Positions 1 to 64,000 of a DNA stretch of 64,000 nucleotides are shown piece after piece. The stretch lies in assembly GCA_047971285.1 (NCBI GenBank), contig JBKDZO010000066.1, forward strand, positions 2,491-66,490. Reading direction: 5' to 3'. The notes under the pieces were generated by a model that did not search any database, had not been told where the DNA came from, and saw only the letters and a program-made list of their open reading frames with translations. Made by a program: the position numbers and the translations under genes. The stretch is from Beutenbergiaceae bacterium. Lineage in GTDB: Bacteria; Actinomycetota; Actinomycetes; Actinomycetales; Beutenbergiaceae. Position 1 is the stretch's first letter, and every line of letters starts with the position of its first letter.

Positions 1-98
1 ACAGCAGTCAGCAGCGATATAGCAACACTCACGGTCTCAGTCTCGCCTGCTTGGTGCCTCATTCGTGACCCGGACCAACCAGCGGACGCTCGTCCGGG

Positions 99-734
99 TT
101 GCCTCGCCTCTACTGTTGCGTGGTGGCCAGAGTCGAATCGCGCGATCCGGGATTGCCATCAGGCGTCGAGTCGATCAGCGATGGGGCAGCTGTGCTGCGT
201 TCGGTGCATATTGCGGCTCAACGGTGGTCGCGTGATGCCATGCCGCCATGGCGGGAGTTGGGTTTCCGGTTTGTCGACCGGGGTCAACTGGCCATCTTCC
301 CACTCGCTGTGGCTCAGCGTGCGCCCGGAGATTCTGAGCAATGGAATCGGGCGATGGGCGAGTGGTATGTGGACTTGCAGCAGGAGTTCATCCACTTCTA
401 CGGCGGAGACGGATTCCATGGCGAAACCGTGCTGAGCCCAGATACGGGGTACGGCAAGAACCTGGCCGATGCAGGAAGTATCAATTGGTGGCGCATCTTT
501 GTGTGGCAGCTGCGGCACCTCGCCGCTGTACTGGTGCGGTCCCTCGATGAGTCACAGCAGCTAGAAGTGTTGTCTCTGCATGTCATGCCGTGGGATTGGG
601 TGGAGTACCGCCCACGCAACCCGGGGACGAAGCGCGACTTGTCCCGACAGCGGCGCATCGAGCGTGACCGCGAGGCCGTCGATGCTTCCTGGACATGGTC
701 CGGCTTCGCGCTCGACTCCGATCCGGATCCCTGA
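99..734 (+). CDS. hypothetical protein, Trp-rich, no recognisable family
   Basis: 211-codon ORF with TTG at 99 and an in-frame ATG at 237, immediately upstream of uvrB. Third-position GC bias is weaker than in neighbours (many GAT/CAT/CAA/ATT codons). I recognise no motif and the start is uncertain. Confidence 0.4.
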
Positions 735-779
735 TTTTCGGTGCGCTGAGCGCGAACCTCGACGCTTCTCCGATGGGAA

Positions 780-801
780 TGTCGTAGCTGCGCCGTACCG
801 T
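780..801 (+). promoter_or_regulatory. candidate RecA-independent DNA-damage promoter (RecA-NDp / PafBC-type) for a leaderless uvrB
   Basis: TGTCGtag-N8(ctgcgccg)-TACCGT compares with the recalled mycobacterial consensus TGTCRgtg-N8-TAnnnT. The -10-like hexamer ends 6 nt before the uvrB ATG at 808. Confidence 0.4.
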
Positions 802-807
802 ATTGGC

Positions 808-2904
808 ATGCGCCCCGTCACTGATCTGCAACGCACCGTGGCGCCGTTCGAGGTCGTCAGCGACTACACCCCCTCAGGCGACCAGCCCACCGCGATCGCC
901 GAACTGACCCAGCGGCTGCAGGCGGGGGAGAAGGACATCACGCTGCTCGGTGCCACCGGAACCGGCAAGTCCGCCACCACCGCCTGGCTGATCGAGCAGG
1001 TACAGCGGCCCACCCTGGTGATGGCACCCAACAAGACCCTTGCCGCGCAGCTGGCCACCGAGTTCCGAGAACTGCTGCCCAACAACGCCGTCGAGTACTT
1101 CGTCTCCTATTACGACTACTACCAGCCGGAAGCCTACGTCCCCTCCTCGGACACCTACATCGAGAAGGACTCTTCCATCAACGACGAGGTGGAACGGCTG
1201 CGGCACTCGGCTACCAACTCGTTGCTGACCCGGCGAGACGTGGTGGTGGTGGCATCGGTCTCCTGCATCTATGGCCTGGGAACCCCGCAGGAATACGTCG
1301 ATCGCATGGTCCGGCTGCGGGTGGGTCAGCAGTTCGACCGCGACCAGTTGCTGCGCCAGTTCGTGCAGATGCAGTACCTGCGCAACGACATGGCCTTCAC
1401 CCGTGGCACCTTCCGGGTGCGCGGAGACACCATCGAGATCATCCCGGTCTACGAGGAACTGGCAATCCGGATCGAAATGTTCGGCGATGAGATCGAGGCC
1501 ATCGCCACGCTGCACCCGCTCACCGGGGAGGTCATCCGATCGGAGGAGGAGACCTTCATCTTCCCGGCAACCCACTATGTGGCCGGGCCAGAGCGCATGG
1601 AACGGGCCATCGGCGGCATCGAATCCGAACTTGCGCAACGGCTGGCGGAGTTCGAGAAGCAGGGCAAGCTGCTGGAGGCCCAACGGCTGCGCATGCGCAC
1701 CACCTACGACATCGAGATGATGCGTCAGATCGGCAGCTGCTCGGGCATCGAGAACTACTCCATGCATATCGACGGTCGTGAACCCGGCACCGCACCGCAC
1801 ACCCTGCTGGACTACTTTCCGGAAGACTTCCTGCTGGTCATCGACGAATCACACGTGACCGTGCCACAGATAGGTGCCATGTTCGAGGGCGACTACTCAC
1901 GCAAACGCGTGCTGGTGGACCACGGCTTCCGGCTGCCTTCCGCCGTCGATAACCGGCCGCTGCGGTGGGAGGAGTTCCAGGACCGCATCGGGCAGACGAT
2001 CTACCTCTCCGCCACACCCGGCACCTACGAAACATCCATGTCAGACGGCGTGGTGGAACAGATCATCCGGCCGACCGGCCTGGTCGACCCCGAGGTCGTT
2101 GTCAAACCGACCAAGGGTCAGATCGATGATCTGCTCGATGAGATCCGTGAACGGGCCAACCGTGACGAGCGCGTCTTGGTCACGACCTTGACCAAGAAGA
2201 TGGCCGAGGATCTCACCGACTACCTGCTGGAACGCGATGTGCGGGTGCGTTATCTGCACTCGGAGGTCGACACGTTGCGGCGGGTAGAACTGCTCCGTGA
2301 ATTGCGGGCGGGCGTGTTCGATGTACTGGTGGGGATCAACCTGCTCCGGGAAGGCTTGGACCTGCCGGAGGTGTCGTTGGTGTCCATCCTGGACGCCGAC
2401 AAGGAAGGTTTCCTGCGTTCGGGAACCTCGCTGGTGCAGACGATCGGCCGTGCTGCCCGCAACGTCTCCGGCCAGGTCCATATGTACGCGGACACCATCA
2501 CCGGTGCGATGGCCGCCGCGATCGAGGAGACCAACCGTCGGCGCGACATCCAAGTCGCCTACAACGCCGAGCACGGGGTCGACCCGACTCCGCTGCGCAA
2601 GCGCATCGGCGACATCACCGACATGCTCGCCCGGGAAGATATCGATACCGCCGAGCTCCTCGCCGGCGGCTACCGGCAACAAGGCAAGGGCCGCAAGGCA
2701 CCCACTCCCGGCAAGACGTCTTCGCCGCCGGCCGAGGTGCGCTCCGGAAGTGCCGCCGGGGATCTGGCCGGCCTGGTCCAAGAACTGTCGGATCAGATGC
2801 ATGCCGCCGCCGAAGAGCTGCAGTTCGAGGTGGCGGCACGGCTTCGCGACGAGATCCGAGACCTGAAGAAGGAACTACGTCAGATGACCGACGCCACCCG
2901 ATAG
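808..2904 (+). CDS. uvrB: excinuclease ABC subunit B
   Basis: Conserved N-terminus [24 protein letters not shown], Walker A GATGTGKS, helicase motifs and a C-terminal UVR motif ([17 protein letters not shown]). ATG 808 was chosen over the ORF-track start at 580, which adds a non-conserved Arg/Ser-rich extension. Confidence 0.97.
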
Positions 2905-2908
2905 GCAC

Positions 2909-3925
2909 TCATGCGCTCAGGGCGATGCGGGCCAACTGGGCCGCAGCGCTCTGCTGCAGGGTAGCGAAATTGGTGTCGTCCACGGTCAGGCCGAGACGAC
3001 GCAATACCAGGACCCCCGCGCCGACCAGGCCATCTCCGACGGTCAGGACCGAAGGCTCGATACCGGAGTCAGCCAGCTTGGCCAGAGTGGCCCCGGCTAG
3101 CCGGGGTTGGCCGTTGAGCACTCCGCCGCCGATCACCAACGGCCCGGGCAGGTCGGCATCGTGCACCGAAGCGACCAGGTCTGCCAACGCCGTGGCCGCG
3201 CGGTCGACGATGTCCACAGACACCGGGTCGGCGGGATCGGCAAAGACGATCGGAGCCAGCGCGGCGAGCGCCAACGGTGACTTCGCGTAGACCAGTTCCA
3301 CCAGGTCATTGAGCACTTTAAGATGCCCGTTGACCAGCGTCGAGTCATGGTCAATGCCAAAGTGGCGCAGCACGGGGGCGGTCATCGAGGTATTGGGCTC
3401 ACGCCCTTCCAGGGCCAGCGCGACAGCGCGCGCGACTTCGCGGCCCAGCCAGTAGCCGGACCCGGTGTCGCCCAGCAGCCAGCCGATGCCATCGGCGAAG
3501 CGTTCGACATGTCCGCCGCGAACGATCGCGGCGATCGAGCCGGTGCCGCTCACCAGTGCGTACCCGTCTGCTTGCGGGCCACCGGAACAGAACATGGCCA
3601 GCAGGTCGGGTTCGACGATGACATCGGCGGCAATGCCGAGTTCGTCCATCGGCTGCCGCAGCCAGTCGGCGCGCCCGCTCATAGTGTTGCCGCCCGCCAT
3701 GGCAACGGAGAAGGCTGCCACCGAATCGCCGGGAATCCCGGCCGATACCAGCGCGCCCGTGACGGCAGCACGAATAGAGGCCCCGGCAGCTTCGGGGCCA
3801 TCGGAGACGGGATTGCCACGACCGCTTCGGCCGATGCCCAAACATCGGGCGTCGGCGTCGACAACCATGGCACGGGTTGAGGTACCGCCAGCATCGACGG
3901 CAACTACATGGCGCATAGTGATCAT
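2909..3925 (-). CDS. BadF/BadG/BcrA/BcrD-type ATPase, N-acetylglucosamine-kinase-like sugar kinase
   Basis: N-terminal VAVDAGGTSTR phosphate-1 motif and LLGDTGSGYWLG motif typical of the eukaryotic-type GlcNAc kinase family. Divergent from the RpiR regulator. Confidence 0.8.
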   Translation of the reverse strand: MITMRHVVAVDAGGTSTRAMVVDADARCLGIGRSGRGNPVSDGPEAAGASIRAAVTGALVSAGIPGDSVAAFSVAMAGGNTMSGRADWLRQPMDELGIAADVIVEPDLLAMFCSGGPQADGYALVSGTGSIAAIVRGGHVERFADGIGWLLGDTGSGYWLGREVARAVALALEGREPNTSMTAPVLRHFGIDHDSTLVNGHLKVLNDLVELVYAKSPLALAALAPIVFADPADPVSVDIVDRAATALADLVASVHDADLPGPLVIGGGVLNGQPRLAGATLAKLADSGIEPSVLTVGDGLVGAGVLVLRRLGLTVDDTNFATLQQSAAAQLARIALSA

Positions 3926-4005
3926 TGTGACCTATTCGTGATCGACAACAAGCATAGGGTAAGAATATATTTCATCCAGCGACAACGGCGTGAGAGGAAT
4001 TTTCA

Positions 4006-4932
4006 GTGGCGACTGGCTTGGCAGCACCGGATCCTGTGCTGCGGATCTCCCATCAAGTGGAGGCCAGTCTGCCGATGATGTCGGGAGCGATGCGCAAGAT
4101 TGCGCGGGTGCTACTCGAGGATCCCACCGCACCGCTGCGGTTGTCGATCACCGAACTGGCGCAGCGGGCCGGAACCTCCCCGGCGACCATCACGAGATTC
4201 TGTCGCCGGCTGGGTTTCGACGGCTACGTTCAGTTCCGGGTGGCAGTGGCCACCGATGTGGGCCGGTCTCCCAAGCGGGTTGAGATCGGACGGGCCTTCA
4301 GGCCGGACGACGAGCCATCCGACTTGCTGCGGAACCTGCTCAGCGGCCAAGTCCGTTCGCTGGAAGCCACAACCGAATTGCTCAACCTCGAGGTGTGTAC
4401 CCGGGTCGCTCGAGCGCTGGTGCAGTGCCGCCAGCTAGACCTGTACGGATCCGGCGGCAGCGGCATCATCGCATCCGAGATCCAGCACCGCTTCTTCCGG
4501 ATCGGCATCAACGCCCACAGCTGGGCAGATGCTCACCTGGGCCTTGCCAGTGCCGCGATTCTCGGTCCATCCGACGTCGCGCTGGGCATCTCACACAGCG
4601 GCACCACCAGCGAGACCGCCGAAATGTTGGCGAAGGCCAAGTCCAGTGGCGCGTTGACGGTCGCGATCACCAACAACCCAGCTTCGCCGTTGGCCCAGGT
4701 TGCCGACCTGTGCCTGGTTGCTGCCGTTCCGGAACGCTTCCTGCACCCCTCCGACATCATCGCCCACCACGCCCAGCTCTTCGTCCTGGATTTCCTCTAC
4801 ATGCTGGTGATCTCGCAGGACTACAGCGGCGCCCTGGGCAAGCTCGAGGTCTCTGCGGGCGCCGTCGCCGACCATCACCATCCTTTTGTGATCGATCCCA
4901 ACCCCGAACCGTCCCAGGAGGCGACTGCATGA
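4006..4932 (+). CDS. MurR/RpiR-family transcriptional regulator (HTH plus SIS domain)
   Basis: N-terminal HTH_6-like segment (ITELAQRAGTSPATITRFCRRLGFDGY) followed by a SIS fold (LYGSGGSGIIA ... GISHSGTTSET). Confidence 0.85.
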   Translation: MATGLAAPDPVLRISHQVEASLPMMSGAMRKIARVLLEDPTAPLRLSITELAQRAGTSPATITRFCRRLGFDGYVQFRVAVATDVGRSPKRVEIGRAFRPDDEPSDLLRNLLSGQVRSLEATTELLNLEVCTRVARALVQCRQLDLYGSGGSGIIASEIQHRFFRIGINAHSWADAHLGLASAAILGPSDVALGISHSGTTSETAEMLAKAKSSGALTVAITNNPASPLAQVADLCLVAAVPERFLHPSDIIAHHAQLFVLDFLYMLVISQDYSGALGKLEVSAGAVADHHHPFVIDPNPEPSQEATA

Positions 4933-5702
4933 CCGCGACACCGACCACCACAGCGCAGGCCCAAAGTACGTTCGCCGACGAACTCGCTCGTCGGCTGCAG
5001 ACACTGCGTCAGAGCGTGGCGGCTGGAGAACTGGACTCGGCCATCGACCTGCTCACTGCGTGTGTCCGCGACGGCGGCGTCATCCAGTGCTTCGGGACCG
5101 GCCACTCCGAGGCCTTCTCCATGGAAGTGGCTGGGCGTGCCGGTGGCCTGATACCCACCCACCGCATCGCCTTGCGCAACACCGTCCTGAACGGGCAGCG
5201 GTCGGCCGATGAACTGATCGGTTCGGAACTGGAACGCGACGGCAGCGTGGTTTCCGAATTGCTCGCGGTCACCGAACTGGCGCCGCAGGACGTGTTCATC
5301 ATCGCCAGCAACTCCGGCGTCAACTCCTCGATCGTGGGGATGGCCCTCGCGGCTAAGGAGCGCGGCCACAGCGTCATCGCCGTCACCAGCCTGGAACACA
5401 CCATGGCGGTTCCGCTCAAGCACCCCAGCGGCAAGCGCCTGTCCGATGTCGCCGATGTCGTGATCGACAACCTGGCACCGTACGGTGACGCCACCACCGA
5501 GTTGCCCGGTGGCGTGAGTATCGGAGCGGTCTCATCCTTGACCGCGGCTTACATAGCTCAAGCCTTGACCATCGGTGTGGTCACCCGGCTCATCGATGAC
5601 GGGCAGACCCCGCCGGTGTTCCTATCCGCGAACATCCCTGCAGGCGACGCTCACAACCAAGCTCTGCAGGAGCGCTACGGCACCCGCATCCACTCTCTTT
5701 GA
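4929..5702 (+). CDS. SIS-domain protein (UPF0309-like), function unknown
   Basis: ATG at 4929 overlaps the regulator stop (ATGA). Shows the CFGTGHSEAF and IIASNSGVNSS SIS motifs. The ORF-track start at 4395 is an out-of-context upstream extension. Confidence 0.75.
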   Translation: MTATPTTTAQAQSTFADELARRLQTLRQSVAAGELDSAIDLLTACVRDGGVIQCFGTGHSEAFSMEVAGRAGGLIPTHRIALRNTVLNGQRSADELIGSELERDGSVVSELLAVTELAPQDVFIIASNSGVNSSIVGMALAAKERGHSVIAVTSLEHTMAVPLKHPSGKRLSDVADVVIDNLAPYGDATTELPGGVSIGAVSSLTAAYIAQALTIGVVTRLIDDGQTPPVFLSANIPAGDAHNQALQERYGTRIHSL

Positions 5703-5761
5703 CCACTCCCGGCTGGTCGCAGAGTGCGGCCAGCGTTCCACTGAAAGGAAGCACCACCACC

Positions 5762-7183
5762 ATGACGGACTCCAAGTCACCACTCTCACGACGGAGTGTG
5801 CTACGAGGCGCCATCTACACTGCTGCCGCAGTTCCCTTCGGGATCACCCTGGCCTCATGCGCCACCGGTGGCGGTTCCAGTGATCCGACAACAAGTTCGG
5901 ACAATGAACCCGGCGCCGATGCCAGCGACGAGAACCCGTTCGGGATTCCCGAGGGGGCCACGGTCGAGACCGTGATCTTCAACGGCGGCTACGGCGTCGA
6001 CTACGTCGAGTTCGCGGCCAACCTCTTCAACGAGATCTATAGCGGCGAGGCGACGGTCGAGCCCACCACCGAGATCACGGCCGCTCTGCAGCCGCGTTTC
6101 GTGGCGGGTGACCCACCAGACCTGGTGGACAACTCCGGCGCGAAGTCGATCGGCTTCAATGCCATCCTGGAGCAGCTTGAGGACCTCAACGACGTCATCG
6201 ACGCGCAGAACCTTGAGGGCGAGACCATTCGCGACACCCTCATTTCCCCGAACGTGCTGGACTCGGGTGTCTACGGCGGCAAGCTCGCTGCGATCAACTA
6301 CGTGCTGACCGTGTACGCGATCTGGTACTCCAAGACGCTGTTCGACGCCAACGGCTGGACCCCGCCGACCACCTGGGAAGAAGCCAAGGCGCTCGGTGCT
6401 GCGGCTGCGGAGCAGGGCAAGTACCTGTTCGGCTGGGGCAAGGAAGCGTCCACGTATTACCACACCATGGTGATCGACTCCGCGATCAAGCAGGGTGGGG
6501 ACGAGGTCCGGATCGCACTGGAGAACCTGGAGCCCGATTCCTGGTCGCACATTGCCATCCAGCAGGTGTTCACCGAGCTGAAGGAAATCGTCGACGCCGG
6601 TTACGTCAAGCCGGGTGGTTCGGGCACCTTCTTCACCGATGCACAAGCACAGTGGTCGCTGGACCAGGAAGTGCTGATGTACCCGTCCGGGTCCTGGATC
6701 GAGAACGAGATGAAGGAGAACACCGCGGACGACTTCCAGATGATGGGCGTCCCGGCATTCGTCGTGGACGACAGCTCAGCCCTGCCCGCCACCGCGATCC
6801 GCTCCGAAGCCGGTGAGCCGTTTATCGTCCCCAGCCAGGGCGAGAACGTCAACGGCGGTAAAGAGGTGCTGCGGATCATGCTGTCGAAGGAGGCCGCTAC
6901 GAACTTCGCAGCGACCAAGCTCGCTCCGACGGTGATCAAGGACACGGTTCCCGATGATGGTTTCGGTTCCACCGCGCTGGTGTCGCAGATCGACATGCTC
7001 ACCGCCGCCGGCAGCGACACCTTCACGCACAAGTTCAACGGCTTGTACGGCTTGAATGCCGACCAACTCGTTGTCTGGAACGCGTTCCTCGATGGCTCCA
7101 AGAGCGTCGAGGAACTGACCAGTGACCTCCAGGGCATCTCGGACAAGGCTCGCGAGACCCAGGAAGTCATCCCGGTCTCGTGA
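5762..7183 (+). CDS. carbohydrate ABC transporter substrate-binding lipoprotein (NgcE / chitobiose-GlcNAc-type)
   Basis: Tat-like signal SRRSVLRGA followed by the lipobox LASCA. Large family-1 solute-binding protein. Start placed at the ATG preceding the signal peptide. Confidence 0.85.
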   Translation: MTDSKSPLSRRSVLRGAIYTAAAVPFGITLASCATGGGSSDPTTSSDNEPGADASDENPFGIPEGATVETVIFNGGYGVDYVEFAANLFNEIYSGEATVEPTTEITAALQPRFVAGDPPDLVDNSGAKSIGFNAILEQLEDLNDVIDAQNLEGETIRDTLISPNVLDSGVYGGKLAAINYVLTVYAIWYSKTLFDANGWTPPTTWEEAKALGAAAAEQGKYLFGWGKEASTYYHTMVIDSAIKQGGDEVRIALENLEPDSWSHIAIQQVFTELKEIVDAGYVKPGGSGTFFTDAQAQWSLDQEVLMYPSGSWIENEMKENTADDFQMMGVPAFVVDDSSALPATAIRSEAGEPFIVPSQGENVNGGKEVLRIMLSKEAATNFAATKLAPTVIKDTVPDDGFGSTALVSQIDMLTAAGSDTFTHKFNGLYGLNADQLVVWNAFLDGSKSVEELTSDLQGISDKARETQEVIPVS

Positions 7184-8148
7184 CCGCTGTATCAACCGGT
7201 GGGGCGCCCAAGTCGCAGGCTCGGGCGCCCCGCAAGGGGCGTTGGACTTTCGACAACGTCAGCTTCTTCGCGGTGTTCCTGGTGTTCCCGCTGCTGGTGT
7301 TCCTGACGTTGGTCATCTGGCCGTTCCTGCAAGCGGTGTTCTATTCGTTCACTGACTGGGGCGGCTTTTCGGCTGACTTCAACATCATCTGGTTCGACAA
7401 CTATGTGCGCCTGGTGCAGGACGACACGTTCCTGACGGCGCTCGGCAACAACGTCCAGCTCGCGATCTTCATACCGATCATCACCTTGGCGCTATCGCTG
7501 TTGCTGGCGACCCTGGTGACCGTTGGCGGCCGTGGAATCGGACAGACGGTGGGGGTGAAGAACTCCGGGTTCTACCGGGTGGTGTCGTTCTTCCCCTACG
7601 TCATTCCCGGGGTGGTCACGGCCGTGATCTTCACCAAGGTGTTCGACCCCTCGAATGGCCTGCTCAACGGCATTCTGCCCGATGCGCTGGAACAGAACTG
7701 GCTGGGTCAGGTCTCCACGGCCATGCCGGCATCGATGTTCGTGATCATCTGGGGTTTCGTCGGCTTCTACATGTTGTTGTTCATCGCCGCGATCAAGGCG
7801 ATCCCGGCGGAGATTTTCGAAGCTGCCCGGCTTGATGGTGCCGGCCGGATCCGGACGTTGCTGTCGGTGACGATCCCGAGTATCCGGGAGAACATCCAGA
7901 CCGCATGGATCTACCTGGGCATCGGTGCCCTGGACGCGTTCATCTATATGAGCGTGCTGAACAGCGCCGGCGGTCCGGACAACTCGACCCTGGTGATGCC
8001 GCAGTACCTGTTCCGGTTGGCGTTCAGCCAGACCCAATACGGATACGCCAGTGCGGTGGGTGTCGCGATGGCGATCGTGACGCTGATCTTCGCTGGAGTG
8101 ATCTTCACCCTGAACCGGCTCACCGGTGGAAGTACTAGGAGCAACTGA
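7180..8148 (+). CDS. carbohydrate ABC transporter permease
   Basis: Multi-TM protein with the EAA-type motif FEAARLDGAGRIRTLLSVTIP. GTGA overlap with the binding-protein stop. Confidence 0.85.
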   Translation: MTAVSTGGAPKSQARAPRKGRWTFDNVSFFAVFLVFPLLVFLTLVIWPFLQAVFYSFTDWGGFSADFNIIWFDNYVRLVQDDTFLTALGNNVQLAIFIPIITLALSLLLATLVTVGGRGIGQTVGVKNSGFYRVVSFFPYVIPGVVTAVIFTKVFDPSNGLLNGILPDALEQNWLGQVSTAMPASMFVIIWGFVGFYMLLFIAAIKAIPAEIFEAARLDGAGRIRTLLSVTIPSIRENIQTAWIYLGIGALDAFIYMSVLNSAGGPDNSTLVMPQYLFRLAFSQTQYGYASAVGVAMAIVTLIFAGVIFTLNRLTGGSTRSN

Positions 8149-9020
8149 TGGCTATCGCTGCACCAACAATCCGTAAGCAGAAGCACGGGTCTGGCGAGAC
8201 CGCGGTTGCCGTCCTCTCCCACGTGGGCCTGGGAATCTGGTCGATCATCGTGGTGGCGCCGCTGCTGTGGGTGTTCCTCTCGGCGTTCAAGACGGACCGC
8301 GAGATCATCTCCGGTTCGCCGCTCTCGCTGCCACAACAGTGGTCCTTCGCCAACTTCGGCAAGGCGTGGGTGGACGAAAAGCTCGGCCAGGCCATGTTCA
8401 ACACGGTGGTCGTGGTCGCTTGCGCACTAATCCTAGTGATGTTGCTGGGAGCAATGTGCGCGTACGTGCTGGCTCGGTTCGACTTCTTTGGCCGGCGCGC
8501 GATCTACTATCTGATGCTCGCCGGACTTACCTTCCCGGTGTTCCTCGCGATCGTGCCGCTGTTCTTCGTGCTGCAGGGCCTGGGCGCGCTGAACACCCTG
8601 CCTGGGCTGATCTTGACGTACGTCGCGTTCGCCCTGCCGTTCACGGTGTTCTTCCTGTACGCGTTCTTCCAGTCGCTGCCCGGGGAGATCTCCGAAGCAG
8701 CCGCTATCGACGGCGCAGGCCAATGGCGGACGTTCTTCCAGGTGATGCTGCCGATGGCGACGTCCGGCATGGCGTCGGTGGCGATCTTCAATTTCCTCGG
8801 ACTGTGGAACCAGTACCTGCTGCCGGTGGCGTTGAACACCAGTCGTGACAACTGGGTGCTGTCCCAGGCGGTGGCGTCATTCGTCTCCAGCGCCGGATAC
8901 CAGTCCCAGTTCGGGCTGCTGTTCGCAGGTGTGGTGATCACCATCGTCCCGGTGTTGATCGCGTACATCATCTTCCAGCGCCAGTTGCAGGGATCAGTGT
9001 CACAGGGGACCAACAAGTAA
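8148..9020 (+). CDS. carbohydrate ABC transporter permease
   Basis: Multi-TM protein with the EAA motif EAAAIDGAGQWRTFFQVMLP. TGATG overlap with the upstream permease. Confidence 0.85.
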   Translation: MAIAAPTIRKQKHGSGETAVAVLSHVGLGIWSIIVVAPLLWVFLSAFKTDREIISGSPLSLPQQWSFANFGKAWVDEKLGQAMFNTVVVVACALILVMLLGAMCAYVLARFDFFGRRAIYYLMLAGLTFPVFLAIVPLFFVLQGLGALNTLPGLILTYVAFALPFTVFFLYAFFQSLPGEISEAAAIDGAGQWRTFFQVMLPMATSGMASVAIFNFLGLWNQYLLPVALNTSRDNWVLSQAVASFVSSAGYQSQFGLLFAGVVITIVPVLIAYIIFQRQLQGSVSQGTNK

Positions 9021-9038
9021 GGTCGCTGTACCAAAGAC

Positions 9039-9080
9039 GCGAGGGTCTGGAATGGCGTCGCAGGCATTCCAGGCCCTCGC
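9039..9080 (+). terminator. stem-loop terminator candidate after the ABC operon
   Basis: gcgagggtctggaatg (9039-9054) pairs with cattccaggccctcgc (9065-9080). This gives a 16-bp stem with one G-U pair and a 10-nt loop. No U-tract follows. Confidence 0.5.
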
Positions 9081-9133
9081 GCTGCGCGTGCCGGGAAACG
9101 TTTCCCTAGCCGGTGCCGTAGTATCGCTCACGT

Positions 9134-9251
9134 TGGAGGGGAGTACCCCGCAAGCGACAGGTCCGTCAGTACGGCGTCTAGCTCGGATCGGTTCGCCACT
9201 CACTGTGGTGGGGGAGACCTCCGGTGTTTTCTCGATCCCCACCGGAGGTTT
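9134..9251 (+). promoter_or_regulatory. yybP-ykoY (Mn2+) riboswitch candidate with terminator-type expression platform
   Basis: P1 5' arm GGAGG is followed by the conserved GGAGUA (9136-9147). The 3' conserved GGGAGACC runs into the P1 3' arm CCUCC (9211-9222). The terminator hairpin CCUCCGGUG (9218-9226) / CACCGGAGG (9240-9248) plus UUU shares the P1 3' arm. It lies directly upstream of a TerC-family gene. Confidence 0.6.
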
Positions 9252-9258
9252 ATAACTC

Positions 9259-10245
9259 GTGGCCGATGCTCCCGTATGGATGTGGGTATTCACCCTCGCC
9301 CTCGTTGCCACCATGCTCACCGTTGATTTCGTGGGCCACGTGCGCCGTCCGCATCGCCCGACCATCGGAGAGGCCGCGCGCTGGACCGGTGTGTACTACG
9401 GCATCGCGGCGCTGTTCGGCGTCTTTGTGTGGTTCACCCTCGGATCCGAGTACGGGATCCAGTACTACAACGGCTGGATATTGGAGGCCTCGCTCAGCGT
9501 CGACAATCTGTTCGTGTTCGTGCTGATCATGTCCAGCTTCCGGGTGCCGCGCGAGTATCAGCAGAAAGTGCTGCTGATCGGGATCATCATCGCCCTGGTG
9601 CTGCGCGCCATGTTCATCTTCCTGGGTGCCGCCTTGGTGGAGCAGTTCTCCTTCGTGTTCTACATCTTCGGCGGCTTCTTGCTGTGGACGGCGTGGAGCC
9701 AGGTGCGCAAGAAGGAAGAAGACGAGGAGTTCCGCGAGAACGTCGTGTTGCGTATGGTGCGCAAGCTATTCCCGACGACGGAGGGATACGTCGGGGACAA
9801 GATGGTCACCCGATCAGGCGGCAAGCTGCACGTGACCCCGATGCTGATCGTGATGGTGGCGATCGGCAGCGCGGATCTGCTGTTTGCGGTCGACTCGATC
9901 CCTGCGATTTTCGGCGTCACCCAGCACGTGTTCCTCATCTTTGCCGCCAATGCGTTCTCGCTGGTGGGGCTGCGGCAACTGTTCTTCCTGATCGACGGGT
10001 TGCTCGACAAGCTGGTGTACCTGCACTACGGACTGGCCGCGATCCTTGCGTTCATCGGCGTCAAGCTCGTTATCCACGCCATGCACACCAACGAGTTGCC
10101 GTTCATCAACGGCGGGCAGCACATCACGGCGATTCCCGAGATTCCCAACCAGATGTCGCTGATCTACATCGTGGTGGTGTTGGCGGTCACGGCGGTCACC
10201 TCGCTGACCATTGGTGCCAAACGGCACCCAGCACCAGCCGAATAG
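9259..10245 (+). CDS. TerC/Alx-family integral membrane protein (probable Mn2+/metal exporter)
   Basis: Polytopic membrane protein with TerC-like motifs (EASLSVDNLFVF ... SADLLFAVDSIPAIFGVT). Confidence 0.85.
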   Translation: MADAPVWMWVFTLALVATMLTVDFVGHVRRPHRPTIGEAARWTGVYYGIAALFGVFVWFTLGSEYGIQYYNGWILEASLSVDNLFVFVLIMSSFRVPREYQQKVLLIGIIIALVLRAMFIFLGAALVEQFSFVFYIFGGFLLWTAWSQVRKKEEDEEFRENVVLRMVRKLFPTTEGYVGDKMVTRSGGKLHVTPMLIVMVAIGSADLLFAVDSIPAIFGVTQHVFLIFAANAFSLVGLRQLFFLIDGLLDKLVYLHYGLAAILAFIGVKLVIHAMHTNELPFINGGQHITAIPEIPNQMSLIYIVVVLAVTAVTSLTIGAKRHPAPAE

Positions 10246-10255
10246 CGGTACCGGG

Positions 10256-10915
10256 CTACCAACCGCGGCTACGCCACTGGGGTAGCCGCGGACGTTCGGC
10301 GCCGAGGGTGGTGGAGTCACCGTGGCCGGGATGGACGACGGCGGAATCCGGATAGCTGCCGAACAGCCGGTTTTCGACATCGTCGACAAGCGCATCGAAG
10401 TCCTCGGATGCCTGAGTCCGCCCCACGCCACCGGGAAACAGTGAGTCCCCGGAGAACAGCAAGCTGCTGCGGGCGGTACTCGCGGCCACCGCAATCGATC
10501 CAGGGGTATGACCGCGCAGGCCGATGATGGTCAGCTGGATCGTGCCGAGCATGACCACGTCGCCGTGATCGACCCGCCGGTCGACCGGTACCGGTAGCGC
10601 ATCGGCATCGGCCACCCCGGCCAGCACCTGGGCGCCCGTAGCTGCTGTGAGTTGTGCCAGCGCGCGGTGGTGATCCCAATGCCGATGGGTGGTGATGATC
10701 AGCCGCAGGAGGCCGTTGCCATGCCGGCCTACCAGGTCCAGAAGCCTTTCGGCGTCATCGGCGGCGTCGATGAGTGCCTGTTCGCCCGAGGTGGGGTCGG
10801 TGAGCAGATAGACGTTGTTGTCCATTGATGACACGCTGACCTTCAGTACCGCCAGGTCGTCATCGCCGATGGCTAGCGCGCTTGATCCAGGTTCCACGTG
10901 GCACAGACCGGTCAT
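10256..10915 (-). CDS. MBL-fold metallo-hydrolase (glyoxalase II-like)
   Basis: THRHWDHH (HxHxDH) zinc motif. Start placed at MTGLCHV (10915), because the 11026 start would run across the uvrA promoter and start. Confidence 0.8.
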   Translation of the reverse strand: MTGLCHVEPGSSALAIGDDDLAVLKVSVSSMDNNVYLLTDPTSGEQALIDAADDAERLLDLVGRHGNGLLRLIITTHRHWDHHRALAQLTAATGAQVLAGVADADALPVPVDRRVDHGDVVMLGTIQLTIIGLRGHTPGSIAVAASTARSSLLFSGDSLFPGGVGRTQASEDFDALVDDVENRLFGSYPDSAVVHPGHGDSTTLGAERPRLPQWRSRGW

Positions 10916-10943
10916 GCTCGATGGTAACGGCAAACACGCCCAA

Positions 10944-10959
10944 CCGAACGGATGTACGA
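10944..10959 (+). promoter_or_regulatory. LexA (SOS) box-like palindrome upstream of uvrA
   Basis: CCGAAC-GGAT-GTACGA matches the actinobacterial consensus TCGAAC-N4-GTTCGA at 10 of 12 positions. A TACGAT -10-like hexamer lies at 10976-10981, 6 nt before GTG 10988. Confidence 0.3.
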
Positions 10960-10987
10960 AGAGTGTGAATCCGCCTACGATGTCCGG

Positions 10988-13920
<2,933 letters not shown>

Positions 13921-13924
<4 letters not shown>

Positions 13925-13980
13925 GACTCAGAGCGCCTGAGACTCAGAACGCCTGAGACGCTGTGGCGCCTCAGCTTGCG
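13921..13980. repeat. short tandem palindromic repeat, probable bidirectional terminator between uvrA and the OsmC-like gene
   Basis: GCCTGAGACTCAGA(G/A)C occurs twice, followed by a degenerate third copy GCCTGAGACGCTGTGGCGCCTCAGC. Each CTGAG/CTCAG pair is self-complementary. Confidence 0.5.
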
Positions 13981-14471
13981 ACGGCCACGTTGGTCGTCAA
14001 CGGGGCGATGCGGACGCCGAAGTTGACCGATCGGGCAATGAAGCAGTGCGCGTGAGCGTTCTCATGAATCTTGTGCACGACGTCCTCGGGCACCTCGTGG
14101 GCCACGGTCAACTGCGGATGCAGGGTGACCTCGGTGAATTGGCCCGCTCCTGCGGACTCCACTCGCATGGTGCCGGTTGCGCGGTCGGTGTACCCGACGA
14201 TCACCACACCGGCACGGGCGGCCATATGCAGGGCCCAGAGCATGTGGCACTGGCTCAGTGAGGCCACGAACAACTCCTCCGGGCTGTACCGCCTCGCGTC
14301 CCCCCGGAACGCCGGGTCGGCGGAGGCCAGCAGCGTAGGTTTGCCCTCGAGGGACACGGTGTGATCGCGACTGTAGGCGGTGTAGCTGGTCGTCCCCGCC
14401 GGATCGGTGGTGCCGGTAGACCCATCGTCGGGCCAGGTGACATGGACCGAGAATTCGTGAAGCCCACTCAT
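13971..14471 (-). CDS. OsmC-family peroxiredoxin-like protein
   Basis: About 165 aa with paired Cys contexts (LSQCHML ... AHAHCFIARS) typical of the OsmC/Ohr fold. Confidence 0.85.
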   Translation of the reverse strand: MSGLHEFSVHVTWPDDGSTGTTDPAGTTSYTAYSRDHTVSLEGKPTLLASADPAFRGDARRYSPEELFVASLSQCHMLWALHMAARAGVVIVGYTDRATGTMRVESAGAGQFTEVTLHPQLTVAHEVPEDVVHKIHENAHAHCFIARSVNFGVRIAPLTTNVAVAS

Positions 14472-14627
14472 GAACCAACGCTAACCCTCATGTCAATGAC
14501 CTGCGGTTTAGTGACCGGGCGACCACTTAGTGAGCGGCAGCTCACTCAACCGCCGCCGCATCACTAAATCGCGGGAGGGGGCGTGGTACGGTCTGGCGCA
14601 GCAAGACAACTGAACATCCTGCATCGT

Positions 14628-14815
14628 GGCGGGAGAGTCTTCCCGGGTGACCCCCGGGCGGCGCCGTAGGAGCAACACCTCCCCAGGAATCTCTCAGGCC
14701 CCTGTACCGTCACGACAAGGAACTCTGGAAAGTAGCGGGCCCTCGGCCAGCTCACCGACGGTGCAAGTCGGCTCATAGGCCGATGGAATCTCTCAGGTCT
14801 ACGACAGAGCGGGGA
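14628..14815 (+). promoter_or_regulatory. tandem glycine riboswitch
   Basis: Aptamer 1: GGGAGAG ... GCGCCGUAGGAGCAA ... CUCUCAGG. Aptamer 2: CUCUGGAAAG ... UCACCGACGGUGCAA ... CUCUCAGG ... ACAGAGCGGGG. This is the classic two-aptamer arrangement directly upstream of gcvP. Confidence 0.85.
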
Positions 14816-14860
14816 GGAACTCGCCCGAGCCGGCTACGTCGGCCTGACCCCGGAGTTCCC

Positions 14861-17746
14861 GTGACCCGTTCCACCGCAACATTCACCGATCGTCACGTCG
14901 GTATCGGCGCGGATGCGCGCGCCTCGATGCTCACCGCCATCGGGTACTCCTCCGTGGCCGAACTCGCCACGGCCGCAGTACCGACGTCCATCCGGCAGGA
15001 CTCGCCGCTGGAGCTCGGACCAGCACTGTCGGAACACCAGGTCCTGGAGGCGTTGCGAGGTTTGGAGCAGCGCAACAGCCCTCGGATCCAGATGATCGGC
15101 CAGGGCTACTACGACACCTTCACCCCCGCGGTGATCAGGCGCAACGTGCTGGAGAACCCGGCCTGGTACACGGCCTACACGCCCTACCAGCCGGAGATCT
15201 CCCAGGGCCGGCTGGAGGCCCTGCTCAATTTTCAGACCGCCGTCTCGGACCTGACCGGGCTAGCGGTCGCCAACGCCTCGCTCCTGGACGAGGCAACAGC
15301 CGTCATGGAAGCGGTGATGCTGATGCGGCGGGCAAACCGCGCACCCGGGGCCGCGGACGCGATGACGGTCCTGGACGCAGACCTGTTTCCGCAGTCGATC
15401 GCAATCGTGACCGCCCGCGCCGTTTCGCTGGGGTTCGACGTGGTCGTGGCAGACCTGTCCCACGGGCTACCGGACGGGCCGATCAATGGGGTGGTGCTGC
15501 AGCAGCCCGGGTCGTCCGGCCATGTGGCCGACGCCACCGGCCTGATCTCGCAAGCCAAGGAACGCGGCGCGCTGGTGACCGTGGCGACCGACCTGCTGGC
15601 ATTGACCCTGATCGCCTCGCCCGCCGATCAGGGGGCCGATATAGCGGTGGGTAGTGCCCAGCGCTTCGGCGTACCGTTGTTCTTCGGCGGCCCCCATGCG
15701 GCGTTCATGGCGGTACGTAAGGGTCTGGAACGCGCCCTCCCCGGACGCCTGGTCGGAGTGTCCAAGGACGCGGCGGGCCGGCCCGCGTATCGATTGGCGT
15801 TGCAGACGCGCGAGCAGCACATCCGGCGCGAGAAGGCGACGTCGAACATCTGCACCGCCCAGGCGTTGCTGGCGGTCGTCGCCTCCATGTACGCGGTGTA
15901 TCACGGACCAGAAGGCCTGACGGCGATCGCCGAGCGGGTGCACAGCCACGCCCGGACCCTGGCGCAAGGCCTGGCCGCGGCGGGCATACCGGTACGGCAC
16001 ACCAGCTTCTTCGACACCATCACCGTGAGGGTGCCCGGGCGCGCCGCGGCGGTGGTGGACACGGTGGAGCGCGCAGGGATCAACCTGCGGCTGGTGGATG
16101 CCGACACCCTCGGCATCTCGTGCGACGAGACCACCACGGCGGACACCATCGCCACCCTGATCAGCCTCATCGCCGAGGTGGTGGGACCCCAGCAGCCAGC
16201 GGGTCAGGCCCAGCACTTCGCATTGACGGCGGGCGTGCTGCGGATGAGCGAATTCCTCACCCATCCGGTATTCCACGCCCATCGCTCCGAGACGCAACTG
16301 ATGCGCTACCTGCGCCGGCTCGCCGATCGTGACCTGGCGCTGGACCGGACCATGATCCCGCTCGGCTCCTGCACCATGAAGCTCAATGCAGCGGCCGAGA
16401 TGGATGCGGTCACCTGGCCCGGGTTCGCCGGTATCCACCCGTTCGCGCCAGACTCGCAGACGCTCGGATGGCGTGAACTGATCGCGGACCTGGAATCGGA
16501 TCTGGCAGCCATCACCGGCTACGACAAGGTCTCGATCCAGCCCAACGCCGGGTCGCAGGGTGAACTCGCCGGACTGCTGGCCATTCGCGGATATCACCGT
16601 GCCCGCGGCGAGACCGAGCGTGATGTCTGCCTCATCCCAGCCTCCGCGCACGGCACCAACGCCGCATCGGCAGTACTGGCCGGGATGCGGGTAGTGGTGG
16701 TCGCCACCGCTCCCGATGGCACCGTCGACAGCGATGATCTCGCGGCGAAACTTGCGGCCAACCAGGGCCGCGTGGCCGCGATCATGATCACCTACCCGTC
16801 CACGCACGGCGTCTACGAGGCAGATGTGCGGCAGGTGTGCGATGAGGTTCATGCCGCCGGGGGTCAGGTCTATATCGACGGAGCGAATCTGAACGCCCTG
16901 GTCGGATTGGCCCAACCCGGGCAGTTCGGCGGTGATGTCTCTCACCTCAACCTGCACAAGACGTTCTGCATCCCGCATGGCGGCGGTGGGCCGGGTGTCG
17001 GCCCGGTGGCGGTACGGGCCCACCTGGCGCCATATCTGCCCGGCGACGCCGCAACCTGGGATCCGGAGCAGGGCGGTGGGGTTCCGGTCTCCGGTTCGCG
17101 GTTCGGTTCAGCCGGTGTCCTGCCGATCTCGTGGGCGTACATCAAACTGATGGGCGCCGCTGGCCTGACCGAGGCAACCGGAGCAGCACTGCTGGCCGCC
17201 AACTACGTCGCGCAGCGGCTGCAGGACCATTTCCCGGTGCTCTACACCGACGAGCGCGGACTGGTCGCGCACGAATGCATCCTGGACCTGCGTCCGCTCA
17301 CCGCGCGTACCGGTGTCACCGCCGAGGACGTGGCCAAGCGGCTCATCGACTTCGGTTTCCACGCGCCGACCCTGTCCTTCCCCGTGCCCGGCACCCTGAT
17401 GGTGGAGCCGACCGAATCCGAGGACCTGAACGAACTGGAGCGGTTCATCGGTGCGATGATCGCGATCCGCGCCGAGATCGAGGAGGTCGCCGCCGGTGCG
17501 ATGAGCGTGGCGGAATCGCCACTTCGGCTCGCCCCGCACACCAGCGCGGAGGTCGTGACCACCTCCTGGGACCGTCGCTACACCCGCGAACAGGCGGTCT
17601 TCCCCGCGGGGATGCCGAGCCAGGACAAGTACTTCCCTCCGGTAGGACGCATCGACGGCGCCGGGGGAGACCGGAACCTGGTGTGCGCCTGCCCGCCACT
17701 GGAAGCGTTCCAGCAGGAACCGGCGCCAGCAGTGCAGAACCCATGA
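14861..17746 (+). CDS. gcvP: glycine dehydrogenase (aminomethyl-transferring), P protein
   Basis: [10 protein letters not shown]-terminus and the PLP lysine context [22 protein letters not shown] 14861 (GGAG 8 nt upstream) was chosen because the ORF-track start at 14783 lies inside riboswitch aptamer 2. Confidence 0.95.
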
Positions 17747-17777
17747 CCAGCCAGCCAGCACAGCAGAAGGACTCGCG

Positions 17778-18914
17778 ATGAGCAGCGATCACGACAAGCG
17801 CACTGCGCTGTACTCCACCCACGAACAGCTGGGCGCGACCTTCACCGACTTCGGCGGCTGGCATATGCCGCTGCGCTATGGCTCTGAGATCGCCGAACAC
17901 CGGGCGGTCCGGGAGACGGCAGGCCTGTTCGACCTCTCCCACATGGGCGAGATCGAGGTCAGGGGTCCCGATGCGGCAGCATTCCTCGACTACGCCTTGG
18001 CGGGCAAGCTCTCGGCGATCGCGGTGGGCCGGGCGAAATACTCGATGATCTGTACCTCCGACGGCGGGGTCATCGACGACCTGATCAGCTACCGGTTGGC
18101 CGAGGATGACTACTTGGTGGTCCCCAATGCCGGTAACAGCGACACCGTGGCGTCGGCCTTCTCCGAACGAGCCAGCGGATTCGATGTGAACCTGACCGAC
18201 GCATCCCGGACCACCGCCCTGATTGCGGTGCAGGGCCCGGCCGCGCAGTCCATCGTGCTCACCCTGGTCGCGGCCGACGACGCCCAGCAGGTACGCGACC
18301 TGCGGTACTACGCCGCCGTGCAGCTGACCGTCGCCGGGATACCGGCGCTAGTGGCCCGTACCGGCTACACCGGCGAAGACGGGTTCGAACTCTTCGTCGA
18401 GCACACCCAGGCGCAGCCGTTGTGGGCAGCGCTGGAGGGTGCTGGCGTAGACCATGGGCTGGCCGCCTGCGGACTCGCCTGCCGGGACTCGTTGCGATTG
18501 GAAGCCGGGATGCCGCTGTACGGCAATGAGCTCTCCCGGGACCGCAGCCCGTTCGAGGCTGGCCTGGGACCGGTGGTGGCACTGTCCAAGCCCGGCGACT
18601 TCGTCGGCAAGTCCGCATTGCAACAGCGAGCAGACGCCGGTGAGGGAACCACCAGTGGGCAACGGCTGGTCGCCCTGAAAGGACAGGGCCGACGGGCTGC
18701 ACGCGCGGGCTACGCCATCCTCGACGGCGACCGCGTCATCGGTGAGGTGACCTCGGGACAACCCAGCCCCACGCTCGGGTATCCGATCGCACTGGCTTAT
18801 CTTGATGTCGGGCATGCCGTACCCGGCACCGTCGTCGGTGCGGATATCCGAGGAAAGGTCGAGCCCTTCGAGGTCGTCGACCTGCCGTTCTACCGGCGCG
18901 CGCCGCGCGCCTGA
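17778..18914 (+). CDS. gcvT: glycine cleavage system aminomethyltransferase, T protein
   Basis: TALYSTHEQLGATFTDFGGWHMPLRY and FDLSHMGEIEVRG are conserved GcvT motifs. Confidence 0.95.
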   Translation: MSSDHDKRTALYSTHEQLGATFTDFGGWHMPLRYGSEIAEHRAVRETAGLFDLSHMGEIEVRGPDAAAFLDYALAGKLSAIAVGRAKYSMICTSDGGVIDDLISYRLAEDDYLVVPNAGNSDTVASAFSERASGFDVNLTDASRTTALIAVQGPAAQSIVLTLVAADDAQQVRDLRYYAAVQLTVAGIPALVARTGYTGEDGFELFVEHTQAQPLWAALEGAGVDHGLAACGLACRDSLRLEAGMPLYGNELSRDRSPFEAGLGPVVALSKPGDFVGKSALQQRADAGEGTTSGQRLVALKGQGRRAARAGYAILDGDRVIGEVTSGQPSPTLGYPIALAYLDVGHAVPGTVVGADIRGKVEPFEVVDLPFYRRAPRA

Positions 18915-18943
18915 CCAATCACATCGCAGGACTGGAGAAACAC

Positions 18944-19327
18944 ATGAGCAATGTTGCTGATGACCGCCGCTACTCGACCGAGCATGAGTGGATCGCCCCG
19001 CATGCCGGATCGCACGCCCGGATCGGCGTGTCCCACGTTGCTGCCGATGCGCTCGGTGACATCGTCTACCTCGACCTGCCGCAACCCGGCCAGGCCATCA
19101 CTGCGGGCGAGGTGTGCGGCGAGATCGAGTCGACCAAGAGCGTGTCCGAGCTCTACGCCCCGGTGACGGGGGTGGTCACGGAGATCAACGATGACGCCGT
19201 GGCCAACCCGGAATTGGTCAACGAGGACCCGTACGGAACAGGCTGGCTGTTCATCGTCGATGTCACTGCCGAGGGCCCGCTGCTCGACGCAGCCGAATAC
19301 GCCGCACAGAATGGACTGCAGGGGTGA
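18944..19327 (+). CDS. gcvH: glycine cleavage system H protein
   Basis: 127 aa with the lipoyl-lysine motif [14 protein letters not shown]. Confidence 0.95.
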
Positions 19328-20658
19328 GTAGCGCGGCCTACACCCCGGCGCCGGCTGCTTTCCTGGAAGCCGATATCGGGCAGATCGACCCGGAGGTGGC
19401 AGTCGCGATCGACGCCGAGCTGGCCCGTCAGCGCCACGGACTGGAAATGATCGCATCGGAGAACCACACCGCCATGGCCGTGATGCAGGCGCAGGGCTCG
19501 GTGCTGACGAACAAGTACGCCGAGGGGTATCCCGGGCGCCGCTACTACGGTGGCTGCGAACACATCGACGTGATCGAACAACTGGCCGTCGACCGTGCCA
19601 AAGCGCTGTTCGGGGCGCAGTTCGCCAACGTGCAACCGCATTCCGGGGCCCAGGCCAATGCCGCTGCGATGCAGGCTCTGATCCAACCGGGTGACACGAT
19701 CATGGGCCTGAACCTGGCCCACGGTGGTCACCTCACCCATGGGATGAAGATCAACTTCTCCGGACGGCTGTACAACGTCGTCCCGTACCAGGTGGATGAA
19801 CAGAACCACCGGGTGGATATGGCCCAGGTCGCCGAACTGGCCGACGCCCACCGGCCGCAACTGATCGTCGCTGGCTGGTCCGCCTACGCCCGGCAGCAGG
19901 ACTTCGCCGAGTTCCGGCGAATCGCGGACGCCGCCGGTGCCTTCCTGCTGGTCGACATGGCTCACTTCGCCGGCCTGGTCGCTGCGGGCCTGCACCCCAA
20001 CCCGGTCCCGCACGCGCACGTGGTCACCTCGACCACGCACAAGACCCTCGGCGGGCCGCGCGGCGGTCTGATCCTGACCGACGACCCGGCACTGGCCAAG
20101 AAGATCAACTCGGCGGTGTTTCCGGGCCAGCAGGGCGGGCCCCTGGAACACGTGATCGCCGCCAAGGCCGTGGCGTTCAAGATCGCCGGTACAGCGGCAT
20201 TCGGGGAACGTATGCAGCGGGTGGTGTCCGGAGCACGGATCCTGGCCGAACGGCTGGGTCGCGACGACGTCACCTCCGCTGGTATCGGAGTGGTCTCCGG
20301 CGGTACCGATGTGCACCTGGTGCTGGTCGACCTGCGTCACGCCGAACTCGACGGACAACAGGCCGAGGACCGGTTGGCGGCCATCGACATCACCGTGAAC
20401 CGCAACGCCGTCCCGTTCGACCCCCGGCCCCCGATGGTCACCTCTGGTCTGCGCATCGGCACCCCTGCACTGGCCGCGAGAGGTTTCTCCGACACGGCGT
20501 TCGCCGAGATCGCGGATGTGATCGCGGAGGCGTTGACCGCCAGCGCCGATGCCGACCTGAGTGGACTGAAGGATCGCGTGCAAGCATTGGCGGCCGCGCA
20601 TCCGCTCTACGGCGCAACCGCGGATCTGGCGAGCACAGCCGGTTCGCCGGGTAACTGA
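19324..20658 (+). CDS. glyA: serine hydroxymethyltransferase
   Basis: [25 protein letters not shown] and the PLP lysine context [20 protein letters not shown] overlap with gcvH. Confidence 0.97.
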
Positions 20659-20668
20659 CGAGCCAGCC

Positions 20669-22045
20669 ATGGCTCTCAGCACCCTGGACATGTTCTCGGT
20701 GGGGATAGGGCCGTCCTCATCCCACACCGTCGGACCGATGCGCGCCGCGGCGCGGTTCGCGGACTCATTGAGCACTCGCGGCCTGATGCGTTCGGTCGCG
20801 CGGGTCCAGGTGGAGCTGTTCGGTTCCCTGGGGGCGACCGGGCGCGGCCATGGCTCGGACAAGGCGGTCATCCTCGGGCTCATGGGCGAATCCCCGGAAG
20901 CGGTTGACACCGGCGGCATCGATGCCCGCATCCAGGCGATCGTCCGCAGTGGAGAGCTACGCCTGGCCGGCGATCACGCGATCGCGTTCGCGGTCGAGAC
21001 CGACATCACCCTGCACCGCAGGCGGAGCCTGCCCGCCCACCCCAACGGCATGGTGTTTCGCGCGTCGACCAGCGATGACCGGGTGGCGTACGAGGCGACC
21101 TACTACTCCGTCGGTGGTGGCTTCGTCGTCGACGCGGACGCGGCCGGGCGTCCGGTCATCGTCGACGATCCGACAACCGTTCGCTACCCGTTCTCCAGCG
21201 GCGCCGAACTCCTGCGGATCTGTGCCGCCGAGCAGTGCAGTATCGGTGACCTGATGTCGGCCAACGAATCCTCCTGGCGCCCCCAGTCCCAGACACGAGG
21301 GGAATTGCTGCACATCTGGGATGTCATGAAGGAATGCGTCCACAACGGCTGCACCAGTACCGCGGAGTTCTTGCCGGGGGCGTTGAACGTCCCCCGCCGC
21401 GCACCCATGCTGTCGGTGAAGCTCAATGCCGGCCACGCCGCTGACGATCCGATCCGCGCCATGGACTGGGTCAGCCTGTTCGCGCTGGCCGTCAACGAGG
21501 AGAATGCTGCCGGCGGGCGGGTGGTCACCGCTCCCACCAACGGTGCTGCCGGGATCGTTCCGGCCGTGCTGCACTACTACACCCGGTTCGTGCCGTCGGC
21601 CGACGACGACGGGGTCGTCACGTTTCTGCTCACCGCAGCCGCCATCGGAATCCTGTTCAAAGAGAATGCCTCGATCTCCGGCGCTGAGGTCGGCTGCCAG
21701 GGTGAGGTGGGGTCGGCGTGCGCCATGGCTGCCGCCGGCTTGTGCGCGGTCATGGGCGGAACCCCGGCGCAGGTGGAGAACGCGGCCGAGATCGGCATCG
21801 AGCACAACCTCGGGCTGACTTGTGACCCCATCGGCGGCTTGGTTCAGATCCCGTGCATTGAGCGCAATGCCATCGCGGCGAGCAAGGCGATCAATGCCGC
21901 CAGGATGGCCATGCACGCCGATGGCAGCCACCGGGTATCGCTCGACCAGGCGATCAAGACCATGCGCGAGACCGGCGCCGACATGAAGCTGAAGTACAAG
22001 GAGACCTCTCGCGGCGGGCTCGCCGTCAACGTGATCGAGTGCTAG
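20669..22045 (+). CDS. sdaA: L-serine ammonia-lyase (iron-sulfur dependent, single-chain)
   Basis: N-terminal LDMFSVGIGPSSSHTVGPMRAA and the C-terminal alpha domain (PTNGAAGIVPAVL ... GEVGCQGEVGSACAMAA). Confidence 0.93.
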   Translation: MALSTLDMFSVGIGPSSSHTVGPMRAAARFADSLSTRGLMRSVARVQVELFGSLGATGRGHGSDKAVILGLMGESPEAVDTGGIDARIQAIVRSGELRLAGDHAIAFAVETDITLHRRRSLPAHPNGMVFRASTSDDRVAYEATYYSVGGGFVVDADAAGRPVIVDDPTTVRYPFSSGAELLRICAAEQCSIGDLMSANESSWRPQSQTRGELLHIWDVMKECVHNGCTSTAEFLPGALNVPRRAPMLSVKLNAGHAADDPIRAMDWVSLFALAVNEENAAGGRVVTAPTNGAAGIVPAVLHYYTRFVPSADDDGVVTFLLTAAAIGILFKENASISGAEVGCQGEVGSACAMAAAGLCAVMGGTPAQVENAAEIGIEHNLGLTCDPIGGLVQIPCIERNAIAASKAINAARMAMHADGSHRVSLDQAIKTMRETGADMKLKYKETSRGGLAVNVIEC

Positions 22046-22205
22046 CAAGCTCGGTCTGATCGTGCACGGGGCGGGCTGGGCCGGTCTATGCGATGGCCGG
22101 TTGTGCAATGCACCAAATTCCTGCACGCCCGTTCCGTTTTTAACGGACAGTGTGCATTGTTGACGATCACTTGGGGAACCACTGTCGCCTACTCAAGGGG
22201 ATCTC

Positions 22206-22967
22206 ATGCAGGCAAGAGCCGCGAGCCTAAATCCGGACTCGCTCGACTATCTGGCAGCCGCGAACAACCCAGTGATGTGGATCGCCGTCATCGGCATCTT
22301 CCTGGTCATCGCAGCCCAGACCGCCATCTACTACGTCACCGCCAAGAAGACCGCACCCGCGGTCGGAATGAGCGAGAACGATGTGCGGACCGCCTTCCGT
22401 GCCGGAGGCGTAGCCGCCATCGGACCGTCGCTGGCGATCGCACTCATCGCCATCACCTTCATCACCATCTTTGGTACCCCCGGTTCGCTCAGCCGTATCG
22501 GCCTGATCGGATCGGCGGCCTTCGAAGTCGCCGGTGCCCAGATCGCGGCCGGAACTCAGGGTGTGGAACTGGGAGGTGAGGGCTACACGCAGGCGGTCTT
22601 CGCCACTGTGCTGCTGGCGCTCTCACTGGCCGGCTCGGGTTGGATGCTGGTCACGTTGATCGCCACCCCGTTCCTGAAGCGCGGTACCGCGAGCCTGGAG
22701 AAGGCCAACAATCCCAAGGTCGCCGCAGCGATGGCGATCATTCCCACAGCGGCGCTCACCGGCGCATTCATGATCATCGGCATCCAGCAGATCCAGCGTG
22801 GCCTGGCGCACGTCCTGGTGCTGACCGCCAGTGCGGTGGTGATGGCGCTGAGCCTCTGGCTAGCCAAACGAGCCAACCAGCATTGGCTCAAGGAATGGGG
22901 ACTCGGATTCGGTGTGATCGCCGGAATCGTGGTCGGCGTCATCGCCAGTTCGGCGGGTGTCCAGTGA
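22206..22967 (+). CDS. polytopic membrane protein, DUF5058-like
   Basis: About 6 predicted hydrophobic spans. GGGGA Shine-Dalgarno lies 7 nt upstream. High GC3. First gene of a coupled three-gene unit ending in an M20 hydrolase. The family name is recalled, not searched. Confidence 0.7.
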   Translation: MQARAASLNPDSLDYLAAANNPVMWIAVIGIFLVIAAQTAIYYVTAKKTAPAVGMSENDVRTAFRAGGVAAIGPSLAIALIAITFITIFGTPGSLSRIGLIGSAAFEVAGAQIAAGTQGVELGGEGYTQAVFATVLLALSLAGSGWMLVTLIATPFLKRGTASLEKANNPKVAAAMAIIPTAALTGAFMIIGIQQIQRGLAHVLVLTASAVVMALSLWLAKRANQHWLKEWGLGFGVIAGIVVGVIASSAGVQ

Positions 22968-22993
22968 GCACCGCATCCGCCGGAGAAGTAACC

Positions 22994-23725
22994 ATGAGTC
23001 TGGATGCCAGCACCGCCTGGAGACACTTCGACAAGAAGACCTCGCGGTGGGGTCAGATCACCATGATCACCGCACTGATACTGATGGTGGGCGGACCCAC
23101 CATCATCGCCATGCAGCTCGGCGTCGAGCTGAGCGGGGTCTGGATCGCGGTCGTCGCCGTCGCCGCCGTCTTCGGGATCATCTGGGTGGTTGAGCCGTTT
23201 GCGTACTTCCCGATTCTGGGCGCGGCCAGCATGTATCAGGCGTTCATGATCGGGAACATCTCCAGCAAGCTGGTTCCCTCGGCCCTGGTGGCCCAAGCCG
23301 CGATCGATGCCAAACCAGACACCCGGCGTGGTCAACTGGCCTCGGTGCTGGCCATCTGCGGGGCCGCTGCGGTGCACCTGACATCGCTGTTGCTGTTCGT
23401 TGCCATCTTCGGCACCTTCGTGATCCAGCTCATCCCGGAGAATGTCATTACTGCGGTGCAGACCTACATCCTGTCTGCCGTGATGGGGGCGGTGCTGGTT
23501 CAAGTGGTCGTCAGCAATCCCAAGCCACGCATGCTGGGAATCGCGATCGGAGTGGGCCTGCTGGTGCAATTGGTGTTGGTGCCGCTGGCCCCGGTGGTGG
23601 CGTTCTTCGCCGTCGCGCTGGCGGTGGCACTGACCATTACCCTCGCGTTGACTCTCCCGGGCAAGGCGATGGACGCTCCCACGCCCAAGCCGACGACGAT
23701 TGGAACCGTGAATGACAACCGTTAG
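22994..23725 (+). CDS. polytopic membrane protein, unknown family
   Basis: Hydrophobic spans throughout (ITMITALILMVGGPTIIA, VWIAVVAVAAVFGIIWVV and others). ATG 22994, or alternatively GTG 22964 overlapping the upstream stop. The 3' end overlaps the M20 gene start by 14 nt. Confidence 0.65.
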   Translation: MSLDASTAWRHFDKKTSRWGQITMITALILMVGGPTIIAMQLGVELSGVWIAVVAVAAVFGIIWVVEPFAYFPILGAASMYQAFMIGNISSKLVPSALVAQAAIDAKPDTRRGQLASVLAICGAAAVHLTSLLLFVAIFGTFVIQLIPENVITAVQTYILSAVMGAVLVQVVVSNPKPRMLGIAIGVGLLVQLVLVPLAPVVAFFAVALAVALTITLALTLPGKAMDAPTPKPTTIGTVNDNR

Positions 23726-25172
23726 CAGTGCCGCGACCTCGGTGGCCAGCATCGCCCCGATCGTGGACGATCTGGCACCGCGATTCACCCGGCTGAGCGA
23801 TGAGATCTGGGATCACCCGGAACTGCGCTGGGAGGAGCATCGTTCCCTAGCGGCCCAGATAGCGGCGGCGGAGGAGTTCGGCGGGAACATCACCCGAGCA
23901 GTGGGCGGGGTGCCCACCGCGTTCACGGCTCAGTGGGGCACCGGCGGTCCGGTCATTGCCTTCCTGGGTGAGTACGACGCACTGGCATCACTGACCCAGG
24001 CGGCTGCCTCGGTGGTCCGCGAACCCGATCCGGACAGCCAATCCGAGGCCGGTCACGGGTGCGGTCACAATCTGCTCGGATCCGGATCCCTGCTGGCTGC
24101 GGTGGCAACGGCGCGGCAGCTGCAGCAGGCGGGCCTGCCGGGCACCGTCCGCTACTACGGTTGCCCAGCCGAGGAAGGTGCTGCCGGGAAGACGTTCATG
24201 GTGCTCGGAGGAGCGTTCGACGACGTGGACGCGGCAATCACCAACCATCCGGCCGACGCGATGTCCTCCAGCCAGTGGAACTCCCTGGCCTACACCCAGG
24301 CCTACTTCAGGTTCCGCGGGCTGCCCTCACATGCCGGGGCCGCACCGCAGCACGGACGCAGCGCGTTGGACGCCGCCGAATTGATGAACGTCGGGGTGAA
24401 CTTCCTGCGGGAGCACATGGACGACTCCGATCGAATCCACTATGCCTTCGTCGACGCCGGTGGCCCCTCGGCGAACGTGGTGCAACCCACGGCCGAGCTG
24501 TACTACATCGTGCGTTCACCCACCGTGGCGCGCATGCGCGCGCTGTATGAGCGGGTGCAGAAGGTGGCGCAGGGTGCGGCCTTGATGACCGAGACGGACG
24601 TGGAAATCGACTTCGACGGTGCGTGCGCCGAGTTGCTGCCCAACCGGGTGCTGGAGGAACGGCTGCACGCCAACGTGACCGAACTCGGCGGAGTGCCGTT
24701 CGATGAGGCGGATCAGCAGTTCGGGCGCCAGATCGCCCAGGGTCTGCCGCCGGGGGCGGAGGAAGGTGCCCGCCGGATGCGGGGTCTGGCACCCCAGTCG
24801 CCGCCCTACTACGACGCGGTCCCGCCGCTGGTGGATGCCGCTCATCGGGGGCAGATGACCGGTTCCACCGATGTCGGCGATGTCAGCTGGGTCACTCCGA
24901 CGGTCCAGATCATGATGGGCACCGCCGTGCTGGGTACGCCGATGCACTCGTGGCAGATGGTCTCGCAGGGCAAGAGCGCCGCGGCCCACAAAGGCATGAT
25001 CCACGGCGCCAAAGCCATGGCTGCAACGGCCTTGGACCTGTTCACGGACGCCGAACTGCGTTCGGCTGCCACCGCGGAGTTCCAGTCGGTGATCTCCCAG
25101 ACACCGTACGACCGTCCCATTCCGGACGGTGTCCTGCCGCCACCCCTGCGGGAGAACTACCAGCCGGCGTGA
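23712..25172 (+). CDS. M20-family amidohydrolase (AbgB / aminobenzoyl-glutamate hydrolase subunit B-like)
   Basis: IWDHPELRWEEHRS N-terminus, metal ligands in GHGCGHNLLG, and CPAEEGAAGK. About 485 aa as in AbgB-type enzymes. Confidence 0.85.
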   Translation: MTTVSSAATSVASIAPIVDDLAPRFTRLSDEIWDHPELRWEEHRSLAAQIAAAEEFGGNITRAVGGVPTAFTAQWGTGGPVIAFLGEYDALASLTQAAASVVREPDPDSQSEAGHGCGHNLLGSGSLLAAVATARQLQQAGLPGTVRYYGCPAEEGAAGKTFMVLGGAFDDVDAAITNHPADAMSSSQWNSLAYTQAYFRFRGLPSHAGAAPQHGRSALDAAELMNVGVNFLREHMDDSDRIHYAFVDAGGPSANVVQPTAELYYIVRSPTVARMRALYERVQKVAQGAALMTETDVEIDFDGACAELLPNRVLEERLHANVTELGGVPFDEADQQFGRQIAQGLPPGAEEGARRMRGLAPQSPPYYDAVPPLVDAAHRGQMTGSTDVGDVSWVTPTVQIMMGTAVLGTPMHSWQMVSQGKSAAAHKGMIHGAKAMAATALDLFTDAELRSAATAEFQSVISQTPYDRPIPDGVLPPPLRENYQPA

Positions 25173-25226
25173 GCAGCTGAGGTGGGGTCGGCAACAGCCG
25201 GCCCCACCTCTGGCAAGGTTGACCCA

Positions 25227-25826
25227 ATGAGCCAACCATCCTCGCGGCACGACCTGCGCCAGGGTCGTATCAGCAGCACGGATCGGAGGATCGTGCGCAC
25301 CCGGGCACGGCTGGTGGAGGCCTTCCGGGCCTTGATCGACGAATCGCCGGGGGAGCGGGTCACAGTCTCGGCGGTGGTCCGGCGTGCACGGGTGGCTCGC
25401 TCCTCCTTCTACACCCACTTCGTGGATCTGGGCGACCTCGCAGCAACCGCGCTGACCGAAGTCAACGATGCCATCGTCTCCCTGGCGCGCATGGCTGTGC
25501 AGCAGGGCGGATCCAGAACGCAGACCAACCGGCAGGTCGGATTGGACATCGCACGATACCTCGCGGACCGCAAGGAGACCTTCGGTCCGCTGCTGATCAG
25601 CGGTGGCCGGTTCGCGGAGGCGCTCATCGCCTCATTGGCCGAACAATCGATGCAGACGCTGCGCACGCGCGAACGGCTGCTGACCAACCCCGAGGTGTCG
25701 GCTCACTACATGGCCGGCGGGCTGGTCCATGTGCTGGCCTGGTGGCTCAACCAGGGGCAGGACCTAACCGTGGACGAGCTGGCCGATGCCTTGATCTCGG
25801 TGACTCCGGCAGATTTCGTCGACTGA
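25227..25826 (+). CDS. TetR/AcrR-family transcriptional regulator
   Basis: N-terminal HTH: [45 protein letters not shown]. Confidence 0.85.
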
Positions 25827-25858
25827 CCAGGCGCTGGTGGCCAACTACGCTGGCGGAC

Positions 25859-27799
25859 ATGGCGGATCCACGTAGTTACCGGCCCAAGCCGGGTGAGATC
25901 CCCACCCAGCCGGGGGTGTACCGATTCCGGGACGGTCACGGCCGGGTGATCTATGTCGGCAAGGCGGTGTCGCTGCGATCTCGGTTGTCGTCCTACTTCG
26001 CCAATCCGGCCACGCTGCATCCACGCACTCAGCAGATGGTCACCAGTGCCGCCAGTGTGGACTGGACGGTGGTGGGCACCGAGGTGGAAGCGCTCGCCCT
26101 CGAATACGCCTGGATCAAGGAGTTCGACCCGCGGTTCAACGTCAAGTACCGCGATGACAAGTCCTACCCGTTCCTGGCCATCACCATGTCCGAGGAGTTC
26201 CCCCGGGTGCAGGTGATGCGGGGACGCAAGCGCAAAGGAACCCGCTATTTCGGGCCATATTCGCATGCGTGGGCCATCCGGGAGACCGTCGATCTGCTGC
26301 TGCGGGTATTCCCGATCCGTTCCTGCTCGACCGGGGTGTTCAAGCGGGCGGGCCAGTCCGGGCGGCCATGTCTGCTCGGGTATATCGACAAGTGCTCGGC
26401 GCCGTGCGTCGGGAATATCGACGCCGATGCCCACCGCGAACTGGCGCAGGATTTCAGCGCGTTCATGGCCGGTGATACCGGCACCTACCTCGATCGCCTG
26501 GACGAACAGATGAGGGCGGCGTCCGCCGCGCAGGAATACGAACGGGCTGCGCGGCTACGCGACGACATCGGTGCGTTGCGCAAGGTGCTGGACCGCAATG
26601 CGATGGTCCTGCCAGAACAGACCAACGCCGACGTGTTCGCCATGGCCACCGATGAGCTGGAGGCATCGGTGCAGGTGTTCCACATCCGGGGCGGGCGGGT
26701 GCGCGGCCAGCGCGGCTGGGTCACCGAACGGGTCGAGGAACTCAGCGACGGCGAACTGCTCGAACGGCTGCTCACCCAGGTGTACGGAGACGGCGATGCT
26801 GACGGCGAGGCCATCCCGCGCGAGGTGATCGTGCCGGTGCTGCCGGAGGACGTGAACGAACTGCAGTCCTGGCTCGGCGGCCTGCGCGGCTCCCGGGTGA
26901 GCGTGCGAGTGGCCCAGCGCGGTGACAAGCGGGTGCTGGCACAAACTGTGCAACGCAACGCTGAGCAAGCCCTCGCGCTGCACAAGACCAGGCGGGCCGG
27001 GGATCTCAGCGCCCGGTCACAAGCGCTACAGCAGTTGCAGGACAACCTGGGCATGTCCACCTCGCCGCTGCGCATCGAGTGCTACGACATCTCCCACACC
27101 CAAGGCAGCGAGCAGGTTGCGTCCATGGTGGTGTTCGAAGATGGACTGGCACGCAAGAGCGAATACCGCCACTTCGTCATCCGTGGCGAAGGCGGCGAAG
27201 GCGCGCGAGACGACACCGAGGCGATGGCCGAGGTGCTCACCCGACGGTTCCGCAGATACCTGGAGGAACTCGATTCGCCGTCGACCGATGACGACGGCGG
27301 GCGGCGCAAGCGATTCGCCTACCCGCCGAATCTGGTGGTCGTCGACGGCGGGCAACCCCAGGTGGCGGCCGCCGAACGGGCTCTGTCCGAGCTGGGGATC
27401 GTGGATATCACCATCGTTGGCCTGGCCAAGCGGCTGGAGGAGGTGTGGCTCGTCGGTGAGGACTTCCCGCTGGTGTTGCCCCGCAGTTCGGAGGGTCTGT
27501 ACCTGCTGCAACGGGTACGCGATGAGGCACACCGGTTCGCTATCGGCCACCACCGCAAGCGACGCTCGAAGTCCATGACTCGTTCGGAGCTGGAATCGAT
27601 TCCGGGGCTGGGTCCAACCCGGCAGGCAGCCCTGTTGCGCACCTTCGGGTCGGTGCGTGCATTGCGCACGGCCAGCGAGACGCAGATCGCACAGGCCCCC
27701 GGGATCGGCCCGCAATTGGCCAAGCAGGTCCGGGCAGCGCTGATGGACTCCACGCCGAGCGATTCCGCGACCGGTTCTGCGGGCACCGCGAGTTCGTGA
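25859..27799 (+). CDS. uvrC: excinuclease ABC subunit C
   Basis: GIY-YIG N-terminus [25 protein letters not shown] motif ([18 protein letters not shown]) and C-terminal (HhH)2 [14 protein letters not shown] 25859 was chosen over 25742, which overlaps the TetR gene. Confidence 0.96.
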
Positions 27800-27811
27800 C
27801 ATGCTCAGAGC

Positions 27812-28816
27812 ATGACTGAGCCCGGTAGCGCCACGCCGGAAAAGGGTGCGGAAGGGGGCACGGCAGAGGGCACTGCCGCCGCCATGACGTCGGGTCCGTT
27901 GACGATGCCGTCCGGTATACCGCTGCTGGAACAGCAGACCCCGATGAGTCCAGACCACCGGCCCGAGGTCATCATCGTGACCGGCATGTCCGGTGCCGGC
28001 CGCACCCGCACCGCCGCCGTGCTGGAGGATCTGGACTGGTACGTCGTGGACAACCTGCCGCCCAGGATGCTGCTGCCACTGGCAGGGATGCTGGCGCCGG
28101 GGGAGACGGGCGTGAAGCGGCTGGCGGTGGTGTTGGATGTGCGCAGCCGCGAGTTCTTCGCGGACCTGGTGCAGGTGCTCGACGATCTGCGCACCCAGCG
28201 CATCGACTACCGCATCGTGTTCCTGGACGCCTCCGATGAGGCCCTGGTGCGCCGGTTCGAGCAGGTCCGCAGGCCCCATCCACTGCAGGGCCAAGGCCGC
28301 ATGCTCGACGGCATCGCCCAGGAACGCAGCCTGCTGCGGGATGTTCGCCGGCGCGCCGACGTCACCATCGACACCAGTGATCTCTCGGTGCATGACCTGG
28401 CCCGGACCGTGCGGGACATCATCGCCGGCGAAACGGCCGATGATCTGCGCATCACCGTGGTCAGCTTCGGATTCAAGTACGGTCTGCCGCTGGACGCCGA
28501 CCACGTGGTCGATGTGCGCTTCCTGAAGAACCCGTACTGGGTGACCGAGCTGCGTCATCTGACCGGCAAGGATGAGCCGGTGCGGGACTACGTGCTGGGG
28601 CTGCCCGGCGCCCGCGATTTCGTCACCCGGTACCTGGACGCGGTCATGCCGATCCTGCCCGGGTACGTTCAGGAGCAGAAGCCATACGTCACGATCGCCA
28701 TCGGGTGCACCGGTGGAAAGCACCGCTCGGTCGCGCTCACGGAAGCTGTGGCCGCAGGTCTGCGGGAGCGCGGGCACGCCGCGCTGACGGTCCACCGGGA
28801 CCTGGGGCGCGAATGA
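27812..28816 (+). CDS. rapZ: RNase adapter protein RapZ
   Basis: P-loop VTGMSGAGRTRTA followed by LEDLDWYVVDNLPP, with the C-terminal IGCTGGKHRSV motif. Confidence 0.92.
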   Translation: MTEPGSATPEKGAEGGTAEGTAAAMTSGPLTMPSGIPLLEQQTPMSPDHRPEVIIVTGMSGAGRTRTAAVLEDLDWYVVDNLPPRMLLPLAGMLAPGETGVKRLAVVLDVRSREFFADLVQVLDDLRTQRIDYRIVFLDASDEALVRRFEQVRRPHPLQGQGRMLDGIAQERSLLRDVRRRADVTIDTSDLSVHDLARTVRDIIAGETADDLRITVVSFGFKYGLPLDADHVVDVRFLKNPYWVTELRHLTGKDEPVRDYVLGLPGARDFVTRYLDAVMPILPGYVQEQKPYVTIAIGCTGGKHRSVALTEAVAAGLRERGHAALTVHRDLGRE

Positions 28817-29808
28817 CCACCGGCCGGCACGCCGCCGCCGGGCGTGGCATCAAGGTCGTCGCGCTGGGCGGTGGACACGGCCTGGCCGCGACCCTCGCTG
28901 CCCTGCGGCATGTGTCCCCGGACGTCACGGCGGTAGTCACCGTTGCCGACGACGGCGGTTCCTCCGGCCGGTTGCGTGAGGAACTCGATGTGTTGCCGCC
29001 GGGCGATCTGCGGATGGCTGTCTCGGCCCTGTGCGAGTCCTCCGAGTGGGGTCAGACCTGGCGCGATGTGCTGCAGCACCGGTTCCAGACCGAGGGTGAC
29101 CTGAACGGTCACGCGGTCGGGAACCTGCTGCTGGTGGCAATCTGGCAGCTCCTGGGGGACGAGGTCGCGGGATTGGACCTGATCGGACGCCTGCTCGGTG
29201 CCCATGGCCGGGTGCTGCCGATGGCCACGACACCGCTGCAGATCGAGGCCGAGGTCCGCAGTACCGAGGCCCCCGGTGCGCCGACACTGCAGATCCGCGG
29301 CCAGAGCCGGGTGGCGGTGACGTCCGGTTTCGTCGACAAGGTGCGGCTGGTGCCAGCCGATGCGCCTGCCTGCCCGGAAGCGGTGGCGGCCATCGATGAT
29401 GCCGACTGGGTGATTCTCGGTCCCGGCTCCTGGTTCACCTCGGTGATGCCGCACCTGTTGCTTCCCGGAATCAGGCAGGCGTTGCGCCGCACCCAGGCTC
29501 GGCTCGCGCTGACCTTGAACCTGGCCTCGCAACCGGGGGAGACCGCCGGCTATTCCGCCGCCGATCACCTGCGATCTCTGCGTGAGTATGCGCCCGACCT
29601 GAACGTCGATATCGTTATCGCTGATCCCAGTGCAATAGAAGATCTAGACGATGTGCTGGAGTGCGCTGGAGCAGTAGGGGCACGGGTGCTATTGCGACAG
29701 GTGGGTAGAGGCGGAACGGCGGCTCAGCACGACCCCCTGCGGCTGGCAGCGGCCTATCGTGATGCATTTGACGGGATACTCGGGGACGTCAGGGAGAACT
29801 CGCAGTGA
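28813..29808 (+). CDS. yvcK: YvcK/CofD-like gluconeogenesis / cell-shape factor
   Basis: [15 protein letters not shown]-terminal motif and [16 protein letters not shown] overlap with rapZ. Conserved rapZ-yvcK-whiA order. Confidence 0.88.
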
Positions 29809-29816
29809 ATGGCAGG

Positions 29817-30809
29817 ATGGCGCTCATGTCGCTAACCGCAGACGTCAAGGACGAACTTGCGCGCCTGCGGGTGGACAAGACATCGGCGCGCAAGGCAGAG
29901 GTCGCTGCGACCCTGCGGTTCGCGGGCGGGCTGCACATCATTTCCGGACGCATCGTTATCGAAGCCGAACTGGACACCGGCATTGCGGCACGGCGGCTGC
30001 GGCAAGCCATCGCCGAGGTCTACGGGCACGGCAGTGAAGTGATCGTGGTCTCCGGGGGTGCGTTGCGCCGTGGCAACCGGTACGTGGTCCGCGTGGTCAA
30101 GGATGGCGAGGCGCTGGCTCGTCAGACCGGCCTGCTGGATTCCCGTGGGCGCCCGGTGCGCGGGCTGCCACCGCAGGTGGTCTCCGCCAGCCTCAACGAC
30201 GCGGTCGCGGCCTGGCGTGGAGCCTTCCTGGCGCACGGGTCACTGACGGAGCCGGGACGATCGTCGGCGCTGGAGGTGACCTGCCCTGGACCCGAAGCCG
30301 CGTTGGCGTTGGTCGGCGCGGCCCGCCGGCTGGGCATCGCCGCCAAGGCCCGGGAGGTCCGCGGCGTGGACCGGGTGGTCATCCGCGACGGTGACGCGAT
30401 CAGCGCCATGCTCACCCGCATGGGCGCCCACGATGCGGTGCTGGCCTGGGAGGAGCGGCGGCTACGCCGGGAGGTCCGGGGGGCGGCCAATCGGCTGGCG
30501 AATTTCGACGATGCGAATCTGCGGCGTTCGGCTCAAGCTGCGGTGGCTGCCGGTGCCCGGGTCCAGCGCGCTTTCGAAATCCTCGGTGATGAGGTCCCCG
30601 ATCATCTGGCGCAAGCGGGCAAGCTGCGGTTGGAGCACCGGCAGGCAAGCCTGGAAGAGTTGGGCCAGCGTGCTGACCCGCCGTTGACCAAGGATGCCGT
30701 CGCCGGTCGGATCCGGCGACTCTTGGCCATGGCGGACAAGAAAGCCCAGGACGAAGGCATACCCGATACCGAAGCGAGCTTGACTCCGGAGATGCTCGAC
30801 GGGCTGTGA
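29817..30809 (+). CDS. whiA: sporulation/cell-division transcription factor WhiA
   Basis: [13 protein letters not shown]-terminus, LAGLIDADG-like core and a C-terminal HTH ([24 protein letters not shown]). The start could be GTG 29805, ATG 29817 or ATG 29826. Confidence 0.93.
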
Positions 30810-30967
30810 CTGTTCTCACGCCCTGATATCCAGGCCAAGGTCCTACCCTGGCGGTGTAACGTTACCTCTGCCGAGGATGCCGGGAGCGCTCGGCATTCCC
30901 GGATGCTTGTGCCCATCGCATCGAATAGCTCGAACCAATAGGCGTGAGCGCTCCGCAAACCCAATGA

Positions 30968-32008
<1,041 letters not shown>

Positions 32009-32028
32009 TCCGAGCGCGAGTGACCCGC

Positions 32029-32067
32029 GACGCCCGCGCCGCAGCAGATATTGCGGCAGCGGGCGTC
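32029..32067 (+). other. intercistronic stem-loop between gap and pgk
   Basis: gacgcccgcgccgca (32029-32043) pairs with tgcggcagcgggcgtc (32052-32067). The stem is about 15 bp with one bulge. Confidence 0.4.
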
Positions 32068-32119
32068 GCTGTGTCGAACCAGCACCCATCCACCCCGACA
32101 ACGACCGGAGCCATTCCGA

Positions 32120-33322
32120 ATGACGACCATTGCCGACCTGGGCGATCTGCGTGGCAAGCGCGTTCTCGTCCGCGCTGACTTCAACGTGCCGCTGGACGGC
32201 ACCACCATCACTGACGACGGCCGCATCCGCGCCGCTCTGCCCACGATCACGACCCTGGTCGAGGCGGGTGCCCGCGTAATCCTGGTGGCGCACCTGGGCC
32301 GTCCCGCCGGCGAGGGTTTCGAAGCGAAGTTCTCCCTGGCACCGGTTGCGGAACGCCTCGGCGAACTGCTGGACGCGCCGGTGGCGCTGGCCGGCGACCT
32401 GGTCGGGCCATCGGCACAGCAGACCGTCGCCGGCCTGACCGATGGCGGCGTGGCATTGCTGGAGAACGTCCGATTCGACAGCCGGGAAACCAGCAAGGAC
32501 GCCGAGCAGCGCCAGGCGCTCGCCGCTGAGCTGGCAGCGCTGGCGGACGCGTACGTCTCCGACGGGTTCGGCGTGGTGCACCGCAAGCAGGCCAGCGTCT
32601 ACGACGTCGCCACCAAACTCCCGCATGCGTTGGGTTCGCTGGTCCAGACCGAGGTGCAGGCACTGCGTCGCGCCACCGATGACCCGGCCCGCCCCTACGC
32701 CGTGGTTCTGGGTGGGGCCAAGGTCTCGGACAAGCTGGGCGTGATCGAGAACCTGCTCGGCAAGGCGGATCGGCTGCTGATCGGTGGTGGCATGGTCTTC
32801 ACCTTCCTGGCAGCGCAGGGTCATTCGGTCGGTAAGTCGTTGCTGGAGGCCGACCAGATCGACGTGGTCAAGGGATACCTGGAGACCGCAGCGCAACGAG
32901 GTGTGCAGATCGTCCTTCCCACCGACATCGTGGTCGCAGCCGAGTTCGCTGCAGACTCCCCGGCCACAGTGGTCGGGGTGGACGCCATTCCCGACGATCA
33001 ACTGGGCTTGGATATCGGCCCGCAGTCGCAAGCGGCCTTCCGCACCGCTGTCCTAGACGCCAAGACGATCGTGTGGAACGGCCCGATGGGCGTGTTCGAG
33101 TTCCCGGCATTCGCCGGTGGTACCCGCGAGCTGGCTCAGGCCATCATCGATGCCACAGCCGCGGGGGCGTTCAGCGTCGTCGGCGGTGGCGATTCGGCAG
33201 CAGCCGTGCGCAAGCTCGGATTCGACGAAGCAGGATTTAGTCATATCTCAACCGGTGGCGGTGCGTCGCTGGAGTTCCTGGAGGGCAAGGACCTCCCCGG
33301 TATCGCAGTCTTGGAGGACTGA
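32120..33322 (+). CDS. pgk: phosphoglycerate kinase
   Basis: [15 protein letters not shown]-terminal signature and [12 protein letters not shown] 32120 was chosen because the 32051 start adds non-conserved residues across the hairpin. Confidence 0.97.
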
Positions 33323-33325
33323 ACA

Positions 33326-34123
33326 ATGACTCAGACCCGCATCCCGCTGATGGCGGGGAACTGGAAGATGAACCAGGACCACCTGCAGGCCACCCACCTG
33401 CTGCAGAAGCTCGCCTGGGCGTTGAAGGACGCCAAGCACGACTACACCAAGGTGGAAGTGGTGGTCGTGCCACCGTTCACCGATCTGCGCTCGGTGCAGA
33501 CCCTGACCGACGCCGACAAGCTCTCCGTGGGCTACGGCGCCCAGGACATCTCCGCCCACGCCAGCGGCGCCTACACCGGCGAGATCTCAGCGGCGATGCT
33601 GTCCAAGCTCGGTGTCAGCTACGCGGTGGTGGGTCACTCCGAGCGGCGCGAGTACCACGCCGAATCCGACGCGCTGGTCGGCGCGAAGGCCAAGGCCGCA
33701 CTCGGCTCCGACATCACCCCGATCATCTGCGTGGGCGAAGGCCTGGATATCCGCAAGGCCGGGGAGCAGGTGCCCTACACGCTGGCCCAGGTGGACGGCG
33801 CCTTCGCCGGTATCGACGCCGCCGATGCCGCACGCACCGTCGTGGCCTATGAACCGGTCTGGGCGATCGGCACCGGCGAAGTGGCGACCCCCGATGACGC
33901 ACAGGAAGTGTGCGGTGCGATCCGGTCGCGGCTGGCCGAGCTGTACTCGCCGGAGGTGGCGGGCAAGATCCGGGTGCTCTACGGGGGGTCGGTGAAGTCC
34001 GGCAATGTCGCCTCGATCATGGCCCAGCCCGATGTGGACGGGGCCCTGGTCGGCGGCGCCAGCCTGGACGCGGACGAGTTCGCTGCCATCGCCCGCTACC
34101 AGTCGCATCAGGTGGGCCTGTAG
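33326..34123 (+). CDS. tpiA: triose-phosphate isomerase
   Basis: AGNWKMN, VGHSERR and [11 protein letters not shown] active-site motifs. Confidence 0.97.
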
Positions 34124-34236
34124 CTGGTTCGCCCGGTGCGGTTCCAGCCTCTCAGCTAGGTGCTGCGGCACGGGCCAGGTAAACTCGCCTGGGTCCCGGG
34201 GTTTGAGAGAAGTCTCCAGGGGAGCAACAGTAAGGA

Positions 34237-34488
34237 GTGCGCGTGACCGCGCTGACGATTGTGCTGCAGGTGCTGCTGGTGATCACCAGCTTCCTGCTGA
34301 TCTTGTCCATCCTGATGCATAAGGGCAAGGGAGGCGGGCTATCGGACATGTTCGGTGGCGGCATCTCCTCCAGCATCGGCAGTTCCGGGGTCGCTGAACG
34401 CAACCTGAACCGGATCACCATTGGCTCGGCCTTGATCTGGGGAATCGTGATTGTGCTGCTGGGACTGATCCAACGGGTCAGCCTGTAA
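34237..34488 (+). CDS. secG: preprotein translocase subunit SecG
   Basis: 83 aa with two TM segments flanking the glycine-rich loop HKGKGGGLSDMFGGG. Conserved position after tpiA. Confidence 0.9.
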   Translation: MRVTALTIVLQVLLVITSFLLILSILMHKGKGGGLSDMFGGGISSSIGSSGVAERNLNRITIGSALIWGIVIVLLGLIQRVSL

Positions 34489-34510
34489 CTGAAGACGAGG
34501 GAGTAATTTC

Positions 34511-34858
34511 GTGGCAGGTGGAAGTGCGATCCGCGGCTCGCGTGTTGGCGCCGGACCGATGGGCGAGGCAGAACGTGGCGAGGCCGCACCCCGGGTGCTG
34601 GTGTCCTATTGGTGTTCGGCAGGTCACGAGACCCGGCCCAGTTTCGCGGCCGAGCCCGGTACCGCGCCGCCGGAGCAGTGGGATTGCCCCCGCTGTGGCC
34701 TGCCCGCGGGGCAGGAGAAGGACAACCCGCCGTTGCCGCCCAAGAACGAGCCGTACAAGACGCACCTGGCCTACGTGAAGGAGCGCCGCTCCGACGCTGA
34801 CGGAGCCGCGTTGCTGGATGAGGCCCTCTCGGCGCTTCGGGCCCGCCGCGGCGGCTGA
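34511..34858 (+). CDS. rbpA: RNA polymerase-binding protein RbpA
   Basis: IRGSRVGAGPMGE ... VSYWCSAGHE ... WDCPRCG zinc motif, and the C-terminal sigma-interaction helix KTHLAYVKERRSDADGAALLDEAL. Confidence 0.9.
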   Translation: MAGGSAIRGSRVGAGPMGEAERGEAAPRVLVSYWCSAGHETRPSFAAEPGTAPPEQWDCPRCGLPAGQEKDNPPLPPKNEPYKTHLAYVKERRSDADGAALLDEALSALRARRGG

Positions 34859-34859
34859 T

Positions 34860-35597
34860 ATGCAGGTACCCGCCGGGATCCAGGCCGTCGCAGATCACGG
34901 CGCGCTGTATGCAGCCATCGGGCAGCTTCGGCTGGCTGAACGCCTTGAGGCTGAACTCGGTGAATACACCTGGAGCGGTGACCTGACCGAAGGGTGGGTG
35001 CGGTTCACCGCCACCGCTGATCCCACCCGCACGGTCGAGTCCCGGGCACAGTTCATCGCCAGTATCGCTCCTGGGCCGCGCTCCTTGCTGTGGGGCTGGG
35101 CACACCCTCAGGCTGCGGACGCCAGTGCGGCACAGCGGCTGCAGGACCTGGGTCAGCAGCATGCCCTGGCCGACCTGACCACGCCGGAAGTGTCGTTCAC
35201 CGTCGGGCAGGACATCGCTGCGGATATCGACCAGTTCGCCCACGCGGTCGGCGCCGCGGCTGTGGAAGCCACCGGGACCATCCCGTACTATTTGGCCCCG
35301 GTGGGCGGTGGAACCCGGGTGGTGTTACTGCTGCCCGACATCGAGTTGCGGGCGGTCGGCCTCGCTGTGGATGGCACCAGACTGATGTCGGCATTCGCCG
35401 AGGCGGCCACCACTCATCGGCGTCATTCGCTGCTGGGCTTCGCTCGGCACAACGGCTACGCATTGCAGTCGGACGAGACCATGGACGTGGTCAGCGACGG
35501 TCTCGGGACATCCGTCACCGCCACCTGGGACCCCCAGGGCGGCCTGATCAACCTACAGATGACGTCGCAGTCCGATACGCCCGGGCAACCGGCCTGA
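34860..35597 (+). CDS. hypothetical protein co-transcribed with rbpA
   Basis: The ATG lies 1 nt after the rbpA stop. High GC3, no TM segment, and no motif I recognise. Confidence 0.6.
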   Translation: MQVPAGIQAVADHGALYAAIGQLRLAERLEAELGEYTWSGDLTEGWVRFTATADPTRTVESRAQFIASIAPGPRSLLWGWAHPQAADASAAQRLQDLGQQHALADLTTPEVSFTVGQDIAADIDQFAHAVGAAAVEATGTIPYYLAPVGGGTRVVLLLPDIELRAVGLAVDGTRLMSAFAEAATTHRRHSLLGFARHNGYALQSDETMDVVSDGLGTSVTATWDPQGGLINLQMTSQSDTPGQPA

Positions 35598-35606
35598 TCT
35601 GTCCGT

Positions 35607-36338
35607 TCAGTTAGGTTGGCCCGCCGCGGCCGCATCGAGAAGCCAGAGCGTCACATCCTGGCCGTGGACCTGACCTGCGGGTAGCTCGCCCCGTAACGCT
35701 CCGGTGACCGCGTCGGCCTTCGCGGCGCCACCGGCCACCAGCCAGATCTGCCGCGCGGCGTTGAGTGCGGGCAGAGTCAACGACAGGCGGTGCGGCGGCG
35801 GTTTGGGCGAGTCGGTTTCGGCCACCACCGCAGCCGTGGACGCGAGCGCGGGCTTACCCGGGAACAGTGAGGCGATATGACCATCGGGTCCCATCCCGAG
35901 TAGCACCAGGTCGAATACCAAGGGCGAACCGTCGCTGGCGAACCGGGACATCGCCGCCGCGTAGTGCTGTGCGGCAGCATCGATATCGGTGAACGCCTCG
36001 CTGGAGGGCATGGGGTGCACCTGGGCCTGGGGCAACCCGACGGCGGCGCAGAACTGACTGGCCTGGGCGTCGTTGCGGTCGGGGGAGTCGGCGGCCACGA
36101 ACCGTTCATCGACCCACCACAGGTGCACGCCGCTGAAGTCCACCAGGTCCCGCAGTGCCGACTCCGCAGCGGCACCGAGCACGCCGGTACCCACCGATCC
36201 GCCGGCGATGGCCACGTGCACCGGACGGCGCACCGATTGCGCATCCAGCAGAGCCAGCAGCAGCCGTGCCGCCGTCGCCCGGTACAGGGCGGCGGAGTCG
36301 GGATGGATGATGACCGCCCGTTCGATCCGGTGACTCAT
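35607..36338 (-). CDS. pgl: 6-phosphogluconolactonase
   Basis: VAIAGGSVG, VHLWWVDERFV and LLGMGPDGHIASLFP motifs. Last gene of the tkt-tal-zwf-opcA-pgl operon. Confidence 0.9.
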   Translation of the reverse strand: MSHRIERAVIIHPDSAALYRATAARLLLALLDAQSVRRPVHVAIAGGSVGTGVLGAAAESALRDLVDFSGVHLWWVDERFVAADSPDRNDAQASQFCAAVGLPQAQVHPMPSSEAFTDIDAAAQHYAAAMSRFASDGSPLVFDLVLLGMGPDGHIASLFPGKPALASTAAVVAETDSPKPPPHRLSLTLPALNAARQIWLVAGGAAKADAVTGALRGELPAGQVHGQDVTLWLLDAAAAGQPN

Positions 36339-37261
36339 TCGACCACCGTGACCTTGGCCAGACCTCGGGTGAGCACCTTGTGGTAGATCTCATCCGGGTC
36401 CAATCGGCGCAGATCCTCCATCAGGCAGTCCTCCAACGGACGCTTCGCCATGGCGATCTTCCGATCGGGCTGACCCTGGTGGGAGATCGTCACCTCCGCG
36501 CTTCCGCTGGGCCGGCGCATGGTCACCGTGCCACGGCGACGCTCCACGTCGATGCCGTCGACCGCCGATGAACCGGGAACGTGCTCCAGCGTCACCGGAA
36601 TCTTCAGCGCATATGCCAGCCATCCCGCGAACAGGTGCGTGGACGGGCGGTGCCGGCTGCCGTAGACCCGAACCGACCGGACCGGCTCGAACGGCGGCTC
36701 ATCCAGGGCCGCTGCGACCACCGCCCGCCACAGGGTGGTGCGGGCCCAGCTGAGGTCGGTATCGCCCGGTGCGTAGGACTGGGCCAGCCGGTGCAGCAGG
36801 TCGATCGCGTCACCACATTCCCCGACGTCGGAGATGCGCCGCTGTGCCATGGCGCCCAACAGGTCAGCGCCCAGGTCGGCCGGGGGTTCCTTGGGCCACC
36901 ACACGACGATCGGTGCATCCGGAAGCAGTAGCGGTGTCACCAGGGTGTCCACTTCGTGCCGGCCCGGCCCGCGCGGCCGCAACACCACGACGTCGGAGGC
37001 CCCGGCGTCCGCGCCCACCCGGATCTCGCCATCCAGGCCAGAACTGCGCCGGCCATCTCCCGGCTGCACCACGATCACCCGGCACGGGTGCTCACGGCTG
37101 GCTTCGTTGGCCGCCTGCACCGCCGGTTCGATGTCCGTGCCGCCGGTCACGATGATCAGGGTCAGCACCCGGCCCAAGGCCACCGCGCCGCCCTCTTCAC
37201 GCAGGTCCACCAGCCGGCTGGCGATAGCCGAGGTGGTGGTGTCGGTCAGGGTGATGATCAT
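36335..37261 (-). CDS. opcA: glucose-6-phosphate dehydrogenase assembly protein OpcA
   Basis: The start MIITLTDTTTSAIASRL resembles corynebacterial OpcA N-termini. ATGA overlap with the zwf stop, and position between zwf and pgl. Confidence 0.9.
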   Translation of the reverse strand: MIITLTDTTTSAIASRLVDLREEGGAVALGRVLTLIIVTGGTDIEPAVQAANEASREHPCRVIVVQPGDGRRSSGLDGEIRVGADAGASDVVVLRPRGPGRHEVDTLVTPLLLPDAPIVVWWPKEPPADLGADLLGAMAQRRISDVGECGDAIDLLHRLAQSYAPGDTDLSWARTTLWRAVVAAALDEPPFEPVRSVRVYGSRHRPSTHLFAGWLAYALKIPVTLEHVPGSSAVDGIDVERRRGTVTMRRPSGSAEVTISHQGQPDRKIAMAKRPLEDCLMEDLRRLDPDEIYHKVLTRGLAKVTVVE

Positions 37262-38796
37262 GGTCGCCTCCACACGCGTCCGTCGCGAGCGAGCATTGCG
37301 TCGGCGGATTCTGGTCCCCAGCTACCGGGTCGATACTCCTGTGGCGCGCCCTTGCGGGCCCAGTAATTGAGGATCGGATCCAGGATCTCCCAGGACAGCT
37401 CTACCTCCCGTTGCCGGGGGAACAGTGGCGGATCGCCGAGCAGCACATCCAGGATGAGCCGCTCGTACGCCTCCGGAGAGGACTCGGTGAACGCGTGCCC
37501 GTAGCCGAAGTCCATGGTCACGTCCCGGACTTCCATCTGGGTACCGGGGACTTTGGAGCCGAACCGGATGGTCACACCCTCGTCGGGTTGCACCCGGATG
37601 ACGATCGCATTCTGACCCAGCTCCTGAGTGTCCTGCATGTCGAACGGCAGGTGCGGTGCGCGCTTGAACACTACCGCGATCTCGGTGACCCGGCGTCCCA
37701 GGCGCTTCCCGGTGCGCAGGTAGAACGGCACCCCGGCCCACCGGCGATTGTCGATATCGAGCCGAACGGCTGCGTAGGTCTCCGTTCTCGACTGCGGGTT
37801 CATCCCGTCCTCGGACAGGAACGCCGTGACCTCCTCGCCACCTTGCCAGCCGGCACCGTACTGGCCACGGGCGGTGTGCCGGCCCAGGTCGCGGGGAAGC
37901 CGCACCGATGCCAGCACCTTCTCCTTTTCGGCGCGCAACTCGGCCGCCTCGAAGGACGCTGGCTCCTCCATAGCGGTCAGCGCGAGCAACTGCAGCAGGT
38001 GATTCTGGATGACGTCCCGGGCAGCGCCAATGCCGTCGTAGTAGCCGGCGCGTGAACCGATGCCGATGTCCTCAGCCATGGTGATCTGGACATGGTCGAC
38101 GTAGTTGGCGTTCCAGATGGGCTCGAACATCTGATTCGCGAACCGTAGTGCCAGCAGGTTCTGCACCGTCTCCTTGCCGAGATAGTGATCGATCCGGAAC
38201 ACCGAATCGGGCGGAAAGACCTCCGAGACCACCCGATCCAGCTCCTGTGCCGAGGCCAGGTCGTGTCCGAACGGCTTCTCGATGACGACCCGGCGCCAAC
38301 TGCCCGGATCCGGCATCGACAGGCCTGCCTCGGCGATCTGCTCGCACACCACCGGAAACTGGCCCGGCGGGATCGACAGGTAGAACGCGTGGTTGCCACC
38401 GGTGCCGCGTTCCTCATCCAGCCGGTCGATGGTGCGCGCCAGTCGTTTGAACGCCTTGTCGTCGCCGAATTCACCGGAAACGAAGCGGATGCCGGAGGAG
38501 AGCTGTTCCCAGACCTTCTCGTCGTACGGTGTGCGCGCGTGCTGTTTGACCGCCTTGTGCACGATGGCCCGGAAATCCTGATCTTCCCAATCACGACGCG
38601 CGAATCCCACCAGGGCAAAACCCGGAGGGAGTAGGCCACGGTTGGTCAGGTCGTACACCGCTGGCATCAATTTGCGTCGGGCCAGGTCCCCGGTGACTCC
38701 GAAGATGACCAGTGAACTCGGACCGGCGATCCGGGGCAGACGGCGATCGCCGGGAAGCCGTAGTGGGTTGGCCCCCGGCGCAACTGGTACCGGCAT
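37258..38796 (-). CDS. zwf: glucose-6-phosphate dehydrogenase
   Basis: LVIFGVTGDLARRKL NADP motif and the active site RIDHYLGKE. ATG 38796 shares its A with the tal TAA stop (TAATG). The 757-aa ORF in the track is read-through into the tal region. Confidence 0.96.
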   Translation of the reverse strand: MPVPVAPGANPLRLPGDRRLPRIAGPSSLVIFGVTGDLARRKLMPAVYDLTNRGLLPPGFALVGFARRDWEDQDFRAIVHKAVKQHARTPYDEKVWEQLSSGIRFVSGEFGDDKAFKRLARTIDRLDEERGTGGNHAFYLSIPPGQFPVVCEQIAEAGLSMPDPGSWRRVVIEKPFGHDLASAQELDRVVSEVFPPDSVFRIDHYLGKETVQNLLALRFANQMFEPIWNANYVDHVQITMAEDIGIGSRAGYYDGIGAARDVIQNHLLQLLALTAMEEPASFEAAELRAEKEKVLASVRLPRDLGRHTARGQYGAGWQGGEEVTAFLSEDGMNPQSRTETYAAVRLDIDNRRWAGVPFYLRTGKRLGRRVTEIAVVFKRAPHLPFDMQDTQELGQNAIVIRVQPDEGVTIRFGSKVPGTQMEVRDVTMDFGYGHAFTESSPEAYERLILDVLLGDPPLFPRQREVELSWEILDPILNYWARKGAPQEYRPGSWGPESADAMLARDGRVWRRP

Positions 38797-39929
38797 TAGC
38801 CCTCGACCTGCCCTGCCCGGGCCCGCAGGCCGGCCTCGACCTGTTCCAGCAGAGTGGCCCAGCTGTCCTCGAACGAGGTCACTCCAGCAGCCTCCAGGTC
38901 GAGCAGGATCTGATCGAACTCCACGCCCAGGTCGGTGATGGCCGTGAGGGTGTCCCGGGCTGCGTCGGCGGTACCGGCGACCACATCCGCACCGGTGGCC
39001 GCGGAATGGTCGGCCACCGCCTCCAGCGTCTTGCGGGGCATGGTGTTGACCACGTCGGCGGTCACCAGTTCGTCCACATACATGGTGTCGGGATAGTCCG
39101 GGTTCTTGGTCCCGGTCGAGGCCCACAGCGGCCGTTGCCGGTGAGCGCCGCCGAGTGCGGCGAATCGCGGTGTCGCGAACACATCCTCGAAGATCTCGTA
39201 GGCCAGGCGGGAGTTGGCGATGGCGGCCTTGCCGCGCAGAGCCAAGGCCGCTGGCGAACCGATTCGGTCCAGCGCGGCATCGACCTTGGTGTCGATCCGG
39301 GACAGGAAAATCGACGCCACCGAACGGATGGTGGACACGTCGACACCGTTGGCCTCGGCCTGCTCCAGACCGTCCACATAGGCATTGGCAACGGCGCGAT
39401 AGCGATCGAGGCCGAAAATCAGGGTGACGTTGACGCTGATCCCGGCGGCGATGGTCGCGGTGATTGCTGGCAGACCGGCCTCGGTAGCCGGGATCTTGAT
39501 CATCGCATTCGGCCGGTCGACCGTACGCCACAACTGTTGTGCGGCCGCGATCGTTCCGGCGGTGTCGTGCGCCAGCCGCGGGTCGACCTCGATCGACACC
39601 CGACCGTCCCGGCCGCTGGTGGCCTGATACGTGGCGGCGAAGACATCGCAGGCGTCCCGCACGTCATCGGTCGTCAACGCCAGCGCGGCCTCATCCGCGC
39701 TGGCGCCATCCGCACCCAAGCCAGCGAGCTGGCTGGCATAGGCATCGCCGCCCGCGACCGCCCCGGCGAAGATGGTGGGGTTGGTGGTGACCCCGACCAC
39801 GTGCCGGGTGCCGATCAACTCGGCCAGGGTGCCGTTGGTCAGGGCGTCCCGGGACAGGTCGTCCAGCCACACCGACACTCCGGCCCGGGATATCAGCTCA
39901 AGGCCGTTGGTTGCAGTTTCGGAAGTCAT
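38796..39929 (-). CDS. tal: transaldolase (long actinobacterial form)
   Basis: GVSVWLDDLSR, GVTTNPTIF and the Schiff-base lysine context AMIKIPAT. Start at MTSETATNG (39929). Confidence 0.95.
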   Translation of the reverse strand: MTSETATNGLELISRAGVSVWLDDLSRDALTNGTLAELIGTRHVVGVTTNPTIFAGAVAGGDAYASQLAGLGADGASADEAALALTTDDVRDACDVFAATYQATSGRDGRVSIEVDPRLAHDTAGTIAAAQQLWRTVDRPNAMIKIPATEAGLPAITATIAAGISVNVTLIFGLDRYRAVANAYVDGLEQAEANGVDVSTIRSVASIFLSRIDTKVDAALDRIGSPAALALRGKAAIANSRLAYEIFEDVFATPRFAALGGAHRQRPLWASTGTKNPDYPDTMYVDELVTADVVNTMPRKTLEAVADHSAATGADVVAGTADAARDTLTAITDLGVEFDQILLDLEAAGVTSFEDSWATLLEQVEAGLRARAGQVEG

Positions 39930-39961
39930 CTGATTCCTCTCGACGATGCCGGTGGCGATGG

Positions 39962-42085
39962 TCAGGATCCGGCGGCGGCGATCGACTCGTGCGCGGCGGC
40001 CACGACAGCCTCCGGTGTGAACCCGAACTCGCGGAACAGCGTTGCGGCGTCCGCAGAAGCACCGAAGTGCTCCAACGACACGGCCCGCCCGGCATCGCCC
40101 AGATAGCGGTACCACGGCATCGCGATCCCGGCTTCGACGCTCACCCGGGCCCGGACGGCGGCAGGCAGCACTGACTCGCGGTATTCGGCGTCCTGCTCGG
40201 AGAACCACTCCAGGCACGGTGCCGAAACCACCCGGGTCCCGATTCCCGCTGCCTCCAGCGTCTGGCGGGCAGCCACCGCCAGCTGGACTTCCGAACCCGT
40301 GCCGATCAGCACCACATCCGGGATTTCGGTGCTGGACTCCAGCAGCACGTACGCGCCGCGGGCCACACCGCCGGTGTCGGCGAAACCGTCTGTACCGCGG
40401 GGGAAGGTGGGGATCGCCTGCCTGGTCAGCACCAGCCCGATCGGCTGCCCGGTCCGTTCCAGGGTGGCCTGCCAGGCCGCAGCGGTCTCATTGGCGTCCG
40501 CGGGACGGACGACGGCCAGTCCGGGTATGGCACGGCACGCTGCCAGGTGCTCGACCGGCTGGTGGGTCGGCCCGTCCTCACCCAGCCCGATGGAATCATG
40601 CGTCCAGACGAAGATCGGGTCCACACCCATGAGTGCTGCCAGGCGCACGGCGGGCCGCATGTAGTCGCTGAAGGTGAAGAACGTGCCGCCGTAGGGGCGG
40701 GTCAAGCCATCGACGGCGATGCCGTTGAGGACTGCGCCCATGCCGAACTCGCGGATTCCGAAATGCAGCGTGCGGCCGTATTCGTGCCCGGCGAACTCCT
40801 CCGAGGAACGTTCCGCGGGCAGGAACGACGGCTCACCCTTCATGGTGGTGTTGTTCGACCCGGCCAGATCGGCGGACCCGCCCCACAGCTCCGGCAAGAC
40901 CGGCGCCAGAGCGTTCAGGATGGTGCCGGAAGCGGCACGGGTGGCCACGGACTTGCCGGATTCGAAGCTTGGCAACGCATCGGTCCATCCCTGTGGCAGG
41001 GTCCGGGACCGCAGCCGGTCCAGCAGCGCGGCCCGCTCCGGTTCCCGGGACGCCCAACCGGCCAGTTCGGCATCCCACGCCTGGTGCGCCGCCGCGCCAC
41101 GCTGCACCAGCTCCCGCGACCGTGCCAGCGCCGCCGGGTCGACGTCGAACGCAGCCGCCGGGTCGAGGTTCAGGGCGGACTTCAGACTGGCGACCTCATC
41201 GGCCCCGAGCTTGGCGCCATGGGAGTCATGGCTGTCCTGCTTGCCGGGGCTGGGCCAGGCGATGATGGTGCGGAGCCGGATGAAGCTCGGCTGGTCCGTG
41301 TTCGCCCGGGCCGCCGCCAGCGCCGCCGCCAACGCATCGACGTTCTCGACGTAGTCCGAACCGTCGCCGACCCAGTCCACGGTCTGGGTGTGCCAGCCGT
41401 AGGACTCGTACCGGCCCAGGACGTCCTCGGTGAAGGCGATCGATGTGTGCCCCTCGATGGTGATCCGGTTGTCATCCCAGATCACGATCAAATTGCCCAG
41501 CTTCTGCGTTCCGGCCAGCGAGGCGGTCTCCGACGACACGCCCTCTTGCAGGCAGCCCTCACCCACGACCGAGTACACGGCGTAGTCGAACGGTGACTGC
41601 CCGGCCGGTGCGTCCGGGTCCAGCAGGCCGCGGACCCGGCGTTGTTCCATCGCCATCCCCACCGCCATCGACACGCCCTGGCCCAGGGGTCCGGTGGTTG
41701 CTTCCACGCCCTTGGTGTGACCGAACTCCGGGTGCCCGGGGGTCAGTGAGCCCCAGCTCCGCAACGATTCCAGGTCGGCCAGCTCCAACCCGAATCCGCC
41801 CAGGTACAACTGCACGTACTGCAGCAAGCACGCGTGACCGGCGGAGAGGACGAACCGGTCTCTGCCCAGCCAGGCCGGGTCCGCCGGGTCCACCCGCATC
41901 ACGTTCTGGTAGAGCAGATAGGCCAGCGGCGCGAGGCTGATCGCGGTTCCGGGATGCCCGTTGCCGACGTTCTCCACGGCGTCAGCAGCGAGCACTCGCG
42001 CGGTGGCGACGGCCAACTGATCGGCGTCGTTCCAGCCCACGTCGGTCGCGATCGGGGTAGCTACATGCGCTGCGGTCTCGGTCAT
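39962..42085 (-). CDS. tkt: transketolase
   Basis: [12 protein letters not shown], the ThDP motif [12 protein letters not shown] and [13 protein letters not shown]. Start at MTETAAH (42085). The 42622 start is a non-coding extension. Confidence 0.96.
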
Positions 42086-42226
42086 CTGTCCTCTTCCCGC
42101 CCTGTTCGGGCTCAAACGTCCCTCACCCGCGCCGTTCGGGTCAGCGGATGTGCCGGTACGCGGCCGGTCTGACAGCAGGTTAATGCCACTGCCCGCGGCG
42201 GACACGCCTGTCTCACCCAGAGGTCG

Positions 42227-43240
42227 GTGGCGGTGCGAGTGCGAGCGCCTAGACTCGAGCGCGTGGCACATCCGCATACCGACGCGCAACCAAGCGCCCC
42301 GCAGCCGGTCGCTGCTGCGAACCGCGCGGCGAACGTCTCGCCGCCGGCCGCTCGTCCGGGACTGCGCCGGGTGGCGCGTGGCCTGGTCGCACTGACCAAG
42401 CCACGGATCATCGAGCTGCTGCTGATCACCACCGTTCCGACCATGATGCTTGCCGCCGGCGGCTGGCCAGGCACCTGGTTGCTGATCGCGACCGTGGTCG
42501 GCGGCACCCTCGCAGCGGGAAGTGCCAACGCGTACAACATGTGGTGGGACCGCGATATCGACGCGGTGATGAAGCGCACCAAGAACCGGCCCCTGGTCAC
42601 CGGCGATGTCACCTCGGCGCAAGCGCTGGTCTTCGCGTCGGTGCTGGCCCTAGCTTCGGTGCTGTGGTTGGGGCTGCTGGTCAACTGGGTCGCGGCCTGG
42701 CTGGCGCTGGCGGCGAACGTGATGTACTCGGTGGGCTACACCATGCTGCTGAAGCGGCACACGGCGCAGAACATCGTCTGGGGTGGCGCTGCCGGATGTA
42801 TGCCGGTCCTGATCGGCTGGGCGGCGGTCACCGGCTCGGTGGGGTGGGCCCCAGTGCTGCTGTTCGGGATCATCTTCTTCTGGACGCCGCCGCACTACTG
42901 GCCGCTGTCGATGAAGTTCAAAGACGACTACGCCGCCGCCGGTGTGCCGATGCTCCCGGTGGTCGCCGAGAATGTTGCGGTCGCGCGGCAGATCATCGTC
43001 TACTCACTGCTGATGATCGCCTGTTCGCTGGCTCTTGTCCCGGTCGCGGGGATGAGCTGGGTCTACACGGTGATCGCGGTGTTGGCGGGGGTGTGGTTCT
43101 GCGCGATCTGCGTGGTGCTGTACCGGCGCACCGCGACCGGCGCCCGCAAGACCGAGGCGATGTCGGTGTTCCACGCCTCGATCACGTATCTGACGGTGGT
43201 GTTCGTCGCTGTGGCCATCGACCCGTTCCTACCGTTCTGA
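42227..43240 (+). CDS. ctaB: heme o synthase (protoheme IX farnesyltransferase)
   Basis: [31 protein letters not shown] (UbiA-type Asp-rich motif) and WTPPHYW. The exact start is uncertain and may lie downstream of 42227. Confidence 0.9.
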
Positions 43241-43268
43241 CCGGTCGTGGCGTAGGCCCGTTGCACCC

Positions 43269-44192
43269 ATGACCCCGGCACAGTCGCTGCGGCAGTACCT
43301 GGCCCATCTGGGCGTGGAACGCGGCTTGTCCCAGCACACGGTGGCCGCCTACCAACGGGACCTGACCCGGTACTGCAGTTATCTGCGCGACCAAGGGATC
43401 GGCTCTCTGCAGCAAGTCGGAGAACCCGTGGTCGGGGCGTACCTGGAAGTGCTGCGTACCGGCTCCGACGGCGGTTCGGCGCTATCGGCCACGTCGGCCA
43501 ACCGGGCGGTGGTGGCGGTGCGTGGCTGGCACCGGTTCGAGGTGCGTGAAGGCCGGTCACAGACCGACCCCGCTGCCGGCGTGCGGCCGGCCGGAACCAC
43601 GAAACGGCTACCCAAGGCCATCTCCATCGAGGAGGTCGAACGTTTGCTGGCCGGGGCATCGTCCGCGCCGGGCGTGCTCGGGCTGCGCGACCGGGCGCTG
43701 GTGGAGGTGCTGTACGGCACCGGCGCGCGCATCAGCGAGGCGGTCGGGCTCAGCGTCGACGACGTGGAAACCGCCGACAGCGCCACGCTGCGGCTGTTCG
43801 GCAAGGGGCGCAAGGAGCGGGTGGTCCCGATCGGCAGCTACGCGGTGGAGGCGATCGGGGCCTACCTGGTGCGGAGCCGCCCGGAACTGGCGAGCAAGGG
43901 CCGCGGCAACGCGGCACTGTTCCTGAATCAACGCGGCAATCCGCTTTCGCGCCAGAGCGCGTGGGCGGTCCTGCAGGACGCTGCCGATCGGGCCAAGCTC
44001 ACCGCGCACATTTCACCGCATACGCTCCGGCATTCCTACGCCACGCACCTGCTGGCCGGAGGCGCCGATGTCAGGGTGGTGCAGGAATTGCTCGGTCACG
44101 CGTCGGTGACGACAACGCAGATCTACACGCTGGTCACACCCGACGCACTCCGGGAGGTCTACGCGGCCAGCCATCCGCGAGCTCTCGGCTAG
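43269..44192 (+). CDS. xerD: site-specific tyrosine recombinase XerD
   Basis: [24 protein letters not shown]-terminal SAM-like domain. Catalytic [17 protein letters not shown] and [12 protein letters not shown](Y). Confidence 0.9.
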
Positions 44193-44262
44193 CCGGGTCG
44201 CATCCAAGCTCGCCGCGCGTTCCGTTGGCTCCGGCGGTCAACGCAGACTAGGTTTAGGCCCG

Positions 44263-45108
44263 ATGAGCACCGACGACAAGGATCCGGACGCCGCGCGCGA
44301 CTTCCCCGACCCACCGCCGCTGGGCTCCCACGGACCGGCCCGGATCATCGCCATGTGCAACCAGAAGGGCGGGGTGGGTAAGACCACCACCACGATCAAC
44401 CTGGGCGCCGCGCTGGCACAGTACGGTCGCCGGGTACTCATCGTGGACCTGGACCCGCAAGGTGCGGCGTCGGCGGGCCTGGGGGTGAACGCTCATGAGC
44501 TGGAAGCCACCATCTACACGGAGCTGATGAAGAACCGGCCCGACGTCGCCGAGATCATCGTGCAGACCTCGGAGCAGGGCCTGGATCTGGCACCGGCGAA
44601 CATCGACCTGTCCGCCGCCGACGTGCAACTGGTCAATGAGGTGGCCCGCGAGCAGGCATTGTCGCGGGTGTTGCGTTCGGTCGCCGACGACTACGACGTG
44701 ATCCTGATCGATTGCCAGCCGTCCCTGGGCCTGCTGACCGTCAACGCGCTGACCGCCTCCCACGGCGTGATCATCCCGCTGGAGACCGAGTACTTCGCGT
44801 TGCGTGGTGTGGCGCTGTTGATCGAGACCATCGAAAAGGTGCGCGACCGGCTCAACCCCCGGCTGCAGACCGACGGGATTCTGGCCACCATGTACGACGG
44901 CCGCACCCTGCACTCGCGCGAGGTGTTGGAGCGTGTGCGTGAGGCATTCGGCGATCAGGTGTTCTCCACCGTGATCGCGCGCACCGTCAAGTTCCCCGAT
45001 GCCTCGGTCGCGACCGAATCGATCCTGACGTACGCCCCTAATCATCCCGGTGCCTACGCCTATAAGAAGCTAGCCCGTGAGTTGGTCGCCCGTGGCGCCG
45101 CCGCCTGA
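44263..45108 (+). CDS. ParA/Soj-family partition ATPase (chromosomal, scpAB-linked)
   Basis: Deviant Walker A NQKGGVGKTTTT. Walker A' and Walker B (DLDPQG, ILIDCQPS). Confidence 0.9.
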   Translation: MSTDDKDPDAARDFPDPPPLGSHGPARIIAMCNQKGGVGKTTTTINLGAALAQYGRRVLIVDLDPQGAASAGLGVNAHELEATIYTELMKNRPDVAEIIVQTSEQGLDLAPANIDLSAADVQLVNEVAREQALSRVLRSVADDYDVILIDCQPSLGLLTVNALTASHGVIIPLETEYFALRGVALLIETIEKVRDRLNPRLQTDGILATMYDGRTLHSREVLERVREAFGDQVFSTVIARTVKFPDASVATESILTYAPNHPGAYAYKKLARELVARGAAA

Positions 45109-45991
45109 GGTAGCGGCGACATCGACGTCGGACGTGCCACCGGGTGCCGCTGAGGGCGCCACCGTCAATCGGGATCGGTTCGAGGTAAGCCTGGAGAACT
45201 TCTCCGGACCGTTCGACCTGCTGTTGTCCCTGATCGCCAAGCATCAGCTCGATGTCACCGAGGTGGCCTTGGCGGTGGTGACCGATGAGTTCATCGGCTA
45301 TATCCGCGGCCGCCAGAACTGGGATCTGTCCCAGGCATCGGAGTTCCTGGTGATCGCGGCGACATTGCTCGACCTCAAGGCTGCACGGTTGCTTCCGGGG
45401 AGCTCATCGGAGGAGATCGAGGACCTGGAGCTGCTGGAGGCCCGGGATCTGCTGTTCGCCCGGCTGCTGCAGTACCGCGCGTTCAAACAGGTCGCCGCGA
45501 GCCTGGGGCAGGAATGGGAACGTCACGGCCGCGCTCATCCACGTTCGGTTCAGCTGGAGCCGAAGTTCGCGGCATTGCTACCGGAGTTGGTGGTGCAGAT
45601 CGGGCCGCAGGATCTGGCGCGCCTCGCCGCAGCGGCGCTCTCGCGCAAGCCCGAGCCGGACAGCGTCGACCTGTCCCACCTGCATGCGCCCGCCGTCAGC
45701 GTCCGGGACCAGGCCGGGTTGATCGTGGACCGGCTCCGGCGCGAGCACGCCGTGACGTTCCGGTCGCTGGTCTCCGACGCTGGAGCCCTCAACGTGGTGG
45801 TGGCACGCTTCCTCGCCCTGTTGGAGCTGTACCGGGAGGGTGTGGTCGCCTTCGACCAGGCCTCGGCCCTGACCGAACTCACGATCCGCTGGACCGGCAG
45901 CGGTGAGGGTGATATCGAAGTCACCGACGACTACGACGACTTCGCCGAACCGCAACCCCTTCCCGAACCAGACCCGCAGGAGAATCCGTGA
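45077..45991 (+). CDS. scpA: segregation and condensation protein A
   Basis: FEVSLENFSGPFDLLLSLI kleisin N-terminal motif. The start is uncertain because the ORF overlaps the parA 3' end. Confidence 0.88.
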   Translation: MSWSPVAPPPEVAATSTSDVPPGAAEGATVNRDRFEVSLENFSGPFDLLLSLIAKHQLDVTEVALAVVTDEFIGYIRGRQNWDLSQASEFLVIAATLLDLKAARLLPGSSSEEIEDLELLEARDLLFARLLQYRAFKQVAASLGQEWERHGRAHPRSVQLEPKFAALLPELVVQIGPQDLARLAAAALSRKPEPDSVDLSHLHAPAVSVRDQAGLIVDRLRREHAVTFRSLVSDAGALNVVVARFLALLELYREGVVAFDQASALTELTIRWTGSGEGDIEVTDDYDDFAEPQPLPEPDPQENP

Positions 45992-46635
45992 GCCAGGACG
46001 CCAGCACCAGCCCCGACGGGGCACAGGCTCCCGAACGCCAGACCGACCTTGCGGCGGCCGCCGGGGTGCTGCAGACGCCCGGGGGTCTGCCCGCCGCACT
46101 GGAAGCGATCCTGATGGTGGCCGACACGCCGGTGTCGGTGACCCAGCTCGCGACCGTGCTCGCACGCCCGGAACCGGAGATCGGTGAAGCGCTGACCGCG
46201 CTTGCGGCCGAGTACCAGGGTCAGGACCGTGGGTTCGTGCTGCGCGAGCCGGGCGGCGGCTGGCGCTACTACTCCAACCCGCAGTTCGCCCCGGTGGTGG
46301 ACGCGTTCGTGCTCGACGGACAGACGGCGCGCCTGACGCAGGCGTCGTTGGAAACGCTCGCGGTGATCGCCTACCGGCAGCCGGTCTCGCGTGGCCGCAT
46401 CGCCGCAATCCGCGGAGTCAACGTGGACTCGGTGGTGCGCACGCTGGCCTCCCGTGGGCTGATCGAGGAGGCCGGCGTCGATCCCGACGGCGGAGCCCAC
46501 CTGTACCGCACCAGCGCCTACTTCCTGGAACGGCTGGGCCTGAACAGCCTGGAGGACCTGCCGCCACTGGCGCCATATCTGCCCGAGATGGACGAACTCG
46601 ACGAACTCGCCGACATCGACGGTGGCGTCGCGTGA
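45988..46635 (+). CDS. scpB: segregation and condensation protein B
   Basis: LEAILMVADTPVSVTQLA and LETLAVIAYRQPVSRGRIAAIRGV winged-helix motifs. GTGA overlap with scpA. Confidence 0.9.
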   Translation: MSQDASTSPDGAQAPERQTDLAAAAGVLQTPGGLPAALEAILMVADTPVSVTQLATVLARPEPEIGEALTALAAEYQGQDRGFVLREPGGGWRYYSNPQFAPVVDAFVLDGQTARLTQASLETLAVIAYRQPVSRGRIAAIRGVNVDSVVRTLASRGLIEEAGVDPDGGAHLYRTSAYFLERLGLNSLEDLPPLAPYLPEMDELDELADIDGGVA

Positions 46636-47372
46636 GCGTGCACGACCCGGATGGTGTCCGGTTGCAGAAGGTGCTGGCATCGGCGGGCTACGGGTCACGG
46701 CGTGCATGCGAGGCGATCATCGCTGCCGGCCGGGTGCAGGTCAACGGCGAGCGCGTCCGTGAGCTCGGCACCCGCGTGGACCCACGGTCGGCCGTCATCC
46801 ACGTCGACGGGCTGCGGCTGCAACTGGAGTCCGGGGTGGTGACCCTGGCCCTGCACAAGCCCGCCGGGGTGTACTCGACCATGGCCGACGAGCAGGGGCG
46901 CCCGGACCTGTCGCAGTACGTGGCCGACCGCACCGAACGGCTGTTCCACGTCGGGCGGCTGGACGCCGAGACCGAGGGTTTGCTGCTGCTGACCAACGAC
47001 GGCGAGCTGGCGCACCGGCTCACCCACCCCTCCTACGAGGTGCCCAAGACGTACGTGGCCAATGTGGCAGGGCATGTGCCCAAGGGTCTGGGCCGCACGC
47101 TTGCCGACGGGGTCGAGCTGGAGGACGGAGCCGTGGCCGTGGACAAGTTCACCGTGCGGGAGAGCACACCGAACGCCTCGCTGGTGGAGGTCACATTGCA
47201 CGAGGGCCGCAACCACATCGTGCGGCGGCTGCTGGCCGAGGTCGGCCATCCGGTGACCCGGCTGCTGCGCACTCGCATCGGCCCGATCCGGCTTGGGAGC
47301 CTGCCGCCCGGACGCACCCGCGTGATCGAAGGCACCGAGCTGGGACAGCTGATGTCAGCAGTGGGGATGTAG
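46632..47372 (+). CDS. rluB: RluB/RsuA-family 23S/16S rRNA pseudouridine synthase
   Basis: S4 domain (RLQKVLASAGYGSRRACE) and the catalytic motif HVGRLDAETEGLLLLTNDGE. Confidence 0.9.
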   Translation: MSVHDPDGVRLQKVLASAGYGSRRACEAIIAAGRVQVNGERVRELGTRVDPRSAVIHVDGLRLQLESGVVTLALHKPAGVYSTMADEQGRPDLSQYVADRTERLFHVGRLDAETEGLLLLTNDGELAHRLTHPSYEVPKTYVANVAGHVPKGLGRTLADGVELEDGAVAVDKFTVRESTPNASLVEVTLHEGRNHIVRRLLAEVGHPVTRLLRTRIGPIRLGSLPPGRTRVIEGTELGQLMSAVGM

Positions 47373-47376
47373 TGCC

Positions 47377-48078
47377 ATGGCCACCGTCATCCTGGTCCGC
47401 CACGGGCGGACCACCGCGAATGCCTCCGGTGTGCTCGCGGGCCGCAGCGCAGGCGTGGGCCTGGACTCGGTCGGCAGACAGCAGGCAGCCCGGGTAGGAG
47501 CCAGGCTGGCGACCCTGAACCTGGCGCGGATCGTGACCAGCCCGCTACGGCGATGCCGCCAGACCGCCCGGGCGATCGAGGCGCAGCAAAGCCTGGACAG
47601 CCCGGCGGGCAAACCCCGAACCGATGCCCGCCTGAGCGAGTGCGACTACGGCCGCTGGCAAGGTCGCCCGCTGGCGGAGCTGGCCAAGGAGGAACTGTGG
47701 GCGGTGGTGCAGCGCACCCCCTCCGCGGTCACCTTCCCTGGTGGGGAATCGATGCCTGCGATGCAGGCGCGGGCGGTCGCGGCGATCCGCGCGCATGACG
47801 CGCAGGTGGAAGCTGCGGTCGGAAAGCACGCCGTGTGGGCCGCCGTCAGCCATGGGGACATCATCAAGTCGGTGCTGGCGGACGCGCTCGGGATGCACCT
47901 GGATCTGTTTCAGCGCATCGACGTGCACCCGGCGTCGGTGTCGGTGATCCGGTTCCACCCGACGGGCGCTCAGGTCGTGTCCATGAACAGCGATTCGGGC
48001 GATCTGGGGTGGTTGGGTGCAGCTCCGACGAGTACCGATACGCAAGTCGGTGGCGGAAACCGGCCCCCGTCCTCGTAG
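47377..48078 (+). CDS. histidine-phosphatase superfamily protein (MSMEG_4193-type putative phosphomutase)
   Basis: The RHG catalytic motif VILVRHGRTTAN lies at the N-terminus, with a second His in AAVSHGDIIK. Confidence 0.8.
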   Translation: MATVILVRHGRTTANASGVLAGRSAGVGLDSVGRQQAARVGARLATLNLARIVTSPLRRCRQTARAIEAQQSLDSPAGKPRTDARLSECDYGRWQGRPLAELAKEELWAVVQRTPSAVTFPGGESMPAMQARAVAAIRAHDAQVEAAVGKHAVWAAVSHGDIIKSVLADALGMHLDLFQRIDVHPASVSVIRFHPTGAQVVSMNSDSGDLGWLGAAPTSTDTQVGGGNRPPSS

Positions 48079-48087
48079 CATGGGGAT

Positions 48088-48651
48088 GTGCCAACCATCG
48101 TTCACGGCTTCGACTGGCCCGACCGGTTCGTGACCGGGACCGTGGGTGCGCCCGGATCCCGGACGTTCTACCTGCAAGCACGCGCCGGGAAGCAACTGGT
48201 CAGCGTGGCGCTGGAGAAGCAGCAATCGGCTGCGCTGGCGGCGGGGGTCGACAGCCTGCTCGATGACCTGATGGCGGCCGAGGGCAACCCCTACAGCATT
48301 CCGCGGATCGCGCCCGACGGCCTAGCCGACGATGCCCCGCTGGAACAGCCGGTGGTGGAGCAGTTCCGTGCCGGGACCATGACCCTGGCCTGGGACTCCA
48401 GCAATGCGCAGGTCATCATCCAGGCAGTTCCGGTCGAGGACGAGTCCGATCCGGGGCATGCGGAGCAGGAGGACCCCGAACAGGTACTGGTCGTCCGGAT
48501 CCCAGTCGGAGCGGCCCGCGCGTTCGCCGACCGGGCCCGCAAGGTCGTCAACGCCGGGCGGCCGATCTGCCCGATTTGTGACGAGCCGATCGAGGCCGAC
48601 GGCCACACCTGCGAATTGCCGGACGATCTGCGGCCCGACGACTTCGAGTGA
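48088..48651 (+). CDS. DUF3090-like protein with C-terminal zinc ribbon
   Basis: FDWPDRFVTGTVGAPGSRTFYLQA N-terminus and C-terminal PICPICDEPIEADGHTCEL (CxxC ... HxC). The family name is recalled, not searched. Confidence 0.75.
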   Translation: MPTIVHGFDWPDRFVTGTVGAPGSRTFYLQARAGKQLVSVALEKQQSAALAAGVDSLLDDLMAAEGNPYSIPRIAPDGLADDAPLEQPVVEQFRAGTMTLAWDSSNAQVIIQAVPVEDESDPGHAEQEDPEQVLVVRIPVGAARAFADRARKVVNAGRPICPICDEPIEADGHTCELPDDLRPDDFE

Positions 48652-49415
48652 AGCCAGTAGACCTGGTCGCCGATCCGCTGGAACTGACCGGGCGGATCGT
48701 CACGGCCTCCAACGCGACCTTCCTCGGTCAGGTCGGCTCGACGCAGGTGGTGTACAAACCCACGGCAGGGGAGGCGCCGCTGTGGGACTTCCCCGATCAC
48801 ACCCTCGCTCAACGGGAACTGGCCGCCTACCGGGTTTCGGAACTGCTCGGCTGGAATGTGGTACCGACAACCTGCACCAGGCTGGGCCCGTTCGGCCACG
48901 GCATGGTGCAACTGTGGCAGGAGCCGGACCCGGACCAGCAAGCGGTCACGCTGGTGCCCGCGGACCAATCGCTGGCGCCGGACCGGCTACCGGTATTCGA
49001 GGGTGTCGACGCCGATGGGGAGGCGGTGGCCCTGGTACACGAGGACAGCGCGCCATTGCGGCGGATGGCCATCTTCGACGTGCTGGTCAACAACGCAGAC
49101 CGCAAAGGTGGTCACGTGCTGGACATGAGCGACGGGCACCGGTTCGGCGTCGACCACGGGCTGACCTTCCACATCGAGCCCAAATTGCGCACCGTGCTGT
49201 GGGGCTGGGCGGGACAGCCACTGAGCAGCGAGGAAGCTGACGCGCTCACGCGGCTCCGGCAGGAATGGACCGAGCGCGTCGTCCCGGCCCTGAGCGACCT
49301 GCTGGTCGAGGCTGAGATCGACGCATTCGCGCGACGATACGACCAGCTCCTAGAGGCCGGTCGCTTTCCGGACCCGCATCATGGTTTGCCCCCGATCCCG
49401 TGGCCACCGTTCTGA
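48648..49415 (+). CDS. SCO1664-family protein, PI3/4-kinase / HipA-like atypical kinase fold
   Basis: Catalytic-loop-like VNNADRKGGHVL and DFG-like FGVDHGLTF. GTGA overlap with the upstream gene. Confidence 0.75.
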   Translation: MKPVDLVADPLELTGRIVTASNATFLGQVGSTQVVYKPTAGEAPLWDFPDHTLAQRELAAYRVSELLGWNVVPTTCTRLGPFGHGMVQLWQEPDPDQQAVTLVPADQSLAPDRLPVFEGVDADGEAVALVHEDSAPLRRMAIFDVLVNNADRKGGHVLDMSDGHRFGVDHGLTFHIEPKLRTVLWGWAGQPLSSEEADALTRLRQEWTERVVPALSDLLVEAEIDAFARRYDQLLEAGRFPDPHHGLPPIPWPPF

Positions 49416-49455
49416 GCGTGCGTTCAGAACCGCTGCGGACCGCTACGCTGCCAGC

Positions 49456-50583
49456 GTGATTGCCCCCGGTCCGAGCCTGTCCACCCTGGCCAGCAACGGC
49501 GGTGTGCTGATCGTCGGTACCGGCCTGATCGGCGCCAGTCTGGGCTTGGCTTTGACCGCTCGTGCGGTGCCGGTACGGCTGCAGGATGCCTCACCGGCCG
49601 CGCAAGCTCTGGCCCGCGACATCGGCGCTGGTGAGATCGCCGCACCCGATGACCTCGACCCGGCACTGGTCGTGATCGCAGCGCCCCCGGACGTCACCGC
49701 AGACCTGGTGGCACAGGCCCTTGGGCGGTACCCCGATGCCGCCGTGATCGACGTCGCGGGCGTGAAGTCGATCATCGAGATCGAACTGAGCCAGTCCGAA
49801 GATCTAGAACTGCATCGTTACCTCGGCTCCCACCCGATGGCCGGACGGGAACGACATGGCCCCGCGGCAGCCGACGGAGACCTGTTCGCGGGCCGCCCAT
49901 GGGTGCTGACGCCGAACCCCGCGACCGACCCGCAGCTGGTGAACCTGATCCGGGGCATGGTGCAGGACATCGGCGCCAGCCCGGTCGAGATGAGCGCCAC
50001 CGACCACGATCATGCGGTGGCGCTGGTCTCGCATCTGCCGCAACTGCTCTCATCCCTGGCTGCGGTCCGGCTGGTGGACGCACCCGAGGGTTCGTTGGCG
50101 CTGGCGGGACAGGGGTTGCGCGACGTGACCAGGATCGCTGCCAGCGATGCGCGATTGTGGGCATCGATTCTGGTTGGCAACGCCACACCGGTCCGCGATG
50201 CGCTGCTGGGTGTCCGGGCGGATCTGGACTCGCTGCTGCAGGCGCTGGACGCCGCCGGGAGCAACCCCCTGGCGGTCGGGTCCATGTCCGGCATCGCGCG
50301 CATCATCGCCGCGGGCAACACCGGTGTCGCCCGGATTCCCGGCAAGCATGGCGGTGCCCGCAAGGATTACGCCGCCGTGACCGTGTTGGTCCCCGACCGG
50401 CCAGGCGAACTGGGCCGCCTGTTCTCGGAAATCGGTGAAATCGGCGTCAATATCGAGGACTTCCACATGGATCACTCCCCACAGCAGAAGGTTGGCATGG
50501 CAACGGTCTCGGTGATTCCGTCCGCAGCCGCAGGGCTGGTGGCAGCTCTGGAGCAGCGTCAATGGCGGGTGGTTGTGGAATGA
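49456..50583 (+). CDS. tyrA: prephenate dehydrogenase
   Basis: Rossmann motif LIVGTGLIGASLGLAL, SHPMAGRE, and a C-terminal ACT-like segment (TVLVPDRPGELGRLFSEIGEIGVNIEDF). GTG 49456 is preferred to 49381, which overlaps the upstream gene. Confidence 0.85.
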   Translation: MIAPGPSLSTLASNGGVLIVGTGLIGASLGLALTARAVPVRLQDASPAAQALARDIGAGEIAAPDDLDPALVVIAAPPDVTADLVAQALGRYPDAAVIDVAGVKSIIEIELSQSEDLELHRYLGSHPMAGRERHGPAAADGDLFAGRPWVLTPNPATDPQLVNLIRGMVQDIGASPVEMSATDHDHAVALVSHLPQLLSSLAAVRLVDAPEGSLALAGQGLRDVTRIAASDARLWASILVGNATPVRDALLGVRADLDSLLQALDAAGSNPLAVGSMSGIARIIAAGNTGVARIPGKHGGARKDYAAVTVLVPDRPGELGRLFSEIGEIGVNIEDFHMDHSPQQKVGMATVSVIPSAAAGLVAALEQRQWRVVVE

Positions 50584-51275
50584 CCGGGATGCAACCGGGG
50601 GTCGTGGTCGCCATCGATGGGCCCTCCGGCTCGGGCAAGTCCACCATCAGCCGGCGCGTGGCCGGCTCCTTCGGCCTGGCCTACTTGGACACCGGAGCGA
50701 TGTACCGGGCCGCAGCCTGGTGGTGCCTGCGCGAAGGGGTCGATCTCGCCGACCAGGGTGCCGTGACCGCCGCCGTGCGGGAACTATCGTTGCAGATGGG
50801 CACCGACCCCCAGCAGCCAGGCGTGGTCGTCGGGGGAGAGGACGCCTCGGTGGTCATCCGCTCGACCGAGATCTCCACCGTCGTCAGCCGGGTCTCCACC
50901 AACCTAGACGTGCGCGCCCAGCTGATCCGGCTGCAACGCGAGGTCATCGACGAGGCCCGGCGTGGCCCGGGGATCATCGCCGAGGGCCGGGATATCACCA
51001 CCGTGGTCGCCCCGGATGCCGATGTCCGGATCCTGCTGGTGGCCGACGAGGCCGCCCGGCTGGCTCGCCGTGCTCAGGAAGTCCACGGAACCGCTGATGC
51101 GCGGGCGCTGGCGGCCACCCGCGACCAGGTTGTCCGGCGCGACGCCGACGACTCGACCGTGACCGACTTCCACACCGCCGCAGACGGTGTGGTCACCATC
51201 GATTCCACCCATATGACCCTGGAGCAGACCGTGGCGGCGGTACGCACCCTGGTCCTGTCAGCGAGGCAACAATGA
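50580..51275 (+). CDS. cmk: (d)CMP kinase
   Basis: IDGPSGSGKSTISR P-loop followed by YLDTGAMYRA. ATGA overlap with tyrA. Confidence 0.93.
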   Translation: MTGMQPGVVVAIDGPSGSGKSTISRRVAGSFGLAYLDTGAMYRAAAWWCLREGVDLADQGAVTAAVRELSLQMGTDPQQPGVVVGGEDASVVIRSTEISTVVSRVSTNLDVRAQLIRLQREVIDEARRGPGIIAEGRDITTVVAPDADVRILLVADEAARLARRAQEVHGTADARALAATRDQVVRRDADDSTVTDFHTAADGVVTIDSTHMTLEQTVAAVRTLVLSARQQ

Positions 51276-51979
51276 GCAGCTCCGGGACCTCTCGTCGCAC
51301 ACCGGGCCAGGAGGTCAAACCCGAACACATCCGCCGGTGGGGTCCGACCTGGTCGCGCCGGGTGGGCTGGTTCCTGGCACGGGTGATCTGGAACACCAAG
51401 ATCATCGGCGCGCAGAACGTCCCGGCGACGGGACGACTGCTGTTCGCGGCCAACCACACCGGGATCATCGACGGCCCGCTGCTGCACGGCTGCATCCCGC
51501 GCAACTCCCACTTCATCATCAAGGAGGAGGCGTTCACCGGTGTGATCGGCATCCTGATGCGCGGCGCGGGCCAGATCCCAGTGGATCGAGGCACCGGCCG
51601 GGCGGCGCTGACCACAGCATTGGCGCTACTGAATGAAGATCGTGCCGTCGGCGTCTTCCCCGAGGGGACCCGTGGTCGGGGAGATGTCAGCTCAGCCAAG
51701 GCGGGAATCGCGTGGCTGGCGGCCCGATCCGGAGCCCAGGTACTGCCGGTAGCGATCTTGGGCACCCGGCGGCCGGGGGACAAGCGCGGCTACATTCCCC
51801 GATTCCGGGCACGCCTGCACCTCGTCTTCGGGGAACCGTTCCAACCGGTACCCGGGGACGCCGAGACCGGCCGCGCCGCTGTCAGCGCAGCCAGTGAGCG
51901 GGTGCAGCAGGCCATGATCGATCACGTCAACGCCGCCATTGCGCTGACCGGCGTGGAGTTGCCGGATTCCGCTGACTGA
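51272..51979 (+). CDS. lysophospholipid (1-acyl-sn-glycerol-3-phosphate) acyltransferase
   Basis: HxxxxD motif ANHTGIIDG and the FPEGTRG motif. ATGA overlap with cmk. Confidence 0.85.
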   Translation: MSSSGTSRRTPGQEVKPEHIRRWGPTWSRRVGWFLARVIWNTKIIGAQNVPATGRLLFAANHTGIIDGPLLHGCIPRNSHFIIKEEAFTGVIGILMRGAGQIPVDRGTGRAALTTALALLNEDRAVGVFPEGTRGRGDVSSAKAGIAWLAARSGAQVLPVAILGTRRPGDKRGYIPRFRARLHLVFGEPFQPVPGDAETGRAAVSAASERVQQAMIDHVNAAIALTGVELPDSAD

Positions 51980-51994
51980 CCCTCGGATGCCGCC

Positions 51995-53515
51995 ATGGCC
52001 CGGGTGGTGAACAATGCTGGGGTGAGTCAAACCCCCACCGGCGCGCCCGAGGAACTCGAACCCCCCGCCGATGATGATCCGCGGCGGACCCGGGCGCTGC
52101 TAGCCGGACTGGACGAGTACGACCTGGACGAGGACGACGTCGCGCTGCTCGACGGCTCGGCGTCACAGCAGGCCTCCGGTGGGCAGGAGCAGGCCCTGCC
52201 CGTGCTGGCGGTCATCGGGCGCCCCAATGTCGGCAAGTCGACGCTGGTGAACCGGATCCTGGGCCGACGCGAAGCGGTGGTGCAAGACACCCCCGGTGTC
52301 ACCCGGGACCGCGTCACCTACGAGGCCGAGTGGGCCGGTCGGCGATTCCAGCTGATCGACACCGGCGGCTGGGAGCACGATGCCCGCGGCTTGAGCGGGC
52401 GTGTGGCCGAGCAGGCGGAAGCCGCGATCGTGCTGGCCGATGCGGTGCTGTTCGTGGTGGATGCCACCGTCGGAGCCACCAGTACCGATGAGCAGGTGGT
52501 GCGGTTGCTGCGCCGGTCGGCGAAGCCGGTGATCCTGGTCGCGAACAAGGTTGACGATGCGCGCGGGGAAGCGGACGCGACGGCGCTGTGGAACCTGGGC
52601 CTGGGCGAGCCGTTCGCGCTATCGGCACTGCACGGCCGCGGCTCGGGGGATCTGCTCGACGCCGCATTGGACCTGCTGCCGGCCCAGTCTGGTGGCAGCG
52701 GTCGGCTACCGTCGGCGGGGCCGCGCCGGGTAGCGCTGCTGGGACGCCCGAATGTGGGCAAGTCGTCCATGCTGAACGCACTGAGCAGGTCCGACCGGGT
52801 GGTGGTCGACGACGTCGCGGGTACCACCCGCGATCCGGTCGATGAACTGGTGCTGCTGGACGAACGCCCCTGGTGGTTCGTGGACACCGCAGGTATCCGG
52901 CGCCGAGTCCACCAAACCTCCGGCGCCGACTTCTATGCTTCGCTGCGGACCCAGACCGCGCTGGAACGTGCTGAGGTGGGCGTGGTGCTGGTCGACGCCA
53001 GCGTGCCGAGGACCGAGCAGGACATCCGGGTGATCCAGCAGGTCATCGACGCCGGCCGGGCGCTGGTGATCGCGTACAACAAATGGGACCTCACCGACCC
53101 GGACCGCCGTGACCTCCTGGAGCGGGAGATCGAACAGGACCTGGTGCAGGTGCGCTGGGCACCGAGGGTGAACCTGTCGGCCAAGACCAGGTGGCACACC
53201 AACCGCCTGGCGCCGGCGCTGGACGTGGCATTGGACTCCTGGGATTCCAGGATCCCCACCGGTCGGTTGAACGCCTTCCTGGGCGAGCTGGTGGCTGCGA
53301 ATCCGCATCCGGTGCGCGGCGGCAAGCAGCCGCGCATCCTGTTCGCCACCCAGGCCGACACCCGTCCGCCCCGGTTCGTGATCTTCGCCAGCGGGTTCCT
53401 GGAAGCCGGGTACCGCCGGTTCATCGAACGCCGGTTGCGGGAAGCGTTCGAGTTCACCGGCACGCCCATCGAGATCAGCGTGCGCGTGCGCGAAAAGCGC
53501 CGTCGCACCAAGTAG
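51995..53515 (+). CDS. der: ribosome biogenesis GTPase Der (EngA)
   Basis: Two GTPase domains ([16 protein letters not shown]; [16 protein letters not shown]) plus a KH-like C-terminus. Confidence 0.95.
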
Positions 53516-53531
53516 CCCGCGGAGCGCAACG

Positions 53532-54977
53532 ATGCTTGGGCTGGGGTTCGACATCGGCACCACCACCAGCAAGGTCGCGCTGATCGCCGTCGATGGGCCA
53601 GCGGTCAGTGAGGTTTCCAGCGCTAGTGCGCCAACACCTGCGACCGCCGAAGAACTCACCGACATGACCGCGGCGCTCTCACGCCGGGTCATGGGCCAGC
53701 GCCGGGCCCGGGTCGATGCGGTCGGGGTGGCTTCAATGGCCGAGTCGGGAGTGCCCGTTGACCGCCACGGCCGGGCCCTGACACCGATCTTGCGCTGGGA
53801 TGAAGGCCTCGGCAGGCAGGACGCCGAACTCCTGGCTGACCTGCGTGCAGACCTGTTCGCCGCGACCGGGGTGCGCCTGAGCGCCAAGACACCGTTGGCG
53901 ACCTGGGCCTGGCTGCGGCGCACCCACGGATCGACCTGGGCGCAGATGCGACGCTGGCTCAACATCGCTGACCTGGTGGTACGGGACCTGACCGGAGCAT
54001 CGGTGACCGATCACACCCTGGCCGGACGGACCGGCGGGTACCGGCTACCACCACGTCACGGTTCTCCGGCCTCGACCTTCGACCAGCAACTCCTGGAACT
54101 GGTGGGCTTGGCCCCACACCGCCTGCCTGCCGTCGCTGACCCCAGGCAATGCGCCGCTGCAGTCACCTCGGCCGCCGCTGGCCGGTACCTGTTGACCGGC
54201 GGCACACCGGTGGCCGTGGCGGGGCATGACCATCAGGTGGCCGCCTGGGCCGCCGGGGTGCGTAGGCCGGGCCAGTGCGCAGACTCGCTGGGTACCGCTG
54301 AGGCTGTGCTGTCACTTGTGTCGGAACGCCCGCCCCCGGCGTCGGTCGCGGCCGCGGGCATGAGCCTGACCCGGACGCCAGCGGGCATCCATGACGCCGT
54401 GGTGGGTGGCAGCGCCACGGCAGGCGCGGCGCTGCAGGCCTGGCTGGAACGCATACCCGCGGAGCTGCGGCCCCGAGTCCTGCACGACGCCGCAGCCGGT
54501 CTGGACCACGATCCGGAGCCGACCGGCCAGCCCGCGCTGCCCTACCTTCGCGGACGCCAGTGCCCGCAGCCGAATCCGATTGCGACCCCGAGCTGGCCAC
54601 CGGACGCCTGGCCCCTCGCTCGGCAGGCGCGGGCAGTGATGGAAGGCATCTGCTACCAGGGGCGGTGGATGGCACAGGCGCAAGGTGACCTGGGAGCCAG
54701 CCCCGAGCACATCGCGGTGATCGCCGGCACCCGGCTGCCACGTTTGTGGCGGCAGACGAAAACGGCCGTTTCGCCTTGGCCGTTGTCCTGGGTGGGCGCG
54801 GCCGAACCGGTGGCTGCCGGTGCAGCGCTGCTGGCGCTGGGTCGCGCCGGTGCCTTCGGTAGCCGGGAGCAGGCTCTGACCTCAGCGCCAACCCTCGCCA
54901 GCGAGACGATCGCAGCCGGGAATGATCCTCACCGGGCATCGTTCCGGGAGTTCGTGCGTCAAGCCGGCAGGGCCTGA
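53532..54977 (+). CDS. FGGY-family carbohydrate kinase, substrate unknown
   Basis: N-terminal LGFDIGTTTSKVALI actin-like ATPase motif. Length and layout fit the FGGY N and C domains. The sequence is divergent. Confidence 0.7.
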   Translation: MLGLGFDIGTTTSKVALIAVDGPAVSEVSSASAPTPATAEELTDMTAALSRRVMGQRRARVDAVGVASMAESGVPVDRHGRALTPILRWDEGLGRQDAELLADLRADLFAATGVRLSAKTPLATWAWLRRTHGSTWAQMRRWLNIADLVVRDLTGASVTDHTLAGRTGGYRLPPRHGSPASTFDQQLLELVGLAPHRLPAVADPRQCAAAVTSAAAGRYLLTGGTPVAVAGHDHQVAAWAAGVRRPGQCADSLGTAEAVLSLVSERPPPASVAAAGMSLTRTPAGIHDAVVGGSATAGAALQAWLERIPAELRPRVLHDAAAGLDHDPEPTGQPALPYLRGRQCPQPNPIATPSWPPDAWPLARQARAVMEGICYQGRWMAQAQGDLGASPEHIAVIAGTRLPRLWRQTKTAVSPWPLSWVGAAEPVAAGAALLALGRAGAFGSREQALTSAPTLASETIAAGNDPHRASFREFVRQAGRA

Positions 54978-55092
54978 ATCTGGTGCCGGGGGACTACTGC
55001 CCACCTGAGCTAGCGGGCGCGACGGCGGCTCTGCCGTAGATTTGACCCACACGTTTACGTTGAGCTGGACCACTGAGGCGAGGAATCTGACA

Positions 55093-56349
55093 ATGACTGA
55101 CGCTGCTGCCGCTGCTGCACCGCTTGAGCCGCCGGAGGCCGACGATGTGCTCACGCTCGACGCCCCAGAGCCGGTCGATGCCGTCACCACGACAGCAGCA
55201 CCGGCCATGGCGCCCAAGGTGGCACCGGAAATGGTCGAGGCACTGACCGCCAAGGCCGATTCCTACCTCGACGCACTGCTCGCCAGCGACACCAAGTCCC
55301 CGGAATACGCCAATCAGGCGGACTCGGTCCGGACCATGGGCGATCAGGACATCCGCCGCGCCGCGTCGGTCTCGAACCGGCTGCTGGCAACCCCGGTCAA
55401 GGAGATCAAGAGCGGTGGCCTGTCTGAATCGGGCACCGTCGGGCAATCGTTGGTGGCGTTGCGGCGCATGGTGGAAGATCTGGACCCCAGCGAGGCCAGC
55501 GTGGGCCGCAAGATCCTCGGTTTCATCCCCTTCGGTGACAAGCTCACCGACTACTTCCGCAGGTATGAGTCCTCGCAGGACCAACTCGATGCGATCATCA
55601 GATCGCTGTACAACGGCCAGGACGAACTGCGCAAGGACAACGCGGCCCTCAATCTGGAGAAGCGGAACCTGTGGGACACCATGGGCCGGCTGAACCAGTA
55701 CATCTACATGGCCGAGCGGATCGACGCCATGCTGTCTGCCAAAATCGCCGAGTTGGACAGTACCGATCCGGAACGTGCGAAGGCGCTGCGGGAAGACGTG
55801 CTGTTCTACGTGCGGCAAAAGCACCAGGACCTGCTGACGCAACTCGCCGTCTCGATCCAGGGCTACCTGGCGATGGACATCATCATCAAGAACAACCTGG
55901 AATTGATCAAAGGTGTGGACCGAGCCACAACCACCACCCTGTCGGCGCTGCGAACCGCCGTCATCGTGGCGCAGGCGCTGGCCAATCAGAAACTTGTGCT
56001 GGACCAGATCACTGCCTTGAACACCACCACCTCCAACCTCATCGTGGCCACCTCCAAGATGCTGGCCGACAACTCGGCGGACATCCAGGAGCAAGCTGCC
56101 AGCGCCACCGTGGGCATCGACGAACTGCAACAAGCCTTCGCCAACATCTATACGACGCTGGACAGCATCTCCACGTTCAAGGTGGCCGCACTGGACTCGA
56201 TGGCCCAAACGGTGGGCGTGCTGCAGACCGAGACCGCCAAGGCCAACGACTACCTGGAGCGCAGCCGCCGCTCCGAGCGGGCCGAATTGCAGGGCGGGGA
56301 ACTCAACGTCGACGGGCTGAACCTCGGCCCGGCCCAGGGCAACCGCTGA
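55093..56349 (+). CDS. TelA-like toxic anion resistance family protein
   Basis: Long helical protein with TelA-like segments (YLDALLASDTKSPEYANQADSVRTMGDQDIRRAA ... LDAIIRSLYNGQDELRKDNAAL). ATG 55093 was chosen. Confidence 0.85.
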   Translation: MTDAAAAAAPLEPPEADDVLTLDAPEPVDAVTTTAAPAMAPKVAPEMVEALTAKADSYLDALLASDTKSPEYANQADSVRTMGDQDIRRAASVSNRLLATPVKEIKSGGLSESGTVGQSLVALRRMVEDLDPSEASVGRKILGFIPFGDKLTDYFRRYESSQDQLDAIIRSLYNGQDELRKDNAALNLEKRNLWDTMGRLNQYIYMAERIDAMLSAKIAELDSTDPERAKALREDVLFYVRQKHQDLLTQLAVSIQGYLAMDIIIKNNLELIKGVDRATTTTLSALRTAVIVAQALANQKLVLDQITALNTTTSNLIVATSKMLADNSADIQEQAASATVGIDELQQAFANIYTTLDSISTFKVAALDSMAQTVGVLQTETAKANDYLERSRRSERAELQGGELNVDGLNLGPAQGNR

Positions 56350-56353
56350 CACG

Positions 56354-56860
56354 ATGGGCTGGTGGGACGATTTCGGGCGCAAGCTGCGCGGGGAGCCGGA
56401 ACCGATCGTGCTGCCCGAGCTCGCACCGGCCCCGACCGGTGAGGAGATTCTGGCCTCGGTCGAACGGGTCCGGGGCCAAGTCGCCGGGACGGTGCCGCCG
56501 GCTGTCGCCGCACGCGTCGAACGCATCGCCCGGACGGTGACCGAGATGGTGCCCCGCCTGGATCGGTTGGGTATGGGAAGCCAGCAGGCGCATACCGTGG
56601 TGGCCACCGCGACCAGCTATCTACCTGAAGCCGTGGGCGCGTACCTGCGGCTGCCGCGTAGTTTCGCCGACACCCGCGTGGTCGCCGACGGCAAGACCTC
56701 GCTGATGCTGCTGGTGGACCAGCTCGACCTGCTCGGCGCGACCCTGACGCAGATCTCGGACGCCGTATCACGCCAGGATGCCAATGCGCTGATCGCGCAC
56801 GGGGCCTTCCTGGAGGAGAAATTCTCCCGATCCTCCATCACACCTCCCGGAGCACCATGA
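56354..56860 (+). CDS. hypothetical soluble protein (168 aa)
   Basis: The ATG lies 4 nt after the TelA stop, and the 3' end makes an ATGA overlap with the AAA+ gene. High GC3, no TM segment, no motif I recognise. Confidence 0.6.
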   Translation: MGWWDDFGRKLRGEPEPIVLPELAPAPTGEEILASVERVRGQVAGTVPPAVAARVERIARTVTEMVPRLDRLGMGSQQAHTVVATATSYLPEAVGAYLRLPRSFADTRVVADGKTSLMLLVDQLDLLGATLTQISDAVSRQDANALIAHGAFLEEKFSRSSITPPGAP

Positions 56861-58497
56861 CCAACCTGACCCTCGCGCAAGCGCTGGCGGAACTTGAACA
56901 GGTGGCTAAGCAGGCTGGTCTGCCGGCGGGCGTGGCCCGCGACGAAGGCAAACGGCTCGCGGCTGCTGTTGCCGAATCCGCGCCGGGAGCACCGGCGCAC
57001 TGGCTGGAGCAGACCGGTGGCGGGGACCTGAGCGAGTTCTTCACGGCCGCCTCTGCCGGTCGCCGCTGGCGCAGCACACCCACCGACGCGCTGGTCCACC
57101 TGCGCGGCGGACCGTATGCCGCCCGCTACGCGCAGGCACTGGCCGAGGTGGTGCGTGCCGGTGCCGCCCTGGGTGAACCTGGACCCCACGTCGCCCCCCG
57201 GGCAGCGGCCACGGTTGCCGTGCAACTGGGTGGTCCGACACCACCGACGCAGGATGCCTTCTCTCGTCCGGTCATGAATCCAAGCAGTGCCGGTGCGGCC
57301 GCGCTGACGGACCTGCTCCGGGCTGGCCCCGGGCCGGACTTGAGTGCGCTGCCAGTCTCGGGCCTGGAACCGGCCGTTCCCAGTGTGGGCTCGATCCTCA
57401 ATGCCCTGGGTGCGGACACCGCCAGGCCTGGGGATCCGGCCACCGAGACGTTCCGGGCCGCTGCCCCCGACTCCGCCGATGTTGCGCAACCGGCGGCGCA
57501 GCAGGAACAGGCTGCCCAGGCTGACGTGGCCGAAGAGCCCGAGGAACTACCGACGCTGCCCGAACTGCTCGACGAGCTCGATGCCCTGACCGGGCTGGAA
57601 ACCGTGAAGGCACAGGTACGCCGCCAGGTGGAGCTGCTCCGGATAGAGCAGTTGCGCGTCGACGCGGGCCTGACCAGCCCCACGTTGACCCGGCACCTGG
57701 TGTTCGTGGGCAACCCCGGCACCGGGAAGACGACGGTGGCGCGGTTGATCGCGGGGATCTACCGGGCGTTGGGGCTGCTGTCCAGCGGCCATCTGGTGGA
57801 GGTCGACCGATCCGAACTGGTGGCCGGGTACCTGGGCCAGACCGCCATCAAGACCGCGGAACTGGTGGCCACGGCTGTCGGTGGGGTGTTGTTCGTCGAC
57901 GAAGCCTATGCACTGACCGAATCCAAGGGTGCCAGCGGGGCGGACAGCTACGGTCAAGAAGCGGTCAACACCCTGGTCAAGGAGATGGAGGACCATCGCG
58001 ATGATCTGGTGGTGATCGTGGCCGGCTACCCGGTCCCCATGGCGCAGTTCATCGCGGCGAATCCGGGATTGGAATCCCGGTTCTCGACGACCATCGATTT
58101 CGATGACTACACCGACACCGAGCTGCGCACCATCTTCGAGTCGATGGCGCAATCGGCGGATTTTGAACCGACCGAACGGGCACTGGAACGAGTGGAGGAG
58201 ATCTGCTCGGTGCAACTGCGTGATTCCTCGTTCGGCAACGCGCGGTTCGTGCGCAACCTGCTTGATGCCTCGATCATCCGGCATGCCTGGCGGCTGCGGG
58301 ACGTGACCGAGCCGAGCATCGACGAACTGCGGCGCCTGCTTCCGGAGGATTTAGTGCCCGAGTCCGAGGACCCTGAGGCAGGACCGTCCCCCGACGACGG
58401 CATCCACAGCACGCAGCAGCACGAGCCGGACCCGGCGGTCCCGACGCCACCCGCCGACGTACCTGCACCGACCACTGACCTTGGGGAGGACGCGTGA
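56857..58497 (+). CDS. CbxX/CfxQ/SpoVK-type AAA+ ATPase with a large novel N-terminal region
   Basis: Walker A FVGNPGTGKTTVAR, Walker B VLFVDEAYAL and GYPVPMAQFIAANPGLESRF, as in the CbxX/EccA class. The roughly 230-aa Ala/Pro-rich N-terminus is unassigned. Confidence 0.88.
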   Translation: MTNLTLAQALAELEQVAKQAGLPAGVARDEGKRLAAAVAESAPGAPAHWLEQTGGGDLSEFFTAASAGRRWRSTPTDALVHLRGGPYAARYAQALAEVVRAGAALGEPGPHVAPRAAATVAVQLGGPTPPTQDAFSRPVMNPSSAGAAALTDLLRAGPGPDLSALPVSGLEPAVPSVGSILNALGADTARPGDPATETFRAAAPDSADVAQPAAQQEQAAQADVAEEPEELPTLPELLDELDALTGLETVKAQVRRQVELLRIEQLRVDAGLTSPTLTRHLVFVGNPGTGKTTVARLIAGIYRALGLLSSGHLVEVDRSELVAGYLGQTAIKTAELVATAVGGVLFVDEAYALTESKGASGADSYGQEAVNTLVKEMEDHRDDLVVIVAGYPVPMAQFIAANPGLESRFSTTIDFDDYTDTELRTIFESMAQSADFEPTERALERVEEICSVQLRDSSFGNARFVRNLLDASIIRHAWRLRDVTEPSIDELRRLLPEDLVPESEDPEAGPSPDDGIHSTQQHEPDPAVPTPPADVPAPTTDLGEDA

Positions 58498-59765
58498 GCG
58501 CACTCGTCACGCAACCGGCGCGCCCGGCCCAGCCGCAGGCGCAGCAGCAACCGAACGGGCCCTCTGGCGGAGGTTTCGCCTCGGCCAGGCGGATCACCGT
58601 CATCTCGATCACTGCGGTGGTCGTGTGCCTGCTCGTGGCCATCGGGGGGTTCATCGCCGCCCAACGGCAGGCGGCGGGTATGGATCGTGCGGTGCAGAAC
58701 ACCGGCCGAGTGCTGGATGTGATGAACCTCGGCATCGCCCTGCTGGAAGCCGACGGTGCCGCCACCAACGCCTTCCTGGTGGGCGGGCTGGAGCCGGTGG
58801 AACGCCGCGCCGTCTACGACGAATCGATCGCAGAGGCCGCGACGCTTCTGGCCGGGCTGGCCGAAGGTGCCGAGTCGGATTCCGAGAGGCTGGCGGCACT
58901 CAACGTCAACCTGGTCACCTATACCGGCTTGGTGGAGGCCGCCCGGGTCAACAACCGGCTCGGCTTCCCGGTCGGTTCGGCGTACCTGGATCAGGCATCC
59001 ACTCTCATGCGCGAGGTGATGCTGAAGCAGGTCGATGGCCTGCTGGAGACAGCCGCCGATGAGGCTGCAGGCGACTTCTCCGCTAGCAACTGGGTGTTCG
59101 GCCTGCTCGCCGTTCTCGCGGTTGCCGTCGTGGCACTGGTGTGGTGCCAGTATCAGCTCGCGAGCATCACCAAACGACGCTTGAACCGTGGCCTGGTCTT
59201 GGCCTCGGCGCTGCTGATCATTGCGTTCATCACCACCCAGGTCGCCGCCGTCGGCGCTGCGAACGCCGTCAACGACGCACGTACCGAGGTCTACCGGCCC
59301 ACCCTGGCGGTGGCGCAGGCCACTGTGCTGGCGTCACAGGCACGTTCGCTGGAGTCGTTCACGCTGATCAAACGCGGTTCAGGCCAGGCCTATGAGGAAG
59401 AGTTCCAGGAGCTGACCGCCGAGGCGGCCCAGGTGCTGCCCGCGAGCCACCACCAGTTGGCTCCGCTGCTCTCGGACTGGGTCAGCGGACACAATGAGAT
59501 CCGGGCACTGGACGATGCCGGTGACTGGGACGGCGCGGTGGAACTGGCTGTGAGTACAGCTCCGGACAGCCCGTCGGTTGCCTTTGAGGTGTTCATCGGC
59601 CAGGCCACCGACGCGATCGTCGAGGAGTCGGACACCCTGAGCAGGACCCTGGCCGACGGTGCGTGGTCCGCATCGTTGACAGCATGGTCATTGGCAGTGC
59701 TGGGTTTGCTGGCGGTGGTGGTCGGCTGGCGCGGACTGGCTGTGCGGCGGGAGGAGTACCGATGA
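58494..59765 (+). CDS. glnX: GlnX-like four-TM membrane protein with two extracytoplasmic helical domains
   Basis: Four hydrophobic spans: ITAVVVCLLVAIGGFIAA, WVFGLLAVLAVAVVALVW, LVLASALLIIAFITTQVAAVGA and AWSLAVLGLLAVVVGW. They bracket two helical domains of about 150 aa each. Position immediately upstream of glnH, with GTGA and ATGA overlaps. Confidence 0.65.
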   Translation: MSALVTQPARPAQPQAQQQPNGPSGGGFASARRITVISITAVVVCLLVAIGGFIAAQRQAAGMDRAVQNTGRVLDVMNLGIALLEADGAATNAFLVGGLEPVERRAVYDESIAEAATLLAGLAEGAESDSERLAALNVNLVTYTGLVEAARVNNRLGFPVGSAYLDQASTLMREVMLKQVDGLLETAADEAAGDFSASNWVFGLLAVLAVAVVALVWCQYQLASITKRRLNRGLVLASALLIIAFITTQVAAVGAANAVNDARTEVYRPTLAVAQATVLASQARSLESFTLIKRGSGQAYEEEFQELTAEAAQVLPASHHQLAPLLSDWVSGHNEIRALDDAGDWDGAVELAVSTAPDSPSVAFEVFIGQATDAIVEESDTLSRTLADGAWSASLTAWSLAVLGLLAVVVGWRGLAVRREEYR

Positions 59766-60754
59766 AGCACCTGCGTTCTTCGCGCTCACGGCGCCCTTGG
59801 GCGGTGCTGGCGCTGACGGTGGCACTGGTGGGCGGCTTGGGCGCGTGCAACCTTGACACCGGGCTGGATGACTTGGGCGGCGAATCGCCGGAGCCTACCG
59901 AGACCGACGACGGTGGCTCAGGTTCGGGACCCACCACCACGGTGACCTGTGACGATCCGGTGCAGTCCTATGAACCGACGGAGGCCTTGCCCAGCCCCGG
60001 CGTCATGCCCGCCGGTAGCACCATGGCCACCATTGCCGAGCGTGGTTCCCTGATCGTCGGTGTCTCTGCGGACACCCTGCTCATGGGGTCCCGGAACCCG
60101 TTCACCGGGGAGATCGAAGGCTTCGACATCGACATTCTGCGGGAGGTGTCCCGCGCGATCTTCGGAGACCCCGATCGGCTGCAATTCCGGGTCATCACCT
60201 CGGCGCAGCGCATCGAGGTGCTGACGGCGGGAGAGGTGGACGTGGTGGCGCGCGCGTTCACGATCACCTGCGCCCGGTGGGAGGAGATCGCGTTCTCGGC
60301 CGAGTACTACCACTCCGGCCAGAAGGTGCTGGTGGCTGCGGGCTCGCCCGTGCTGGGGTTGGACGACCTGGCCGGGAACCGGGTGTGCGCGCCGGCCGGG
60401 ACCACCACGTTGGCCAGGCTGGGGGACTACCCGGAGGTGACCGCCGTCCCCGCACCCACCCATAGCCAGTGCTTGGCGCTGTTCCAGCAGGGCAAGGTCG
60501 ATGCGATCACCGGCGATGACACCATTCTCGCGGGCTTCGCTGCTCAGGACCCGTACGCGCAGGTTGTGGGTGATCCGATCAGCGACGAGCCCTACGGCCT
60601 GGGCATCCCGCCGGAGAACCGCGACATGGTGCGGTTCGTCAATGGCGTGCTGGAGCAGATCGTGGCCGATGGTACGTGGACCGAGATCTACGACCGGTGG
60701 CTGGACGGCCTGGGCCCAGCACCCACGCCGCCGGTACCGGTGTACGGGCGGTAG
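59762..60754 (+). CDS. glnH: GlnH-like amino-acid (Asp/Glu-type) binding lipoprotein
   Basis: Signal peptide plus the lipobox LGACN. Family-3 solute-binding motifs (GSLIVGVSADTLLMG ... GFDIDILREV ... VDVVARAFTIT). No cognate permease or ATPase nearby, consistent with a sensor role. Confidence 0.85.
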   Translation: MKHLRSSRSRRPWAVLALTVALVGGLGACNLDTGLDDLGGESPEPTETDDGGSGSGPTTTVTCDDPVQSYEPTEALPSPGVMPAGSTMATIAERGSLIVGVSADTLLMGSRNPFTGEIEGFDIDILREVSRAIFGDPDRLQFRVITSAQRIEVLTAGEVDVVARAFTITCARWEEIAFSAEYYHSGQKVLVAAGSPVLGLDDLAGNRVCAPAGTTTLARLGDYPEVTAVPAPTHSQCLALFQQGKVDAITGDDTILAGFAAQDPYAQVVGDPISDEPYGLGIPPENRDMVRFVNGVLEQIVADGTWTEIYDRWLDGLGPAPTPPVPVYGR

Positions 60755-60762
60755 CGGGCTTG

Positions 60763-61899
60763 ATGAACACCGAATCGTACGTGTCCGGCAGACTGCCCCG
60801 ACCACCGGGTCAACTTGGGCAGGCGGCGAGCGCCACCGAGCTGCTGCAGTTCCTGGAGCAGTTGCTGGACTGGTTGGAACGCACCCGGGGTGAACTGGAC
60901 CGGCTGGATGAGCTGGCCAGCCAGAGCCCCGCCGCCGGCAGCTACACCAGCGATGTGGTGCTAGCGATGGCGTTGTGGCAAGCGCTGCGTACCCGCGCCG
61001 ACGCAGTGATGGACGAATGGGACTCCGGCAGAGCCGATCAGATCGGCCGGGAACGGATCTCCGAACTAATCTGGGGCCGGCTCGGTGCCGGGGCGCTGGA
61101 CGTGACCCTGCCCGAGGGCGCGCGCCTGGTCGATGCGCTGATCGCTCAGCTGCGGGAGGGTCTGGCCGTCGACCCGGCAACCACCGAGCTGCTGAGCCGG
61201 TTGCGGCGGGTCAAGGCCGAGCTCGTCCGGTGCGAGGACCTTGTCGGTTCCAGTACCGGTGCCCAGGAGGTCGAACAGCTGCGCTCCCTGACCGGCCGCG
61301 AGCAGCGGCTGCGCGCCGACGCCGAACGGGGAGCCGACGTCACCGGCCGGCTGGCCGAGCTGGAGGCCGCAACCGCGGGCCTGCACCGCGACCTGCTGGT
61401 CTCGGTGGCCCAGTCCGGGGAGTTGCGCCGGGATCGGGCGCACGCACAGGAATTGCAGCAGAGCCTGATCGCCCGCCGGCCGATGCTGCTGGAACTGGAA
61501 GCACGGTGCCGGCGGGAGATCGCCGATCCACCGAGATTGGCGATACCCGACGCCTCCCGGCTGGGTGAGCCGCCGGCCGACCGCGCCGGGGTGGATGCGT
61601 ACATGGCGCGCCTGGATGCTGCCTCCCGCGCGGTGGCCGCAGCGGAGGCCGCCTATGCCGCGCCGCTGCGGGAGCGAGCGTCCTTGCGCTACCGGCTGGC
61701 GCAGGCTCAGGCATTGGCGCAGGCGCACGGCCGCGATGACTCAGCCACCGTGCAGGCGGCCGCAACCGAGGCCACCGGGGCCCTGGATGCGCTGCCCTGT
61801 GATGTGCTGATGGCACGGGCGCTGGTGGGGCAGTACGAGTACGTGGCGGCCCCGCTGAATCTTGATCGAGGGGCAGAAGTGGCTGGAGGTCAACGGTGA
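60763..61899 (+). CDS. hypothetical Ala/Leu/Arg-rich coiled-coil protein inserted between glnH and pknG
   Basis: The ATG lies 8 nt after the glnH stop, and its own stop overlaps the pknG GTG (GTGA). No TM segment. Long heptad-like helices (LRSLTGREQRLRADAERGADVTGRLAELEAATAGLHRDL). Confidence 0.6.
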   Translation: MNTESYVSGRLPRPPGQLGQAASATELLQFLEQLLDWLERTRGELDRLDELASQSPAAGSYTSDVVLAMALWQALRTRADAVMDEWDSGRADQIGRERISELIWGRLGAGALDVTLPEGARLVDALIAQLREGLAVDPATTELLSRLRRVKAELVRCEDLVGSSTGAQEVEQLRSLTGREQRLRADAERGADVTGRLAELEAATAGLHRDLLVSVAQSGELRRDRAHAQELQQSLIARRPMLLELEARCRREIADPPRLAIPDASRLGEPPADRAGVDAYMARLDAASRAVAAAEAAYAAPLRERASLRYRLAQAQALAQAHGRDDSATVQAAATEATGALDALPCDVLMARALVGQYEYVAAPLNLDRGAEVAGGQR

Positions 61900-64000
61900 G
61901 TAGTACCACGGCATGTCAGGAGCCGGGCTGTACCGGCAGCTATCAGGATGGCTGGTGCGACGTCTGCGGTTCGAAGCAGCCGGGCGGTTCGGGATCGCCT
62001 GCTACACCCGCCGCGACGACACCGGCCAGCGTTTCGCCGTCGGCGGTCCTGGGGTCGGGCACTGCGGCACCGAGCAGCGCACCGGTGGCACCGGTCGGCG
62101 AATCCGAACCGGAGCACGGTTCCACCCGGACCTCGTCGGCACGATTGGCCTCCGCCGCGATCGGTTCGGCCCGCGTCGGCTCGAAGGTGACCCGAAGGCT
62201 GGGCACCGGCTCCACCCGGCTGCGCGCCCAGCGGCTGGGGGCCGGGCTGACCACGGTGCCGTCCATTCCTGTTGCGGATCCGCTCCAGGAGGTGATGGCG
62301 GTCGCGGAGGTACCGGAATCGAAGCGGTTCTGCTCCAGCTGTCAGGGGCCGGTGGGCCGGTCGCACGACGGGAACCAGGGGCGCACCGCCGGATTCTGTC
62401 CTGCGTGTGGCGCCGCGTATGACTTCGACCCGAGCCTGCAGCCCGGAGAGGTGGTCGGCGGCCAATACGAGGTGGTCGGTGTCCTGGCGCATGGTGGCCT
62501 GGGATGGATCTATCTGGCCCGGGACCGCAACGTATCCGGACGCTGGGTGGTGCTGAAGGGTCTGCTGAACTCCGATGACGCCGACGCGGTGGAGGCCGCG
62601 ATCACCGAACGCCAGTTCCTGGCCGAGGTGGAACATCCGCTGATCGTGGAGATCTACAACTTCGTCACCCACCGCGGCGCCGGTTACACGGTGATGGAGT
62701 ACGTCGGCGGGACATCCCTGAAGCAGATCCTCAAGGATCGGCAGGCAGCCCACGGCGGCGTTGTCACACCGTTGCCGGTCGATCAGGCTCTGGCCTACGT
62801 GCTGGAGGTGCTGCCGGCGTTTGCTTACCTGCACGATCACAACCTGGTCTACTGCGACTTCAAACCCGACAACATCATCCAGGCCGGCGGGAGCGTGAAG
62901 CTGATCGACCTGGGTGGGGTGCGCCGAGTCGACGACAGCACCTCCGCCATCTTCGGGACCAAGGGCTACCAGGCTCCCGAGGTCGGTGAGGAACTACCAT
63001 CACCGGCGTCGGACATCTACACCATCGGCCGCACCTTGGCCACACTGGTGCTGAACTTCCGCGGGAACACCTCGACGTACCTTTCGTCGCTGCCGCCGGT
63101 TGCGGAGACTCCGTTGTTCGGGCGGTACGACTCGTTCTATCGGCTGCTCGCCAAGGCTTGTGCGTTCGACCCCAACGACCGGTTCGCCACCGTCGATGAG
63201 TTGCGGGTTCAGCTGCTGGGAGTGCTGCGCGAGGTCGTGGCCACCGACGACGGCGGAAAGAACGCTGCCACCACCTCGCTTGCCTCACCGCACTTCCACG
63301 CTCCCACGGTCGATGTTCCGGAGCGCCCGCTGCGGTGGGACGAACTACCACGGCTCAGCGTCGATCCCGGCGATCCGATGGTCAGCTTCCTGGCCGGGGT
63401 CAACGTGGCCGACCCGGTGGATCGGTTGAGCATTCTGACCACCGCACCGGAGGTCACCGCGGAGGTGAACCTGGCCAAGGCCTCGGCCGCTCTGGCGGCA
63501 AGGCAGCTGGACATGGTCCGGCACATCCTGGCCGAGATGCTGGCGAGTGACCCTTGGGAATGGCGGGCGCACTGGGTCGGGGGTGTCGCCGACCTGGCGG
63601 CCGGTGATGCGACCTCCGCGATGGCCTCGTTCAACGCCACCTATGGTCAGGTACCGGGGGAGCTGGCACCGAAGCTGGCCCTGGCCACCGCATGTGAGCT
63701 CGGGGGCGAGTCGCAGATCGCGGAGTCGCTGTACCAGATCTGCGCGGCCACCGATGCGAACTATGCGGCGGCCTCCGCTTTCGGCCTGGCCCGGATCCGG
63801 CAAGCACGTGGCGACATCGACGGGGCGCTATCGGCCCTCGATCTGGTGGCGCCGACCCGTAGCTCCTACCCGGCAGCACGGTTGCAACGCGCCGCCGCAC
63901 TGACCCGCTCGGCCAGTGGTATCAGCGACCTGGACGAGGCATTGCGGAGCCTGGACGGAATCGCGATCGAACCGGAGGCCGCCGCGGATCTCCGGATCCA
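61896..64000 (+). CDS. pknG: PknG-like serine/threonine protein kinase (Zn ribbon, rubredoxin-like, kinase and TPR domains), 3'-truncated by the window end
   Basis: This ORF is absent from the supplied track because it has no stop inside the window. My translation from GTG 61896 is open to position 64000. It contains GGQYEVVGVLAHGGLGWIYLARDRNVSGRWVVLKGL, ERQFLAEVEHPLIVEIYNFV, YCDFKPDNII and the CxxC/CxxCG pair FCSSCQG ... FCPACGAAYDF. These closely parallel mycobacterial PknG. A TPR-like tail begins after about 63400. Confidence 0.9.
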   Translation, partial: MSSTTACQEPGCTGSYQDGWCDVCGSKQPGGSGSPATPAATTPASVSPSAVLGSGTAAPSSAPVAPVGESEPEHGSTRTSSARLASAAIGSARVGSKVTRRLGTGSTRLRAQRLGAGLTTVPSIPVADPLQEVMAVAEVPESKRFCSSCQGPVGRSHDGNQGRTAGFCPACGAAYDFDPSLQPGEVVGGQYEVVGVLAHGGLGWIYLARDRNVSGRWVVLKGLLNSDDADAVEAAITERQFLAEVEHPLIVEIYNFVTHRGAGYTVMEYVGGTSLKQILKDRQAAHGGVVTPLPVDQALAYVLEVLPAFAYLHDHNLVYCDFKPDNIIQAGGSVKLIDLGGVRRVDDSTSAIFGTKGYQAPEVGEELPSPASDIYTIGRTLATLVLNFRGNTSTYLSSLPPVAETPLFGRYDSFYRLLAKACAFDPNDRFATVDELRVQLLGVLREVVATDDGGKNAATTSLASPHFHAPTVDVPERPLRWDELPRLSVDPGDPMVSFLAGVNVADPVDRLSILTTAPEVTAEVNLAKASAALAARQLDMVRHILAEMLASDPWEWRAHWVGGVADLAAGDATSAMASFNATYGQVPGELAPKLALATACELGGESQIAESLYQICAATDANYAAASAFGLARIRQARGDIDGALSALDLVAPTRSSYPAARLQRAAALTRSASGISDLDEALRSLDGIAIEPEAAADLRI

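Follow-up and report, generated by a model that had tools for sequence, protein, structure and literature searches.

Why do PknG and its amino-acid sensor sit, in the locus described here and in its relatives, with the stress protein TelA, an ATPase, a phosphatase and uncharacterised partners that go unmentioned in the three-gene studies of tuberculosis bacteria? In the orthologous systems of Mycobacterium and Corynebacterium, the lipoprotein GlnH binds an extracellular amino acid, and a relay from GlnH through GlnX to cytoplasmic PknG, acting via the TPR domain of the kinase, has been proposed with genetic support (PMC6069109, PMC9769921, PMC8546545). An earlier reading of the present DNA (the sequence-only reading) had taken the three-gene glnX-glnH-pknG arrangement as the described form, which matches the searchable PknG literature to July 2026, a body that reports the three-gene operon only and does not cover the 2012 comparative-genomics work on TelA. 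The locus lies in a stretch of 64,000 nucleotides from a Beutenbergiaceae bacterium, which is called the window below.

Positions 55093–64000 of the plus strand hold seven consecutive open reading frames (g1 to g7) in the order TelA, g2, AAA+ ATPase, GlnX, GlnH, g6, PknG. The junctions from g1 to g7, as read off the sequence, are a 4-nt gap, ATGA, GTGA, ATGA, an 8-nt gap and GTGA, identical to those first reported. The further claim that no terminator separates the genes also held, as a consensus scan of the plus strand from 53000 to 64000 returned zero terminator-like sites, and the gaps of only 4 and 8 nt leave no space for an intergenic terminator. No sigma-70-like site was found in 53000–64000 by consensus scan, and no Rfam match in 54000–64000. 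Spacing and synteny together suggest that the block is transcribed as a single unit with coupled translation. The proposed seven-gene unit stands as far as the seven coupled genes are concerned, but the unit is longer, since the end of the window truncates a ten-gene operon.

The first gene, g1 (55093..56349, + strand, ATG start, 418 aa), encodes a TelA-family protein, with a Pfam match to PF05816 that spans profile positions 6–332 of 332 (E = 7.4e-94, 315 bits against a cut-off of 30). This full-length match is shared with the TelA, KlaA and YceH toxic-anion-resistance proteins. The protein has zero hydrophobic segments and hence no transmembrane segment. TelA examples are otherwise familiar from the company of ter genes or from plasmids, whereas here TelA heads a PknG operon. 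The adjoining g2 (56354..56860, +, 168 aa) carries the motif AHTVVATATSYLPEAV..YLRLPR.FAD and has zero matches in Pfam, NCBIfam and PADLOC. It has 904 homologues at E<=1e-3, with no informative name among the 120 listed. Its AlphaFold2 (AF2) model is a helical bundle (pLDDT 82.6), for which the best Foldseek match among solved structures in the PDB, to designed repeats, has an E-value of 0.07.

The AAA+ ATPase g3 (56857..58497, +, 546 aa) has an N-domain (residues ~1–125) with no Pfam family, which a low-complexity linker joins to an AAA plus AAA_lid_6 module (~235–500, Pfam). Conservation of the Walker A (GNPGTGKTT) and Walker B (VLFVDEAY) motifs reaches at least 95%. Among solved structures CbbX comes closest (E = 2e-56), and EccA1 matches at 6e-49. 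Assignment as a CbbX, EccA or SpoVK equivalog was rejected, with scores of 254.9 against 422.95 for TIGR02881, 230.4 against 466.65 for TIGR03922 and 225.8 against 459.25 for TIGR02880; by sequence, g3 is a member of the CbbX/EccA/SpoVK clade that falls outside all three named families. The AAA plus AAA_lid_6 modules of CbbX, EccA and SpoVK are 45–50% similar to that of g3, with Walker motifs intact, and these relatives act as remodelling or chaperone-like ATPases; CbbX is the red-type Rubisco activase and EccA a type VII secretion ATPase. The N-domain of g3 is unique, whereas EccA has TPRs in that position, and g3 has neither a Rubisco nor an ESX context.

The sensor genes follow. The product of g4 (58494..59765, +, 423 aa) scores 278.6 bits on the GlnX-family model NF058618 (cut-off 250) and 107 on the Corynebacteriales equivalog NF041460, below its cut-off of 780; in related locus L001, Pfam Sensor_actino (PF28326) matches a protein identical to g4. 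Four hydrophobic segments, with two periplasmic domains of ~140 aa each, agree with the topology determined for C. glutamicum GlnX (PMC9769921), while the cytoplasmic N-terminus is ~34 aa long in g4 against ~110 aa in C. glutamicum. The C-terminal cytoplasmic tail carries an invariant ..R..EEYR. The product of g5 (59762..60754, +, 330 aa) is a GlnH-type amino-acid-binding lipoprotein, with a signal peptide, a lipobox LGAC (Cys29), an SBP_bac_3 domain (Pfam, E = 1.7e-25) and a match to M. tuberculosis GlnH (6h1u) over residues 61–328 (E = 1.9e-69). Alignment to 6h1u, with binding residues taken from PMC6069109, showed that the backbone-binding R169 and D250 are kept and that Ser164 is replaced by Thr. 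The Asp/Glu side-chain contacts in M. tuberculosis GlnH are Arg147, Thr162 and Trp232 (PMC6069109); in g5 R147 is kept, T162 is Ala and W232 is His. Since the Asp/Glu-specific set is thus altered at two of three side-chain contacts, the ligand of g5 may not be Asp or Glu.

Between glnH and pknG lies g6 (60763..61899, +, 378 aa), for which no family was found in Pfam, NCBIfam or PADLOC. It comprises an N-terminal half (~1–220) with a WDSGR motif and a C-terminal part (~265–366), and has 1024 homologous cluster representatives at E<=1e-3; a Pseudofrankia protein at the same position shares the C-terminal part only. The AF2 model is all-alpha with long helices (pLDDT 91.6), for which the 'coiled-coil' label first given to g6 is loose; the best Foldseek match in the PDB has an E-value of 0.6. 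The final gene, g7 (61896..64000, +, cut by the window end, at least 701 aa; median length of PknG relatives 787 aa), encodes a PknG orthologue with the Pfam domains PknG_rubred (9e-25), Pkinase (6e-30) and PknG_TPR (4e-37). It matches PknG of M. tuberculosis (2pzi, E = 8.6e-126) and of C. glutamicum (7mxb, 3.8e-87), and its catalytic Lys (VVLKG), CDFKPDN and DLGG motifs are conserved.

With an orthologous kinase, solute-binding protein and GlnX-family sensor, and with the glnX-glnH order upstream of pknG, the locus corresponds to the GlnX-GlnH-PknG-OdhI/GarA pathway. It differs from the three-gene operon in that pknG does not directly follow glnH: g6 intervenes, three genes lie upstream and three downstream. 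A further difference is an extra N-terminal zinc ribbon (CxxC..CxxC) in PknG. An OdhI/GarA-like gene was not seen within the 64-kb window using an approximate query sequence.

The sequence-only reading had proposed asking whether the extra genes co-occur with pknG outside Corynebacteriales. The 80 best PknG loci out of 185,579 species genomes were mapped by tblastn; they are top-scoring relatives, not a random sample, and the frequencies given here apply to them and do not describe all Actinomycetota. They lie far beyond Corynebacteriales and span Micrococcales, Propionibacteriales, Kineosporiaceae and Jatrophihabitantaceae, plus Pseudonocardiales and Mycobacteriales MAGs. The answer was strongly positive, with a colinear one-strand array present in essentially all sufficiently flanked loci. 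Where at least 7.5 kb was available upstream of pknG (n = 67), TelA, g2 and the AAA+ ATPase were each found in 66 loci, GlnX in 64, GlnH in 63, and g6, always between glnH and pknG, in all 67. On the 3' side of pknG, the relatives encode a zinc-ribbon PP2C phosphatase (g8, 69/69 loci), a vWA protein (g9, 68/69) and a zinc-ribbon FHA protein (g10, 68/69). In 62 loci both flanks were long enough to judge the complete ten-gene array; 57 of these have it, over a median span of 12.5 kb.

Exact 4-nt overlaps recur at g2/g3 (40/69 loci), g3/g4 (66/69), g4/g5 (68/71), g5/g6 (45/74), g6/g7 (75/82), g7/g8 (71/82) and g9/g10 (51/73), while the TelA/g2 and PP2C/vWA junctions of related loci are short gaps with no overlap. 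Gene order and strand are maintained down to ~51% PknG identity; the flanking genes vary among loci, so that what is conserved is the block itself. As order and 4-nt overlaps recur across dozens of divergent genomes, the arrangement is far beyond chance. By median identity to relatives, TelA (64.6%) is the most conserved protein of the cluster, above PknG (56.8%) and every sensor component; the AAA+ ATPase stands at 58% and g2 at 57%. We infer that in the sampled non-corynebacterial lineages the PknG locus usually takes the form of the ten-gene operon, and that the three-gene Corynebacteriales operon is probably a derived, reduced version.

Part of this array has a described counterpart. The TerY-P triad combines a TerY-like vWA protein, a PP2C phosphatase and a zinc-ribbon Ser/Thr kinase (Anantharaman, Iyer and Aravind 2012, as summarised in PMC10542128), and related triads of kinase, PP2C and vWA occur in actinobacterial conflict systems (PMC7159879). 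PknG, PP2C and vWA are adjacent in 68 of 69 related loci, the window itself showing the kinase only. As in the triad, adjacent genes encode an active kinase with a zinc ribbon, a PP2C and a free-standing vWA protein, in association with TelA in the relatives. Unlike in the triad, PknG fills the kinase role, bringing an N-terminal zinc ribbon and a TPR domain, an FHA protein joins the set, and the array is connected to a periplasmic amino-acid sensor as well as to an AAA+ ATPase. In related loci, both the catalytic motifs of the PP2C and the MIDAS motif DxSGS of the vWA protein are conserved, and zinc ribbons lie at the N-termini of PknG, PP2C and the FHA protein. The in-operon FHA protein was considered as OdhI/GarA and rejected: its score on the OdhI model was 21.5 bits, where 200 are required. 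Taken with the lack of an OdhI/GarA-like match in the window, this leaves a link of the operon to 2-oxoglutarate dehydrogenase hypothetical. The larger, undescribed assembly around PknG that had been suggested from the window is therefore borne out in its conserved extra genes, but its kinase, PP2C and vWA part resembles the described TerY-P-type triad.

A similar set of parts serves the threonine-phosphorylation pathway of the P. aeruginosa H1 type VI secretion system (T6SS), in which the kinase PpkA, which has a vWA domain, the PP2C phosphatase PppA, Fha1 and the TagQRST sensors act and the AAA+ protein ClpV1 is recruited. Kinase, PP2C, FHA reader, vWA, an envelope-side sensor with a lipoprotein component and a downstream AAA+ protein are common to both. 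The two are alike in logic only, as T6SS genes are absent here, the proteins are non-orthologous and the vWA is a separate cytoplasmic protein.

We read the window as carrying the leading seven genes of a conserved ten-gene PknG operon with coupled translation, and consider it somewhat probable that the products of this operon act as one machine. Beyond the GlnH-GlnX-PknG relay, the mechanism that we infer is as follows. PknG, PP2C, FHA and vWA would together act as a TerY-P-like switch based on reversible threonine phosphorylation, in which marks written by the kinase are read by the FHA protein and erased by PP2C, with the vWA protein as scaffold. TelA, g2 and the AAA+ ATPase may form a stress-linked arm, either an output or a second, membrane- or envelope-stress input, with the CbbX/EccA-type ATPase remodelling a TelA/g2 assembly. 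The product of g6 would be a cytoplasmic partner or adaptor dedicated to PknG, as suggested by its constant adjacency to pknG and by two proteins, P0347 and P0357, that are clean single ORFs joining the N-terminal half of g6 to zinc ribbons and the kinase (P0347 comes from one Propionibacteriaceae MAG contig, and P0357 is a database protein without genomic context). Protein contacts within the operon are likewise suggested by spacing, synteny and these two fusions. Neither a family nor a fold could be recognised for g2, g6 or the AAA+ N-domain, so the roles given to them are guesses.

That the modules are separable, and that the well-studied pathway works with three genes, counts against a single ten-gene machine. 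It is possible, if doubtful, that the operon instead houses separate systems kept as conserved neighbours, namely a TelA-g2-AAA+ stress module, a GlnX-GlnH-(g6)-PknG nutrient sensor and a third PP2C-vWA-FHA unit, whose shared transcript is historical. Every block is indeed lost alone somewhere: Pseudofrankia and L086 are without TelA, g2 and the AAA+ ATPase, Rathayibacter is without vWA and FHA, and GlnH is missing from three or four Propionibacteriales loci, including L046, L064 and L084. Modularity of the system is evident from variants without the TelA module, GlnH or PP2C; Corynebacteriales retain three genes only, and the gapped TelA/g2 and PP2C/vWA junctions also fit with separate units. 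Against this stand the order and strand kept to ~51% PknG identity while the flanks change, and the 4-nt overlaps that cross the boundaries of the supposed modules (AAA+/GlnX, g6/PknG and PknG/PP2C). The locus of the P0347 fusion (L087) is also hard to explain without a functional tie. Its order is TelA, g2, fused kinase, vWA, FHA, without AAA+, GlnX, GlnH or PP2C, so that TelA and g2 adjoin the kinase despite the missing amino-acid sensor.

This persistence of TelA and g2 without GlnX and GlnH speaks also against the canonical pathway with passive accessories, in which the extra proteins would have no part of their own in signalling and would serve GlnX, GlnH and PknG as chaperones or assembly factors, with, for example, the AAA+ ATPase and TelA assisting membrane insertion and g6 stabilising PknG. 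The similarity of g3 to the remodelling or chaperone-like ATPases CbbX, EccA and SpoVK and the unfailing adjacency of g6 to pknG are in its favour, yet the operon also has a PP2C phosphatase, an FHA reader and a vWA protein, which belong to signalling and not to chaperoning, and TelA conservation exceeds that of any sensor component; we regard it as unlikely. A Ter/TerY-P-like anti-phage or conflict system, in which TelA and a kinase-PP2C-vWA switch would set off a defence and the resemblance to metabolic PknG signalling would be secondary, draws on the ties of TerY-P triads and TelA to phage and toxic-compound resistance (PMC10542128), on the actinobacterial conflict triads (PMC7159879) and on weak matches of the AAA+ protein to the defence ATPases IetA/IteA, but is highly improbable given that PADLOC matches were limited to generic kinase and AAA models (the kinase had generic kinase matches only, PP2C one weak match to the unrelated candidate model PDC-M21C at 5.8e-6, and vWA, TelA, g2 and g6 none), that no nuclease or other effector is present, that a single conserved array is common to related genera in the examined loci, that no mobile-element or defence genes were seen among neighbours with annotations, and that orthology to a metabolic regulator is clear for the kinase, solute-binding protein and sensor.

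The region upstream of TelA, here or in related loci, offers two candidate regulatory elements. A candidate operon promoter core, CGTAGATT (55035..55042, +), contains a -10-like TAnnnT, lies 51 nt upstream of the TelA ATG and has one match only in the window. Its overlap with an alternative TTG start (55042) makes the ATG at 55093 the likelier start of TelA. Of 69 related loci, 21 have the core of this element, CGTA[GC]ATT, ahead of TelA; the background rate is 0.0003 per 400 nt. The second element, GGAAC-N16-18-CGT[CT], is absent from the window itself and is found upstream of TelA in 35 of the 69 loci (0.015 expected per 400 nt); its resemblance to an ECF-sigma promoter hints at a possible link to stress.

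Seven consecutive open reading frames on the + strand occupy the end of the window. They encode a TelA protein (55093–56349; full-length PF05816, E 7e-94), a 168-aa orphan, here g2 (56354–56860), an ATPase with an AAA plus AAA_lid_6 module (56857–58497), a GlnX-family protein (58494–59765; 278.6 bits against a cut-off of 250 for the NCBIfam GlnX-family model), a GlnH orthologue with the lipobox LGAC (59762–60754; E 1.9e-69 to M. tuberculosis GlnH), a 378-aa orphan, here g6 (60763–61899), and a PknG orthologue that starts at 61896 and continues past the window end (E 8.6e-126 to 2pzi and 3.8e-87 to C. glutamicum PknG). Neither g2 nor g6 had a match in Pfam, NCBIfam or PADLOC. Direct reading of the sequence reproduced the junctions that the sequence-only reading had listed from telA to pknG (a 4-nt gap, ATGA, GTGA, ATGA, an 8-nt gap and GTGA), and its claim that no terminator separates the genes agrees with a consensus scan of the + strand over 53000–64000, which returned no terminator-like site and no sigma-70-like site. 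No Rfam match was obtained in 54000–64000, and the many long antisense open reading frames of the region are the usual by-product of its 68% G+C.

The best solved relatives of the AAA+ ATPase are CbbX (2e-56) and EccA1 (6e-49); it did not reach the cut-off of any of the three equivalog models for SpoVK, EccA and CbbX, and its first ~125 residues are conserved yet could be assigned to no family. The GlnX-family protein fell below the cut-off of the Corynebacteriales GlnX equivalog, and its four hydrophobic segments fit the known topology of C. glutamicum GlnX (PMC9769921).

The seven genes had been taken to be the whole unit; the run of seven frames stands, but relatives add three more genes downstream. 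Contigs with distant g6 homologues show the identical seven-gene order followed by genes for a PP2C phosphatase with a double zinc ribbon at its N-terminus, a vWA protein (VWA + VWA_3_C) and an FHA protein, whose FHA domain is C-terminal and which carries two zinc ribbons. The source operon presumably continues in the same way, judging from these relatives, the closest of which is Pseudactinotalea (72% PknG identity).

A PknG alignment was used to scan one genome per species (185,579 species). Of at least 580 relatives, the 80 that scored best, which are a non-random sample, were taken with 10-kb flanks and mapped by tblastn with the window proteins and the three downstream proteins of one relative, L003. 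As labelled in the records, the loci come from Micrococcales (Pseudactinotalea, Cellulomonas, Oerskovia, Cellulosimicrobium, Promicromonospora, Rathayibacter, Intrasporangiaceae, Dermatophilaceae), Propionibacteriales (Kribbella, Nocardioides, Microlunatus, Propionibacteriaceae), Kineosporiaceae, Jatrophihabitantaceae, and metagenome-assembled genomes (MAGs) labelled Pseudonocardiales, Mycobacteriales and Ilumatobacteraceae. Almost every locus carried a single colinear array. Among loci with enough flank, TelA, g2 and the AAA+ ATPase were each found in 66/67, GlnX in 64/67, GlnH in 63/67, g6 in 67/67, PP2C in 69/69, and vWA and FHA each in 68/69; where both flanks were present, the array was complete in 57 of 62 loci, with a median span of 12.5 kb. 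One complete ten-gene cluster (L065, 56% PknG identity, 72% G+C) lies on a 2.8-Mb contig recorded as Pyrinomonadaceae (Acidobacteriota). The record is probably an actinobacterial MAG under a wrong label; the alternative is horizontal transfer.

Upstream of telA on the same strand (49381–54977) lie tyrA (prephenate dehydrogenase), cmk (cytidylate kinase), an acyltransferase gene, the GTPase gene der (Der/EngA) and an FGGY sugar kinase gene. A 115-nt gap lies between these genes and telA, and other genera do not keep them beside the cluster; in Pseudactinotalea a convergent gene follows the FHA gene. Since flanking genes differ between loci, the block is taken to run from telA through the FHA gene.

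The coupling of the genes is conserved as well. With the in-frame start codon closest to the upstream stop taken at each junction, a rule biased to small gaps, an exact 4-nt overlap was found for g2/AAA+ in 40/69 loci, AAA+/GlnX in 66/69, GlnX/GlnH in 68/71, GlnH/g6 in 45/74 (11 more have a 1-nt overlap), g6/PknG in 75/82, PknG/PP2C in 71/82 and vWA/FHA in 51/73; the median gaps are 30 nt for TelA/g2 and 2 nt for PP2C/vWA. Despite the start-choice rule, an exact overlap at 60–96% of loci far exceeds what a random in-frame start would give, and the conserved overlaps suggest that the array is co-transcribed. Upstream of telA, a GGAAC-N16-18-CGT[CT] motif, which we take to resemble ECF-sigma promoters of the sigma-E type, occurs in 35/69 loci, the expectation being 0.015 per 400 nt. 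In L002, L003, L023–L057 and others it takes the form GGGAACCGCGTAGATTG-N6-CGTC, which fits GGAAC-N17-CGTC. A CGTA[GC]ATT core of -10-like appearance is present in 21 loci, including the window (55035–55042), where, as in the closest relatives L007 and L008, only this -10-like core, CGTAGATT, is retained; at the equivalent position, other genera carry TAnnnT elements that differ from it. We consider it highly probable that the array is a single conserved operon encoding functionally linked proteins.

Both orphans are real protein families: g2 has 904 homologues at E<=1e-3, and the g6 profile matched 1024 cluster representatives at E<=1e-3 among 1.84 billion. AlphaFold2 models built from the family alignments are all-alpha and confident (pLDDT 82.6 for g2 and 91.6 for g6). 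Foldseek against the PDB gave no significant match for either model (best E 0.07 for g2 and 0.6 for g6), the top matches being designed helical repeats and miscellaneous bundles. When every alignment member of g2, g6 and the AAA+ N-terminal domain was compared with Pfam at E<=1, no family recurred. ESCRT-III (Shrub) for g2 (Foldseek E 0.15) and Vta1 for g6 (Pfam E 0.16) were rejected as not significant.

Variant loci indicate how the array is built. Two matches of the g6 profile, P0347 (842 aa) and P0357 (613 aa), are clean open reading frames that join the N-terminal ~215 residues of g6 to two or three zinc ribbons and a kinase, P0347 also having the PknG TPR domain; the apparent g6 fusions P0314, P0344 and P0351 were set aside as frameshift artefacts with Arg/Pro-rich out-of-frame stretches. 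P0347 is encoded on a 32-kb Propionibacteriaceae MAG contig in a five-gene locus (L087, 8305–14082) ordered TelA, g2 (hhalign probability 100%, E 7e-52), the fused g6-N/kinase frame, vWA and a short FHA protein, and lacking the AAA+ ATPase, GlnX, GlnH and PP2C. In Pseudofrankia sp. EUN1h (L089, 6135–15871) the order is GlnX, GlnH, a 460-aa protein, PknG, PP2C, vWA and FHA, with TelA, g2 and the AAA+ ATPase missing, and L086 is similar. Because the 460-aa protein between glnH and pknG has just its C-terminal ~100 residues in common with g6, g6 is considered to consist of two separable modules. GlnH is missing in the Propionibacteriales loci L046, L064 and L084, and probably also in L077; in L064 (7615–8865) and L084 (7438–8688) the gene directly upstream of g6 encodes a divergent GlnX-like membrane protein with four TM segments, whose C-terminus reads ..EEYR or ..KEYS. 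In Rathayibacter both vWA and FHA are missing. The system is therefore modular: the g6–PknG pair is its constant centre, and TelA–g2 stay joined to this centre even without the amino-acid sensor.

Conservation extends to the PP2C catalytic motifs, the PknG catalytic Lys and Asp motifs, the AAA+ Walker motifs and, in the vWA protein, the MIDAS motif (DxSGS..T..D), so the enzymes are predicted to be active. PknG has an extra CxxC..CxxC zinc ribbon at its N-terminus (61896–61970), with which M. tuberculosis PknG has not been described. Similar N-terminal ribbons, CxxC..(D/E)GYCxxCG, are found on PknG, PP2C and FHA, two each on the latter two (L003, 13507–13730 and 15945–16260), and suggest a shared docking mode. 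The cytoplasmic parts of GlnX are a ~34-residue N-terminus, a 9-residue loop and an 8-residue C-terminal tail, the last corresponding to the last eight codons of the gene (59739–59762). Despite an overall identity of ~35%, the tail pattern ..G..R..EEYR is at least 95% conserved among 69 sequences. The tail is reminiscent of the acidic C-terminal peptides to which TPR domains bind, and it may serve to dock GlnX on the PknG TPR domain or on g6; the concave TPR face of PknG is where GlnX has been proposed to bind (PMC8546545). In the GlnH orthologue, two of the three side-chain contacts of M. tuberculosis GlnH are altered (T162 to Ala, W232 to His) and K161 is Arg, all positions that contact the side-chain carboxylate of the ligand, while the backbone-binding residues are retained. 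Since the side-chain contact residues are changed, the ligand may be other than Asp/Glu.

By orthology the sensor-kinase core belongs to the GlnX–GlnH–PknG family, whereas the three-gene operon and the Asp/Glu contact pattern of that family are absent here. At the level of gene arrangement, the kinase–PP2C–vWA part has the TerY-P architecture. A reading of the array as a defence system was rejected, as PADLOC gave generic kinase and AAA matches only. The in-operon FHA protein was likewise rejected as OdhI/GarA (21.5 bits against a cut-off of 200), and an approximate OdhI/GarA query had no match within the 64-kb window, which is a weak negative.

For the orthologues, GlnH binds an amino acid and genetic evidence ties GlnX to PknG; in the proposed model, GlnX passes the ligand-occupancy signal through the membrane and the TPR domain of PknG mediates its activation (PMC6069109, PMC9769921, PMC8546545). 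Here, g6 would act as a cytoplasmic adaptor or regulatory subunit of PknG, and PknG, PP2C, FHA and vWA would together make up a reversible, TerY-P-like phosphothreonine switch. TelA–g2 would be a stress-linked arm, either an output or a second input, with the CbbX/EccA-type ATPase as remodeller. We lean slightly towards this outline as a whole and give less credence to any single contact in it. A wider proposal, which we advance tentatively and think rather doubtful, is that PknG, in most Actinomycetes, forms the catalytic core of a membrane-proximal machine of about ten proteins. In such a machine g6, a new obligate partner, would couple the GlnX tail to the kinase, PP2C, FHA and vWA would set the phosphorylation state, and TelA–g2, remodelled by the AAA+ ATPase, would connect the sensing of amino acids with stress at the envelope or membrane. 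The Mycobacterium/Corynebacterium pathway would then be a stripped-down derivative.

The PknG papers searched, up to July 2026, describe a three-gene operon as 'widely conserved' in Actinobacteria or Corynebacteriales, and this literature contains no mention of the seven extra genes. Targeted literature searches found nothing tying PknG to TelA or vWA, nor TelA to PP2C and vWA together. The abstract of the 2012 Ter/TelA comparative genomics study of Anantharaman, Iyer and Aravind reportedly mentions TelA complexes possibly including periplasmic-binding-protein (PBP) domains, and a kinase–PP2C switch. Because that study may already have drawn part of this TelA–kinase–PBP neighbourhood, the finding is not rated as categorically new.

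In M. tuberculosis, PknG is a virulence factor and a target for drugs; in industry it offers a handle on glutamate production. If most actinobacteria use seven further dedicated proteins, these are candidates for the missing steps from GlnX to PknG activation. Among them are the helical protein that always neighbours PknG and is in rare cases fused to it, a phosphatase devoted to the pathway, an FHA protein as reader and a vWA protein as scaffold. What took their place in mycobacteria is a further question. The array also gives TelA, which is widespread and known for 'toxic anion resistance', as well as g2 (~900 homologues) and g6 (~1000 cluster representatives), a signalling context that is defined and testable; under the wider proposal it would be the first such context for TelA. 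Easily cultured carriers are available, including Cellulomonas, Kribbella, Nocardioides and Rathayibacter.

The operon's members differ in rate of divergence. Median identity to relatives is highest for TelA (64.6%); the AAA+ ATPase (58%) and g2 (57%) are level with PknG (56.8%), and GlnX (35%) and g6 (36.5%) are the fast-evolving members. G+C over telA (55000–56500) is 62.7–63.1%, against 68–72% on both sides, a dip that probably reflects a conserved Lys/Asn/Ile/Thr-rich sequence, not foreign origin.
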